Shown here: positions 1 to 46,714 of the stretch, in pieces | Layout: the number at the start of each line of letters is the position of its first letter | How positions within the stretch are numbered: position 1 is the first letter of the stretch | NCBI GenBank assembly: GCA_037128175.1 | Contig: JBAXWY010000020.1 | Location: 1 to 46,714 of the forward strand | Origin: Methanothrix sp. | GTDB taxonomy: Archaea; Halobacteriota; Methanosarcinia; Methanotrichales; Methanotrichaceae | Direction: 5' to 3' | Length of the DNA: 46,714 nucleotides | The notes under the pieces: generated by a model | Databases searched by the model: none | What the model saw: the letters and a program-made list of their open reading frames with translations, nothing else | Told to the model about the DNA's origin: nothing | Translations under genes and position numbers: made by a program

Positions 1-248
1 AAACGCACTTTTCTCGGAGGTTTCTCTTAAATGCCAGTAAATAGGAATCCTCGCTAATCCCTCCTATTAATTACGTTTTCATGGATTTTGTCGTCAGACT
101 AAATACTTTTTCTCGGACAGCTTTCTGCCATTTGATTTTCACCGCCAGAACTGCCACCAGTGTTTCGCCCTAGCCTCTTCCTGGTCTGGTGGTAATGATA
201 GTTGGCTCACGGTTTGCGTGAGCTGGCATACGTGGCCTCGGAGAAGAT

Positions 249-569
249 TTATTTATCGTTTTTCAGGTTCATAGCCTCGCGAAGCTTATCCGCCTCATTT
301 CTTGAGGTGGCCAGCTCCTCCATCAAACCGCTCATATCCTTAGTGGCCTGCTCAAGTTCGCCCTGCAGTTTATCCTCCCTGGCCTTCGCTTGTGTGGCCT
401 CTTCCCGGGCATTCTCTTCGGTACGCTTGAGGTGCGTTATCTCCCGCCACGTTTGCTCCTTTTCGGTGCGAAGTTGCAACAGCTCGTGGTGCATCTCTTC
501 CGGGTTTGCGCCGCCGAGGTGCAGGTATGATTCTATCGTTGCAAAAATACGGTGCATTGAGCGGTGCAT
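249..569 (-). CDS. hypothetical coiled-coil protein
   Basis: 106-aa ORF, E/K/Q/L-rich heptad-like sequence; no recognisable motif. Confidence 0.4.
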   Translation of the reverse strand: MHRSMHRIFATIESYLHLGGANPEEMHHELLQLRTEKEQTWREITHLKRTEENAREEATQAKAREDKLQGELEQATKDMSGLMEELATSRNEADKLREAMNLKNDK

Positions 570-643
570 CTTGCACCATAGGATTAATGCATATCTATTT
601 TTACCACCTGTAGAATTCCATAACTTCAGAGGTCAATAGCATT

Positions 644-1817
644 ATGCCGTCAACAAGCCGTCGCCTGGAATATTTCTCCGAATCGGTCATCCGCAAAATG
701 ACCAGAATTGCCAACACTTATGGAGCTGTCAACCTCTCGCAGGGCTTTCCGGATTTCCAGCCGCCAGAACCGCTTTTGCGGGCTCTTGAAGATATAGCCA
801 TGAAGGGACCGCACCAGTATGCAGTAACCTGGGGCGCTCAAAATTTCCGAGAAGCTCTGGCTAAAAAGCAGTCCCGGTTTATGGGCCTGACAATCGATCC
901 GGAGAGAGAGGTCGTTGTCACCTGCGGAAGCACAGAGGCCATGATGACCGCTATGATGACTGTCTGCAATCCGGGAGACAAAGTTGTTGTGTTCTCGCCC
1001 TTCTATGAGAATTATGGTGCGGATGCCATACTATCCGGCGCCGAGCCTATCTTTGTGCCATTGCACCCTCCGAACTTCTCCTTTGATGAAGAAGAGCTAA
1101 CAAAGGCGTTTATGCAGAGACCAAAGGCGTTGATTCTTTGCAATCCCTCCAATCCCACTGGAAAGGTTTTCACAATAGAAGAGCTGCAGTTCATCGCAAA
1201 TCTGGCTGATCGGTACGATGTATTCGTAATAACCGATGAGGTCTACGAGCATATTGTCTACAAGCCGTACAAGCATATTTATTTCGCATCTTTGCCGGGC
1301 ATGTTCGAGAGGACCATTTCCTGCAGCTCTCTATCCAAGACATATTCCATCACCGGCTGGAGGCTGGGATATCTGATAGCTCCGCCGGCAATAATCGACG
1401 GCGCAAGAAAGGTGCATGATTTTCTGACCGTAGGCGCGCCGGCACCCTTGCAAGAAGCGGCAATCACTGCACTTGGCTTTCCTGATGAGTATTATGAGGG
1501 GCTGTGCGAGATGTATACGGAGAAGAGAGACTTCTTCATCAAAGGACTGGATGAGGAAGGATTCACTTACACCTATCCCCAGGGAGCCTATTATGTGATG
1601 ATGGATATATCCGAGTTCGGATGTCCTGATGATACCGCGTTCTGTGAATGGATGGCAAAGAAGGTGGGCGTGGCTAGCCGTTCCGGGCTCTAGCTTTTTC
1701 CGGGAGGATGTAAGACATTTGATACGCTTCCACTTCGCCAAGAAAATAGAGACTTTAGAGGATGCCCTGCAAAAACTCTCCACACTGAGGAGCAAAGCCA
1801 AAAAAGGAATTGATTGA
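644..1817 (+). pseudogene. PLP-dependent class I/II aminotransferase with a 1-nt frameshift near the 3' end (or a sequencing error)
   Basis: Motifs NLSQGFPD, NPSNPTG, DEVY, SLSKTYSITGWRLG. ORF 644-1693 stops early. The normal C-terminus (AVPGSSFF...IRFHFAK) is in another frame to 1817; removing one base at ~1675-1676 restores GVAAVPGSSF. Confidence 0.85.
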
Positions 1818-1822
1818 GAATC

Positions 1823-2272
1823 TCAGAAAAGCTGAGGCTGCTCCTGAGGGTCAACTATACGCCAGAGGTTATCTTCCCGTCCGTTTCCGAAGATATCTCC
1901 TGCGGCTTGGTCCCTGGAAGAGAAGTAGAGCGGCCAGCCCTTGAATGTAGTCTGCTTTGAGCCATCGGTTCTGGTTATGCTGGCAAAGTCAGCGGTATTC
2001 AGACTGTCCGGCACGGTTATCGTTTGGGCATAGAAGGGCGGCCACTTGGAGGCGCAATCGTCATAACAGGTGCTCACGCCACTGGCACTGCCGTCATTTG
2101 AGAAGTAATAAAGAGCAAAGCCGCTCTGATTTACCAGATAATTGCCCTGAAATTTATTCGCCGTGAGGTTCACAGTGTAATTGCTCTCCGCCAGAGCCGA
2201 GATCGAGAGAATCGATACGCACAGGAATAAGAGCACAAGCTTGTGGCTTCTTGACATGTTTTTCACCGCCAA
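1823..2272 (-). CDS. secreted repeat protein with Yx4D motif (COG4315 / lipoprotein_15-like)
   Basis: Signal-peptide-like N-terminus; GFALYYFSND...C...CASKWPP and RTDGSKQTTFKGWPLYF repeats typical of the family. Confidence 0.8.
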   Translation of the reverse strand: MAVKNMSRSHKLVLLFLCVSILSISALAESNYTVNLTANKFQGNYLVNQSGFALYYFSNDGSASGVSTCYDDCASKWPPFYAQTITVPDSLNTADFASITRTDGSKQTTFKGWPLYFSSRDQAAGDIFGNGREDNLWRIVDPQEQPQLF

Positions 2273-2336
2273 TTTCTTATCGGCCTGATAATTAAGGATT
2301 TGCCATTGGCTCGAAAAATAGGATTTTCATAACTGA

Positions 2337-2936
2337 TCACATCGGATGGCAAACACCGCAGGGCACATAGCCCTTCATTTTAGCATCAATAAAACTGGAG
2401 AACCATATTTCGTTACCGGGGCTGATTTTCTTGGCCCAGCGGCATTCCGGATAATGGTATTTGTCAGATTCTGTTGAGCCTACAAATTTCTTACCGGCAG
2501 GGGGACCCGAATTCACATCTGCTTTTACCCACCATTCTCCTGGGTCAAATTCGTTGTCCTTGACATCTTCTACCCTGGCATGTCCTGCGTCCACAAGCAT
2601 GCGGTTAAAGAGATCTCCCACGGTGCCGTTGGCATTGGCCAGAAAGACAACACAGACCTTACGTCCATATCGATCCAGTCCGGTTTTATTGTCCAGATCA
2701 AGGAAAACCAGCTTTCCCAAAAGCTGCTTTCTGGTGTATTCTTTCGCTTCCGGTCCGCCTGTTGTCGCAAGCTCAGGACTGTCGACGTCAGCCAGCCGGA
2801 CAACTCCCAGGCCCTCTACAGTTATGGTGTCTCCATCAGTTACATAAGTGACTTTGCCTCTGGCTTCGTCAGAAAGGGCCGGCACAAGTGGCAATAAAAG
2901 CACCAGCGCCACGAATAATAAAGTCCATCTCCTCAT
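2337..2936 (-). CDS. secreted thermonuclease (SNase-like) with C-terminal Ada-like metal-binding domain
   Basis: Signal peptide; VTDGDT, VRLADVDSPE, DRYGR motifs; C-terminal KYHYPEC...GYVPCGVCHP. Confidence 0.85.
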   Translation of the reverse strand: MRRWTLLFVALVLLLPLVPALSDEARGKVTYVTDGDTITVEGLGVVRLADVDSPELATTGGPEAKEYTRKQLLGKLVFLDLDNKTGLDRYGRKVCVVFLANANGTVGDLFNRMLVDAGHARVEDVKDNEFDPGEWWVKADVNSGPPAGKKFVGSTESDKYHYPECRWAKKISPGNEIWFSSFIDAKMKGYVPCGVCHPM

Positions 2937-3049
2937 TCTTTTTGCCTTCTATTACTATGTTACATTATTCTGGAGTTCTTCTACCTTAAACACCTTCCTA
3001 CAGCTTTTATACTCTTACTACTATAATCGGATGAAATGAGGTATTAATT

Positions 3050-3628
3050 ATGAGCTTTCTGATTAAGGTAGGTAATTTTAACTTCGAATTGAGAAGGAAG
3101 CTATTCCACTTTTTTTTCGGCCTTTTTCTGATATTCATTCTAATTTATTCCTGCAGGAGGAATCTAATAATTTTTCAGAGCTTCGTTCTCATCTTTGGCA
3201 GCATAATGATCGTCTTGATGCAAAAAGGCTGGAAAATTCCTATTGCTGGTTGGCTTGAAGAGACATTTGAAAGGGAGAATGTCAGGTTTCCCGGCTATGG
3301 AGCTTTCTGGTATGTTGTGGGTGCGCTGCTTTTGGCTCTTTTTCTGGGCAATACCGATGAGATTGCTGCCGCAATTGTGGCTCTGGCTGCAGGAGACTCG
3401 GCCGCCACGATTTTCGGCATACGAGGTCGCCACCCTCTTCCCTACAACCGGCACAAAACGATGGAAGGATCGGTTGCATTTTTTGTCTTCACTCTGCCGG
3501 CTTGTCTGTTCGTGGGCTGGATGGGGGTAGAGCTGGCGGCTTTGGCGGCAGTAGTGGAAAGCCTGGACACACCGGTGGACGACAATCTCTTAATTCCCAT
3601 AACGGCCATATTATTTTTTATCTCCTAA
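3050..3628 (+). CDS. polyprenol/dolichol kinase-like membrane protein (SEC59/DGK1/VTE5 family)
   Basis: RRKLFH, GDSAATIFG, KTMEGS and DDNLLIP motifs; multiple TM segments. Confidence 0.8.
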   Translation: MSFLIKVGNFNFELRRKLFHFFFGLFLIFILIYSCRRNLIIFQSFVLIFGSIMIVLMQKGWKIPIAGWLEETFERENVRFPGYGAFWYVVGALLLALFLGNTDEIAAAIVALAAGDSAATIFGIRGRHPLPYNRHKTMEGSVAFFVFTLPACLFVGWMGVELAALAAVVESLDTPVDDNLLIPITAILFFIS

Positions 3629-4125
3629 GCAATGTAGGAGACGCTGGATCTGTCAAAGCCCTGCACCAGTTCCAGTCCCTCATCTTCCGGCTTCCAGGAT
3701 ATATCGGGGTAGGCCAGATGCTTGATGAACTCGCTGCTGTTCAATGCCATCTGCGCGGCCAGGTGCTCTTCTCCCAGAGCCTCTCTCGTGATGGTAAAGA
3801 CCTTTGACTTCACATCTGCCTCATCCAGGTAGCCCAGGGAATGGATGTATTCATGCAGCAGGACATGAAAGACGTAGGGCTTGTAAAGCTCAGGACGCGT
3901 CTCTTTGATCCTTTGCAGCGGGATCTTATTAAGGACGATGACATTGGTGCCGGTGGTGAAGAAGCCTCCGAAAAAGCCCTGCGGATGGTTTCCCAGGTTG
4001 GCCATGCCCAGCATCAGACCACCCCGGCTCTTGCCCATGCTCTTTAATACCAATGATTTGACCAGTTCGAATATATCAGGCAGGGACTTTGCCTCATCCA
4101 GTCGAGTGCGGTAATCAGTGCTCAT
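3625..4125 (-). CDS. conserved archaeal protein with HExxH zincin-like motif
   Basis: HVLLHEYIHSLG motif. Confidence 0.65.
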   Translation of the reverse strand: MSTDYRTRLDEAKSLPDIFELVKSLVLKSMGKSRGGLMLGMANLGNHPQGFFGGFFTTGTNVIVLNKIPLQRIKETRPELYKPYVFHVLLHEYIHSLGYLDEADVKSKVFTITREALGEEHLAAQMALNSSEFIKHLAYPDISWKPEDEGLELVQGFDRSSVSYIA

Positions 4126-4211
4126 TTGAAATGCATATAGGCCAGTCTAAGTATATAATACTAACTTAAAGTTACTGACGGTTGGAGCCACCTCATGATA
4201 TTAATAATAAC

Positions 4212-4535
4212 TCATTCTCTCTGCTGCAAAAGCCCTTTCTCTAGACCAATCTCCATCCAGGCCCAGGCCCAGATCACGGCCTCAAAAGCCCTGATAAGGT
4301 CCCCCTTCTCCAGAAAATACTGGCAGTCGCGAATGTAGGCGGAGACATTCTCCAGGAACTCTCCATCCCCGGATACTTTCTCGTAGAGGTCCTCGGCCTT
4401 TTTTTGCCATTTCACGGTCTCAGCACGCAGGTCTTCTTCCAGTTTTCCCTCCGTGCTTCTCCGGGAGCCACAGGCGGGAGATGGCTTATTTGCCTCTTCA
4501 ATATTTCTTCCCGGGCATCCTTTTTGCGTATTCAT
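4212..4535 (-). CDS. DUF357 domain protein
   Basis: AYIRDCQYFLEKGDLIRAFEAVIWAWAWME resembles the DUF357 consensus; overlaps the hpt stop codon. Confidence 0.75.
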   Translation of the reverse strand: MNTQKGCPGRNIEEANKPSPACGSRRSTEGKLEEDLRAETVKWQKKAEDLYEKVSGDGEFLENVSAYIRDCQYFLEKGDLIRAFEAVIWAWAWMEIGLEKGLLQQRE

Positions 4536-5119
4536 TTCCCATGGTTACTCGGGTCATTTTCGGACTTTGTGACGCTGGTTACATGGCTCTCATCGACCTC
4601 TACATCGACCATGGTCTTGACAGCGTAGCCCTCCGCCCTCAGTCGCTCCACGCCCTCGCCTCGCCTTATTACGACTACTACATCCTTGACAATTGCGCCC
4701 GCAACCTTCAGGGACTGAAGCGTGGCCAGAAGCGTTCCGCCCGTGCTGATGACATCGTCCACCACAATGACCCGATCGCCCTTATTTATGCCGTTTAAGA
4801 AGAGCTGCGACTTGGAGTAGCCTGTGACCTGGGAGACCTCGATCTCGCCGGGCAGGCCGTATTTGCGCTTTCTTATTATCACTAGAGGGATGTCACAGAT
4901 GATGGAAAGGCCTATGCCTATGGGAATTCCCATGGCCTCCACCGTCACAATTTTGTCTACCTCCAGATCGGCAATGCGCATGATATGGCCGGTAACCTCC
5001 CGGATCAGCTCCGGCCTGACCTCGGGCACGCCGTCGGTGATGGGATGTATGAAGTAGTTGTATTCGCCCCTCTTGAATACGGGAGCCTCCAGTAATGATT
5101 TCGTGAGCCTTTCCAGCAT
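4532..5119 (-). CDS. hpt: archaeal hypoxanthine/guanine phosphoribosyltransferase
   Basis: YNYFIHPITDGVP, EAMGIP and PRPP-binding VVDDVISTGGT. Confidence 0.85.
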   Translation of the reverse strand: MLERLTKSLLEAPVFKRGEYNYFIHPITDGVPEVRPELIREVTGHIMRIADLEVDKIVTVEAMGIPIGIGLSIICDIPLVIIRKRKYGLPGEIEVSQVTGYSKSQLFLNGINKGDRVIVVDDVISTGGTLLATLQSLKVAGAIVKDVVVVIRRGEGVERLRAEGYAVKTMVDVEVDESHVTSVTKSENDPSNHGK

Positions 5120-5228
5120 TTTTGAGCCTCAATTCTATGCTGATGCGAAATTCAGGAAATAAAGGTGTTGGATGAGGGCGAGAATTTCCGGAGCGGGATT
5201 TGGGAAAGTGATGCGTTACGGAGAAAAA

Positions 5229-5501
5229 ACCGCAGAGGCGCAGAGGACGAACGCACGGAGACGACTATGGGTCTTCGCTATTTCCCGTGTCTAAACTCTG
5301 GTTACTATAGTTTTCCAATTGTTAGTTAGTCGCTCTGTGCGTTCTCTGTGAACTCTGTGTCTTTGTGGTGGGAGTTCGTTAGTAGTATATATAATAATCG
5401 TGCGATGATTTAGAAAAGAAGGAAGCTTCCCAGCTAATTATAACCAGTGGTTTACTAACGATCCACCACAGAGACACAGAGCGCACGGAGGACGCACAGA
5501 G
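5229..5501. repeat. dispersed palindromic CACAGAG-heptamer repeat element, copy A
   Basis: Arrays of (C/G)ACAGAG and their inverse CTCTGTG. 5270-5370 and 5438-5501 are close reverse complements of 42608-42706 and 42524-42587. Confidence 0.8.
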
Positions 5502-5781
5502 AAAAAAAACGAAAATTATGGGTTGGGATCACACGCATGCTATTTCTTAGGTTGGAATTATAGATATGATGATTATAACCCCGGTCTACGGACGGCCACC
5601 ACGGGGCAAGCGCGCACCAAAGAAATTTAGGGTAAATTTCAAGTCTCTGCGGTTAATAATCCGATAAGGCGAGGAAACTAAAAAATATCGAACTACTGCA
5701 ACCAGCAAATCAAATCCAAACTAACTCAATTATTAACAGGTACATACTTATACATTTTCTAAATATCTTAGAGGTGCAAAA

Positions 5782-7470
5782 ATGTCGGAGAATAAGAGTT
5801 CCATTGAAGATGGAAATGACCTCATCCCAGCCAGCATGCTGGCCGCTTTCGCCTATTGTCCTCGGCTCTGCTACCTGCAGTTTGTGCAGGGCGAGTTTTT
5901 GGACAGCGCCGAGCTGGCCGACGGCAGATTCCAGCACCGTTGGATAGATGCGGAGCAGGACGCCGTGCCTGAGGACTTTGTGCCTTTCCACGCGAGATCC
6001 GTCTCGCTCTCCGCCCCGCAGGCGGGCGTGTGCTGCAAGATCGATCTTTTGGAGGGCGACGGCCAGGTCGTCACGCCGGTGGAGTACAAGCGGGGCGAGT
6101 CTCCCCGCGCGCCCGCGGGCCTGTACGAGCCACATCTGATGCAACTGGCCGCCCAGTGTCTGGCCCTGCGGGAGAACGATTTTTCCTGTGAAGAAGGAAT
6201 GGTCTACTTCATCCGCTCCAAAGAAAGGGTCCCGGTGAAGTTCGACGCCGCATTGATTGATCGAGCAAAGTCAATGCTAACGGAACTACGAAGCACTGTG
6301 GAGCGGGGCGAGATTCCCCCGCCCCTGCGTGGAAGCGTGCGTTGCGATCGCTGCTCATTGGCGGGCATCTGCCTGCCCGACGAGGCAAACCTCTTGCGAG
6401 AGATGGAGGCGGAAAATGCGCTGGTGGGCAAACCTGAGGAAGAGAAGATCAGAATGCTGCTTGCCTGCCGGGACGATCAAGTGCCGGTTTACGTGGTAGG
6501 CCAGGGCAAGACGGTGCGTAAGCGTGGAGAGCGTCTGGAGGTCTGGTCTTATGAAGAAGGCAAGGTGAGCGAAGCCCGGATCCGGGAGATATCCAAGGTT
6601 TGCCTTTACGGGGGTGCGGAGATCACAACTCCGGCCATGGTGGAGCTGATGCAGAGGAATGTGCCGGTGCTGCACTTCTCCCATGGCGGCTGGTTTCTTG
6701 GCATCTGTCAGGGCATGAGCCACAAGAATGTGCTTTTGCGCATCAAGCAATTCCAGTGGGCCGGTGATGAGGAGAAGTCGCTTTCCATTGCCCGGAAAAT
6801 CGTATCCGGAAAAATAGAGAACTGCAGGATTCTCCTGCGCAGAAATGACCCCGAGGTTCCTGCCGGGGTTCTGGAATCCATGGGGCGGCTCGTCGGCCGG
6901 GCGGAAGGCGCACCCAGCATGCAGAGTTTGCTGGGATTCGAGGGAGCGGCGGCGGAGGAATACTTTGGGCGCCTGGGCAGCATGCTCAAGAGCTCTTCGG
7001 GCTTCTCTTTCCAAAACAGGAATAAGAGGCCGCCCAGAGATCCGGTGAATACCGTCCTCTCCTACCTTTACGGCATCCTGGCCAAGGAGCTCTTCTCAAC
7101 AGTTCTGGCTGCGGGCTTTGATCCTTACCTTGGATTTTACCACCAGCCCAGGTACGGTCGACCGGCATTGGCTCTGGATATGATGGAGGAGTTCCGGCCA
7201 ATAATAGCGGATTCCACGGCGCTGACTCTCTTTAATAAAGATGAGCTGACAGAGAGTGATTTCATAAAGACTGGTATCGGCATATCGCTAACTCCTGAAG
7301 CTCGAAAAAAGGTTGTTGCAGGCTATGAGCGCCGGATGCAGATAGAGGTAATCCATCCCATCTTTGGCTATAAGGTGAGCAATCGAAGAGTGCTGGAAGT
7401 ACAGTCCCGGCTTTTGGCCAGGGTTCTTTCCGGCGAGATCAAGGAGTATCCGGCTTTCGTAACCAGGTGA
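5782..7470 (+). CDS. cas4-cas1: Cas4-Cas1 fusion (type I-G/I-U-like)
   Basis: Cas4 part: YCPR, KIDLLE..PVEYKRG, CDRCSLAGICLP Fe-S cysteines. Cas1 part: LLGFEGAAA, RNKRPPRDPVN, GFYH, LDMMEEFRP. Confidence 0.95.
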   Translation: MSENKSSIEDGNDLIPASMLAAFAYCPRLCYLQFVQGEFLDSAELADGRFQHRWIDAEQDAVPEDFVPFHARSVSLSAPQAGVCCKIDLLEGDGQVVTPVEYKRGESPRAPAGLYEPHLMQLAAQCLALRENDFSCEEGMVYFIRSKERVPVKFDAALIDRAKSMLTELRSTVERGEIPPPLRGSVRCDRCSLAGICLPDEANLLREMEAENALVGKPEEEKIRMLLACRDDQVPVYVVGQGKTVRKRGERLEVWSYEEGKVSEARIREISKVCLYGGAEITTPAMVELMQRNVPVLHFSHGGWFLGICQGMSHKNVLLRIKQFQWAGDEEKSLSIARKIVSGKIENCRILLRRNDPEVPAGVLESMGRLVGRAEGAPSMQSLLGFEGAAAEEYFGRLGSMLKSSSGFSFQNRNKRPPRDPVNTVLSYLYGILAKELFSTVLAAGFDPYLGFYHQPRYGRPALALDMMEEFRPIIADSTALTLFNKDELTESDFIKTGIGISLTPEARKKVVAGYERRMQIEVIHPIFGYKVSNRRVLEVQSRLLARVLSGEIKEYPAFVTR

Positions 7471-7476
7471 GTATTT

Positions 7477-7773
7477 ATGAGCGGACTGAATTGCTTTGTA
7501 GTGAGCTATGATATCATGGACAGAAAGAGGCTTTGTAAAGTTCATAAAGCCATGTTAGGATTCGGGCAGCCGGTCCACTATTCTGTTTTTCGCTGCGATC
7601 TCATTCCAAAAGGCCGGGTGGAAATGGTGGCTGTTCTTACCGAGCTGATCAAGATCGACGAGGATCGCATAATGATAATCGACATGGGTCCGACGGAAGG
7701 TGGAGTAGATGGTAGGATTGAGTTTCTGGGAGTGCACCATGAGGATAAAGAAGAGAAGTTTATTATAGTATGA
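7477..7773 (+). CDS. cas2: CRISPR-associated endonuclease Cas2
   Basis: VVSYDI, G-x-x-VHYSVFRC motifs; 98 aa; directly after cas1. Confidence 0.93.
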   Translation: MSGLNCFVVSYDIMDRKRLCKVHKAMLGFGQPVHYSVFRCDLIPKGRVEMVAVLTELIKIDEDRIMIIDMGPTEGGVDGRIEFLGVHHEDKEEKFIIV

Positions 7774-8023
7774 AGTTGTACAAACGCGCCAGTGGGTCCG
7801 GGAGGTAAATGGGCTATCAAGTGGTCCAGTATTACGAAAACTCCCGAGACGACATACGCACTTCTAAGATAATTACGTATAGTTGACGGTATGCTCGCGA
7901 AGCAAGAGCATATCGAATTCCTATCTTTGAATGCATAAACACTTGCAAAATTATTGTATAGTTAACAGAATGCTCGTAAATCGGCTTTTTTCCGATAGCA
8001 GTAAAGGCCGAAAAACGGCAGCT
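7774..8023 (+). promoter_or_regulatory. CRISPR leader
   Basis: Non-coding, AT-richer 250 bp between cas2 and the first repeat. Confidence 0.75.
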
Positions 8024-11000
8024 ATTTCCATGACTGAAAAGTCGTGGCTCAATTGAAACCTGAATTGCTTTTACAGCTCTCTTTAGGCCTTTCTCGGCAT
8101 TTCCATGACTGAAAAGTCGTGGCTCAATTGAAACGAGGTTACCGTCCCGATCAGGGATGGTCTGGAGATATTTCATTTCCATGACTGAAAAGTCGTGGCT
8201 CAATTGAAACCAGGAATCCAAGAGCTAAAATGAAAATCCCGAGCAAACAGATTTCCATGACTGAAAAGTCGTGGCTCAATTGAAACCCAACATTGTCGTT
8301 TTTCCTTCCTCTGTCGGTGTAATATTTCCATGACTGAAAAGTCGTGGCTCAATTGAAACAAGCTTTTGCTTTTGCTGCGGCGAGTTCAGCGGCCTTCATT
8401 TCCATGACTGAAAAGTCGTGGCTCAATTGAAACACAGCTGAAACTATTTCTGTCGGAGTTCCCAACTTTTATTTCCATGACTGAAAAGTCGTGGCTCAAT
8501 TGAAACCACTTTTGCTAGTCCGTTGAGTCTCATCAAAACCCCTATTTCCATGACTGAAAAGTCGTGGCTCAATTGAAACCAGGTATAAGTCGTTATCAAG
8601 TTCCGAGTTATTCGGTACTATTTCCATGACTGAAAAGTCGTGGCTCAATTGAAACGAACTGCTCCCGTTACAGGGTTAATGTATATTGTCTTATTTCCAT
8701 GACTGAAAAGTCGTGGCTCAATTGAAACCCTCCTTGTTACCGTAGGAGATCACGATTGCCTTGTATTTCCATGACTGAAAAGTCGTGGCTCAATTGAAAC
8801 CATTTGGTAAAGCTGGCATATTTGGAAGCGGTATTTTGATTTCCATGACTGAAAAGTCGTGGCTCAATTGAAACGTATATGATCCGAAGAACCCATTCAG
8901 AGAGTCCTGATCGATTTCCATGACTGAAAAGTCGTGGCTCAATTGAAACCCTTAGATGGATTAATAAACTCTTTTAGAAACGCCATCATTTCCATGACTG
9001 AAAAGTCGTGGCTCAATTGAAACTCTAGCATTGTTACGTTGATACGTGCTAGTGACACTAAATATTTCCATGACTGAAAAGTCGTGGCTCAATTGAAACA
9101 CCGCGTCATCGTAAGTGGCCTGTGTCTCGTCAATGTCATTTCCATGACTGAAAAGTCGTGGCTCAATTGAAACATTGAACCGCTTAGTTTTGTTGGCAAC
9201 GGTATATCGCCATTTCCATGACTGAAAAGTCGTGGCTCAATTGAAACGAAGGTTGGATCTAGGTCGCAAAGTAGGCCACCGCCTACATTTCCATGACTGA
9301 AAAGTCGTGGCTCAATTGAAACTGTAATAGCATGAAAACACCGATATATGCCATGAACACCGATTTCCATGACTGAAAAGTCGTGGCTCAATTGAAACCT
9401 ACCTTCTTATTAAGTACCATCTTTATACACCTCTCTATTTCCATGACTGAAAAGTCGTGGCTCAATTGAAACTTTTTTCCTGGCTGAATGAGCCAACGGA
9501 TTCTATTCCATTTCCATGACTGAAAAGTCGTGGCTCAATTGAAACTACACGCCATTAGATATTCTATCCAAGTCATTTAAAATCATATTTCCATGACTGA
9601 AAAGTCGTGGCTCAATTGAAACTGAAGGTGTCGAAATTGGTGTTGTATTCATCCATTGAATTTCCATGACTGAAAAGTCGTGGCTCAATTGAAACGATAT
9701 TAATGTTTTTGCGGAATTCATCGTAATCACCTTCAAGATTTCCATGACTGAAAAGTCGTGGCTCAATTGAAACGAATAATTTGTAATGTTCTTAGCTCTC
9801 TCATTCATATAATTTCCATGACTGAAAAGTCGTGGCTCAATTGAAACTTTAACATGGGATGACCTCCTAAATGCCCACATAATCATTTCCATGACTGAAA
9901 AGTCGTGGCTCAATTGAAACACCAATATTATATACTTCAAGTCTGTCCAACTTTTTGGATTTCCATGACTGAAAAGTCGTGGCTCAATTGAAACACTGCT
10001 GTCTTCATGTCTTTTACCTCTTTTCTATTAGCGTATTTCCATGACTGAAAAGTCGTGGCTCAATTGAAACTCCACATGTAGGCAATTAAATCTCTAGGGC
10101 TCATTTTTATTTCCATGACTGAAAAGTCGTGGCTCAATTGAAACCCAATATCCAATGTTGATTTTCGCAATTGTTTCTGCTGTATTTCCATGACTGAAAA
10201 GTCGTGGCTCAATTGAAACCCGGGAGTTGTTTCAAGCTTATTCGCAAGAACCTCGAAAATTTCCATGACTGAAAAGTCGTGGCTCAATTGAAACCCAATT
10301 GTAATCCTTGGTCAAATGTTTTGATATTGTGGCTATTTCCATGACTGAAAAGTCGTGGCTCAATTGAAACTTTCGGGATTGATATTATTTATCTCCCAAT
10401 TCCCAAATCATTTCCATGACTGAAAAGTCGTGGCTCAATTGAAACCCGAATACTGAAAGCACTGCGGCTATCACGACCAAGATTTCCATGACTGAAAAGT
10501 CGTGGCTCAATTGAAACGCAAAAGGAAAATGGCGCCGGGCATCTACTGATAGCTGGATTTCCATGACTGAAAAGTCGTGGCTCAATTGAAACCAGGCAAA
10601 GTACTATTGCCCCAGTCAAAATGCTTTCATTTCCATGACTGAAAAGTCGTGGCTCAATTGAAACTTTGGTTTCCGTTTTCTCTTGCCAGTTTTACGGTTT
10701 TAATTTCCATGACTGAAAAGTCGTGGCTCAATTGAAACAATTAACTTGGGTTAACATTTGGCTCACCTGTAACGAATATTTCCATGACTGAAAAGTCGTG
10801 GCTCAATTGAAACTCGACATACTGCAGAATTCGCGGCAGCGGCTTTTTGGGAATTTCCATGACTGAAAAGTCGTGGCTCAATTGAAACCCCAACACTTTC
10901 GTGCAATCCTACTCGGACGCCTGTATTTCCATGACTGAAAAGTCGTGGCTCAATTGAAACCCAAGGCGATTAAAGTACGTTTCATCCGTGTACGCAAAAT

Positions 11001-11927
11001 TTCCATGACGAAAAATCGTGGCTCAATTGAAACAAGTTGTTGAATTCTTCTATTGATACGTAGTCCTGTCATTTCCATGACTGAAAAGTCGTGGCTCAAT
11101 TGAAACTTGTACAACCTGTTTGTAGGTTGGCTGGGCAGCGTTTGCATTTCCATGACTGAAAAGTCGTGGCTCAATTGAAACGGGAGTATTTGTAGTCTAT
11201 GCCGTGACCACCTCCTGCTATTTCCATGACTGAAAAGTCGTGGCTCAATTGAAACGTAGCAGCTCTCGCCACCGCGCCGTTTGATCGATCCGATTTCCAT
11301 GACTGAAAAGTCGTGGCTCAATTGAAACCCGTCAAGGGAAGATGCGTCGAAAACTTCATAAGTTGATTTCCATGACTGAAAAGTCGTGGCTCAATTGAAA
11401 CCCTATAAAACCCAGGGAATGTGCTTTTTACCCAATGCCGCATTTCCATGACTGAAAAGTCGTGGCTCAATTGAAACGAGTTATTAGAGGGCTACTGGCG
11501 TCAACCTGGAACTGATTTCCATGACTGAAAAGTCGTGGCTCAATTGAAACGCGGAAATATTCCATAATCTGAGTTCCAGAGTCACGTAATTTCCATGACT
11601 GAAAAGTCGTGGCTCAATTGAAACACCAAGTGGGCTGTCTGCAAAGTTGGGCTTATCAATGATCTATTTCCATGACTGAAAAGTCGTGGCTCAATTGAAA
11701 CCTACTGGAAGAAGACCCTGGAAGAACTGCTGAACCTAGTCCATTTCCATGACTGAAAAGTCGTGGCTCAATTGAAACTTCCTCCGGACTCAATTGCCTC
11801 ACTTAGCTGTAGTCCTTATTTCCATGACTGAAAAGTCGTGGCTCAATTGAAACTAATTTACTACACCTAGTACGTCGTCATCATAGAACAGATTTCCATG
11901 ACTGAAAAGTCGTGGCTCAATTGAAAC
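8024..11927 (+). CRISPR. CRISPR array: 53 repeats and 52 spacers (36-42 nt); repeat ATTTCCATGACTGAAAAGTCGTGGCTCAATTGAAAC
   Basis: Repeats counted by hand. Hairpin CCATGAC/GTCGTGG; the 3' ATTGAAAC handle and leader position give + orientation. One variant repeat at 10999-11033. Confidence 0.98.
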
Positions 11928-12063
11928 GCCCATGCGCCCCGTCGGGGGCTCACACGTGGCGGATGGGAAACAAGATCTATCGACATTATGAATTCAGTTT
12001 TCCATGGGAAACTTTCGGAAAATGAGTATGTTCGATTTCCTTTGCTGGATAAAGTGCGGTCTC

Positions 12064-12312
12064 TCAATCGCCTTCTTGCATTTTACGACATAATGCTACT
12101 CCGTCCTTGCTCAACGCATAAGTCATCTCTCCTCGGGTTGGATGCATTATGACATATCCCAAGCTTATGAGCTTACGCAATGCTTTTTTAACCTCTCGTC
12201 CTGCCTCTGTCTGTCTGCGGGCGAAGGCCTTCTCTGGGACGTGAGCAGACTTGCTCATCTTGCATGCCCTGCAGATGCTGAGCAAAACTGCTCTATCAAA
12301 TTCCATCAGCAC
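12064..12312 (-). CDS. small winged-helix protein
   Basis: VKKALRKLISLGYV...TYALSKDG is a wHTH recognition helix and wing pattern. Confidence 0.6.
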   Translation of the reverse strand: MLMEFDRAVLLSICRACKMSKSAHVPEKAFARRQTEAGREVKKALRKLISLGYVIMHPTRGEMTYALSKDGVALCRKMQEGD

Positions 12313-12428
12313 ACTTAACAGAATATTCTAAATCTATTTAATAGTTTCTAATACAGAGAAAAGGAACTTGAAAATACGGATAAGATATTCCAATATATTG
12401 ATATACTTACAGAACGCTATTAATAAGC

Positions 12429-12782
12429 ATGCAGTCAAAAGCAAGACGTCCTGCAATAGAGAGAGCAAGGGACGCACGGCTGGAGAGGGGCGGCGATACC
12501 GATTATGAGCTATATGAACTGATTAGCGAACACTCTGGACAGGGCGCTTATGAGCTCTCTAAGCTGAATGGCTGGACTGCAGGCCGCACGCACTCATCAA
12601 TATTGCGATTGGAGAAAAAAGGGCTCGTATCTGTGGAGCGTATTGTGCAAGGTGGGAGGACAAAGCTTGTAGTTCGCCCCAGGCCCTGGCAGGAGTTCTT
12701 CACTCCAGAGGAGCTTGAAGAAATGCGCCAGCCCGGATACTTCGAGGAAGTCGAGAAAATGGTGAAGCGAACAGAGGGCTGA
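12429..12782 (+). CDS. winged-helix (MarR-like) regulator
   Basis: AYELSKLNGWTAGRTHSSILRLEKKGLV HTH plus wing; divergent from the 12064-12312 gene. Confidence 0.7.
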   Translation: MQSKARRPAIERARDARLERGGDTDYELYELISEHSGQGAYELSKLNGWTAGRTHSSILRLEKKGLVSVERIVQGGRTKLVVRPRPWQEFFTPEELEEMRQPGYFEEVEKMVKRTEG

Positions 12783-12898
12783 AGGTCCGCATAACTGCAC
12801 CCTCTCATTAAGGAGTAATAGATTCTTAAAATAGTAATAATAGATCTCTCGTCATTGCCTTTATGCTGCCTCTTCTGTACATGCTTGTAAAAACATGA

Positions 12899-14758
12899 TT
12901 ACTCGCCAAGGGACGATAGGATTTTCACCTCCACCTTTACCGGCACGGGATACAATAGCTCTGAGCCGATCCTTTCCATGATCTCTTGCAGCATTCGGGC
13001 ATATTCCTCCGCCCGCTCTGCCGGGACCTCCAGCAGAATTTCATCGTGAATGGAGCCGATTATCCTTGCCTCTTCTGAGGATATTTTATCGTAGACCTCG
13101 CACATCACCAGCTTGATGAGATCCGCTCCCGTTCCCTGGCAGGGAGTATTGTACATCTGGAATTTGGAAGCCCTAATTCCGGTTCCAAAGCGCGGCCAGA
13201 TCCTTCTGCGGCCTAAAGCCGTAGCGGTGCAGGTGAGCGGCAGGAAAAAGTATCCCTGAATGCAGTTGTGGAAGTAGTGCAGCACGGTGTAACTCATCTC
13301 TTGAAGCTGCCGCTCCTGCCAAACTCTAACTCCCTCATAAGTTTGGAAGAACCGGGTCTTTGCCTCCTCTGCCTCATCCAGAGACATGAATCTCCCGTAA
13401 TCGGACAAAACCCGCCACTGCAATGTCTTGGCCGATCCGCCGTAGATGAGCAGGAAGTTCATGATCTTCGCCGCCTGACGTTGCTGGTCCGTCACCTGAC
13501 TCATGTCGGCGCCACTGATTTTGCAGGCGGTTAGCCTGTGCAGGTCAACTCCCGCCCGAAATGCTTCCTGCATGGCCCTGTCCCCAGAAAGAAATGCCAT
13601 GATGCGTAGCTCAATCGCAGAGAAATCGGCCTTAACAAACCTCTTCCCGGCCTCTGGCAAGAAGAGCCTCCTTATGGCTGTGGCATCGTCCCCCTTCCTG
13701 GGAATCTGCTGGGCATTGGGATTTTTGGAACTGATTCTGCCGGTGGAGGATGGGATCTGGAAATAATGAGGATGGACCCGGCCATCTTTGGCATGAACAT
13801 GGCTTAGCCAGTTACTCAGAAATGCTAGAAGGTGAGATACATGCCTGTAACGAAGGACCGCTTCGGCAAAAGCACAGCCTGCGGCGGCCAGACCCCTCAA
13901 GATCTCTGCCTTGGTGCTGATTACACCGTAGCCCCGGCTCTTCAAAAAGGCCAAAACATCTTCCTGCCGGTCGGGATTTAGATAATAACTCAGTCTTTTG
14001 CCGTCCTCTGAAACTGTGACGAAACCTTTTCTTCTGGCCTCATCATGCACCGTCCAGACCAGATTGCAGATCTCATTTTCTTCGTCCTCGACTTTTCTTT
14101 TGGCCTGATCAGAGTCCAGATAAATACCCGAGATCTCCATCTCCGCCAGGGAGCAAACGGCTCTAAATTCCAGATCTGCAATCTTCTGCAAGCCGTTTTT
14201 AGCCAGGAGTGCTGCCAGGATGTCGTGAAGCGGTAATAGTACGGCGGATTCTTCTGCAGCTCTCCTTTCCGTCTCATTTTCACCGTCCAGGATAACGCCC
14301 AGATGCCTTTCCGCCAGGGCAGCAAGACTATGATCGGGAATATTCTTCTTCCAGGGATTTTTGGGGGAATGAGAGGGGGTAAGATAATAGTAGCCCGACC
14401 AGCAGATCTCTGAAGCAAGCATGAGGTCGAATAGATTGCGGGCATCCAGCTTTCGATTCTCCGAGGTCCTGATGAAAGCGAGGGCAGTCTTGGCATCGAA
14501 TAAAACTTTCCTGATCCGGATGTTCTCCAGGAGCCCGGCCAAATCGCTCAGAATAGTCTTTCCCAGTTCAAGGCAGTCGGCAATGTAGACGGTATGATTG
14601 GGGAGCGCGAGGGTTATAAGCCTGATTTCATGGCTCAAGGGGTCCGGGCCGGTCTTGAGCAGGTTCAAACCGCAAATCCCAAATTTCTCGATCTCTTGAA
14701 GCGCAGATTCCCATGATTCCGCTGTGGTAATGCAGGTTAACAGAGGGCTGATCGTCAT
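12899..14758 (-). CDS. polA: family A DNA polymerase (Klenow-like: degenerate 3'-5' exonuclease fold plus polymerase, no 5' nuclease)
   Basis: STGRISSKNPNAQQIP; motif A ADFSAIELRIMA; motif B RQAAKIMNFLLIYG; NTPCQGTGADLIK; motif C IHDEIL. Confidence 0.92.
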   Translation of the reverse strand: MTISPLLTCITTAESWESALQEIEKFGICGLNLLKTGPDPLSHEIRLITLALPNHTVYIADCLELGKTILSDLAGLLENIRIRKVLFDAKTALAFIRTSENRKLDARNLFDLMLASEICWSGYYYLTPSHSPKNPWKKNIPDHSLAALAERHLGVILDGENETERRAAEESAVLLPLHDILAALLAKNGLQKIADLEFRAVCSLAEMEISGIYLDSDQAKRKVEDEENEICNLVWTVHDEARRKGFVTVSEDGKRLSYYLNPDRQEDVLAFLKSRGYGVISTKAEILRGLAAAGCAFAEAVLRYRHVSHLLAFLSNWLSHVHAKDGRVHPHYFQIPSSTGRISSKNPNAQQIPRKGDDATAIRRLFLPEAGKRFVKADFSAIELRIMAFLSGDRAMQEAFRAGVDLHRLTACKISGADMSQVTDQQRQAAKIMNFLLIYGGSAKTLQWRVLSDYGRFMSLDEAEEAKTRFFQTYEGVRVWQERQLQEMSYTVLHYFHNCIQGYFFLPLTCTATALGRRRIWPRFGTGIRASKFQMYNTPCQGTGADLIKLVMCEVYDKISSEEARIIGSIHDEILLEVPAERAEEYARMLQEIMERIGSELLYPVPVKVEVKILSSLGE

Positions 14759-14890
14759 CTCATTTTCAAGAATGTTTCTTCAATTTATATGATGATTGTC
14801 CTCTATCCAAGCCACATGATCCATCGAATAGCTCGATGTCAAGAATAGTTATATCCATTGAAAACTATATAGCTGCAAAGGGGAGAAAAA

Positions 14891-15442
14891 ATGGATCTCT
14901 TTGACCTTCTTGGTAAATTCGCTAATATTGTGCAGCTCATAATGTTCTGCGTGTTTGTTTGGGCGACCGTAACCTTGCTCATAGCCAGAAAGAGGATAGA
15001 GCGAAAATTGAATTTGCTGGAAAAAGATGAGAAAAGCGTTCGATCAAAACGTCGCATCGCCATTGTTATTGGGGTCGGGAAGAACCCCCTGGCCTCTGTG
15101 GAAAAGTTCTTGGCGGATAATAACTTGGCAGACATTCCTATCATAAACTGGATCTCGGACGGATTTTTGCAGGCCGGGGATTACACGGCAGCAATGGCAG
15201 AGATCAATGATCTGCGCAGCCAGGCATTGAAGCTCGGCGTCAGTGAAGTACTGCTGTTCTACGCGGGACCCATCGACCTGGCCATGTTTATCGGAGCCAG
15301 CTTCAGTGACTGGGTGCCGATAAGAGTCTATGCCTTTACAGACACCGGAACTTACCAGCACAGGGTCACAGTGGGAAGGGAAGCGGCCAGATTATGCACT
15401 ATGACCGACGAACTGGTCAAAGGATTGGAAGGAAAGTTATAA
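14891..15442 (+). CDS. single-TM protein with SAVED/CARF-like C-terminal domain; candidate cyclic-oligoadenylate-sensing membrane effector
   Basis: N-terminal hydrophobic helix followed by a basic stretch. EVLLFYAGPIDLAMFIGASF...IRVYAF...GTY resembles the SAVED C-terminal motif. Located in a type III locus. Confidence 0.55.
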   Translation: MDLFDLLGKFANIVQLIMFCVFVWATVTLLIARKRIERKLNLLEKDEKSVRSKRRIAIVIGVGKNPLASVEKFLADNNLADIPIINWISDGFLQAGDYTAAMAEINDLRSQALKLGVSEVLLFYAGPIDLAMFIGASFSDWVPIRVYAFTDTGTYQHRVTVGREAARLCTMTDELVKGLEGKL

Positions 15443-15663
15443 ACCACCTTGCTATCGTTTCCCAAATCCCAAATCCCGCGCTCCGAAAAACTGCTCGGCC
15501 CGCAAGCATGCGCCACCTGGCCCTCAGGCCCGCCCTGCCTCCTGCCCCCCATTCCCCGCCAGGCAAGCCAGACCTCCCTGACGACAGCGCCGCCCAGGCT
15601 GGGCCCACAGGTGGCAGGCACGAGCGCAGCCGGGACCCCCGGACAGCTGACGGACGCTGCTGT

Positions 15664-15699
15664 CTTTCCATGACAGAAATGCCGTGGCCCAATAGAAAC
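15664..15699 (+). CRISPR. solitary degenerate CRISPR repeat
   Basis: CTTTCCATGACAGAAATGCCGTGGCCCAATAGAAAC: 30/36 ungapped identity to the array repeat, same orientation. Confidence 0.85.
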
Positions 15700-15736
15700 A
15701 CAAAATATATCTACTTACAATCCTTACAGAGCTACT

Positions 15737-16024
15737 ATGCGCAAAATCAGTGGCGAGGTTGAAGTCAGGCAGATGCCGGAGCATGGAGATAGCATTGCCC
15801 AAGAAGTCATGCCAAAAACCACGCATGTGACCGGGAGGATGCCTGCTACCAGCCGCATTCCCGTATCAAGAGTCGTCTGGGAAGAGCTATCAGGTCTTAA
15901 GAGTGCAGGAGAGACTTACGATCACCTCCTGGCAGAGATGATCGAGAGAGAAAAAGAGCGGCGGTTATTTGAGGATATGGATCGCATTGAGAAAAGGGGC
16001 AAGTTTGTGGCGATGAAATGGTAA
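15737..16024 (+). CDS. RHH-type antitoxin-like protein (true start possibly 15839)
   Basis: SRIPVSRVVWEELSGLKSAGETYDHLLAEMIE fits an archaeal RHH antitoxin pattern; overlaps the start of a RelE-like gene. Confidence 0.65.
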   Translation: MRKISGEVEVRQMPEHGDSIAQEVMPKTTHVTGRMPATSRIPVSRVVWEELSGLKSAGETYDHLLAEMIEREKERRLFEDMDRIEKRGKFVAMKW

Positions 16025-16310
16025 ACTTTTGTGTGCTGATAGATGAAGATGCACAGGAGTTTCTGGATAAGCTTCCCAAAAAAGCAATGAGATAGCCAAA
16101 ACCAAGCTCCGGATTCTCGAAAGCGACCCATTTCCCGGAAAAGGCGGCGACAAAGAGTTGCTTCGATCTTCAAAGCATGATGATCTCTATAGATTGCATA
16201 TTTCCCGATCATATACTGCTTTTTATCGTGTTTCCCAAGACGAAAAGATTGTAAGAATTCTATGGCTCGGAACTATCGAACAGGCGCATAAAAAATACTT
16301 GCGAGTCTAA
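16018..16310 (+). pseudogene. relE: RelE/ParE-family toxin, frameshifted in an A6 run
   Basis: Manual translation with one extra A at 16078-16083 gives MVNFCVLIDEDAQEFLDKLPKK...DPFPGKGGDKE...LYRLHISRSYTAFYRV...AHKKY. As written it stops at 16093-16095. Confidence 0.8.
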
Positions 16311-16405
16311 TGTTCCCAAGCCCGGGTAGCCTGTTAAATTAACTATACATGCTTGTAAAAACATCTATATAGACTGAGTTTGAGATAAATCTGTGGTGGA
16401 GATCT

Positions 16406-16801
16406 ATGGTTGCACCGTTTGAGGGATTGTTTGGTGATACAAGCGAACTGAGAACGATACAGTTTCTTTTGCCGGCAAGTGATCTGAGGTTTAACATTAG
16501 CGAACTAGCGCGTGAGACGCGCATCTCTCGCCAGACCATGATGAGAGTCGTAGCGAAGCTTACAAAATGGAACGTACTAAAGATAGCTGGAAGACATGGC
16601 GGCGCAAATTATTACGCGCTCAATCAAGATTCAGGCTTCATCAAGACTTTCGAGGACCTGGACAATTTGATCATAGAACAGATGGAAGGCGAAGAGAGTA
16701 AAATAAAAATGGTTACAGCATCCCAGGAACAATGCCCTGTTATCTCATCCCTCCCGCTTGAAGGCCATGACCTTTCAATGGCAGCTCAAATCCCTCAATG
16801 A
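16406..16801 (+). CDS. archaeal winged-helix DNA-binding protein
   Basis: LFGDTSELRTIQFLL...FNISELARETRISRQT HTH pattern. Confidence 0.7.
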   Translation: MVAPFEGLFGDTSELRTIQFLLPASDLRFNISELARETRISRQTMMRVVAKLTKWNVLKIAGRHGGANYYALNQDSGFIKTFEDLDNLIIEQMEGEESKIKMVTASQEQCPVISSLPLEGHDLSMAAQIPQ

Positions 16802-16873
16802 CCAGATCCCCAGCGTTGCCTTTTCGCGCCAGCCCTTCTTGTACCTAGGAAGCGAAAGGCTAAAATCTCATTA

Positions 16874-17149
16874 TTGCTAATAGTCATGATAATGTTTGGA
16901 GAATACATCCTGGCGGCTATGAAGAGAGCTACTTACGAAATCATCGATGACCCTAATCCATATTATGGCGAAGTTCCTGAACTACAGGGCGTTTGGGCCA
17001 CAGGTAATACTCTTGAAGAATGTCGTAATGAACTACAGAGCGTTATCGAGGGCTGGATTGCCTTAAAGCTGAGGCTGGGTCATCCCATACCGGCAATAGG
17101 CGGCTATATTATTAATGCCTCTGCGGAGCCTATCTCCATTGTCGAATAA
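16874..17149 (+). CDS. hicB: HicB-family antitoxin (likely start 16892)
   Basis: YYGEVPELQGVWATGNTLEECRNELQSVIEGWI...HPIP. Confidence 0.85.
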   Translation: MLIVMIMFGEYILAAMKRATYEIIDDPNPYYGEVPELQGVWATGNTLEECRNELQSVIEGWIALKLRLGHPIPAIGGYIINASAEPISIVE

Positions 17150-17312
17150 ACTTGTGCCGGTTTCAAGGCGTGAGCTGATCAGGCGATTGAGTAAATTGGG
17201 ATCTGTTGGTCCTTATCCTGGTGCAGATCATGAATATATGTCCCGGGGATTGGTAGAGACGCGCATTCCCAATCCTCATGGCCTTGCCTCTTCTGAGGAT
17301 ATTTTATCGTAG
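17139..17312 (+). pseudogene. hicA: HicA-family toxin truncated by a polA fragment
   Basis: PVSRRELIRRLSKLG..GPYPGADHEYM...IPNPHG; the sequence switches to a polA copy at 17282, removing the C-terminal helices. Confidence 0.75.
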
Positions 17313-17399
17313 ACCTCGCACATCACCAGCTTGATGAGGTCTGCACCCGTTCCCTGGCAGGGAGTATTGTACATCTGGAATTTGGATGCCCGGATTCCG
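17282..17399 (-). pseudogene. 118-bp relic of a second polA copy
   Basis: 112/118 identical to 13064-13181; all 6 differences are synonymous in the polA frame. Confidence 0.92.
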
Positions 17400-17665
17400 C
17401 ATCCAAGCCACAAATAGTCAGCTTAATAATAAAATATGAGATGTTATTTCTAAATTTTTAATATATATTACGCAATAAAAAGCTTTATCTATATGCAAAT
17501 ATATCTCTTGTGGAGGAGGGAAATTGAGCTGTGTGAAATCCCCGTTGAATTCAGCGTCGCGTCATTCTGTGTGGAAAATATGGACAGAACGCTCAGTTTT
17601 TCTTTGAATGCATCAGTAGGCATTGTCTTGACATTATCGTTATCGTCTTTTTGCGGGGCGAGACG

Positions 17666-18454
17666 ATGCCGATAAGACCTACTGTTGCTCGCTTTGCAGT
17701 GGCGAGCAAGAATTCCCCGCAACTTACCGATACCATAATTTTGGCGGATCGCGTCCACGCCGCTCTGGTCAGCCTCTCCAATGGCTCACGCATATTTACG
17801 GGATGTGACGAGCAGGGAAGACCATTGCAGGGCAACAGGCATGCGCATGTCTTCTGCGAATCCAATAATGCATTGGCAAAGGGCATTGATGGTGAGATCA
17901 CTCACATCACCATTTATGCTCCGGCGGGCTTTGAATCTGAGGATCAGAGGGCTGTGCAGGATCTGGATAGAGTCTGGGGTGGAGATGACCTTAAGATCCA
18001 GGTGATTCTGCAGGGATTCGGCCAACCGCAGGACTTTGGGGGCATAGATCTGGAGCGCGGCCAGTGCCCATTGCTGGCCCGCTCCCGCGCCTGGGTCTCT
18101 CGCACGCCTTTCCTGCCCACGCGCCATCCCAAAGTCACGCGGGCGGGCGTGCTAAAGCGGGACGCGAGCGGCCTGCAGATCGGAAGTAGCGAGCACGAGC
18201 TGAGACGGCTGCTGGGGCTGGCAGGCTTTCCTGAACCGGTTCTAGTGGAAAAGGTGGCCGGCACGAGCCTGGGCGGTCGGAACATTCCGTGGCATGCCTT
18301 CCTTCGCCGGAGAGAGACTGGCAAGGGAAGGCCGGCGGCGAATGGTGCAGGCTACGGCTTTAGGATAGAGTTTCCTCTGGCGGTGCAGGGGCCGCTGGCC
18401 GTCGGATATGCGAGCCACTTTGGGATGGGGGGATTTTATAATGGACAAGAATAA
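17666..18454 (+). CDS. csb2: stand-alone Cas6-like C-terminal domain of type I-G Csb2
   Basis: GRPLQGNRHAHVF, SRAWVSRTPF and C-terminal RAMP G-loop GPLAVGYASHFGMGGF; about half the length of full Csb2. Confidence 0.8.
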   Translation: MPIRPTVARFAVASKNSPQLTDTIILADRVHAALVSLSNGSRIFTGCDEQGRPLQGNRHAHVFCESNNALAKGIDGEITHITIYAPAGFESEDQRAVQDLDRVWGGDDLKIQVILQGFGQPQDFGGIDLERGQCPLLARSRAWVSRTPFLPTRHPKVTRAGVLKRDASGLQIGSSEHELRRLLGLAGFPEPVLVEKVAGTSLGGRNIPWHAFLRRRETGKGRPAANGAGYGFRIEFPLAVQGPLAVGYASHFGMGGFYNGQE

Positions 18455-18845
18455 AACCAGGGAGATCATTCGCTTTATCCTGAACGGATTCGAGGTGATC
18501 GACCTGGCGTACGTCTTTGGGTCTTTTCTGGAGCGAGATGACTTTCATGACATTGATATTGCCATCCTTCTCTGCAAAGAGCAATCACCCTATCAAAGGT
18601 TCAAGTTGGCTCAAAAGGCGGCCAGGATTCTTGAACAGGGAATCCAGCCGAGGGTTGATTTCGATGTCAGAATCCTCAATTATGCTCCCGCCTATTTTCA
18701 GTATGAGGTCATCAGCAAAGGGATAGTAGTATTGGAGAGAGATCGGGAGAGAAGAGTGGACTATGAAGCCGATCTAATATCTGAATACCTCGATTTGAAG
18801 TACATGTATGATCTCTTCGATCAAGCCTTCCTGGCAAGAGCCTGA
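18441..18845 (+). CDS. mntA: minimal nucleotidyltransferase (MntA-type antitoxin)
   Basis: AYVFGSFLERDDFHDIDIAI (GS...DxD), DVRILNYAP. Confidence 0.85.
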   Translation: MDKNKTREIIRFILNGFEVIDLAYVFGSFLERDDFHDIDIAILLCKEQSPYQRFKLAQKAARILEQGIQPRVDFDVRILNYAPAYFQYEVISKGIVVLERDRERRVDYEADLISEYLDLKYMYDLFDQAFLARA

Positions 18846-18846
18846 A

Positions 18847-18990
18847 ATGAGAGTGTTATCAAGTCTCAGAGAGCTGGAAATATCACTTAATGATTGGGAA
18901 AGATACCAGCGGTATTCCTTAGAGATGAGATTAAAGAGCTCTTGGGCAAAGGCTACTGATCGGCTCTCCGTTAAGGTAAATCCCGCTTAG
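18847..18990 (+). pseudogene. N-terminal fragment of a HEPN/DUF86 (HepT) toxin
   Basis: MRVLSSLRELEISLNDWERYQRYSLE directly after MNT; no Rx4-6H motif, similarity lost after ~18930. Confidence 0.55.
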
Positions 18991-19007
18991 CAGGATAGGT
19001 TGAGTAC

Positions 19008-19168
19008 GTGGGCCTCCCGCACGCCCCCACCAGTCCGGGCGCCTGCGCGTGCGGGCGAGCGGGCGTGGCCAGACGCGCGGGGGCAGCAGATCGGGAATGC
19101 GGAGCACGAGTTGGTGCGGATGCGGGGGCCGGTGGCACGATGGAGCGCACTTTGGGATGGGGGGATTT
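19008..19168 (+). pseudogene. decayed, internally deleted relic of the csb2 3' end
   Basis: 21-bp identity CACTTTGGGATGGGGGGATTT (19148-19168 vs 18416-18436), plus collinear blocks GCGGGCGTG, GCAGATCGG, GAGCACGAG matching ~18143-18200. Confidence 0.7.
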
Positions 19169-19281
19169 GTGGGTGATGATGACGAATTATGAGATATTGA
19201 GAACTTCAGGAGTGTGGTAAAACGTCACGCAGCATAATAGATTGTCCGAAGAAGCCATTTAATGTAGATCCTCATCCGGAT

Positions 19282-20517
19282 ATGATTGAGAAGCTCTACA
19301 ATATTCAGGTAATTACGCCGATATTCGGTGGTGGTGTCAAAGCCAACGAGAACGATCCTGTGACACCGATCAGGCCTTCAAGCATTCGAGGGCATCTCAG
19401 ATTCTGGTGGAGGGCAACGAGTGGTGCGAAATGCGCAACTGTTGCCGAGCTTCTACAAAGAGAGGGTAAGATATGGGGGACGACGTTGAATCCCAGTCAG
19501 GTTGGATTGCAGGTTGAAATAAAATCACCAGGAAAAACATACCCGTGTGCTTATTTCCCGGAAAACAAGAACTTTCCTCGGTTCGAAAGAAACCATCCAC
19601 CCTATGCGCTCTTTCCATTCCAAGGGAATAAAAGGGATGGCATTCCTCCAGCCAACTGTACATCCAATGTTTCTTTTGAATTGAAACTGAATCATCCAAA
19701 AAGCTTATCTCAGGATGTAGATGCTGCCGTTTGGGCCTGGACAAATTTTGGCGGAATAGGTGCCAGAGTGAGGCGTGGCTGCGGTGCGTTGTACTGCAAG
19801 GAGCTTTCCCCTAGGAGAGAATCACTAAATTCATGGTACAGATCATCCCTAGAGGGCTTTGGTGTTGAGTTATCCCGCTTGCAGGATTGGCCAACTCTTC
19901 CGGATAGATTCCTCGTCCAAGATAATAATAGTAACAATGTATTGCAGGGATGGACAGATGTGGTGGGCCTCATGCAGACCTTCAGGCAGGGCCAAGGCGT
20001 AGGCAGAAATCCTGGATCAAGCCCAAATCGGCCCGGTCGCTCCCGCTGGCCCGAGCCGGAATCAATAAGGAAGGCTACTGGCAGCAGATTCTTACGGCAC
20101 TCAAGGATGCCTGCAATCCCTGATGATGCCTTCCCCAGAGCAGAGCTAGGGCTGCCAATTGTATTTCACTTTAAGGATAATGATGATCCCAAGGATACTG
20201 AGCTATACCCGGTAGTCAGGGGAGAGGAGAAAACAAGAATGGCAAGTCCTCTGATCTTGAGGCCGATGATTTGCAGAAATGGAGAAGTAATTCAATTGAT
20301 TCTCAAGCTAAAATCCTCTTCTCCTGATGAAGTAGTGCTCAAAAAGGCATCAGGAAGTCCACGCTTCAAAAAATTGCGAGATCCTGCGCTGGCCAACTAT
20401 CCAAACTCACCCCTTGGCAGTCTGAAGGCTGGAGCACCAGCCCGCTCGTCATCAGGATCTGCTCTTGAAGGTTTCCTTGCCTTTGCAAAAGAATATGGAT
20501 TTGTAGAGGTGAACTAA
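19282..20517 (+). CDS. cmr1: type III-B RAMP Cmr1
   Basis: ITPIFGGG, IRPSSIRGHLRFWWRA, FGGIGARVRRGCG, RAELGLPIVFHF, RMASPLILRP. Confidence 0.93.
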   Translation: MIEKLYNIQVITPIFGGGVKANENDPVTPIRPSSIRGHLRFWWRATSGAKCATVAELLQREGKIWGTTLNPSQVGLQVEIKSPGKTYPCAYFPENKNFPRFERNHPPYALFPFQGNKRDGIPPANCTSNVSFELKLNHPKSLSQDVDAAVWAWTNFGGIGARVRRGCGALYCKELSPRRESLNSWYRSSLEGFGVELSRLQDWPTLPDRFLVQDNNSNNVLQGWTDVVGLMQTFRQGQGVGRNPGSSPNRPGRSRWPEPESIRKATGSRFLRHSRMPAIPDDAFPRAELGLPIVFHFKDNDDPKDTELYPVVRGEEKTRMASPLILRPMICRNGEVIQLILKLKSSSPDEVVLKKASGSPRFKKLRDPALANYPNSPLGSLKAGAPARSSSGSALEGFLAFAKEYGFVEVN

Positions 20518-22421
20518 TGGCATCGTATCTTTATGTTCTATCAATAGGGCCTGTTCAGGACTTCATCGTTGCTGCTCGGCGAACCAAAGACTTATGGTAT
20601 GGATCTTATCTTCTCTCCGTCATCAGTAAGGCCGCAGCAAGGGAAATTTCTCATTTAGGGGGATATCTGATATTTCCTGGACTTGATAAAAGAGATTTTC
20701 GATTGGAGTCCCTGGAAAGCGACTTTAGCGTAGCCAATGTTATTCTGGCAAGATTGCCTGACGGATGCGAAAGCCCGGAAGTAATCAATGAAAAAGCGCA
20801 GGATGCTGCCAAGAGAGTATGGATTGATCTGGCCGAAAAGGCAAAGAAGGAAGCTGGAAAGCTTGTTCGCCAGGATAAAATAGGGCAGGATATCTGGAAT
20901 GACCAGGTTGATGATGCAATCGAATTTTATGCAGCCTGGGTTCCAGAAGGTGTTAGCTACGATCGCATGAAAGTAATGCGGCTATTGGCAGGCAGGAAAT
21001 CAATCAGGAACTTCAGGCAGCCCAAGGGCTTTTTTGGCATTCCCAAATCATCTCTTGATGGTGCCAGGGAGAGCGTTATTCAAAGAGATAAAGCTCTTCC
21101 CAAATGGCTTTCTATGAAATTGCGCTTGAGTGATGCAGAGCAGCTCTGTGCCGTTGGACTGACCAAACGACTTGGCAGACGGCCGGACGGCAAAAATGCA
21201 GTATTTCCATCAGTCGTTCGAGTAGCTGCCGATCCGTGGATTCGAGGAATCAGAAGGCATCCTGGCGACAAAGCCAATAGGATTCTTGATGAGATAGAGG
21301 CTTGCTGCCGTGAAGGTGAAAACAGTTTTTCGACTGGCATAGGAGATAGGCTTTATCAAGAGTTCCGCTCGGACGGACATATTCTATATCCATCTCGCCT
21401 GGCCAGAGCTAAAGAGGATCTCAATGATATCTTAGATCAGGATGAAGACAACCCCTATATAGATGATCTCGTTAAGCTGGATCGAATTGAAAAAGCTGTC
21501 AATCAGCTGCAGAAAAAAGATGATGGCGGCCTGGGACTTGGTGAGCCTAACCAGTATCTAGCTGTATTGAAAGCGGATGGAGATCGCATGGGAAAAGCTC
21601 TTTTCACCATTGATTCAGTCGACAATCATAGAGCCTTTTCAGGGCTGCTTGCAGAGTTCGCGTCCGATGCAAAAAGAATAGTAGAAGAAGAGTATCACGG
21701 ATGTATGGTCTTCTCTGGCGGAGATGATGTCTTAGCTTTCTTGCCTTTAGATACCTGCCTTGGTGCAGCCAGAGCTCTTCATGATGGATTTAGAGAAAAA
21801 GGAGAAAAACTGACTGCACTTCAGGGCTATAGTTGCAGTCCATTAACGCTATCTGTTGGAATTGCCATCGGACATTACTTGGAGCCGCTGGAAAACCTGC
21901 TTAATTTCGGAAATGAGGCTGAGAAGGCCGCAAAAGATGGACGAGATGCTCAAGATGAAAGAGACGGCCTTGCCGTTCATATCTATCCACGGAGTGGTGC
22001 TCCCATAAAGATCAGAGAAAAATGGCTGCCCGAGAAGGCAAACGGCCTGGATGAACGTCTGCGCAAATGGGCTAAAATGCATTGCGAAAACAAGCTGCCA
22101 GATAGTGCTGCCTATGAAATGCGAGAATTAGCAGAGGATTACAAGGACTGGAAAACATCCTCAAAAGATGAGGAGGATAAGCTGAGAGATCTTATCGCTT
22201 CTGACGCATTAAGGCTTTTAAAACGAAAAACCGGCATCCTAGGACCGGCTCAGCTCCAAAAAGAAGACCTCAAAGGAATGTTGATGAATGCAGAGCCGTA
22301 CCAAGCAATCAGCAGAATGGCTTCAGAGCTCATCCTCGCTCGGAGGATTGCAGTTGCCATGAAACAGGCTGGAGATGAGAAATCGCCTAAGCAGGTAAGG
22401 CAAACTCAGGAGGTCGCTTAA
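20517..22421 (+). CDS. cmr2: Cas10/Cmr2, lacking HD domain, cyclase motif intact
   Basis: Starts SIGPVQDFIVAARRTKDLWYGSYLLS; LKADGDRMG; FSGGDDVLAFL. Confidence 0.95.
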   Translation: MASYLYVLSIGPVQDFIVAARRTKDLWYGSYLLSVISKAAAREISHLGGYLIFPGLDKRDFRLESLESDFSVANVILARLPDGCESPEVINEKAQDAAKRVWIDLAEKAKKEAGKLVRQDKIGQDIWNDQVDDAIEFYAAWVPEGVSYDRMKVMRLLAGRKSIRNFRQPKGFFGIPKSSLDGARESVIQRDKALPKWLSMKLRLSDAEQLCAVGLTKRLGRRPDGKNAVFPSVVRVAADPWIRGIRRHPGDKANRILDEIEACCREGENSFSTGIGDRLYQEFRSDGHILYPSRLARAKEDLNDILDQDEDNPYIDDLVKLDRIEKAVNQLQKKDDGGLGLGEPNQYLAVLKADGDRMGKALFTIDSVDNHRAFSGLLAEFASDAKRIVEEEYHGCMVFSGGDDVLAFLPLDTCLGAARALHDGFREKGEKLTALQGYSCSPLTLSVGIAIGHYLEPLENLLNFGNEAEKAAKDGRDAQDERDGLAVHIYPRSGAPIKIREKWLPEKANGLDERLRKWAKMHCENKLPDSAAYEMRELAEDYKDWKTSSKDEEDKLRDLIASDALRLLKRKTGILGPAQLQKEDLKGMLMNAEPYQAISRMASELILARRIAVAMKQAGDEKSPKQVRQTQEVA

Positions 22422-23656
22422 TGGTGCTTTATCTTAAAATAACTGCCCATGATCCGCTTATCGCCAGAGATGGTCGCCCGTTTGGCCTGGGAATCCGAAT
22501 GAAATCTCTAGATTGGCTCTATCCATCAGTTCTTGCCGGTTCCTTTAGAACTATGCTGGGAAATGCATGCAACAGCAATTTCGATGAGAAGACTTCTGAG
22601 GATTTAAAGCGGATTTCTATATCAGGTCCATTGCCATTCTGGCAGGGCAAACTCTATGTCCCGCAGCCGAAAGATCTTCTGGTCAAGGAAGAAAACAAGA
22701 AACGAGAACTCAATGCATTTGCTATTCGACCTGTGAATATTAATGGAAATGATTGGAGAGATTGTGGCTGCGATCTTCCAACGGGAGGGTTATATCCAGC
22801 AATGCTGCCCGGCAGTGTTGATGGCGAGTTTAAGCCCGCCAAAACTCCATTGCTCTGGTCGATGGAAACCATGAAGAAATGGCTGGCAAACGCTAGAGGT
22901 GAGGGCTTTCAATCTCCGCCCGATCCGGAGAAAATTTCGGGTAGAACTGACTTCTTGAATCTGCCTAAAAAAGAAGCTAGGACTCATGTCAAGATCGATC
23001 CAAAGGTCGGAACATCCGAAGATGCCAAGCTCTTCGAAACCATCGGGCTTGATTTCACTATCAAGGGCCAGGAAGAAAAAATCGAGCTTGTTGCCAGGGT
23101 TGAAGACGAAGGAAAATATGCAGATATTGCATCAAAGATCGATTCACTCAACTCTATCGGAGGAGAGAGGAGACTGGCCAGATGGAAGGCGCTCAAGTCC
23201 CAGGAGGGATGGACCTTCCCACTGGATTTAGCTTCTGATTTTTCCGGCAAGAAGAAAGTGCGTATGGTTTTAGCGACCCCAGCTATCTTTTCGGATGGAT
23301 GGGAGCCAGGATGGCTTAAAGACTGGCCACCGAATGAAGAGCCCGATTATTGGCCTAATGGATTGAAGCTGAGGCTCGTATCGGCATGCATAGATCGCTG
23401 GAAGGCGGTCTCCGGATGGAGCCTGGAGAAAAACAAGAACCGAGGCCCGGGCCCGAAGCGCATTAGAAGACTTGTGCCTGCCGGCTCAGTTTACTTCTTC
23501 GAGATTGATGGGGATCTGGATGCTGCATCTATTGCCAAAGACCTTTGGCTGAGATCGGTCTGCGATAACGATCAAGACCGACGTGATGGATTCGGCCTGG
23601 CTTTATGGGGCATTTGGGATTATGCAAACGAAAAGATGATAATAAAGCAGGATTAG
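22421..23656 (+). CDS. cmr3: type III-B Cmr3
   Basis: DPLIARDGRPF, IGGERR, LATPAIF, VPAGSVYFF, DGFGLALWG. Confidence 0.93.
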   Translation: MVLYLKITAHDPLIARDGRPFGLGIRMKSLDWLYPSVLAGSFRTMLGNACNSNFDEKTSEDLKRISISGPLPFWQGKLYVPQPKDLLVKEENKKRELNAFAIRPVNINGNDWRDCGCDLPTGGLYPAMLPGSVDGEFKPAKTPLLWSMETMKKWLANARGEGFQSPPDPEKISGRTDFLNLPKKEARTHVKIDPKVGTSEDAKLFETIGLDFTIKGQEEKIELVARVEDEGKYADIASKIDSLNSIGGERRLARWKALKSQEGWTFPLDLASDFSGKKKVRMVLATPAIFSDGWEPGWLKDWPPNEEPDYWPNGLKLRLVSACIDRWKAVSGWSLEKNKNRGPGPKRIRRLVPAGSVYFFEIDGDLDAASIAKDLWLRSVCDNDQDRRDGFGLALWGIWDYANEKMIIKQD

Positions 23657-23669
23657 GAGGTGCAAGATC

Positions 23670-24566
23670 ATGGAGAATAACACTAGAATGTACTGGTTGC
23701 AGACGATAACGCCTTTGCACGTTGGAGCCGGAAAAGGAGTTGGATTTATAGATATGCCTATCATGAGGGAGAAGGTCACAGATTGGCCGCTGGTTCCCGG
23801 CTCGGCAGCAAAGGGCGTGTTGAGAGATCACTTCTCCCAGAACGGAAATGATGAACAGAAGAAACTGATAGATGTCGCCTTTGGAAAACAGATCGTGGAT
23901 GACTCATCCAATGCAGGTTCTTTGATTCTCACCGATGCTCACATCGTCTGCCTGCCTGTGAGGAGCCTCTATGGAACATTCGCTTACATCACCAGCCCGC
24001 TGGTTTTAGAGAGGCTAAAAAGAGATCTCGAAGCGGCAGGCTACAATGACCTTCCTCCAACCCATAGTCCTGCAAGAGACGAAGTCTTGTTAGCGAATGG
24101 ATCGAAGATTTCCGGTGAAGAACGGGTTTTCTTTGAAGATCTGGATTTCAAGGCAAAGGAAGATGAAAATGCCCAGAAGTGGGCGGAAATGCTGGCAGGA
24201 GTAATCTTTCCTAAGGAATTAGCCAAAGATGCGGTCTGGAAAGGCATCTTTGAAGAGAGGTTTGCAATCCTATCTGATGATTGTTTCAACTTCCTGTCAA
24301 AGACTGGCACCGAAGTGACGGCGCACATCAGGATTGAAGATGATACGAAAATTGTGTCCAAGGGTGCACTCTGGTATGAGGAGGCCCTTCCTGCGGAGGC
24401 GATACTTGCAGGGATCGCCTGGTGCGACAGAGTTTTCGGCGGCAATGGGATAACCCGGAGCAAAATATTGGAAACATACTGCACGAAGGATAAGTTGGAC
24501 CTGCAGATGGGTGGAAAAGCAACCGTCGGCAAAGGCCGGGTTAGGTGTCAGTTCAGGAGGAGCTAG
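23670..24566 (+). CDS. cmr4: type III-B Cmr4 (Cas7-family RNase backbone)
   Basis: TPLHVGAG, IDMPIMRE (catalytic Asp), LWYEEALP, QMGGKATVGKG. Confidence 0.95.
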   Translation: MENNTRMYWLQTITPLHVGAGKGVGFIDMPIMREKVTDWPLVPGSAAKGVLRDHFSQNGNDEQKKLIDVAFGKQIVDDSSNAGSLILTDAHIVCLPVRSLYGTFAYITSPLVLERLKRDLEAAGYNDLPPTHSPARDEVLLANGSKISGEERVFFEDLDFKAKEDENAQKWAEMLAGVIFPKELAKDAVWKGIFEERFAILSDDCFNFLSKTGTEVTAHIRIEDDTKIVSKGALWYEEALPAEAILAGIAWCDRVFGGNGITRSKILETYCTKDKLDLQMGGKATVGKGRVRCQFRRS

Positions 24567-24570
24567 GACT

Positions 24571-24918
24571 ATGGACGAGAAGCATCAAACCCGACAGCAA
24601 AAGAGGGCGCAGAAAGCTTATGACTGTATTCTCTCCCGAGGCAAAACTGATGAAGAATATAGCCAGCTTGCTAGGAGATTTCCGGCCCTGGTGCAATCCT
24701 GCGGGCTGGCCCAGGCTCTGGCCTTTGTGGCGGCAAAGGAAGGGCAAACAGGAAGAGATTACATCGCTCATATCTCCCAGGTTATGAATGAGAAAGGAGA
24801 CTTGGGCGAGTCCAGCAGAAAATCGGATCTTATGAAATATCAACGGCTAACTTATGAGGCCATTGAGTCTGCAACCTGGCTCAAGCGCTACTCTGAGGCA
24901 CTACTGGAGACTGATTGA
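24571..24918 (+). CDS. cmr5: type III-B small subunit Cmr5
   Basis: QQKRAQKAY, FPALVQSCGLAQALAF, WLKRYSEA; ATG at 24571 chosen over the longer overlapping ORF. Confidence 0.92.
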   Translation: MDEKHQTRQQKRAQKAYDCILSRGKTDEEYSQLARRFPALVQSCGLAQALAFVAAKEGQTGRDYIAHISQVMNEKGDLGESSRKSDLMKYQRLTYEAIESATWLKRYSEALLETD

Positions 24919-26108
24919 ATATGGCTGATTCATGCAGAGCTGCTATCTCAAATTGGTGGACGCAGGAGCATCCGGTAGGTGCAAACGCCGGTCTACTCAG
25001 GGATAGATATCTGAGAGTGGCAGTGAAGGATAAGGCAAATCATCCCGGAGCACGCAGGGATCTTTTTGAGGTGATGCGTCAATCTCTGGTTCAATCGGAA
25101 GCGGTCTATCAGACTGCATATCTGCGTCAATTATCCGCCCGTCAAGAAAACTTGCTTCAAAAGCCTAAAGCGGAAGGCTTCTTTTGCACAAAGGGGAGAA
25201 TGGTGATTGGCCTTGGTGGCGAGAACGTCCTGGAGACAGGGATCACACTTCATCACACCTATGGTACTCCTTTAATCCCCGGAACGGCTCTAAAAGGCTT
25301 AGCTTCCCACTACTGCGACCAGGTGTGGGGCGAAAGAGATCAGGGTCAAGGCTTCAAGAGATGGATAAAAGGAGAAAACGGTGGCGAATATCACAAAGCC
25401 ATCTTTGGAACCACCGAGGATTCCGGACATATCATTTTTCACGATGCCTGGGTCACTCCCGAAACAATAGCGATGTCACTTCAGCCGGATGTTATGACGC
25501 CGCACCACGGCGATTACTATTCAGGCGAAGCAGCGCCCACAGACTTCGATGATCCCAATCCGGTCACATTTCTCTCCGTCGTGGGGACCTTCCACATTGC
25601 AGTCTCATGTGATGTTCCGGGAGAGGAAGGGCAAAATTGGGCAAAGCTTGCCTTCGATCTGCTCTCCGAGGCTCTCCGTGAGTGGGGCATCGGCGGCAAG
25701 ACCAATGCCGGCTACGGGAGGCTCGTCTTGGAGAATTTAGGTGAAGTGGATGGCCCGTCATCGGAAAATACAAAGGATTCAAAGCCTCCGGTTCCAGGCC
25801 CTGATGTGCAGAGGCCGTCGAAACCGCCCCAACCTGCCGCCAAGAAGCTGAAATACAAGAAAGGCGATACCGTGGAAGTTACCAAGGTTGCCGATCCCAA
25901 AGAGAAGCGAAGCGCAGCCTACTTCATGGCCGATGATGGCGTCGGTGGACAAGTTGTTCTGGGAACGCCGCCTTCTGTTGAGATGGGTCAGAAGGTCCGC
26001 CTGGAAATAAACGGAGTCATGGAAAAAGAGGGGTTGTACAATTTTGCCGCCGTTGGCGCTAAGAGAGAGCCCCCTCGGCAGGCCAGGGACAAAAGAGGGC
26101 GAAGATGA
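24915..26108 (+). CDS. cmr6: type III-B Cmr6 with C-terminal extension
   Basis: ETGITLHHTYGTPLIPGTALKG, DVMTPHH, PNPVTFL, GIGGKTNAGYG, then a Pro-rich linker and a beta-rich domain. Confidence 0.93.
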   Translation: MNMADSCRAAISNWWTQEHPVGANAGLLRDRYLRVAVKDKANHPGARRDLFEVMRQSLVQSEAVYQTAYLRQLSARQENLLQKPKAEGFFCTKGRMVIGLGGENVLETGITLHHTYGTPLIPGTALKGLASHYCDQVWGERDQGQGFKRWIKGENGGEYHKAIFGTTEDSGHIIFHDAWVTPETIAMSLQPDVMTPHHGDYYSGEAAPTDFDDPNPVTFLSVVGTFHIAVSCDVPGEEGQNWAKLAFDLLSEALREWGIGGKTNAGYGRLVLENLGEVDGPSSENTKDSKPPVPGPDVQRPSKPPQPAAKKLKYKKGDTVEVTKVADPKEKRSAAYFMADDGVGGQVVLGTPPSVEMGQKVRLEINGVMEKEGLYNFAAVGAKREPPRQARDKRGRR

Positions 26109-27355
26109 AGATCATGGTCTGCCTCATCAGCGGGCAGCACGTCCCCAATCTGCTCTCCATAAGGTCGGAGACTCCCGTTCCCGATCAGTTGGTCCTGATT
26201 GTGACGCCACTGATGAGGGCCAGGGATAAGCATAATCAGCTCTTGAATGCCCTGGCAGTCGGTGGGCTGGATTATGGACCCAGGCATGATATCAAGGATC
26301 TTACGAAAGAGGATTCCATCTCTGAGACTTACGACCTGCTAAAAAAGATCCATAAGGAACACCTGAATGATGAGTTAGTCGTGAATCTCACTGGTGGAAC
26401 AAAGCCCATGTGCATTGGTGCATACGAGTTCTCCAAAGAGAAGCACCTAAGAACCCTCTATGTTCCTGAAGGCAACCAACACGAAGCTAAAGATCTACTT
26501 GGAGAATCGTCTGTAGATTTGAAACACCGGATTTCTACTGCAGAGTTTTTAGAGGGCTATGGATTTGGAGTCCAAAATCCAGGCGATCTAAAGATATCAA
26601 GAGAAAGAGCCGAGGATCTTTTTGAGCTTGCTGCACGGTTGACGGCCAATAACGAAGATCATGGCCTCAGGGGAATGCTGGGGAAAATCCAAGGCCTCAT
26701 GGAAAAGAAGAAGGAGGACGATCGGAAGGGATGGAATAGAGACGGACTCATTCTTACCGAGGAATCAAACGTATATCTGGATAACGAGTCTCTCAGATCA
26801 AAAATAGCATCAAAATTGGGTCTGAAGACCAAAGATTCGATGCTCTTGGGAAGCCTGGATAAGCACCGAGTGGAATTTCTGGCAGGTAAATGTCTGGAAG
26901 TCTTTGTCTGGGGAATGCTCAATCCCTTCGTCAAAGATGAAAGGATCTGGGACCTAAATCAAGGCGTCAGAGTCGGAAAGGCTTTTCCGGGTGAGGATAA
27001 TGATCTGGATGTCTCCTTCATGATGAATCAGTCGCTTTGCACCGTGGAGTGCAAGACCGGAGGCCAAGAGCATGATCCTGCCGGAAAGGATGTGCTCTAT
27101 AAAATTGAAGCGATAAAATCCGGTCTTAGAGCAATACGGGTTAAGACCTATCTGGCAACGACCTCTGATAATGTAATCGATACTCAAAAAGGCGGTATTA
27201 AAGAGCCTCTTCTCAGAAGGGCGGATATTTATGAATGCAAAATTATTGCCGGTGGCAAACTCAGGGAGCTGGCCGAGCTTTATTTCTTGAAAAGCCCTAA
27301 ACTGGCCGAAAGAGTTGCTGAAGAATTCGAAATTCGAAAGGCGGTTAAAAGATGA
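26105..27355 (+). CDS. CARF plus PD-(D/E)xK nuclease effector (Card1/Can2, DUF1887-like)
   Basis: CARF motifs VCLISGQHVPN and NLTGGTKPM; nuclease motifs LEVFV, NDLDV, VECKTG. Confidence 0.85.
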   Translation: MKIMVCLISGQHVPNLLSIRSETPVPDQLVLIVTPLMRARDKHNQLLNALAVGGLDYGPRHDIKDLTKEDSISETYDLLKKIHKEHLNDELVVNLTGGTKPMCIGAYEFSKEKHLRTLYVPEGNQHEAKDLLGESSVDLKHRISTAEFLEGYGFGVQNPGDLKISRERAEDLFELAARLTANNEDHGLRGMLGKIQGLMEKKKEDDRKGWNRDGLILTEESNVYLDNESLRSKIASKLGLKTKDSMLLGSLDKHRVEFLAGKCLEVFVWGMLNPFVKDERIWDLNQGVRVGKAFPGEDNDLDVSFMMNQSLCTVECKTGGQEHDPAGKDVLYKIEAIKSGLRAIRVKTYLATTSDNVIDTQKGGIKEPLLRRADIYECKIIAGGKLRELAELYFLKSPKLAERVAEEFEIRKAVKR

Positions 27356-27630
27356 CCGCTCCCGTCATCTACTCCATCGCCGTCTCCTCGCCCATTACCC
27401 CTGCCGAGCCCCTGCCCCCGCTGCCCGAGATCCCCCGCGGCTCGCTCGTGATCGTGGAGGGACGGGCACCAATCTGGCGCTACGGCATGGCCCTGCACAG
27501 GCTGCACGGCTCGTCCGCTGCCGCCGTGGCCTTCTACGATCCGCGGCTAGGGGCGGTAGTGGTGGCCAGCCACAGCCGGGAGTGGCAGGTGGGCCAGGTG
27601 TTGGAGGTTACGCTGCCTGCTGAGCAGTAG
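27352..27630 (+). CDS. csx3: Csx3 (Crn3) ring nuclease
   Basis: VEGRAPIWRY, YDPRLGAVVVASHS. Confidence 0.9.
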   Translation: MTAPVIYSIAVSSPITPAEPLPPLPEIPRGSLVIVEGRAPIWRYGMALHRLHGSSAAAVAFYDPRLGAVVVASHSREWQVGQVLEVTLPAEQ

Positions 27631-27791
27631 AGTGCCATATTTCCGGTAGGCGAGACCCATGCGTTCAAGGCCCGACAGCGGAATATTTGCAAATTTATAA
27701 AAACCAATGGAGCTAGCTGGCTATGCCATCTCCACAGCACAGTAGATTGAAATGAGGTGAATGATATAGTCATAAGGGGGGCGGAATTAGG

Positions 27792-28097
27792 GTGTTAATC
27801 GAGGACATCAAGGAGCACATTCTGCTAGGTAATTATATAATAACATTTCATGCCCACAGAAGGATGGATGAGAGGGGCATTTCTACTGAAGATCTGGTTA
27901 ATTTGATATTGGATGGAAGTATAATAGAAGATTATCCAGACAGCAAGCCATGCCCCTCTGCTCTCATAACTGGCATTGCTAGCTGGCAATGCTGTCATGC
28001 TGTGGTTGCGCTGTGCGAAAACCACTTGCGTATTGTCACAGTCTACTGGCCGGAGGATGGAAAATGGATAGACCATATGACGAGAAGAAAGAGTTGA
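27792..28097 (+). CDS. DUF4258-family putative toxin
   Basis: HAHRRMDERGI, IIEDYPD..PCPSALI, IVTVYWP...W. Confidence 0.8.
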   Translation: MLIEDIKEHILLGNYIITFHAHRRMDERGISTEDLVNLILDGSIIEDYPDSKPCPSALITGIASWQCCHAVVALCENHLRIVTVYWPEDGKWIDHMTRRKS

Positions 28098-28351
28098 TCC
28101 CTGACACCTGCAACTGCGGTCGAGGCAGATTGCATCGTGGCTTCAAAGAGTATGTCACTAAAGTCAATGGGGGCGTAGTGGTGATAAAAAACGTCCCGGC
28201 TTTGATGTGTGACCTTTGTGATGAGGCTTATCTCACACCGGAAGCGTCAAGAGAGATTGATAAGATTGTGAAGGATTTTCGTGAAGGAAGGCTTTTGGCA
28301 AAGCCCATTGCGGCCGGCGAAGTCGAGCTTAAGATGAAGGAAGCGGCTTGA
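28094..28351 (+). CDS. YgiT/MqsA-type zinc-finger putative antitoxin
   Basis: TTG start overlapping the upstream TGA; CNCG...VVIKNVPALMCDLCDEAYL. Confidence 0.8.
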   Translation: MIPDTCNCGRGRLHRGFKEYVTKVNGGVVVIKNVPALMCDLCDEAYLTPEASREIDKIVKDFREGRLLAKPIAAGEVELKMKEAA

Positions 28352-28379
28352 TAGGATTGACATGCAAGATGACAAAAAA

Positions 28380-28625
28380 ATGACCGCTCCCGTCATCCAC
28401 TCCATCACCGTCTCCTCGCCGCGTGGGCTCGCTCCCGCCGCTGCCCGACGTCCCCCACGGCTCGCTCGTGATCGTGGAGGGCCGCGCTCCGGGGGTCGGA
28501 CAATGGCTCTGCACAGGCTTCACGGTTCGCCTGCGGCAGCCCGGGCAGCCGATCCGCGCCTTGGGTCAGTGGTGGTGGCCAGCCATAGTCGGGAGTGGCA
28601 GGTGGGCCCCGGTGGTGGATGTGAC
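28380..28625 (+). pseudogene. csx3: frameshifted second copy of csx3
   Basis: Collinear nucleotide similarity to 27352-27615 with several indels; MTAPVIHSI, LPDVPHGSLVIVEGRAP and DPRLGSVVVASHSREWQVG fall in different frames. Confidence 0.9.
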
Positions 28626-28775
28626 TATATCAAAACCAGTAGCAGAGTTAGGGTGATGCAACAAACAAAGGAAAAGGCTACCAGCTCTTGAAAGAACTCT
28701 GTTTCGATTCGGATCATTATAAATTAGAGGAGGTCGATCCACGCGACATCCATGAGATTCGCATCAAAATGAGGG

Positions 28776-28886
28776 GCTGCAAGACAGCGCATGGGTATCT
28801 CCGACGGCCTGGTGAGGGTTTCTGTGGGCATTGAGGACAAAGAGGACATTCTGGCCGACTTTGCTCAGGGGCTGGCCAAAATTTAA
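28776..28886 (+). pseudogene. 3' remnant of a Cys/Met-metabolism PLP enzyme (MetB/MetC/Mgl family)
   Basis: Manual translation [36 protein letters not shown]. Confidence 0.8.
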
Positions 28887-28939
28887 GTAACCAAAAGCAA
28901 CTTAAAGAGGTAACTAATTAATAATGTGCGAAGGAAAAT

Positions 28940-30313
28940 ATGACCGAAAAGTCTTGCAGGTATTTACGGGTATTGATACTCCTTATTTTACTTAGCTTCT
29001 TTTGTATTGTTCCGACCATTGCGGAAAATTCGAATGTTTATTGGGCCCCATGGGTAACAAAAACCACGACAGATTCTGCCACCATCAACTGGCGAGGAGA
29101 AAGCGATGTTTCGGACTCAATAGACTATGCCACGTCGAGCTATTTTGACCAGCATCATAGTTTTGAAAAAACGATCGCATATCATGCAACGGCCCCGTAT
29201 AAACATGTGGAGCTTAACGGCCTTGAACCAAATACATCGTACACCTACCGGGTAAGACCTTCAGGCGATGAGTTTGCATTTGGCGACCGCACCTTCCAAA
29301 CGATGCCGGTCAGTGGTCCGTTTACCTTTATTGTGATCAGCGACTCGCAGGAAGGTCATAATTATACTGAGATGAAACGGTTCAGATACGTAGCAGAGGC
29401 TATCGCAAATGAAACTGATGTGCTTTTTATCCTGCACGGTGGGGATTATGCCGGGCATGATAGTAAGGATTTATGGGGTAAATTCTTCCAGGCTGGCGAC
29501 GAAATGATCGCAAAATTTGCAATCTTTACCACGATCGGAAACCATGAATATCATAATTCATCGGGTGTTACACCGACTGCCGCTGATCAATACCATTGGG
29601 CATTTGACAACCCCCTGAACTATTTCTTTGACTGTGCTGGTATCCGGTTTATCATTTTGGATACTCCTGATCCGAATAATGCCAGTAGCGATGATCCGCA
29701 TACCTCCTTGGCCCTCACAAAGAGTCAGGAATCCTGGCTAAGAGATAAGCTGGACAATACCATGTTAGGAACATTTACCATACATCACCATCCTATCTGG
29801 GATTATGGCCGGACTACAATTAATTCTGATCTTGAGCCATGGGAAACCCTGTATCATACCTACAATATCAGCGCTAATTTCGCAGGCCATACCCATAATT
29901 ACCAGAGATATCAAGTGAATGCGATTCCCTATTTCATTGTCGGCAATGCCGGAGGTAGGTTCTCTGACCTTACTGGTGGGAACCATTCGGTTTGGTACAG
30001 GTTCGGACAGACGAGGGAGCTAGGGTACCTTAAGGTCACTGTAGATCCGGCACACAATACAGCAACCGCACAAGAGATTTTCGTCGCCCAAGTTAACGAG
30101 GATGATGACGATGAGACACCTATGGTCTATGATCCGCCGAAGATCGCGGATGCGATAACATTCCCCCTCAAGTCTCTCTTCCCAACACGAAAGTTGGAAA
30201 CATGGGATATTAAGCAGATCCTCATCAAAAATCAGACTGCGGTTTCGTGGGGTAGCGGAGCTGCTGTGAACAACGTCAATTTAAAATATAATAGTGCAGC
30301 GAGGCCGAAATAG
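28940..30313 (+). CDS. secreted purple-acid-phosphatase-like metallophosphoesterase with FN3-like N-domain
   Basis: Signal peptide; LEPNTSYTYRV; ISDSQ, HGGDY, GNHE, HHP, GHTHNYQR. Confidence 0.88.
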   Translation: MTEKSCRYLRVLILLILLSFFCIVPTIAENSNVYWAPWVTKTTTDSATINWRGESDVSDSIDYATSSYFDQHHSFEKTIAYHATAPYKHVELNGLEPNTSYTYRVRPSGDEFAFGDRTFQTMPVSGPFTFIVISDSQEGHNYTEMKRFRYVAEAIANETDVLFILHGGDYAGHDSKDLWGKFFQAGDEMIAKFAIFTTIGNHEYHNSSGVTPTAADQYHWAFDNPLNYFFDCAGIRFIILDTPDPNNASSDDPHTSLALTKSQESWLRDKLDNTMLGTFTIHHHPIWDYGRTTINSDLEPWETLYHTYNISANFAGHTHNYQRYQVNAIPYFIVGNAGGRFSDLTGGNHSVWYRFGQTRELGYLKVTVDPAHNTATAQEIFVAQVNEDDDDETPMVYDPPKIADAITFPLKSLFPTRKLETWDIKQILIKNQTAVSWGSGAAVNNVNLKYNSAARPK

Positions 30314-30386
30314 ACCAATGTTTTGACTTCGCGGCTTCGCGTGAAACCGGACCCGGTTGAATCTCACTCTCGCTTAAACCTTAAAC

Positions 30387-31064
30387 TCAAACCCCAATCT
30401 GCCCCTTCAGCCAATCCCAGCTATCTTTTGCCGCCCTGTCCAGCTCCTTTCCTGCCGACTCCTGCAGCCTGGGAAGCAGATCCTCTGTGAGATTCTTCTG
30501 TAATTCCTGACCCAGACGTTGCAACGGCTCGCTTTCTGCCAGCGAGCTTTGTCCGTTTCGCCAATCCTTGGGATCGAATTCGTTATTGGTGAAGTTCTCT
30601 AATTTGGCATGACCGCTATCCACTAAAAGACGATTGAAATTGGGAGCTGCTATTGGCTGGCCGTAGAATCCGGTGAGATAAGCCACAGAGATTAGCCTGC
30701 CGTAGCTATCCCGGCCGTTTGCTGAAAGATCATCGATGTCCAGGTAGACCCTTTTGTTCATGAGCAAGGCAAAGGTGAAATCTTTTGCTGCCGGCCCATT
30801 TTCCGATTCCATCTCGGGAGAGTCGACATCTGCCAAGCGAATTCTCTCCACACGGTAGGCTACTTTTGCACCGGCCTTCTCTATGGTAACGTCGAAGGTG
30901 TCGCCATCCACTACGTTTGTGACTATTCCGTAGGCCTCATCCTGGGCAGCCAGGGCGACTAATGGAAAGGTAATAAGCGAACTTGATATACAAAATAATA
31001 GTAGTAATAATATCGTTACTAATCTAGCTATGGTCCCTGCTCTGTAAATCGAGATGGAAATCAT
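30387..31064 (-). CDS. secreted thermonuclease (SNase-like) protein
   Basis: VVDGDT, IRLADVDSPE, DSYGRL; paralog of 2337-2936. Confidence 0.85.
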   Translation of the reverse strand: MISISIYRAGTIARLVTILLLLLFCISSSLITFPLVALAAQDEAYGIVTNVVDGDTFDVTIEKAGAKVAYRVERIRLADVDSPEMESENGPAAKDFTFALLMNKRVYLDIDDLSANGRDSYGRLISVAYLTGFYGQPIAAPNFNRLLVDSGHAKLENFTNNEFDPKDWRNGQSSLAESEPLQRLGQELQKNLTEDLLPRLQESAGKELDRAAKDSWDWLKGQIGV

Positions 31065-31109
31065 GCGTTGACCCCTTTGATCTTATTGAGATTGCTATCG
31101 GATAGTGAC

Positions 31110-31487
31110 TTAAAGCTGCTGTACCATTATTTTGAGTGTCATAGATCTATTTATCGAACCGTTAATAGCCGTCAGCCTGTAAGTGGTGGTCTCAATCGGC
31201 TTAACCTGCATAAAGCCCTTGAGTTCTACCTCGCCAACTCCCTGGTCGATCTCCACCCGGGCAGCGCCGATCACGCTCCAGCTTAAGTTGGAGCCGTCCC
31301 CAGGGCTTACCACTACGGGATCGGCACGAAAGGACTCAATTATGGGATAGGGGGATCCGAAGACGTTGAGGGCCAGCAGGCCCCCGCCAAGGATAGCCGC
31401 CAGGAGCATGATCCATATCGCAATTCCCTTAGGTGTTTTCCAGAACGACTTTTGCTTTTCCCAGTAGTTCTTCTTTTCAGCCATCAT
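31110..31487 (-). CDS. membrane-anchored Ig/PKD-like beta-sandwich protein
   Basis: N-terminal TM; IESFRADP...LSWSV...TTTYRLTA. Confidence 0.65.
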   Translation of the reverse strand: MMAEKKNYWEKQKSFWKTPKGIAIWIMLLAAILGGGLLALNVFGSPYPIIESFRADPVVVSPGDGSNLSWSVIGAARVEIDQGVGEVELKGFMQVKPIETTTYRLTAINGSINRSMTLKIMVQQL

Positions 31488-31504
31488 AAATATACTCTAC
31501 TGTA

Positions 31505-32014
31505 TCAGCATATCTCAGTCTTATGCTCACGCCGAGCTATCTTATATTGACCGGGGCATTGGTCACAGATCACATTCAGCCCTCGGATCTGCTCGCAGGC
31601 TAAAGATCCCTGACCCTTTCTTCGGTAGATATTATCTAACAGGCTGTCCACCACACTTGAGTTTGCTTTTGCCTGGAGCAGGATTTGTCTTGATTCTTGA
31701 AGAGCGAAGCCTGCGTCCTTCAGTTCAAATCCCAGTGCCATTCCGGTCTTCCATCCGGCAGGGGCAAGGTCTACTTCCCCGGAGAGAAGCATCCTCAAAA
31801 AGCAACTGCGAAGATTGGGTGATCGGATCAAATCGAATTGCTTTCTCACATTGGTCCTCAGATCATCTAAGGAGACGTGCCGTTCTTCCAGGCAAGAAGT
31901 GCACAGCTTCATCTCGTCCGTGCGAGATTCTGCCTTTGAGGCTAAAGAGGAGCTGCCACAATTGGCGCACGAACCTGACGAATAGTGCACCTTCTTTTCA
32001 TTTAAGAAATCCAT
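31505..32014 (-). CDS. Cys-rich hypothetical protein (zinc finger plus possible PriL-CTD-like domain)
   Basis: CANC...CTSC; LRSCFL...SLACEQIRGLNVICDQCP. Confidence 0.55.
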   Translation of the reverse strand: MDFLNEKKVHYSSGSCANCGSSSLASKAESRTDEMKLCTSCLEERHVSLDDLRTNVRKQFDLIRSPNLRSCFLRMLLSGEVDLAPAGWKTGMALGFELKDAGFALQESRQILLQAKANSSVVDSLLDNIYRRKGQGSLACEQIRGLNVICDQCPGQYKIARREHKTEIC

Positions 32015-32184
32015 GTAGCCCTCAAATCGCGTAGTTCAACAACTCTGGTCTGCAGAGATTTCACACTCACATTATGAACTAAGGCTGCAGCTATAAGGTC
32101 TCCGTATCCGTCTGCTGCCTCTTTGAGAATATCATCCATGATTTCATCATCTACGATTTTTTTTGTAAATTGCATTGCTATCAC
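32002..32184 (-). CDS. small hypothetical protein
   Basis: 60-aa ORF overlapping the start of the downstream gene. Confidence 0.35.
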   Translation of the reverse strand: MIAMQFTKKIVDDEIMDDILKEAADGYGDLIAAALVHNVSVKSLQTRVVELRDLRATWIS

Positions 32185-32287
32185 TATTTCTTTCTAATAT
32201 TAAATTATTATCCTGTCATAAGCATTTTCCGCGGAAGATCCTGGACCAAGAGAAGTCAGTTATCTGCCACACAAGGTTTTGGAAATC

Positions 32288-32324
32288 AAAAAAATGCAGG
32301 AACCTATTTCTTGGCCCTGCTTTT
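32288..32324 (-). terminator. putative hairpin plus oligo-T terminator
   Basis: On the minus strand GCAGG...CCTGC followed by A-T7, just downstream of the CxxC-x17-CxxC gene. Confidence 0.4.
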
Positions 32325-32350
32325 ATCTGATCAAATAATTATCAAACAAC

Positions 32351-32554
32351 TTAGTATCTTCTGGGTGGCCTGGAGGCACCGGCTGGTCTTGCAGGCTTGT
32401 GCTTCTGGTAGCAATCGCTGCAGTACACGGGCCTGGATCCATCGGGCTTGAAGGGAACTTGACATGTCTTTCCGCACTCTGCGCAGGTGGCATCGTGCAT
32501 CTCTCTGGGGCCGCTGCTAAAGCCGCCTCTGCTACCGCTTCCATATCTTTCCAT
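32351..32554 (-). CDS. CxxC-x17-CxxC zinc-ribbon protein
   Basis: PREMHDATCAECGKTCQVPFKPDGSRPVYCSDCY. Confidence 0.9.
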   Translation of the reverse strand: MERYGSGSRGGFSSGPREMHDATCAECGKTCQVPFKPDGSRPVYCSDCYQKHKPARPAGASRPPRRY

Positions 32555-32706
32555 TTTAACTCACTTACCGTTTTATCGACTCAAAGAATCGACTTATGCC
32601 ACAAAAACATCTCAGGAAATGTCCCTTGAATCGATGCCATTGCAACCTTACCTACACACCGATACAAGTATATATACGTGTTGGTCAACAGGCATTCTAC
32701 TTTCAA

Positions 32707-33564
32707 CTATTCAAAAGGCACTCTTTGCTTAGCAAGCGATTCATTTTCCATCTTTTTCAGGGCATTTCTGGTGTGATTCAGGAATAGGGAAACGATCTCC
32801 CCTCTCTCACCTAGGCCGTGCCGATCAACCACAACTTCATAGCCCTCCTTTTCCAGGGTGCTCTTCCAGGACAGAGGGCTCTGGCCAAAGATATCGTTTT
32901 CTGCGTGTCCTCCCGCCACAAGCAAGAAGGGCAAGAGCCGCACAATTTTCACCCCCGAGCCCTTCAGCTCGGGCAAAATCTCGGTAAGACTGGCAAAGCC
33001 TTCCATAGTGCCCAGGAAGACATTCTTGTGATCTTTTTTCAATACCATGGACATGAGAGAGTAAAGAGCATCGGCAGGGTGGCCCGTGCCGTGGCCCACC
33101 AGGAGCACCGCCTCTTTCTCCGGGTCCCGGCGATATGCGGGCCCGCTGCAAAAGGCGGGCAAGAGGGATGAGACCCTTCGGCAGTCCGGCAGGTCCGATA
33201 GCAGAGGCAAACCGATCTCCAGGCTCGAAAATGCTGGCTTTGTGCCCTTCCATCCCTGTACCAGCGCTGCCACCTGGTGAAACTCAACTCCTGGCACGAT
33301 CTGCAGGGATTGGACGACCACGCTCTCAGATCCCAGGCCGCATAGCTCCTCGCGTGCTGCCGAAAGGCTCTGGACGCGGATGCCAACATTTTCTTGCAGC
33401 CTTTTCCTCATGAGATGCGAGGTGATGGCCAGCCGGACCGGAGAGCCGGGAAATATGTGCTCATAAGCTTTTCGGATTTGGTCATAGGTGGCCAGGGCAG
33501 GAAGAAAGAGAGTGCCATAGGCGGCAAGGATAATTCCGATTGGCATCAAATCCGCTCCATTCAA
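32707..33564 (-). CDS. cbiK: sirohydrochlorin cobaltochelatase (CbiK-type)
   Basis: LAAYGT, VQSLQIVPGVEF, VGHGTGH, PFLLVAGGHAEND, GLGE. Confidence 0.8.
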   Translation of the reverse strand: MNGADLMPIGIILAAYGTLFLPALATYDQIRKAYEHIFPGSPVRLAITSHLMRKRLQENVGIRVQSLSAAREELCGLGSESVVVQSLQIVPGVEFHQVAALVQGWKGTKPAFSSLEIGLPLLSDLPDCRRVSSLLPAFCSGPAYRRDPEKEAVLLVGHGTGHPADALYSLMSMVLKKDHKNVFLGTMEGFASLTEILPELKGSGVKIVRLLPFLLVAGGHAENDIFGQSPLSWKSTLEKEGYEVVVDRHGLGERGEIVSLFLNHTRNALKKMENESLAKQRVPFE

Positions 33565-33567
33565 TAC

Positions 33568-34380
33568 TCACGCCCGCGGATACGATCCCAGCACCCGGAT
33601 CATGGCAGCTTTTTCTTTTATGGCGGCTATTGCCAGCGTTACTACTTTGTCATCCACATGCCCTTCCAGGTCGATGTAAAAGTAGTAATCTCCGAGGCCC
33701 TTGCGACTGGGGCGTGACTCTATTCTGGTCAAATTGATACTATGCCTGGCAAACTCCTCTAAAATGGAGAAGAGCGCACCGGGACGATCCTTATCCAGGT
33801 AAACGACCAGTGAGGTTTTGTCCCGTCCGGTGGCTACGGCCATCTTCCTTGAAGCCACAATAAAACGGGTTACATTGTCGCTTGCATCCTGAATCTCTCT
33901 GGCCAGGATCTGCAATCCATATTTCAGAGCTGTGTCAGCTCCTGCTACCGCGGCAGTCTCCGGGAACTCCTGGGCCAGGCGGGCGGCATGACTGGTGGAG
34001 CCAGTGGTCCTGATCTCGGCCTCTGGATAGTGCTCGCGTAAATACTGCCGGCACTGGGCCAGCGCCTGGGGATGGGAGAGGATGACCTTGACGTCTCCAC
34101 CCTGGCCCACCAGGCAGTGTCTGATGGGAACGTTCACCTCCCCCACAATCACAACATCCAGTCTCAAGAGCAGATCCATAACGGTGGTTACTGCTCCCTC
34201 CAGGCTGTTTTCTACAGGGACGATGCCCGCTTCCAGCCGGCCGGCCGCAGCCGCCTCCAGCACACCCTCAAAGTCATTAAAATAGACGATGCTGGCCTGT
34301 GGCCTGCCTTTAATCCAGAGAAGAGCCGCCTTTTCCGAATAAGTTCCCTCCGGCCCCAGAGCACCAATCCTGTAGCTCAA
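33568..34380 (-). CDS. pheA: prephenate dehydratase with ACT domain
   Basis: LGPEGTYSE, PVENSLEG, SHPQALAQC, NVTRF, LTRIESRP. Confidence 0.95.
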   Translation of the reverse strand: MSYRIGALGPEGTYSEKAALLWIKGRPQASIVYFNDFEGVLEAAAAGRLEAGIVPVENSLEGAVTTVMDLLLRLDVVIVGEVNVPIRHCLVGQGGDVKVILSHPQALAQCRQYLREHYPEAEIRTTGSTSHAARLAQEFPETAAVAGADTALKYGLQILAREIQDASDNVTRFIVASRKMAVATGRDKTSLVVYLDKDRPGALFSILEEFARHSINLTRIESRPSRKGLGDYYFYIDLEGHVDDKVVTLAIAAIKEKAAMIRVLGSYPRA

Positions 34381-35648
34381 GTTATCTCCTTTGCTTTTTC
34401 ATCCAGTTCAGCCATCAGTTCCACGGCTCTATCCACGCTTATCCTGCGCTCGGCAGCCATGCGGGCGGCGATGATCTCAATCAGATCGCACTTAGCCCCT
34501 GCCTGCACAGCCACGTTCTTGGCGTGCAAAGACATGTGCCCTCTCTGAATGCCCTCTGAGGCCAGGGCCCGCAGCGCTGCAAAGTTCTGGCACAGGCCCA
34601 CCGAGGCGATGATGCGGGAGAGTTCGTCTGCGCTCTTAACGCCCAGAATTTTCACGGCCGTCTTGGCCACAGGATGAACGCGCGTCGCTCCGCCCACCAG
34701 GCCTACGGCCACGGGCATCTCAATAGTACCCACGAGGTCTCCATCCCTGTTCTTCTCATAACGGGTTAAAGATTTGTAGCGTCCGGCGACCGATGCAAAG
34801 GCATGCGCTCCGGCCTCCACTGCCCTGGTATCGTTTCCAGTGGCCAGCACCACGGCCGTCACTCCATTCATGATGCCCTTGTTGTGGGTCGCGGCGCGGT
34901 AGGGGTCAACCTCTGCCAGCTCTGCCGCCAGGAGTATTCCATCCACTACCTCATGGCCGCCGATCTCCTCTGCCTTGAAGACCGCCTTTGACCGAACCAG
35001 GCGAAGATCGGCCAGATTGGAGATGATGCGCAGATACACCCGCCCGCCGGTGATCTGTTCGATGCGCGGTGCGAGCGCTTCGGCCATGGTATTGACGGCG
35101 TTGGCGCCCATGGCATCCCGGCAGTCCACGATGAGATGGGTCACAACCATCGGTCCCATCTTGGAGTCAATGACATAGACCTCGATATCCTTGACACCGC
35201 CCCCGTACTTGACCAGCATGGGATCTTTGTCGTTGGCCATCCTCATCAGATCGTCTTTATGAAGCAGAATCGCCTGGCGGGCCGCAAAGGGATCACCAAT
35301 TCCCGTGGCCTGAATCAGGGCGCGCATGACGGGCCCCGTGCTGGAGGTAAAAAAGCCGCCCGTTTCCCGTGCCATTCTTGCGCCGTTGCTGGCCGCGGCG
35401 ATGACGGAAGGCTCCTCGGTGGCCATGGGTATGAGCACCTCTCTGCCATCTATGACAAAGTTGGTGGCGATTCCCAGCGGCACCTGGAACATGCCTATCA
35501 CATTCTCCGTCATCTTGTCTGCCTGGTCAAGAAGAAGGCCCGTCTGCACCTGGGCTATCTCTTCCGGCCCCAACGCGGCCTGCTCGGCTACGGCCAAAAG
35601 CCTCTCGGAGGGAGCAAGCTTGTAAAATCCCGATATTCTGGAAGTCAT
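34377..35648 (-). CDS. mvaA: class II HMG-CoA reductase
   Basis: ENVIG, PMATEEPSVIAA, DAMGANAVN, RAATHNKGIMNG, GIQRGHMSLH; start placed at MTSRISGFYKL. Confidence 0.92.
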   Translation of the reverse strand: MTSRISGFYKLAPSERLLAVAEQAALGPEEIAQVQTGLLLDQADKMTENVIGMFQVPLGIATNFVIDGREVLIPMATEEPSVIAAASNGARMARETGGFFTSSTGPVMRALIQATGIGDPFAARQAILLHKDDLMRMANDKDPMLVKYGGGVKDIEVYVIDSKMGPMVVTHLIVDCRDAMGANAVNTMAEALAPRIEQITGGRVYLRIISNLADLRLVRSKAVFKAEEIGGHEVVDGILLAAELAEVDPYRAATHNKGIMNGVTAVVLATGNDTRAVEAGAHAFASVAGRYKSLTRYEKNRDGDLVGTIEMPVAVGLVGGATRVHPVAKTAVKILGVKSADELSRIIASVGLCQNFAALRALASEGIQRGHMSLHAKNVAVQAGAKCDLIEIIAARMAAERRISVDRAVELMAELDEKAKEIT

Positions 35649-35705
35649 AGATCTCAGTTCCTTTGGAAGGGGAAAAACTTTATTCCAGCCGATGGATTTA
35701 TTTTT

Positions 35706-37241
35706 ATGGTCCAATCTTCTTCTTTTCCCATTGCAAGAGATATTCTAAAGCTGGAAAGCATTGTGGGAAGGCTCAGTCCCGTGCAAAAGATGTTGCTTGG
35801 GACTGATGGGTCCGTGACCAGCCTGCTGGAAGTTGTCACAGGTTGCCCAGTTGAGATTGAGACTCTGATGCAGAAGGTAGTGCCGGCAGATGAGGTTGTC
35901 GCAAAAGAGCTTCAAGTAAACCCTGGAGAGGAGGTCAATTTCAGGGTAGTGCTTTTGAAGACGGCAAACAGCCAGGAGGCGCTGGTCTATGCAGTCTCGC
36001 ATACGCCCTTAAAAAGGCTCGATGCGAGCTTTAAAGATGACCTTACAAAGGCCGATATTCCCATAGGAGTTATCCTGAAAAAACACCGCATCGAATCGCG
36101 GCGCGATATTACAAGCACCGCATTTTTGCCTGCCGACCCGGAGCATTGCCAGGCTTTTGGCGTCTTTGCTCGCGAGATTATGCTCACGAGATGCTATAAG
36201 ATAATTCGCCATGGCCAGCCGCTCATCGCCATCAAGGAGGCATTTCCCTACAATAGTTTCCGAGATGAGCGACGGGTTGTGATCCAGACGCCTTCCCGAT
36301 TGCATCTGACCCTGACCGATTTAACGGGCAGCAGCGGTCGCGTTGACGGCGGCGTGGGCGTCTCTTTAGATGAGCCGAACATATTGCTGGAGGCGGAGAG
36401 ATGCGAGGATCTGGTGGCAGTGGGAGAGAATGCAGATCGCGCTCTGGCTGCAGCCCGCGCGGTGCAAAAGCACCTGAATCTGGGCGGGGCGCGTCTGCAA
36501 ATCAGGAGCGGATACAGAATGCATGTGGGTCTGGGCGGGGGAACGCAACTAGGCATTGCCGCAGGAAAGGCGCTTTGTGAGCTCTATAACAGGCAGCTCT
36601 CTGTGCGCGAGATCGCTCGCATCATTATGCGGGGTGGAACCAGCGGCATCGGCACGGCTGCCTTTGAGACGGGCGGCTTCTTAATAGACGGTGGGCATAG
36701 CTATGGACCGGGAAAAGACAAAATGAGTTTTTCCCCCTCGGCTGCCTGCGGCGGCGTGCGGCCGGCGGCGGTAACTGTGCGCCACGAATTTCCTCGTGAC
36801 TGGAAGATCATCCTGGCCCTGCCCGAAGTCGCCGCGGGCGCTCATGGAAAGAAGGAAGTTGACATATTCCGGGATTACTGCCCGCTGCCCATAGCCGAGG
36901 TGCATGAGCTATGCTACCAGATCCTGGTGCGCATGGTGCCCTCTTTAGTGGAAGAGAGCCTGGATGATTTCGGAGCGGCCGTTAACCGAGTGCAGGAGAT
37001 CGGCTTCAAGAAGATTGAAGTAATGCTGCAGCATCCCGTTGTTCACCGGCTGATGGCCTCCATGAGAGAAGCGGGAGCTGCCTGTGCGGGACTCAGTTCC
37101 TTTGGGCCGGTCGTGTACGCCATAACGGATACAGAAGGGCGGGATATTGAGGCCGCCGCGAGCGAGGCCATGAGGGATGTGGGTGGAGAGGTTCTCATCA
37201 CTCGCGCCAGAAATGAGGGTGCGAGGGTAAGAACTGCCTAG
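35706..37241 (+). CDS. mptG: chorismate pyruvate-lyase-like (DUF98) fused to beta-RFAP synthase (GHMP fold)
   Basis: N-terminal LLGTDGSVT..LE, ADIPIG; C-terminal TPSRLH, GRVDGGVG, HVGLGGGTQL, RGGTSGIG..AF..GGF, SSFGP; start placed at ATG 35706. Confidence 0.85.
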   Translation: MVQSSSFPIARDILKLESIVGRLSPVQKMLLGTDGSVTSLLEVVTGCPVEIETLMQKVVPADEVVAKELQVNPGEEVNFRVVLLKTANSQEALVYAVSHTPLKRLDASFKDDLTKADIPIGVILKKHRIESRRDITSTAFLPADPEHCQAFGVFAREIMLTRCYKIIRHGQPLIAIKEAFPYNSFRDERRVVIQTPSRLHLTLTDLTGSSGRVDGGVGVSLDEPNILLEAERCEDLVAVGENADRALAAARAVQKHLNLGGARLQIRSGYRMHVGLGGGTQLGIAAGKALCELYNRQLSVREIARIIMRGGTSGIGTAAFETGGFLIDGGHSYGPGKDKMSFSPSAACGGVRPAAVTVRHEFPRDWKIILALPEVAAGAHGKKEVDIFRDYCPLPIAEVHELCYQILVRMVPSLVEESLDDFGAAVNRVQEIGFKKIEVMLQHPVVHRLMASMREAGAACAGLSSFGPVVYAITDTEGRDIEAAASEAMRDVGGEVLITRARNEGARVRTA

Positions 37242-37271
37242 CTATTCAAAATTATAGTGAGAGATGATTAA

Positions 37272-38324
37272 ATGAGCGATATCAAATCTTTATTGGAAAA
37301 ACTGAGCAATGCACACGGCATATCGGGCTGGGAAGGATCCATCCAGCAGATAGTAAAAGAGGAGATTGCGCCTTACGTGGATGAGATCCGTTTGGACAAA
37401 TTGGGAAATCTCATCGCCACCAAGAAGGGAGTGACCCCCTCCATCATGATCGAGGCCCATGCCGACGAGATCGGCCTCATGGTAAAACATGTGGACGAGA
37501 AGGGATTCCTTCGTTTTATTCGCATCGGCGGCTGGTTTGACCAGACCCTCCTCAACCAGAGGGTCATCATCCATACCAGATCCGGCCCCATCACCGGTGT
37601 CATCGGCTGCAAGCCCCCTCATGTCATGAAGGATGAGGACCGAAAGAAGGTGGTCGAGGCCAAAGATATGTTCATCGACATCGGCTGTATCAGCCAAAAG
37701 GAAGTGGAGGACCTCGGCATCCTGCCCGGCACGCCCGTATCCATCGATCGGACTTTTGCCACTTTGCAGGGTGACAGAGTAACCGGCAAGGCCTTCGACA
37801 ACCGGGCCGGGCTCATAGTCATGATCGAGGCTATGAAGAGAACCAAATCTAAGTCCACCATTTATGCCGTGGCCACGGTGCAGGAGGAAGTTGGCCTGAA
37901 GGGCGCCAGGGTTGCCGCCTTCGGCCTGGATCCCGATCTTGCTATCGCTGCCGATGTGACCATTCCGGGGGACCATCCCGGCATCGAGAAGAAGGACGCC
38001 CCCATCGAGATGGGCAAGGGACCGGTAGTCGTGGTGGCCGATGCCTCAGGTCGCGGCCTGATCGCTACACCTCAGATCATTGAATGGATAGCAGGCACTG
38101 CCCGGGAGTTTGAGATACCCGTGCAACTGGAGGCCTCCGACGGTGGGACCACGGATGCCACTGCCATCTACCTCACCAAGTCCGGCATTCCTACGGGCGT
38201 TATCAGCGTGGCCACCCGCTACATCCACTCGCCGGTGGAGGTGCTGTGCATCAGCGATATCGACAAGGCTGCAGACCTGATGGCCAGGTGCCTGGAGACG
38301 GCAGGGAGATACTTTAAAAATTAG
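37272..38324 (+). CDS. M42-family (TET-like) aminopeptidase
   Basis: AHADEIG, GKAFDNRAG, QEEVGLKGA, GGTTD, RYIHSP. Confidence 0.93.
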   Translation: MSDIKSLLEKLSNAHGISGWEGSIQQIVKEEIAPYVDEIRLDKLGNLIATKKGVTPSIMIEAHADEIGLMVKHVDEKGFLRFIRIGGWFDQTLLNQRVIIHTRSGPITGVIGCKPPHVMKDEDRKKVVEAKDMFIDIGCISQKEVEDLGILPGTPVSIDRTFATLQGDRVTGKAFDNRAGLIVMIEAMKRTKSKSTIYAVATVQEEVGLKGARVAAFGLDPDLAIAADVTIPGDHPGIEKKDAPIEMGKGPVVVVADASGRGLIATPQIIEWIAGTAREFEIPVQLEASDGGTTDATAIYLTKSGIPTGVISVATRYIHSPVEVLCISDIDKAADLMARCLETAGRYFKN

Positions 38325-38366
38325 TTTTTCATAATATATTTTTTTTAGTTGCGTTATCCTGGTTAA

Positions 38367-38490
38367 TCGTCGTCTCCGTTCGTTCCTCCTCCGCGTGCTC
38401 TGTGACTCTGTGGTTTTATTCGGTAAACTCCCGGGGTTTGATTACTCCGCTACGAATATTAACCGAAGAGACGCAGAGGTCGCAGAGACT
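38367..38490. repeat. diverged CACAGAG palindromic element, copy C
   Basis: GTCGTCTCCGTTCGTTC...CTCTGTGACTCTGTGGT resembles the reverse complement of 5229-5266; right arm ACCGAAGAGACGCAGAGGTCGCAGAG; lies between convergent genes. Confidence 0.6.
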
Positions 38491-38679
38491 CGAAATCAAC
38501 TATAAAAAAATCAAAATATAAGAGGCCTCGCCGGAACTATCCGGCAGTCCCCTCTAAACAGAATTCAGCTTGAACCGATGAGGCTAATCACAAAGAAACC
38601 CAGGATCACACCTACTACGAACACAACAGCGAACGAGGTGTAGATCAGGGATCCAGCTAATACAAGAGCTTCCATATAA

Positions 38680-39111
38680 TCATCTCACTACCAGTACTGG
38701 GATCGTTGCCCAGTAGAGAACCTTCTGCACTACGCTGCCAATCAACAGCTTGGAGGCACCGGACTCGCCATGGCTTCCCATGACAATCAGGTCTGCCTTC
38801 TCAGCTCCGGCCGTATCTATAACCGCATTTGCGGGAGCTCCAATTCTGACGATTGTATCTACATTGACGCCGATCTTGGCACCCATGGCCTTGAGATCGT
38901 CAACCGCTTTTCGGCCCGCTTTCTCCAGCTTGGCCTCTACTTCCTTTCTGTCGGCCCCAAGCTGTCTAACTGCGCTGGCAATAACGACCTCGTTTACTAT
39001 GTTGAGTGCTATGACCTGTGCGCCGAGTCCCTTAGCGAGCTCCATGCCCTCCTCAGCGGCTTTCATAGATTTGTCTGAGCCATCTGTGGCGATCAATATC
39101 CGCTTGTACAT
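38680..39111 (-). CDS. uspA: universal stress protein
   Basis: YKRILIATDGS, ADLIVMGSHG, LLIGSV, PVLVVR. Confidence 0.93.
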   Translation of the reverse strand: MYKRILIATDGSDKSMKAAEEGMELAKGLGAQVIALNIVNEVVIASAVRQLGADRKEVEAKLEKAGRKAVDDLKAMGAKIGVNVDTIVRIGAPANAVIDTAGAEKADLIVMGSHGESGASKLLIGSVVQKVLYWATIPVLVVR

Positions 39112-39158
39112 CCTATCCCACCTTTGATGCGTTTATCTCACTGACATTGTATAAATAG

Positions 39159-39548
39159 CTATCTTCCTGATTCAAGAATTCTAAGGGCCAATAGCGCCGC
39201 ATTTTCTCCATTATCGATGCCGACGCAAGCCACAGGAACTCCGGGCGGCATTTGAACAATTGATAAAAGTGCATCCAGGCCTCCCAGTTTTGCACTTACC
39301 GGCACTCCAATGACGGGGCGCGTCGTTTTTGAGGCTATAACGCCGGGCAGCGCCGCGGAAAGGCCGGCAATGCCGATAAAAACGCGAGCATCCGTCTGGG
39401 TGATGTAGTCTTCCAGCTCCTGGGGATTACGATGTGCGGAGAGAACTTTATGCTCAAATGACGCTCCCTTCTCTTCCAGTTTGCTGGCGACCTTGTCCAC
39501 AATTGCCTGATCCGACCTGGATCCGGAAATTACTGCAATATCAACCAT
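39159..39548 (-). CDS. purE: N5-CAIR mutase / AIR carboxylase
   Basis: [32 protein letters not shown]. Confidence 0.93.
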
Positions 39549-39551
39549 AAT

Positions 39552-39836
39552 CTATCCTTGATTTCGGCCCTGCAACTCATGTTGCTTATTCACGCTCATC
39601 ATAATCAGGGTCTCGAAGATGCTTTTGACTGCACCCGTGTCCAGGTTTAACTCCGTGGCCAGGTCCATGGCCTGAGATAGGACCCTCTTCTCGCGTTCTG
39701 GATCGCTGATCGGCTTTCCTTCTGCTCTTTTGGCCTCAAAGATCTTTTTAGAGATGCCTATGCGCTGATAAATGAGCCTTATGATCTGCTCGTCGATCTG
39801 CTCAATTTCGCTGCGATGCTCTTGTAGCCCCATCAA
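39552..39836 (-). CDS. chorismate mutase (AroQ type)
   Basis: RSEIEQIDEQIIRLIYQR...K...DPERE; coupled to aroK. Confidence 0.88.
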   Translation of the reverse strand: MMGLQEHRSEIEQIDEQIIRLIYQRIGISKKIFEAKRAEGKPISDPEREKRVLSQAMDLATELNLDTGAVKSIFETLIMMSVNKQHELQGRNQG

Positions 39837-40681
39837 ATTCCCCGGCCCTTAGATGCGCACTTATTATTCGCTTTCGTTCTTATCACTCTTCCGCCCAGAG
39901 GTCTCCAGGCAGCTTCCAGAGCGTCCATCTTATCTTCATCAATTATTGCCGCATAAGAGGGTCCTGTCCCCGAAAGGCTCACTCCTTTCGCTCCCGCCTG
40001 CAGCGCCAGGAGCATGGGCTCTGCGGGCAGGCCCAAAGCCGCGCAATAGGCCAGGCCGTTCAGGGTCATGGCCCTGCCGTAATCGCCGCGCATGGCCAGA
40101 TCATAGATCACATCCGCCATGGGCGCAATGAGCCGGGAACGGGAGATATCGGTATCAACGGAGAAGAGCTTTCGCTCGGGAACCAGGAGCATGACCATGC
40201 AAGAGAACTCCTCCCGCTTGAGGAGAAGCATGCATCTGTTGTCGGTAACCACAATGCCGCCCAGCATTGAGGCCAGAGCGTCGTCCAGAGCCCCGGTAAT
40301 GGTCACCCCTACTTCCCGGGCGGCGGCCACGCCGATCTTGGCCGCATCTATCAGGTCCATATCTTCCTGCAAAGCATCCAGGGTTGCCAGGACGGTGGCG
40401 TTGGCCGCGGTACTGCTGCTCTTGAGACCTCCGGCCACAGGAATCTCGCTGCTGGTTCGCACCACTGCGCCGTAGGAATAGCCCAGTCGCTCCAGCACCA
40501 TGCGCACACAGGTCTCGATGAGGCGAGTGTCCACGCCGGGAACGTCTCCCAAAATGTTGCCGGAATTGTTCAGTTCCACTTCGGCATATATTTTGAGCTC
40601 GATTCCAAAGGCCGCCCCTTTCCAGGTGGCCACTGCATTAAGAACTGTGGCAGCGCCGTTGGCCCACGCATATCCTTTCAT
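39833..40681 (-). CDS. aroK: archaeal (GHMP-family) shikimate kinase
   Basis: NAVATWKGAAFGI, IPVAGGLKSSS, TITGALDDA, SLSGTGPS. Confidence 0.92.
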   Translation of the reverse strand: MKGYAWANGAATVLNAVATWKGAAFGIELKIYAEVELNNSGNILGDVPGVDTRLIETCVRMVLERLGYSYGAVVRTSSEIPVAGGLKSSSTAANATVLATLDALQEDMDLIDAAKIGVAAAREVGVTITGALDDALASMLGGIVVTDNRCMLLLKREEFSCMVMLLVPERKLFSVDTDISRSRLIAPMADVIYDLAMRGDYGRAMTLNGLAYCAALGLPAEPMLLALQAGAKGVSLSGTGPSYAAIIDEDKMDALEAAWRPLGGRVIRTKANNKCASKGRGI

Positions 40682-41202
40682 GATTGCTCCATCTCAAAGA
40701 TCTTCTTGAGCTTGTCCAGCTCTTTTGCAAACTCATCTTTGCCTTCGCGAGTATATTTTGCGATCATCTTATTCAGATATTCTAGTTCAGTGATGGATGA
40801 GATGAAGATGGGCTGATAGCAGCCCAATTCAACAAGCGGCAAAACCTCGACACCGCCTTTGTTTGTACCCTCTTCCAGCCCTTTTACTACTACTATGAAC
40901 GCGAAATTCTTGTATCCCAGTCCCCTGGCAATGTTCTTGGCGAAGCTGTTCATCTGCTGCACCCTTCGAGAAGAGAGGTCTTTGTAGGCGGCAACGGAAT
41001 CCTTGTATTCCACAAACATGATGGAATCATCGGACCAGAGCAGGGCGTCGTACTCCACCACAGCGATGGCATTTTTTAGAGCTACCACATTAAAGAGGAC
41101 GCCGCGACACCAGCTTATGTTAAGGTGAAGCCGAAAGTCCGCTTCCGTCATTGGCGCGTTCCTGGGCTTCAGAACATAAGGGTCGCTGGACAGTTCAATC
41201 AT
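40678..41202 (-). CDS. hypothetical protein with PD-(D/E)xK-like motif
   Basis: EYDALLWSDDSIMFVEYK. Confidence 0.55.
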   Translation of the reverse strand: MIELSSDPYVLKPRNAPMTEADFRLHLNISWCRGVLFNVVALKNAIAVVEYDALLWSDDSIMFVEYKDSVAAYKDLSSRRVQQMNSFAKNIARGLGYKNFAFIVVVKGLEEGTNKGGVEVLPLVELGCYQPIFISSITELEYLNKMIAKYTREGKDEFAKELDKLKKIFEMEQS

Positions 41203-41245
41203 GAGTGGATCGTTTCTCTTTTCAGTAAATGGACTTTTCCTGTGT

Positions 41246-42406
41246 TTAGCCTCGCATCAAACTCGACGCCAGATCGAGAACAGTCCTGGGCCGGGAGAGC
41301 AAGACGACAGCAGCGGCATAGCCAGCTTTCTTGACAAATGAGCCGTCCGAGATAAGGCGTTTTCCAGACAGGCCGCGTACCAGTCTGTCGATCTCCTCAT
41401 CCTTCATCATGGCCAGAGTCTGCAAAGATGCTCGACCCATGCGGTATTGCCAGTAGAACTCTCTTTTCCAGAGCTTTTCATATTGGGAAAGACCTTCCCG
41501 GGATACATCTCTCGTCACCACAGCCTCTGCGGCCACGCAGCCGCAGATGGTGCCGGCGCGCATGCTGTAGGCCAGACCGCTCTGGCCGGCAGCTCCTCCC
41601 GTGACCATCAGAGAATTGGCAGCGATATCGCCGGGCAGCACGCAGATGGGGTCGCCCCCTCGCCTCACAGCATGAATCTTGAGATTCTCAATATCCCTGT
41701 ACTGCGTTGCTTTGTAGGTCTTAAACCGCTTCAGGAAATCCCGGAAAAAGGGCTGCACATTTTGACCGTGGCCGCGAACGAAAACGCCCAGCGTGGCGTG
41801 ATCGCCACCAGCAGGCGAGAAGGTGGCCTTCCAGCCGGGTGCCATGCTGCCGATCCAGTACTGGAAGAACATCTCCTCGCCGAGATCGGGATGCTCGACA
41901 TCGGCTTCCATGGCCCAGGCAATGTCCTCGGCATGACGCATGGGCACCAGGCCTGCTCCGCGAGCCAGGTGGGAAATAACTCCTGAGGCGTCCACCACCA
42001 CCTTTGCTTCAATCTCGCCCTCATTTAAGAATACAGTTCTGCGACCGCCATCCAGCCGGGATTTCTTGGCGACGCCGGCCAGGAGGCTCACCCCAGAGCT
42101 TTGCGCGAGGCGCAGGTAGTGTTCATCGAACTTCTTTCTGTCAATGAAATAGCCTTTAGCCGGAATGCTTGCGCCCTGGCCGGAGGGGGAAAGAATGCGC
42201 ATGCCTTCCAGCTCTTTTTTCAGGTAGCAATCCTCTACTTTGATGCCTGAGGTAGCGGCCATTCCCTCAAAGAGGGTATTGGCGGCGTGATCCAGGCCGG
42301 CCAGATCCCTGTCCAGCAATATTACCCCGGCTCCGCCTTTTGCGGCAGAGATCGCAGCCATCAGGCCGGCGGGCGAAGCGCCCACTACCAGAACATCGCA
42401 CTTCAC
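41246..42406 (-). CDS. geranylgeranyl reductase-family FAD oxidoreductase
   Basis: CDVLVVGASPAG Rossmann motif, IDRKKFD, VVDASG; GTG start at 42406 because the longer ORF runs into the repeat element. Confidence 0.8.
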   Translation of the reverse strand: MKCDVLVVGASPAGLMAAISAAKGGAGVILLDRDLAGLDHAANTLFEGMAATSGIKVEDCYLKKELEGMRILSPSGQGASIPAKGYFIDRKKFDEHYLRLAQSSGVSLLAGVAKKSRLDGGRRTVFLNEGEIEAKVVVDASGVISHLARGAGLVPMRHAEDIAWAMEADVEHPDLGEEMFFQYWIGSMAPGWKATFSPAGGDHATLGVFVRGHGQNVQPFFRDFLKRFKTYKATQYRDIENLKIHAVRRGGDPICVLPGDIAANSLMVTGGAAGQSGLAYSMRAGTICGCVAAEAVVTRDVSREGLSQYEKLWKREFYWQYRMGRASLQTLAMMKDEEIDRLVRGLSGKRLISDGSFVKKAGYAAAVVLLSRPRTVLDLASSLMRG

Positions 42407-42523
42407 GAGAGGGATTGGGGCGTGCGATGAGATTAAGTTTTCCCGAGGGGCGAGAAAGAAAATATGAATGGTGGAAATTTTAGGTTCCTCGCTGTTTCGC
42501 GTGGGTAATAGAATAATCGAGTC

Positions 42524-42706
42524 CTCTGTGAGTCCTCCGTGCGCTCTGTGTCTGCGGTGGTGGTAGTCCGTAAACCATTGGTTATAACCAATGGCTAACG
42601 ACGTTTTCACCACAGAGACACAGAGCTCACAGAGAACGCACAGAGCGACTAACTAACAACTGGAAAAACATAGTAACCTTAGGTTAGCAACTGGAAATAG
42701 CGAAGA
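42524..42706. repeat. CACAGAG palindromic element, copy B
   Basis: Inverted arms (CTCTGTG)n and (CACAGAG)n around a perfect 20-bp palindrome CCATTGGTTATAACCAATGG (42575-42594). Confidence 0.8.
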
Positions 42707-42939
42707 GCCAAATTTTATAATACTATTATTGGTGGATTAATATTGTCGCAAACTCATGCTGAATCATTCAGGCTAATTGGCGATGTTCACACGGGCACAC
42801 ACGTACCCGCGTGGGCCCGGGCTCGCCCCCACACCCGCAAGCCCCTGCGCGCGTCCTCTCAGCAGGCACCTCTTGCCCGAGCGGGGACGGGTCTTCCATC
42901 AAAAAGACAGGCTGCAATCGTGCACGGTTGCTTTGGCTG

Positions 42940-43294
42940 CGGGCCTGAGCCAGGAGGCCATAAACATGCTCCCGACCATTCCTTACGATATGGTGCTGAT
43001 GGACTGCCAAATGCCTGATATGGATGGTTTCGAGGCCACTCTCTCCGTCCGTCAGGAAGGATCGAAGGCGCTCAATCCACATATTCCCATCATGCCATGA
43101 CTGCCGTCACCATGCAAGGTGACCGGGAGATGTGTATTCAGGCCGGTATGAACGATTTCATTGCCAAACCGTTCCAACAAAAAGAACTGGCGGAAACACT
43201 CACCTGGTGGTTGGCAATAACAACGAATGATAACCTTGAATTGGTATCAGGTCACACGATAAAATCCTGCATCGAACTCCGAGGACAGTCCTAG
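42940..43294 (+). pseudogene. split response-regulator receiver-domain remnant
   Basis: YDMVLMDCQMPDMDGFEAT...HIPI and MTA...DREMCIQAGMNDFIAKP are in different frames (shift ~43090-43097); N-terminus missing. Confidence 0.8.
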
Positions 43295-43319
43295 ACCCAA
43301 TTAACCCTACAATCCAGAT

Positions 43320-45374
43320 ATGCTAAAATTTTATAGTAGCAGTACAGATAGTATCATCATGAGTGTTTCTGTGATGCGATTGGCTTTGGTGGTGTTTTTG
43401 CTTTTCGATCTGCTCTCTACAACTACAATTTCATCTGCAATCGAAGAAAAACCTTCCGAGCAAGTTCTGTCCAATAGCCAACTACCTATCGATATGAATT
43501 TTAGCCAGACCTTCAAGGATCATGTACAGCTCATGGGCATGAACTTGAGTGGCATGAACTTGTCTGGGACTAACTTGAATCATTCTGAGCTGCAACGATC
43601 AGATCTTCATGGGGCAAACCTTAGCCGGTCACATTTGAACCAATCCAGTCTCTTCGATGCCAAGCTTGCAGGAACAAATCTTCGCGGAGTAACTATGGTA
43701 CAAGGAGACCTTCATGGCTCAGATCTCTCCCAGGCCGATCTTCGAGGTGCCAATATGCCTGTGTGCAATTTGTTAGGCTCAAATCTGACCAATGCGAATC
43801 TAACAGGCGCATTCTTGGCGGGCTGCTACTTAACCGGCGCAAATCTGAATGGTGCAGACCTATCCAGTTCCTTTATAGACCAATCTTTTGCGGATCGTTC
43901 AACTCTGGTTCGTACTAACCTGAATAGAGCCAGCTTAGGGGGCGTGAAAATGAGCGATGCAAACCTGAGCGAAGCCTGCTTCATAGGAGCGTTCATGGAT
44001 CGTTCTACCTTCCGTAATTCCCAATTGGATGGTGCTAATCTGACGGGAGCAAGCCTGGTCGGGGCGAACCTGATTAATGCCACCATATGCAATGCAGACC
44101 TCAGGGGCTCAGATCTCTCCGAGACACGACTTTCTGGAGCCAAATTTATCGGGTCCAATATGTCCCGGTCAAGTGTGGTTTTTGCGAACTTGACTCGCAG
44201 CAATCTGAGCGGCTCAGACCTTTCCTTCTTGATCGGTTCCGGGGCAGCCTTTCTGAAATCGGATCTATCCCGTGCCAAACTCACAGATGCGTTCCTGGAG
44301 GACGCCATGCTTACCGGAGCGAGGCTTGTGGATGCAAAACTGAATCGAGTGACTGCATCATGCGCTTGCTTTGAAGAGGCAAACCTCACTGGTGCTGATC
44401 TTTCTGATGCAAATCTCGCAAAAGCAAAGCTGACCGGAGCGATACTCAAGGATGCTAAACTGAACAGAATTAATGCCTCTTCAGCCGCCATGGCCGAAAC
44501 GGACCTAACGGGAGCTGACCTCACAGATGCTCGTCTAACAGATGTAACGCTGACCGGAGCGATACTCAAGGATGCCAAGCTCCAGGGGGCAGATACTACT
44601 GGAGCTAACATGAGAAACTCGGATCTAAGGGGTGCGGATCTGAATGGAACGAGGCTCGTTGAAACCAATCTGGTAAACTCTAATATGAAAGGACTGAACA
44701 TGCGCCATGCTAATGCCATGAGCGCAAAGATGAGCTGGGCTGATCTGAGCGACAGCCGCTTGTCGTCGAGCCAGCTTTCAAGGGTGGAGTTTTGTGGAAC
44801 TAACCTGAGTGATGCTGATTTGAGCGATGCCGATCTGACCAGGGCTTATATGATGAGAGCGAATCTAACTGGTGCAGACCTGAGTCGTGCGGACTTATCT
44901 TATACAGACCTTACTAATGCCCGGCTTAAAGGTGCCAATCTGAATTCGGCAAAACTTGACTACACAGCCTTAAACGGAGCGGACTTGACCGGGGCAGATT
45001 TGGTTTTAGCCAGGCTGCAAGGGTTGAACCTTGTCGATGCAAATTTCCTTCGATCCAGATTGGAGGGCGCTACGCTGCAGGGACCTATGCTCATCCAGAA
45101 CGTCAATTTGAGCAAGTGCAACCTCAGGAATTCCAGGCTGGAGCTGATACTGCTGAAGAATGTGAGTCTGGCGGGGACAGATCTAACAAATGCTGACCTT
45201 TCCATGATCATGATGATAAATGTGGACTTTGACGGAGCTAACCTGGAGCACATAAAATACGACGAATTCACCTTGCAGAACCTTCTTAATTCCAGGCTGA
45301 ACAAAACCAGCATGAGCGAGGATTTAAAGAAAGATTTGGATAGGCTGCGGGGCCAAATGATTGACCAATCTTAG
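43320..45374 (+). CDS. secreted pentapeptide-repeat protein
   Basis: Hydrophobic leader, then ~600 aa of A(D/N)Lxx repeats; internal near-duplication around 44430 and 44550. Confidence 0.92.
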   Translation: MLKFYSSSTDSIIMSVSVMRLALVVFLLFDLLSTTTISSAIEEKPSEQVLSNSQLPIDMNFSQTFKDHVQLMGMNLSGMNLSGTNLNHSELQRSDLHGANLSRSHLNQSSLFDAKLAGTNLRGVTMVQGDLHGSDLSQADLRGANMPVCNLLGSNLTNANLTGAFLAGCYLTGANLNGADLSSSFIDQSFADRSTLVRTNLNRASLGGVKMSDANLSEACFIGAFMDRSTFRNSQLDGANLTGASLVGANLINATICNADLRGSDLSETRLSGAKFIGSNMSRSSVVFANLTRSNLSGSDLSFLIGSGAAFLKSDLSRAKLTDAFLEDAMLTGARLVDAKLNRVTASCACFEEANLTGADLSDANLAKAKLTGAILKDAKLNRINASSAAMAETDLTGADLTDARLTDVTLTGAILKDAKLQGADTTGANMRNSDLRGADLNGTRLVETNLVNSNMKGLNMRHANAMSAKMSWADLSDSRLSSSQLSRVEFCGTNLSDADLSDADLTRAYMMRANLTGADLSRADLSYTDLTNARLKGANLNSAKLDYTALNGADLTGADLVLARLQGLNLVDANFLRSRLEGATLQGPMLIQNVNLSKCNLRNSRLELILLKNVSLAGTDLTNADLSMIMMINVDFDGANLEHIKYDEFTLQNLLNSRLNKTSMSEDLKKDLDRLRGQMIDQS

Positions 45375-45383
45375 GTGAGATAG

Positions 45384-45704
45384 ATGGCTCGCGTGATAAA
45401 TTCAAAGATCTGGGTGAGATTTATCATCCCGATCTTTATCCTCATAGGTTTGCTCCATACCGCCCTTGCATCGGGAAACGATATCTCAGAATTAAGAGAT
45501 CGTCTATTATCATTTGAGGACACCAAAATAACTGTTCAAGACCTGGCTTTTTACCTTGTCACCCATAGCTATGATGCGATACCTAGAGATGGTTACGTAG
45601 AGCTACAGCTTGATGGAGAAAGTTATAGGCTTGTCCCTAATGGGAACGCGCCTGGTGTATGCGATATTTTTCCATTAAATGCAAAGAGTAAGCTGGCTAA
45701 ATAG
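45384..45704 (+). CDS. small secreted hypothetical protein
   Basis: Signal-peptide-like N-terminus; GGTGA RBS upstream. Confidence 0.65.
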   Translation: MARVINSKIWVRFIIPIFILIGLLHTALASGNDISELRDRLLSFEDTKITVQDLAFYLVTHSYDAIPRDGYVELQLDGESYRLVPNGNAPGVCDIFPLNAKSKLAK

Positions 45705-45880
45705 AGCTGGAAGAAGCTTAAGTCAAAGTCATGCGACTTTACTGGTAATCATCTGGCTATGCCGCATGGATAATGCCTATTGATGTGAGTTTCGTATCTG
45801 CGATTACGTGCGGTGGATGAGATTCTCGTACTTGCAAGAGCCTAGAATCAAAGAAGTTAATCAGGAATTACAGAGTTCAT

Positions 45881-46511
45881 AGTTTGTGTCAGAACGGCTA
45901 TAAAGACAGGAAGTCGTACCTAATTAGCTAAAGCAGGACGGAAAGAACATGATACCTTGGCTTCTGGCAGCATCTGAATCATTGGTTTACTGGTCGTTTC
46001 AGATGGCCATAAAGGAATACAAGCCGCGGTTTCGTCAAGGTTCTTGGGCGCAGCCTGGCAAATGTGCCAGGTTCATTTCAGCCGTGCGGTGATGAACAAT
46101 ATTCCAAATAAAGATAAAGAAGTAGTAGCAGAGAAACTCAGACAAGGATTCGAAGATGAATCCAAGATGGCGGAATTAGCTATTGAGCTTAGGCAGAAGA
46201 GGTATTCAAAGTCGGCTGATACAATTGACCGGTTTAGCCAGGACATCTGGAATCACAGGGCGTTCCCAAAAGAGCACTGGAAGAAGATTCGGACAACCAA
46301 TGGACTGGAACGGATAAATAAAGAACTCAAGAGAAGAAGCAGAGTAGTCGGTGCCTTTCCGAATGAAGCATCGCTTCTAAGGCTTGGAGTCGCCATTCTC
46401 ATGGACATCAACGAGGAATGGCTGACAGGTAGAAAGTATTTATCTATGATTGAGGAGTAAATGGGTCTGGATACGGGGCCAAAGATTTACAGAAAACATG
46501 GCACACAACCC
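45881..46511 (+). mobile_element. internally deleted IS256-family element
   Basis: From ~45988 LLVVSDGHKGIQAAV...AWQMCQVHF...IRTTNGLERINKELKRR..VVGAFPN to the stop at 46460. Imperfect end similarity GTTTGTGTC..CTATAAA vs TTTACAG..ACACAACC. Confidence 0.8.
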
Positions 46512-46512
46512 C

Positions 46513-46714
46513 TAAAGGAGCTGTAAGATGTTTTCTGTTGTTTCGGCATCGAACTCCCCGCCCGCGAGAATGCGCCGCAAACTATCGATTTGTTGCGGTT
46601 CACCTGCATCTTGGTTTTCGTCCAGTGCATCCAGACACGCTTCACAGAGGACGGACTCAACTTCATATCCTGCGCGATTCTTTTGGTGCTCTCGCCTCTC
46701 TTTTTGGCCCGAAT
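46513..46714 (-). mobile_element. IS481-like transposase remnant, running off the window edge
   Basis: Manual translation: HTH IRAKKRGESTKRIAQDMKLSPSSVKRVW, and in another frame integrase-core-like RRILAGGEFDAETTENIL; truncated at the IS256 end. Confidence 0.6.

Follow-up and report, generated by a model that had tools for sequence, protein, structure and literature searches.

A family A DNA polymerase with a degraded proofreading site accompanies type I-G-like CRISPR adaptation genes in Methanotrichaceae

Examination of a 46,714-nucleotide stretch of Methanothrix sp. DNA (contig JBAXWY010000020.1, hereafter the window) revealed a gene for a family A DNA polymerase, here called polA-C, beside a CRISPR array. 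The window genome is archaeal and Methanothrix-like and carries the PolD large subunit; a relic aside, polA-C is its only match to the family A profile PF00476. The array, whose trailer end points at the 3′ end of polA-C, and the genes around it are arranged as follows.

5782..7470, + strand: cas4g-cas1g fusion of type I-G adaptation (NF049935, 690.9 bits, cut-off 560; Pfam Cas1 and Cas4)
7477..7773, + strand: cas2 (TIGR01573, 3.3e-07)
8022..11928, + strand: CRISPR array, 53 copies of a 36-nt repeat; repeat end on the + strand ...ATTGAAAC
~11996-12030, beyond the array: degenerate repeat-like stretch, read by eye
12429..12782, + strand: 117-aa ORF between array and polA, no family match; by eye small and winged-helix-like
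12899..14758, − strand: polA-C, ATG-start ORF of 619 aa; family A DNA polymerase lacking a 5′ nuclease, its N-terminal domain exonuclease-dead
12899..14188, − strand: polymerase domain, residues 191-619 (Pfam match and motifs)
13034-13057, − strand: motif C, GSIHDEIL, intact
13436-13480, − strand: motif B, RQAAKIMNFLLIYGG, intact
13601-13633, − strand: motif A, KADFSAIELRI, intact
14189..14758, − strand: exonuclease-like 3′-5′ domain, residues 1-190; catalytic residues of ExoI, ExoII and ExoIII replaced
14891..15442, + strand: SAVED-like gene, 183 aa (PF18145, 1.7e-08; NF033611, 1.3e-10)
17282..17413, − strand: relic of a second polA-C copy, ~44 codons; 125 nt with 93.6% identity to codons ~520-565
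17651..18454, + strand: 267-aa protein with a match to the C-terminal half of type I-G Csb2 (Cas5/Cas6 fusion)
19282-26108, + strand: type III-B genes cmr1, cas10/cmr2, cmr3, cmr4, cmr5 and cmr6 (profile matches)
26105-27355, + strand: Card1-like CARF nuclease/effector, after cmr6

Together with MNT and HicB-like genes, the III-B, Card1 and SAVED genes make the locus a defence island, and no reverse transcriptase (RT) gene was found in it. A first-pass annotation of the sequence had placed the polymerase gene between the array and cmr and had noticed the second-copy relic in the same island, and both placements hold. It had also described a candidate sensor gene head-to-head with polA; this geometry is correct for the SAVED-like gene in the window (132 bp apart), but the gene is not a constant partner of polA, being kept in other loci usually upstream of cas4-cas1. 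At the position of the 117-aa ORF, relatives carry a different ORF of 132 aa (c9), for which we found no Pfam family, no Atlas match and no similarity to the window's ORF, and the 267-aa Csb2-half protein is conserved at the same size upstream of cmr in relatives. One run search found four metatranscriptome runs from three studies, each covering small shares of the window. Their contigs over the small ORF (12441-12793) are short, with 0-9 differences; the pieces over polA (12898-13173, 13246-13477 and 13642-14090) are mostly 90-95% alike and so derive from relatives. Such contigs, coming from RNA libraries, may include DNA and give neither strand nor level.

The polA-C product belongs to family A: PF00476 covers residues 273-614 (7.6e-78) at 262.5 bits against a cut-off of 34.3, the catalytic pattern A (D..E), B (R..K...F/Y..YG) and C (HDE) is present, and alignment bears out the earlier statement that all three motifs are intact. 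It scores below the thresholds for bacterial DNA polymerase I (TIGR00593, 296.6 against 720 bits; NF004397, 254.4 against 600), and the NCBIfam Pol I alignments begin at model position 301 or 381; because these models align only from position 301 on, the protein is without a 5′ nuclease, as had been claimed. The top NCBIfam model is NF011539, 'bifunctional 3'-5' exonuclease/DNA polymerase' (PRK14975 group), to which polA-C aligns end to end despite a score of 370.1 bits, below the cut-off of 640. An AlphaFold2 model (pLDDT 91.9) has a Klenow-like fold in Foldseek comparisons, with TM scores of 0.83 to the apicoplast polymerase apPOL (9qsc) and 0.80 to Klenow, and the closest sequence match is likewise the apicoplast polymerase group (2.6e-55). 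The PADLOC model 'RTasPolA' matches the protein at 1.7e-32, which we take as general PolA homology.

The N-terminal domain retains only a weak match to the 3′-5′ exonuclease family (PF01612, 8.7e-07, residues 36-165), and the DEDD exonuclease residues of the NF011539 group (ExoI DxE, ExoII, ExoIII YxxxD) are absent. Alignment with exonuclease-proficient relatives confirmed the replaced acidic residues that had been reported from the sequence: ExoI reads CGLNLLKTG instead of CGLDLETTG (N.L for D.E), ExoII VLFDAKTAL instead of V(G/I)HNxKF(D/E)L, and ExoIII RRAAEESA, with a deletion, instead of YAAxDA. Two aromatic-rich segments that had been singled out as unusual inserts do exist (residues 123-138 and 493-508) and form beta-hairpins in the AlphaFold model, but by consensus both are common to the whole family, relatives on mobile elements included, and are therefore no peculiarity of the window gene.

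To place polA-C among its relatives, we built a tree of 86 rows (quick IQ-TREE), in which 80 non-redundant relatives form two sister clades (SH-aLRT 99 and 98): clade M, with 38 rows, and clade C, with 42 rows including the window (10 basal and 32 crown). Clade M is carried by a mobile element: a DUF3854/DUF927 primase-helicase precedes polA in 27 of 29 loci with 1.5 kb or more upstream, there is a tyrosine integrase in the vicinity, and an array was found within 2 kb in 0 of 26 loci. One locus (L120) has a clade M element at a distance of 3 kb from an array unrelated to it. The surroundings of clade C are different, with the primase-helicase found in none of the 42 rows. Where 2 kb or more of downstream sequence was available, 22 of 25 loci have a CRISPR array no more than 2 kb past the stop codon of polA, always convergent and at distances of 15-1926 bp. 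The cas2 and cas4g-cas1g genes lie on the far side of these arrays, and cas4-cas1 was found there, on the opposite strand, in 13 of the 16 loci with at least 7 kb of flank. All 26 of 26 clade C arrays belong to one repeat family and share one orientation relative to polA. Some loci have arrays on both sides of polA.

This neighbourhood of array and cas genes is conserved across diverged genomes, in loci that span several genera. Identity to the window is uncoupled between partners (polA against cas4-cas1: 83% against 59% in L102, 56% against 82% in L114), so that partners have been exchanged while the neighbourhood endured. The first-pass annotation had named close homologs mostly without cas linkage as the result that would speak against it; the outcome was the opposite, with arrays beside 22 of 25.

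Loss of proofreading residues follows the same division of the tree. Clade M keeps its exonuclease motifs in 38/38 rows; in clade C, 10/10 basal rows have lost one or more of the exonuclease catalytic residues, by differing substitutions, and ExoI DxE is absent in 32/32 crown rows. Motifs A, B and C, on the other hand, are essentially intact in 80/80 rows, with catalytic residues unchanged and conservative variation elsewhere. In the clade C crown, pairwise dN/dS has a median of 0.147 in the polymerase domain and 0.257 in the exonuclease-like one, similar to clade M (0.191 and 0.248), and divergence within clade C extends down to 48-58% identity. The gene is thus under purifying selection, and the earlier interpretation is partly borne out: at the level of genomic association, the results support a PolA linked to CRISPR. 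Many otherwise comparable modules are without PolA.

A second, distant lineage, PolA-2 (about 31-35% identity to the window protein), forms a clade apart from C and M and is also linked to the adaptation genes: 16 of 20 matches lie no farther than 1.5 kb from cas4-cas1, 15 of them head-to-head. His replaces the first Asp of ExoI in 42 of the 45 rows covering that motif, and the ExoIII Asp is absent in 54 of 57. The PolA-2 crown is exonuclease-dead, whereas three basal proteins (P0177, P0188 and P0189) are exonuclease-proficient; these three were not found among species representatives (best 43% identity). The CRISPR link represents two evolutionary events, clade C and PolA-2, rather than 42 independent ones. 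Tentatively, and on slightly less than an even chance, the two lineages may be independent recruitments of Methanotrichaceae mobile-element family A polymerases to Cas4g-Cas1g/Cas2, each having lost proofreading and become a dedicated 'Cas polymerase' that would complete integration by duplicated-repeat synthesis or make prespacers, possibly from RNA for III-B.

Any polA match occurs in 43 of 101 genomes of the host family, a patchy distribution, and decay is frequent: 16 rows are short or split, and relics occur in the window, L229 and L257. Among 20 further cas4g-cas1g loci, chosen because no PolA lies on their contig, 18 had no PolA in the stretch examined, one carried the start of PolA-2 and one had relics only; PolA is absent from most of this sample of the subtype and is neither universal nor constant among cas4g-cas1g adaptation modules. 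In G047, a genome that is 99% complete, clade C polA is intact and there is no cas4-cas1 match; IS110 and DDE transposases occupy the place expected for the array. Outside the polA-C family, archaeal PolA is not linked to Cas1 (in family f8, PolA is present in 19/24 genomes and Cas1 in 2/24). IMG/VR scans for a viral origin gave no close relative, the best matches having 34% identity (family alignment) and 30% (P0189).

These patterns bear on two readings in which polA-C plays no part in CRISPR. The gene could be a hitch-hiking relic, the last survivor of an element that integrated beside the array trailer and decayed, kept by inheritance and inter-array recombination; a sister clade carried by a mobile element, the element near an unrelated array in L120, the frequent pseudogenes and relics, the many modules without PolA and the retention of polA without a module in G047 all fit such a history. 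We nevertheless regard it as unlikely, as dN/dS of 0.15 to 0.26 holds across 42 rows down to 48-58% identity, the polymerase motifs stayed essentially intact in all 80 rows while exonuclease residues were lost in parallel, and PolA-2 has its own, independent link to these adaptation genes. A general host repair or translesion polymerase that is merely near CRISPR is very improbable: exonuclease-dead family A enzymes do function in eukaryotic repair, and G047 has the gene without the module, but the patchy occurrence, the frequent decay and the strict array adjacency (22/25) all speak against this.

The closest kin of polA-C being the replicative polymerase of an element, and the locus being a defence island, a stand-alone role against mobile elements was also considered, in which the captured polymerase would disturb replication of related elements independently of spacer acquisition, for instance through contact with their primase-helicase or primed DNA. 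Lost proofreading would suit such poisoning. A decoy, however, would need no catalytic motifs, and A, B and C are essentially intact throughout; the fixed array geometry and the head-to-head placement of PolA-2 with cas4-cas1 suggest a link with the adaptation module and not with defence islands at large. Searching 804 spacers (740 unique, from 43 loci) against all loci of the set and the window genome, with arrays masked, gave 0 matches, so that none of the 740 hit the elements in the locus set. We consider this role improbable.

The array feeds a Cmr complex at a locus without an RT, and the nearest solved structure belongs to the apicoplast polymerase group, a viral relative of which has reverse transcriptase activity. 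A proofreading-free PolA might accordingly reverse-transcribe invader RNA into prespacers for III-B, as RT-Cas1 fusions do. This seems a long shot, as the sequence bears no sign that RNA serves as a template, ordinary DNA polymerases have the same steric-gate Glu and motif B Phe/Tyr, and the adaptation module is type I-G, which in studied cases acquires from DNA.

We favour a different reading, to which we give a probability of roughly one half: polA-C would descend from a mobile-element polymerase and now serve, without proofreading, as an accessory to a type I-G-like adaptation module supplying type III-B. Its source would be an integrative mobile element of Methanotrichaceae whose replication module comprises integrase, primase-helicase and an exonuclease-proficient PolA; one lineage of this polymerase would have settled at the trailer, the promoter-distal end, of arrays served by Cas4g-Cas1g/Cas2. 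That lineage has lost the proofreading active site, with the polymerase active site and fold kept under purifying selection. The family and domain state of the protein, its descent beside a mobile-element clade, the conserved surroundings and the selection are direct results of the analysis; that polA-C acts in adaptation, and at which step, we infer. Its likeliest job would be short, non-proofread DNA synthesis, probably to fill the two gaps of single-stranded repeat that remain once Cas1-Cas2 has integrated a spacer; alternatively, it may make prespacer DNA double-stranded. Integration takes place at the leader and polA lies at the trailer, and its position therefore gives no mechanistic hint. 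Complex prediction for the Cas1 domain (residues 225-562 of Cas4-Cas1) with full-length PolA scored 0.00, which makes no call either way.

Archaea, to our knowledge, lack Pol I, and we know of no enzyme established as the repeat-gap filler after Cas1-Cas2 integration in any archaeon, the step being known in bacteria only genetically. Passages of a study in E. coli (PMC4678826) describe that deletion of polA abolishes both naive and primed adaptation; DNA polymerase I, a family A enzyme like polA-C, is needed there for its synthesis activity, and the authors propose that it fills the repeat gaps. The E. coli enzyme is a housekeeping polymerase with a 5′ nuclease and active proofreading and is not encoded with cas genes, whereas polA-C is archaeal, is encoded at the array and is predicted to have neither nuclease activity.

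Other known polymerases share parts of this description. The apPOL/Prex enzyme of the Plasmodium apicoplast and the plasmid and viral NF011539 enzymes have the same exonuclease and polymerase architecture without a 5′ nuclease, but they proofread, whereas polA-C naturally lacks the exonuclease residues and falls below the NCBIfam cut-off; the solved apPOL entries are, by their titles, engineered exonuclease-minus mutants. A retained, inactive exonuclease-like domain is found in Pol theta and Pol nu, family A enzymes of eukaryotic repair. RT-Cas1 fusions and CRISPR-associated primase-polymerases are likewise polymerases recruited to adaptation modules; they use RT and AEP folds, unrelated to PolA, and polA-C has neither an RT (RVT) nor an AEP domain (PF00476 and PF01612 only, in Pfam) and no Cas1 fusion. 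Casposons also bring a Cas1-family integrase together with the polymerase of a mobile element. They are self-synthesizing transposons with solo Cas1, a family B polymerase, terminal inverted repeats and no array, and we rejected a casposon at this locus because a real 53-repeat array with cas2 and cas4 is present; the polymerase, moreover, is family A.

Large-scale clustering has linked polymerase genes to adaptation modules (PMC10910872, 2023); the main text names neither polymerase family nor organisms, AEP, PrimPol, Toprim and RVT appear in the legend, and these modules may overlap with the systems reported here. Our literature search found no paper whose main text describes an archaeal PolA linked to CRISPR, and the main texts of the Shmakov preprint (10.1101/270033) and of Shah et al. 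(PMC6546367) hold no such passage.

A polymerase gene physically tied to an adaptation module, a tie we accept because of the sister mobile-element clade, the parallel loss of proofreading and the purifying selection on the polymerase, offers a direct handle on the gap-filling step. If our reading is correct, the missing polymerase step of CRISPR adaptation would be named in an archaeon, and polA-C would clearly illustrate how a replication gene of a mobile element can become an immune accessory of its host, bringing a fourth polymerase fold to CRISPR systems, after the Cas10 palm, RT and PrimPol. The finding also shows archaeal family A polymerases to be more than mere transfer debris.

The open reading frame at 12899-14758 (minus strand) is intact and encodes a 619-residue protein, PolA, with a Pfam DNA_pol_A match (7.6e-78) and a weak match to the 3′-5′ exonuclease domain (8.7e-07). 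Alignments to NCBIfam Pol I models start at about model position 300, which means that a 5′ nuclease is absent; the best model, NF011539 ("bifunctional 3′-5′ exonuclease/DNA polymerase"), aligns end to end but stays below its cut-off (370 bits, cut-off 640). Plasmodium apicoplast polymerase entries are the closest solved structures by sequence (2.6e-55), and they are also the best fold matches (TM 0.83), ahead of the Klenow, Aquifex, and Bst enzymes, for a confident AlphaFold2 model built from a 67-row alignment (pLDDT 91.9, pTM 0.90). Score relative to the family cut-off, motifs, and fold place the protein among the family A polymerases, and the Pfam and NCBIfam alignments together with a motif comparison confirm the first-pass annotation in describing an intact member without a 5′ nuclease. 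Identity as a bacterial Pol I was rejected (no 5′ nuclease, score below cut-off), membership of the bifunctional family failed on score and exonuclease residues, and the protein is not a reverse transcriptase, PrimPol, or casposon polymerase. The genome is archaeal, as judged from its PolD large subunit and from the named relatives of the protein, which are Methanothrix and Methanotrichaceae MAGs; apart from polA, PF00476 matches this genome only at a short relic, also inside the window.

PolA lies in a CRISPR island with housekeeping genes on both flanks.

Features of the CRISPR island
5782-7470: cas4g-cas1g (NF049935, above cut-off)
7477-7773: cas2
8022-11928: CRISPR array, 53 repeat copies
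12429-12782: 117-aa winged-helix-like ORF between array and polA, on the strand opposite to polA
12899-14758 (-): polA
14891-15442 (+): SAVED-like gene, 183 aa, divergent from polA
after the SAVED-like gene: several small genes
17282-17413: polA relic, 125 nt, 93.6% identical to the intact copy
17651-18454 (+): 267-aa match to the C-terminal half of Csb2
beside the 267-aa gene, before cmr1-6: nucleotidyltransferase
island end: cmr1-6, then a Card1-like CARF nuclease (26105-27355, +)

The relic of a second polA copy, noted on first pass, was recovered in the same island. On the plus strand the array repeat terminates in ATTGAAAC; crRNA handles are usually 8 nt long, and reading this end as such a handle has the array transcribed from the cas2 side toward polA. 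Past the last repeat on the polA side we read a degenerate repeat-like stretch by eye, which together with the array direction puts polA at the array's trailer in convergent orientation.

Of 101 Methanotrichaceae species genomes searched, 43, from 9 of 16 genera, gave PolA matches, many of them split or truncated. Loci were collected as 20-kb stretches around 20 of these matches, as a set of 45 from all species genomes, and as a set of 80 from metagenome contigs. Gene context was scored in 117 loci (L101-L136, L146-L225, and the window); L137-L145 are distant matches, two of which served solely as outgroups. After leaving out 16 rows with a PolA ORF below 560 aa, 21 near-duplicates (at least 97% identity), and one 1564-aa viral row, a quick IQ-TREE run (SH-aLRT only) on 80 family rows and 6 outgroup rows resolved two sister clades (supports 99 and 98), here called C and M.

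Clade C (42 rows, window included) is linked to CRISPR arrays. Among loci with at least 2 kb downstream, an array lies 15-1926 bp from the polA stop in 22 of 25; of the other three, L148 has its array 2.7 kb away, L106 has one on the upstream side at 450 bp, and L162 lacks one. Where at least 7 kb is available, cas4-cas1 lies past the array on the opposite strand in 13 of 16. The 26 arrays observed beside clade C genes all have repeats of one family, in a single orientation with respect to polA (18 recognised by script from a GTTTC start; the other 8, cut short or starting with GCTTC, by eye from the shared core). Genes on the other side of polA vary between loci. The CRISPR association proposed for this PolA is borne out as real and specific. 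In five loci (L112, L172, L110, L106, L226), arrays that share a repeat family flank the polymerase gene on either side. A 132-aa ORF without a family match, c9, sits between array trailer and polA in either orientation (L034:8078-8476, with homologs in ~17 loci); it is absent from the window, where the unrelated 117-aa ORF takes its place.

Clade M (38 rows) is linked to mobile elements. Of the 29 loci whose upstream flank spans at least 1.5 kb, 27 have a homolog of a 919-aa DUF3854/DUF927 protein directly upstream, a primase-helicase found in none of the 42 clade C rows. Several loci also carry genes for a tyrosine integrase and a small HTH protein. No array was found within 2 kb in any of 26 loci with at least 2 kb downstream; one locus has an unrelated array at 3 kb. 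Some contigs carry a bin label of Chloroflexota, Leptolinea, Omnitrophota, or Methanoregula, which fits either a mobile element or mis-binning. The element reads tyrosine integrase, small HTH gene, primase-helicase (~919 aa), 105-aa gene, and exonuclease-proficient PolA (L043-L047, L117-L124, L177-L225); it also occurs on contigs labelled Methanothrix, and no close relative was found in IMG/VR. Separately, a 1197-aa fusion of a D5_N/DUF5906 (D5-like) primase-helicase with an exonuclease-proficient PolA (L239:6715-10308, G071:C3) adjoins an integrase and a TnpB/Cas12f-like gene.

Motifs compared across all 80 family rows separate the clades. ExoI (DxE), ExoII, and ExoIII (YxxxD) are kept in 38/38 clade M rows. 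All 10 basal clade C rows lack at least one catalytic exonuclease residue, through different substitutions (four retain DxE without the ExoIII Asp or Tyr; others lack the ExoI Asp or Glu), and DxE is missing from 32/32 crown rows, most with an ExoIII deletion. In 80/80 rows the polymerase motifs (A, B, and C) are essentially preserved, with catalytic residues unchanged and conservative variation elsewhere. The earlier description of replaced exonuclease residues beside intact polymerase motifs holds. The two aromatic-rich inserts, by contrast, had been called unusual; they form hairpins in the AlphaFold2 model and are conserved in clades C and M, that is, they are family traits.

One rival reading takes polA for a hitch-hiking relic, and polA decay is frequent in the family. 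Pairwise dN/dS in the crown of clade C has a median of 0.147 across the polymerase domain and 0.257 across the exonuclease-like domain, compared with 0.191 and 0.248 in clade M; intact genes are thus under purifying selection, the dead exonuclease domain included. Identities to the window are also incongruent between polA and cas4-cas1 (83% and 59% in L102, 56% and 82% in L114), so the neighbourhood has outlived partner exchange, perhaps via recombination between arrays, which counts against simple inertia. Continuing constraint suggests that the exonuclease-like domain keeps a structural or binding role, and parallel losses in several sub-lineages suggest that proofreading is useless or harmful in the new role.

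Setting a cas4-cas1 search against the PolA table revealed weaker PolA matches (32-39% identity, ~590 aa) adjoining cas4-cas1. This lineage, PolA-2, is 31% identical to the window protein, and its named homologs are Methanothrix and Methanotrichaceae only, down to 41% identity. Sixteen of 20 matches lie within 1.5 kb of cas4-cas1 on the same contig, 15 of them head-to-head; the remainder comprises one 1197-aa fusion, one 811-aa frame, and a pair of fragments. In the loci retrieved as examples the order is PolA-2 (-), cas4-cas1 (+), cas2 (+), array, and at two loci an array adjoins the 3′ end of PolA-2. In an unrooted 49-row quick tree (LG+G4), PolA-2 forms its own clade, apart from C+M and from bacterial and plasmid enzymes, with C still sister to M. 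His replaces the first ExoI Asp in 42 of the 45 rows (of 57) covering the motif, only the three most basal proteins retain DxE and YxxxD, and motif C reads HDS instead of HDE in 57/57. With basal exonuclease-proficient and module-adjacent exonuclease-dead forms in both, the two lineages follow the same pattern. They have occupied the same CRISPR modules: L229 (G019:C1) has PolA-2 on the cas4-cas1 side of an array whose trailer adjoins a clade C relic, and in L257 (G079:C45) two clade C relics flank cas2 and cas4-cas1.

PolA is not universal among cas4g-cas1g modules. Within the stretches examined around 20 further cas4g-cas1g loci, none was seen in 18; one has a PolA-2 start at a contig end and one clade C relics only. 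In G047 (99% complete) the clade C gene is intact, cas4-cas1 has no match, and two transposase genes occupy the position expected for the array. Further rival readings are a stand-alone anti-element function and a general repair role. PolA occurs in 37 of 401 genomes of the phylum, and in f8, another archaeal family of that phylum, a near-universal PolA of 590-690 aa is found in 19/24 genomes and Cas1 in 2/24; a CRISPR link is therefore no general property of archaeal PolA. The association described here comes down to two evolutionary events rather than dozens of independent ones.

The arrays next to clade C polA, served by a type I-G-like adaptation module, feed a type III-B effector. Because the Card1-like CARF endonuclease directly follows cmr6, the III-B system probably signals via cyclic oligoadenylate. 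The 183-aa protein matches only the C-terminal part of SAVED and is conserved in size (also L102, L103, L174, L172, L259); its gene is divergent from polA in the window lineage and just upstream of cas4-cas1 elsewhere, as if the module were circularly permuted. A possible role is that of a small cyclic-oligonucleotide sensor associated with the adaptation genes. The stand-alone 267-aa protein, homologous to the Cas6-like C-terminal half of type I-G Csb2 and found at this length immediately before cmr in several loci, may carry out crRNA processing for Cmr in a locus that combines I-G adaptation with a III-B effector. An RNA-templated prespacer role for PolA is another rival reading.

The window's PolA is a family A polymerase of mobile-element descent, proofreading-dead and to all appearances catalytically competent, which selection maintains at array ends. 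Cas1-Cas2 integration leaves the repeat as two single-stranded gaps. Archaea are not known to have a Pol I, and we infer that PolA would supply short-patch DNA synthesis in adaptation, filling these repeat gaps; over 36-nt patches, proofreading is dispensable. In E. coli, loss of Pol I polymerase activity is reported to abolish naive and primed acquisition, with gap filling proposed (PMC4678826). We consider the reading of PolA as a polymerase for adaptation plausible, with a probability of about one in two. Literature searches and the main text of two systematic surveys yielded no account of a CRISPR-linked PolA from an archaeon. Altae-Tran et al. mention adaptation modules linked to polymerases, with the polymerase family left unnamed in their main text; their supplements may already list this PolA. 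In function, PolA resembles the accessory polymerases of adaptation modules, and in its proposed and plausible role it would bring a new fold family to them.

Follow-up and report, generated by a model that had tools for sequence, protein, structure and literature searches.

Gene and Surrounding Locus

The window analyzed here, a stretch of 46,714 nucleotides from the archaeon Methanothrix sp. (contig JBAXWY010000020.1), holds a type III-B CRISPR-Cas locus and, apart from its operon, a short gene for a protein that joins one predicted transmembrane (TM) helix to half of a SAVED domain. The relevant features are the following, with the basis of each assignment in parentheses.

5782–7773, + strand: cas4-cas1 fusion and cas2, the usual downstream neighbors of the gene in its relatives (profiles)
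8024–11927, + strand: CRISPR array with 52 exact 36-nt repeats (repeat search)
14880–14885, + strand: Shine-Dalgarno-like GGGGAG, 5' of the ATG (sequence)
14891–15442, + strand: gene of the 183-residue single-TM half-SAVED protein (ORF, profile, and predicted structure)
14927–14983, + strand: predicted TM helix, residues 13–31 (hydrophobicity and family alignment)
15044–15376, + strand: single SAVED C-terminal subdomain, residues 52–162 (profile, alignment, and fold matches)
15664–15699, + strand: lone degenerate CRISPR repeat with 6 mismatches, downstream of the gene (repeat search)
19282–26108, + strand: type III-B cmr1-cas10-cmr3-cmr4-cmr5-cmr6 (profiles)
20517–22421, + strand: Cas10/Cmr2 with DGDRMG (residue 354) and GGDD (residue 401), no HD motif (motif and profile)
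26105–27355, + strand: Card1/Can2, cA4-activated nuclease family (profiles)
27352–27630, + strand: Csx3/Crn3 ring nuclease, the usual upstream neighbor of the gene in its relatives (profiles)

The order along the window is cas4-cas1, cas2, the array, a PolA-like gene on the minus strand, the half-SAVED gene (divergent from the latter), the lone repeat, toxin-antitoxin and HTH genes, a csb2 fragment, a nucleotidyltransferase gene, cmr1–6, Card1, and Csx3. The half-SAVED gene is not part of the cmr operon: it precedes cmr1 by 3.8 kb and is separated from csx3 by 11.9 kb, and Cas10, Card1, and Csx3 are found 5–12 kb away from it. The initial annotation had placed an active-looking Cas10 cyclase and a ring nuclease at this locus, in agreement with the intact GGDD, with the DGDRMG motif, and with the Csx3/Crn3 gene. 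Apart from this Cas10, the genome of the window (G000, 99.8% complete) has no Cas10 palm match, and the genome-wide searches returned neither a second SAVED match nor a SMODS/CD-NTase match. RNA-library contigs from two studies cover positions 15131–15429 at a depth of about 3 with 2–4 differences, a weak signal whose source may be DNA.

The PolA-like gene (12899–14758, minus strand) encodes a family A DNA polymerase-like protein of 619 residues and is a neighbor of the CRISPR array. Archaea do not usually have PolA, and the gene is also found near the array or cas genes in four of the ten relatives' loci described below (L014, L016, L017, and L022); it may be a CRISPR-linked accessory. Type I-G parts are present within the III-B locus, here as in the relatives, namely the cas4-cas1 fusion (5782–7470) and the C-terminal half of a csb2/Cas6-like gene (17651–18454). 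Scars of rearrangement are seen as a 125-nt duplicate of a PolA gene segment (17282–17406), as a truncated ORF after the nucleotidyltransferase gene with another 3' piece of csb2 behind it (18845–19280), and as a degenerate second copy of csx3 (28375–28608), which flanks an MqsA-type toxin-antitoxin pair.

Membrane Helix and SAVED Subdomain

The ORF is intact, and the description of a 183-residue protein with one TM helix holds: residues 13–31 are strongly hydrophobic (Kyte-Doolittle 19-mer value of 2.51) and are followed by the basic segment ARKRIERK. The AlphaFold2 model of the protein (pLDDT 91) comprises a long helix (2–49), a five-stranded α/β domain (55–161), and a helical C-terminal tail. 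The Rossmann-like first strand pointed out in the initial annotation, RIAIVIGVG, corresponds to strand 1 of the model (residues 55–62), and the SAVED-like motif, LFYAGPIDLAMFIG...VY...Y, is present at residues 122–155. A second hydrophobic stretch (120–138) forms a core strand and helix of the domain in the model and is not a TM segment; a hydrophobic core stretch of CalpL has likewise been mispredicted as TM (10.1101/2021.12.06.471393).

Both SAVED profiles match through their C-terminal half only. Pfam PF18145 gives an E value of 1.7e-8 and 34.9 bits, against a cutoff of 26.2, over model positions 68–189 of 190, while NCBIfam NF033611 scores 41.2, against a cutoff of 33, over positions 137–258 of 261, and at E 0.01 the latter matches all 109 aligned family rows. 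A wide fold search with VIA-align gave SAVED domains at all of ranks 1–12, each aligned over one C-terminal subdomain of about 110 residues, with Z 13.7, an rmsd of 2.0, and 106 aligned residues for the SAVED domain of Cap5 (8ysq), and Z 12.8, an rmsd of 2.5, and 115 aligned residues for AcrIII-2/Crn5 (9r8s). The best CARF domain in this search has Z 8.7, below the SAVED ranks. The Foldseek comparison that had been proposed against SAVED and CARF also yields a SAVED fold, the top match being that of Cap4 (E 3.6e-5). Among solved structures, CalpL (2e-13) and AcrIII-2 (7e-12) are the best sequence matches of the family profile, each with two matched stretches, one per SAVED half. The protein has a single subdomain in both profile and model rather than the two tandem subdomains that a canonical SAVED carries in one chain. 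The suggestion of a short, half SAVED was thus correct, whereas of the label "SAVED/CARF-like" only the first part stands.

The core residues of the family are F123, G126–P127, G135, N/D140–W141, and Y155, and the 109-row alignment keeps F123, P127, G135, and Y155 together with an N-W-x-P-V motif. A full SAVED consists of two pseudo-symmetric halves, the axis running between two hydrophobic helices (10.1101/2021.12.06.471393). The counterpart of the axis helix, residues 128–138 with the small residues A131, G135, and A136, is conserved in the family, and in view of the two-half symmetry of SAVED a homodimer that rebuilds the pocket is the natural inference. The prediction of a homodimeric complex (two copies, alignment A2) gave a median of 0.33 against a mark of 0.42, with the controls at 0.00.

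An N-terminal hydrophobic helix exceeds the threshold in 97 of the 109 family rows, and in 96 of these Lys and Arg are more abundant after the helix than before it (on average 5.2 versus 0.66). This enrichment implies a cytoplasmic sensor domain, with the N-terminus presumably outside and the C-terminus inside. The helix carries a conserved stripe of small or polar residues at positions 8, 11, 12, 15, 18, 22, and 25 (62–95% of the rows), such residues being found, for example, in 103 of 108 rows at position 8, 98 of 109 at position 11, 103 of 109 at position 15, and 95 of 108 at position 18. The periodicity of the stripe peaks at 105°, a value equalled by 9 of 10,000 shuffles. Asn, Asp, Gln, or Glu at position 12 or 15 is seen in 67 of the 109 rows; Asn or Asp at position 12 is limited to about half of the rows, and the candidate pore-lining polar residues vary. 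The single helix of Cam1 has a conserved Asp (D17) that lines the predicted pore (PMC10808066). Judged by sequence, the stripe in the present family would fit helix–helix packing or dimerization as well as pore lining and does not discriminate between them, but its conservation suggests that the TM helix is more than a mere anchor.

Relatives and Their Genomic Neighborhoods

A word-based search retrieved 12 proteins. Among 1.84 billion representatives, a profile search gave 188 matches at E ≤0.001, of which the best 150 were listed. The protein set used here counts 161 members, and most relatives have 160–210 residues. The 118 members of 158–210 residues have one N-terminal hydrophobic helix in 100 cases, two in 1, and none in 17. 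The nearest cluster in the Atlas has 928 members of about 182 residues, 70% of them labeled SAVED. Two PADLOC profiles already describe such proteins: PDLC01160 ("CARF, 2 TMs", 172 positions) matches 93 of the 109 family rows with a best E value of 4.6e-38, and PDLC02011 (SAVED4--SAVED_TM) matches all 109 with a best E value of 8e-35. For the protein of the window, the values are 2.1e-8 (residues 13–156) and 3.4e-12 (residues 16–156), respectively. With these matches, the proposal of a "new" effector in the initial annotation was overstated.

A 2018 preprint by Shmakov et al. (10.1101/270033) reported CARF proteins with two TM segments in III-A, B, and D loci, with predicted oligoA sensing. 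TM-SAVED effectors are also mentioned, as predictions, in a 2022 review. To judge from the wording, the PADLOC "CARF, 2 TMs" profile would represent the proteins of the preprint. The two PADLOC entries share with the present family the length (172 positions in PDLC01160) and the III-A/B/D contexts, but the family has one SAVED half rather than a CARF domain and one true TM helix rather than two; the two-TM label is probably an old misprediction of the core hydrophobic stretch. The profile matches, the preprint, and the review together indicate that the family is already catalogued by bioinformatics. Neither the effectors covered by the 2024 survey nor the 2025 classification table, in its rows on SAVED and on membrane proteins, include it, as far as the accessible parts of these sources go, and no experimental study of it was found in a literature coverage that leaves most subscription papers outside. 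The half-SAVED sensor with one helix is likely a variant within the cOA-gated membrane effectors, a class already known. Further source literature is found under PMC11229360, PMC13462974, PMC9704534, PMC12751052, PMC13148439, and PMC12669027, and in the preprints 10.1101/2025.11.13.688252 and 10.64898/2026.09.16.751991.

In Methanotrichaceae, the family of the host, 12 of 105 genomes have a half-SAVED match. The loci of 10 of the 11 other genomes were examined, G059 with a weak partial match being left out. In 8 of these 10 loci csx3 immediately precedes the gene (in one as a frameshifted remnant); cas4-cas1 follows it directly in 6, and in 5 it is preceded by a III-B operon that includes Cas10. 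The protein of the window is 81–82% identical to the in-operon copies. These neighborhoods place the ancestral slot of the gene at the end of a type III operon, in the order csx3-gene-cas1, and indicate that the copy of the window was moved by local rearrangement, of which the lone repeat is likely a scar. The same displaced arrangement is seen in L016, and two of the ten loci have broken copies, frameshifted in L022 and truncated after codon 46 in L023. An intact copy in G029 adjoins a III-C operon with a Cas10 devoid of GGDD, a finding that disfavors a strict dependence on the cyclase. Among the 12 carrier genomes, 9 have a strong Cas10 match, compared to 41 of the 105 over the cutoff overall, kin not being independent in these counts. 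No Cas10 match was obtained in G053 (98% identical protein) and G059, genomes that are only 77–78% complete.

A degenerate motif derived from the protein alone, and hence blind to CRISPR, was searched in GTDB genomes and retrieved 53 loci; it covers 49 of the 109 family rows. The loci come from Chloroflexota, Acidobacteriota, Brocadiaceae, Nitrospirota, Bacteroidales, Deinococcales, several archaea, and others. All 53 are counted in what follows, including six known Methanotrichaceae loci, a caspase fusion (L036), and a chance match (L076) to what is presumably a prolyl-tRNA synthetase. In a local tblastn search with queries taken from the window and from the motif loci themselves, and with kin not independent, type III core genes were found in 33 loci, only other cas or ring-nuclease genes in 15, and none in 5; for the 31 loci of at least 8 kb the numbers are 27, 3, and 1. 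The linkage to type III systems foreseen in the initial annotation is thus borne out by the homologs. Subtypes A, B, and D are represented among the motif loci, next to III-B in the window, and GGDD is present in 21 of the 23 Cas10s examined (motif loci, relatives' loci, and window). No link to CBASS was seen: CD-NTase families are missing from the 148 neighbors scanned with Pfam (E 1e-7) and from another 80, selected ones, scanned with NCBIfam (E 1e-12).

A ring-nuclease-type gene is located within 1.2 kb in 35 of the 53 loci, namely 16 Csx3, 15 Csx15, 1 Csx20, and 3 Csx3-like genes, the last three assigned by eye only. According to PMC12409355, ring nucleases accompany only cA4 effectors, with a frequency of 39% across the loci of such effectors and of 81% across those of Cam1, and two ring nucleases occur in only about 4% of ring-nuclease loci, Csx15 with Crn1 being an exception. 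The adjacent ring nucleases and these figures fit an effector without an off-switch of its own. The co-encoded effectors include cA4 types (Card1/Can2, Csx1, Cami1, Cam1-like, and Cash), with Csm6-like genes in some loci. No locus with the half-SAVED gene as sole effector was established: a Card1-like or Csm6-like gene is present in four of the five loci extended upstream, contig ends truncate L027, L052, and L062, and L054 remains a candidate, with no CARF effector detected in it.

Several neighbors of the gene were observed along with these. L054, a III-D locus, has an M48 peptidase gene (630–1877) upstream of Cas10 and a gene for a hydrophobic 315-residue protein (10383–11327) downstream. 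L074 has two adjacent half-SAVED genes (617–1141 and 1162–1683), one of them divergent and the other with an N-terminus clearly of the TM type, and csm3/csm4-like genes nearby; the pair possibly forms a heterodimer. A family of 103–121 residues, Csx3-like by eye, lies directly upstream of the gene in L029 (1215–1577), L030 (2482–2790), and L056 (9251–9571); it has no PADLOC match, nor a Pfam match for the one member tested, and is possibly a new ring-nuclease subfamily. Between csm6 and the gene, L042 (9245–9604) and L044 (2270–2608) encode a small protein with an N-terminal DFDG, which we take to be HAD-like and which gave no family match (PADLOC for both loci, Pfam for one). An AAA ATPase with a partner of about 260–340 residues is encoded between the III-D core genes and the gene in L031, L057, L061, L067, and L073, and a Schlafen-Csx15 fusion of Cash type (L045, 1284–2177) adjoins a stand-alone Csx15 and the half-SAVED gene.

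The same single half-domain is also found fused to a Cap12-type TIR domain in four proteins (P0092, P0097, P0138, and P0144), to a caspase in P0074, and to Schlafen-type domains in P0027 and P0160. In a FastTree phylogeny of 137 of the 161 proteins, rooted on full SAVED and with 24 short matches dropped, these fusions are nested among the TM members with moderate support. The fusion pattern and the nesting suggest a sensor with swappable effector modules, and the TIR, caspase, and Schlafen fusions are candidate effectors. The caspase fusion gene (L036, 4552–5664) stands at the end of its locus, in which no cas genes are seen, and a search for the context of the TIR fusions gave 80 loci, none with the half-domain.

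Proposed Mode of Action and Relation to Known Systems

One SAVED half, a membrane helix, and relatives in type III loci together make self-pairing and cA4 binding likely, and depolarization would follow. In the mechanism that we propose, cA4 would be made by Cas10, and two half-SAVED copies would pair into a symmetric SAVED pocket that likely binds it; the dimers may stack head-to-tail, as SAVED and Csx15 do. Binding of cA4 would then draw the membrane helices together or rearrange them, and the resulting ion leak would depolarize the membrane in the manner of Cam1, with toxicity and growth arrest as the outcome, until Csx3 clears the signal and resets the system. We consider this scenario of a cA4-binding, depolarizing homodimer, which agrees with the oligomeric pore-type effector suggested in the initial annotation, to be probable. 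Against it speak the other effector genes near the gene in many of the larger loci and the displacement of the gene from the operon in the window.

It is unlikely, in our assessment, that the dimer instead tempers Card1/Csx1 at the membrane, as a cA4 sponge or slow ring nuclease for which the helix would be an anchor or a dimerization aid. Such a role is favored by the ring-nuclease activity of the nearest solved relatives by sequence (the SAVED of CalpL and AcrIII-2/Crn5), by Csx15, the other known half-SAVED-like family, being a ring nuclease or sponge, by the frequent presence of another effector in the same locus, and by the gene often occupying the position of a ring nuclease at the end of the operon. 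However, CalpL H396 and AcrIII-2 H128, which matter for cleavage, align here with Lys64, and AcrIII-2 S194, which also matters for it, aligns with Ala125 (HMM alignment, with chain offsets derived in this analysis). A His anywhere in the catalytic loop is present in only 6 of the 109 family rows, mostly out of register, and Ser at position 125 in only 12. With the catalytic His and Ser absent from its sequence, the protein does not appear to be a ring nuclease of the CalpL/Crn5 type. The basic stretch after the helix does align with the catalytic R96/K99 of AcrIII-2 and could retain cA4-contact or catalytic roles, but the positive-inside rule accounts for it equally well. In addition, a dedicated ring-nuclease-type gene is already adjacent in 35 of the 53 loci, double ring-nuclease loci being reported as rare, in other proteins the half-domain is joined to toxic enzymes, and the motif gave 0 matches in viral contigs.

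The gene pair of L074, with its second, divergent half-SAVED gene directly downstream, and the M48 peptidase and hydrophobic protein of L054 would be expected of a membrane-bound receptor dependent on a partner (another half-SAVED, a membrane protein, or a protease) and with signaling or proteolysis rather than an ion leak as its output, and CalpL, the closest SAVED clade, does act via partners. We regard this as quite improbable, as the all-against-all clustering of neighbors gave no conserved partner family besides cas genes and ring nucleases, and the genome of the window has only one SAVED match. That the family is an effector but the copy of the window a displaced relic out of use, as its separation from csx3 and cas1, the nearby lone repeat, csb2 fragment, and toxin-antitoxin genes, and the broken copies in two of the ten relatives' loci might suggest, is very unlikely given an intact, full-length ORF with a ribosome-binding site and 81–82% identity to in-operon copies, and gene position carries little weight since cOA diffuses.

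Beyond the homodimeric, depolarizing effector favored above, we tentatively suggest that the family represents a widespread class of single-subdomain cOA effectors, in which the homodimer would be equivalent to a two-fold symmetric SAVED and the module is swapped among a TM helix, TIR, caspase, and Schlafen, distinct from Csx15. The TM form, which possibly stacks head-to-tail along the membrane, would be the first SAVED-gated membrane effector of type III systems and, in archaea, among the first. If so, type III CRISPR would gain a membrane effector missing from the available parts of the 2024 survey and the 2025 table, and with 183 residues the protein would be a very small system in which to follow how cyclic-nucleotide binding reaches a membrane helix.

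Among the closest known systems, CalpL (9EYI, 7QDA) and AcrIII-2/Crn5 (9R8S) of the SAVED4 clade share the subdomain fold and the type III context. CalpL and AcrIII-2/Crn5 are, however, soluble ring nucleases with a full two-half SAVED and a catalytic His, whereas the protein of the window has one half, a TM helix, and no such His. In architecture the family resembles Cam1, which has an N-terminal single TM helix and a C-terminal cOA-type sensor in about 200 residues, polar TM residues, and a high co-occurrence with ring nucleases; it differs in that Cam1 uses a canonical CARF domain (CARF8) and the present family a SAVED-type fold. Identity with Cam1 was rejected, since no CARF8/Cam1 profile is among the 18 PADLOC matches at E 0.01, while a true neighbor in L065 (9352–10233) does match these profiles. 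Csx23, Cap1, Cam2, and Cam3 are also membrane effectors tied to cyclic nucleotides, but have non-SAVED sensors and were rejected for this difference in domain type, and Cap14, a CBASS effector, and 3TM-SAVED are membrane proteins of this kind with full SAVEDs. No Csx15, Cam1, or Csx23 chain is among the fold-search matches listed.

Csx15, Cash, and TMH-Csx15 are similar to the present family in having a single SAVED-half-like dimeric unit that is fused to Schlafen or TM helices, and the Csx15 dimer has been described as analogous to one SAVED monomer (10.64898/2026.10.26.761840). Csx15 nevertheless shows no detectable profile similarity and is a separate family, although a frequent neighbor (15 of the 53 loci). 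Membership in it was ruled out by an HHalign probability of 0.03 (against 8 neighbor proteins with His8, one of them confirmed as Csx15 by PADLOC), by the lack of a Csx15 PADLOC match, and by Lys64 in place of His8. These relations bear on the debated origin of SAVED, for which duplication of CARF or, as argued in a 2026 preprint, of Csx15 has been considered. The present family is a free single subdomain whose sequence is much closer to the SAVED halves than to Csx15, and it would be either an ancestor of SAVED or a later fission product.
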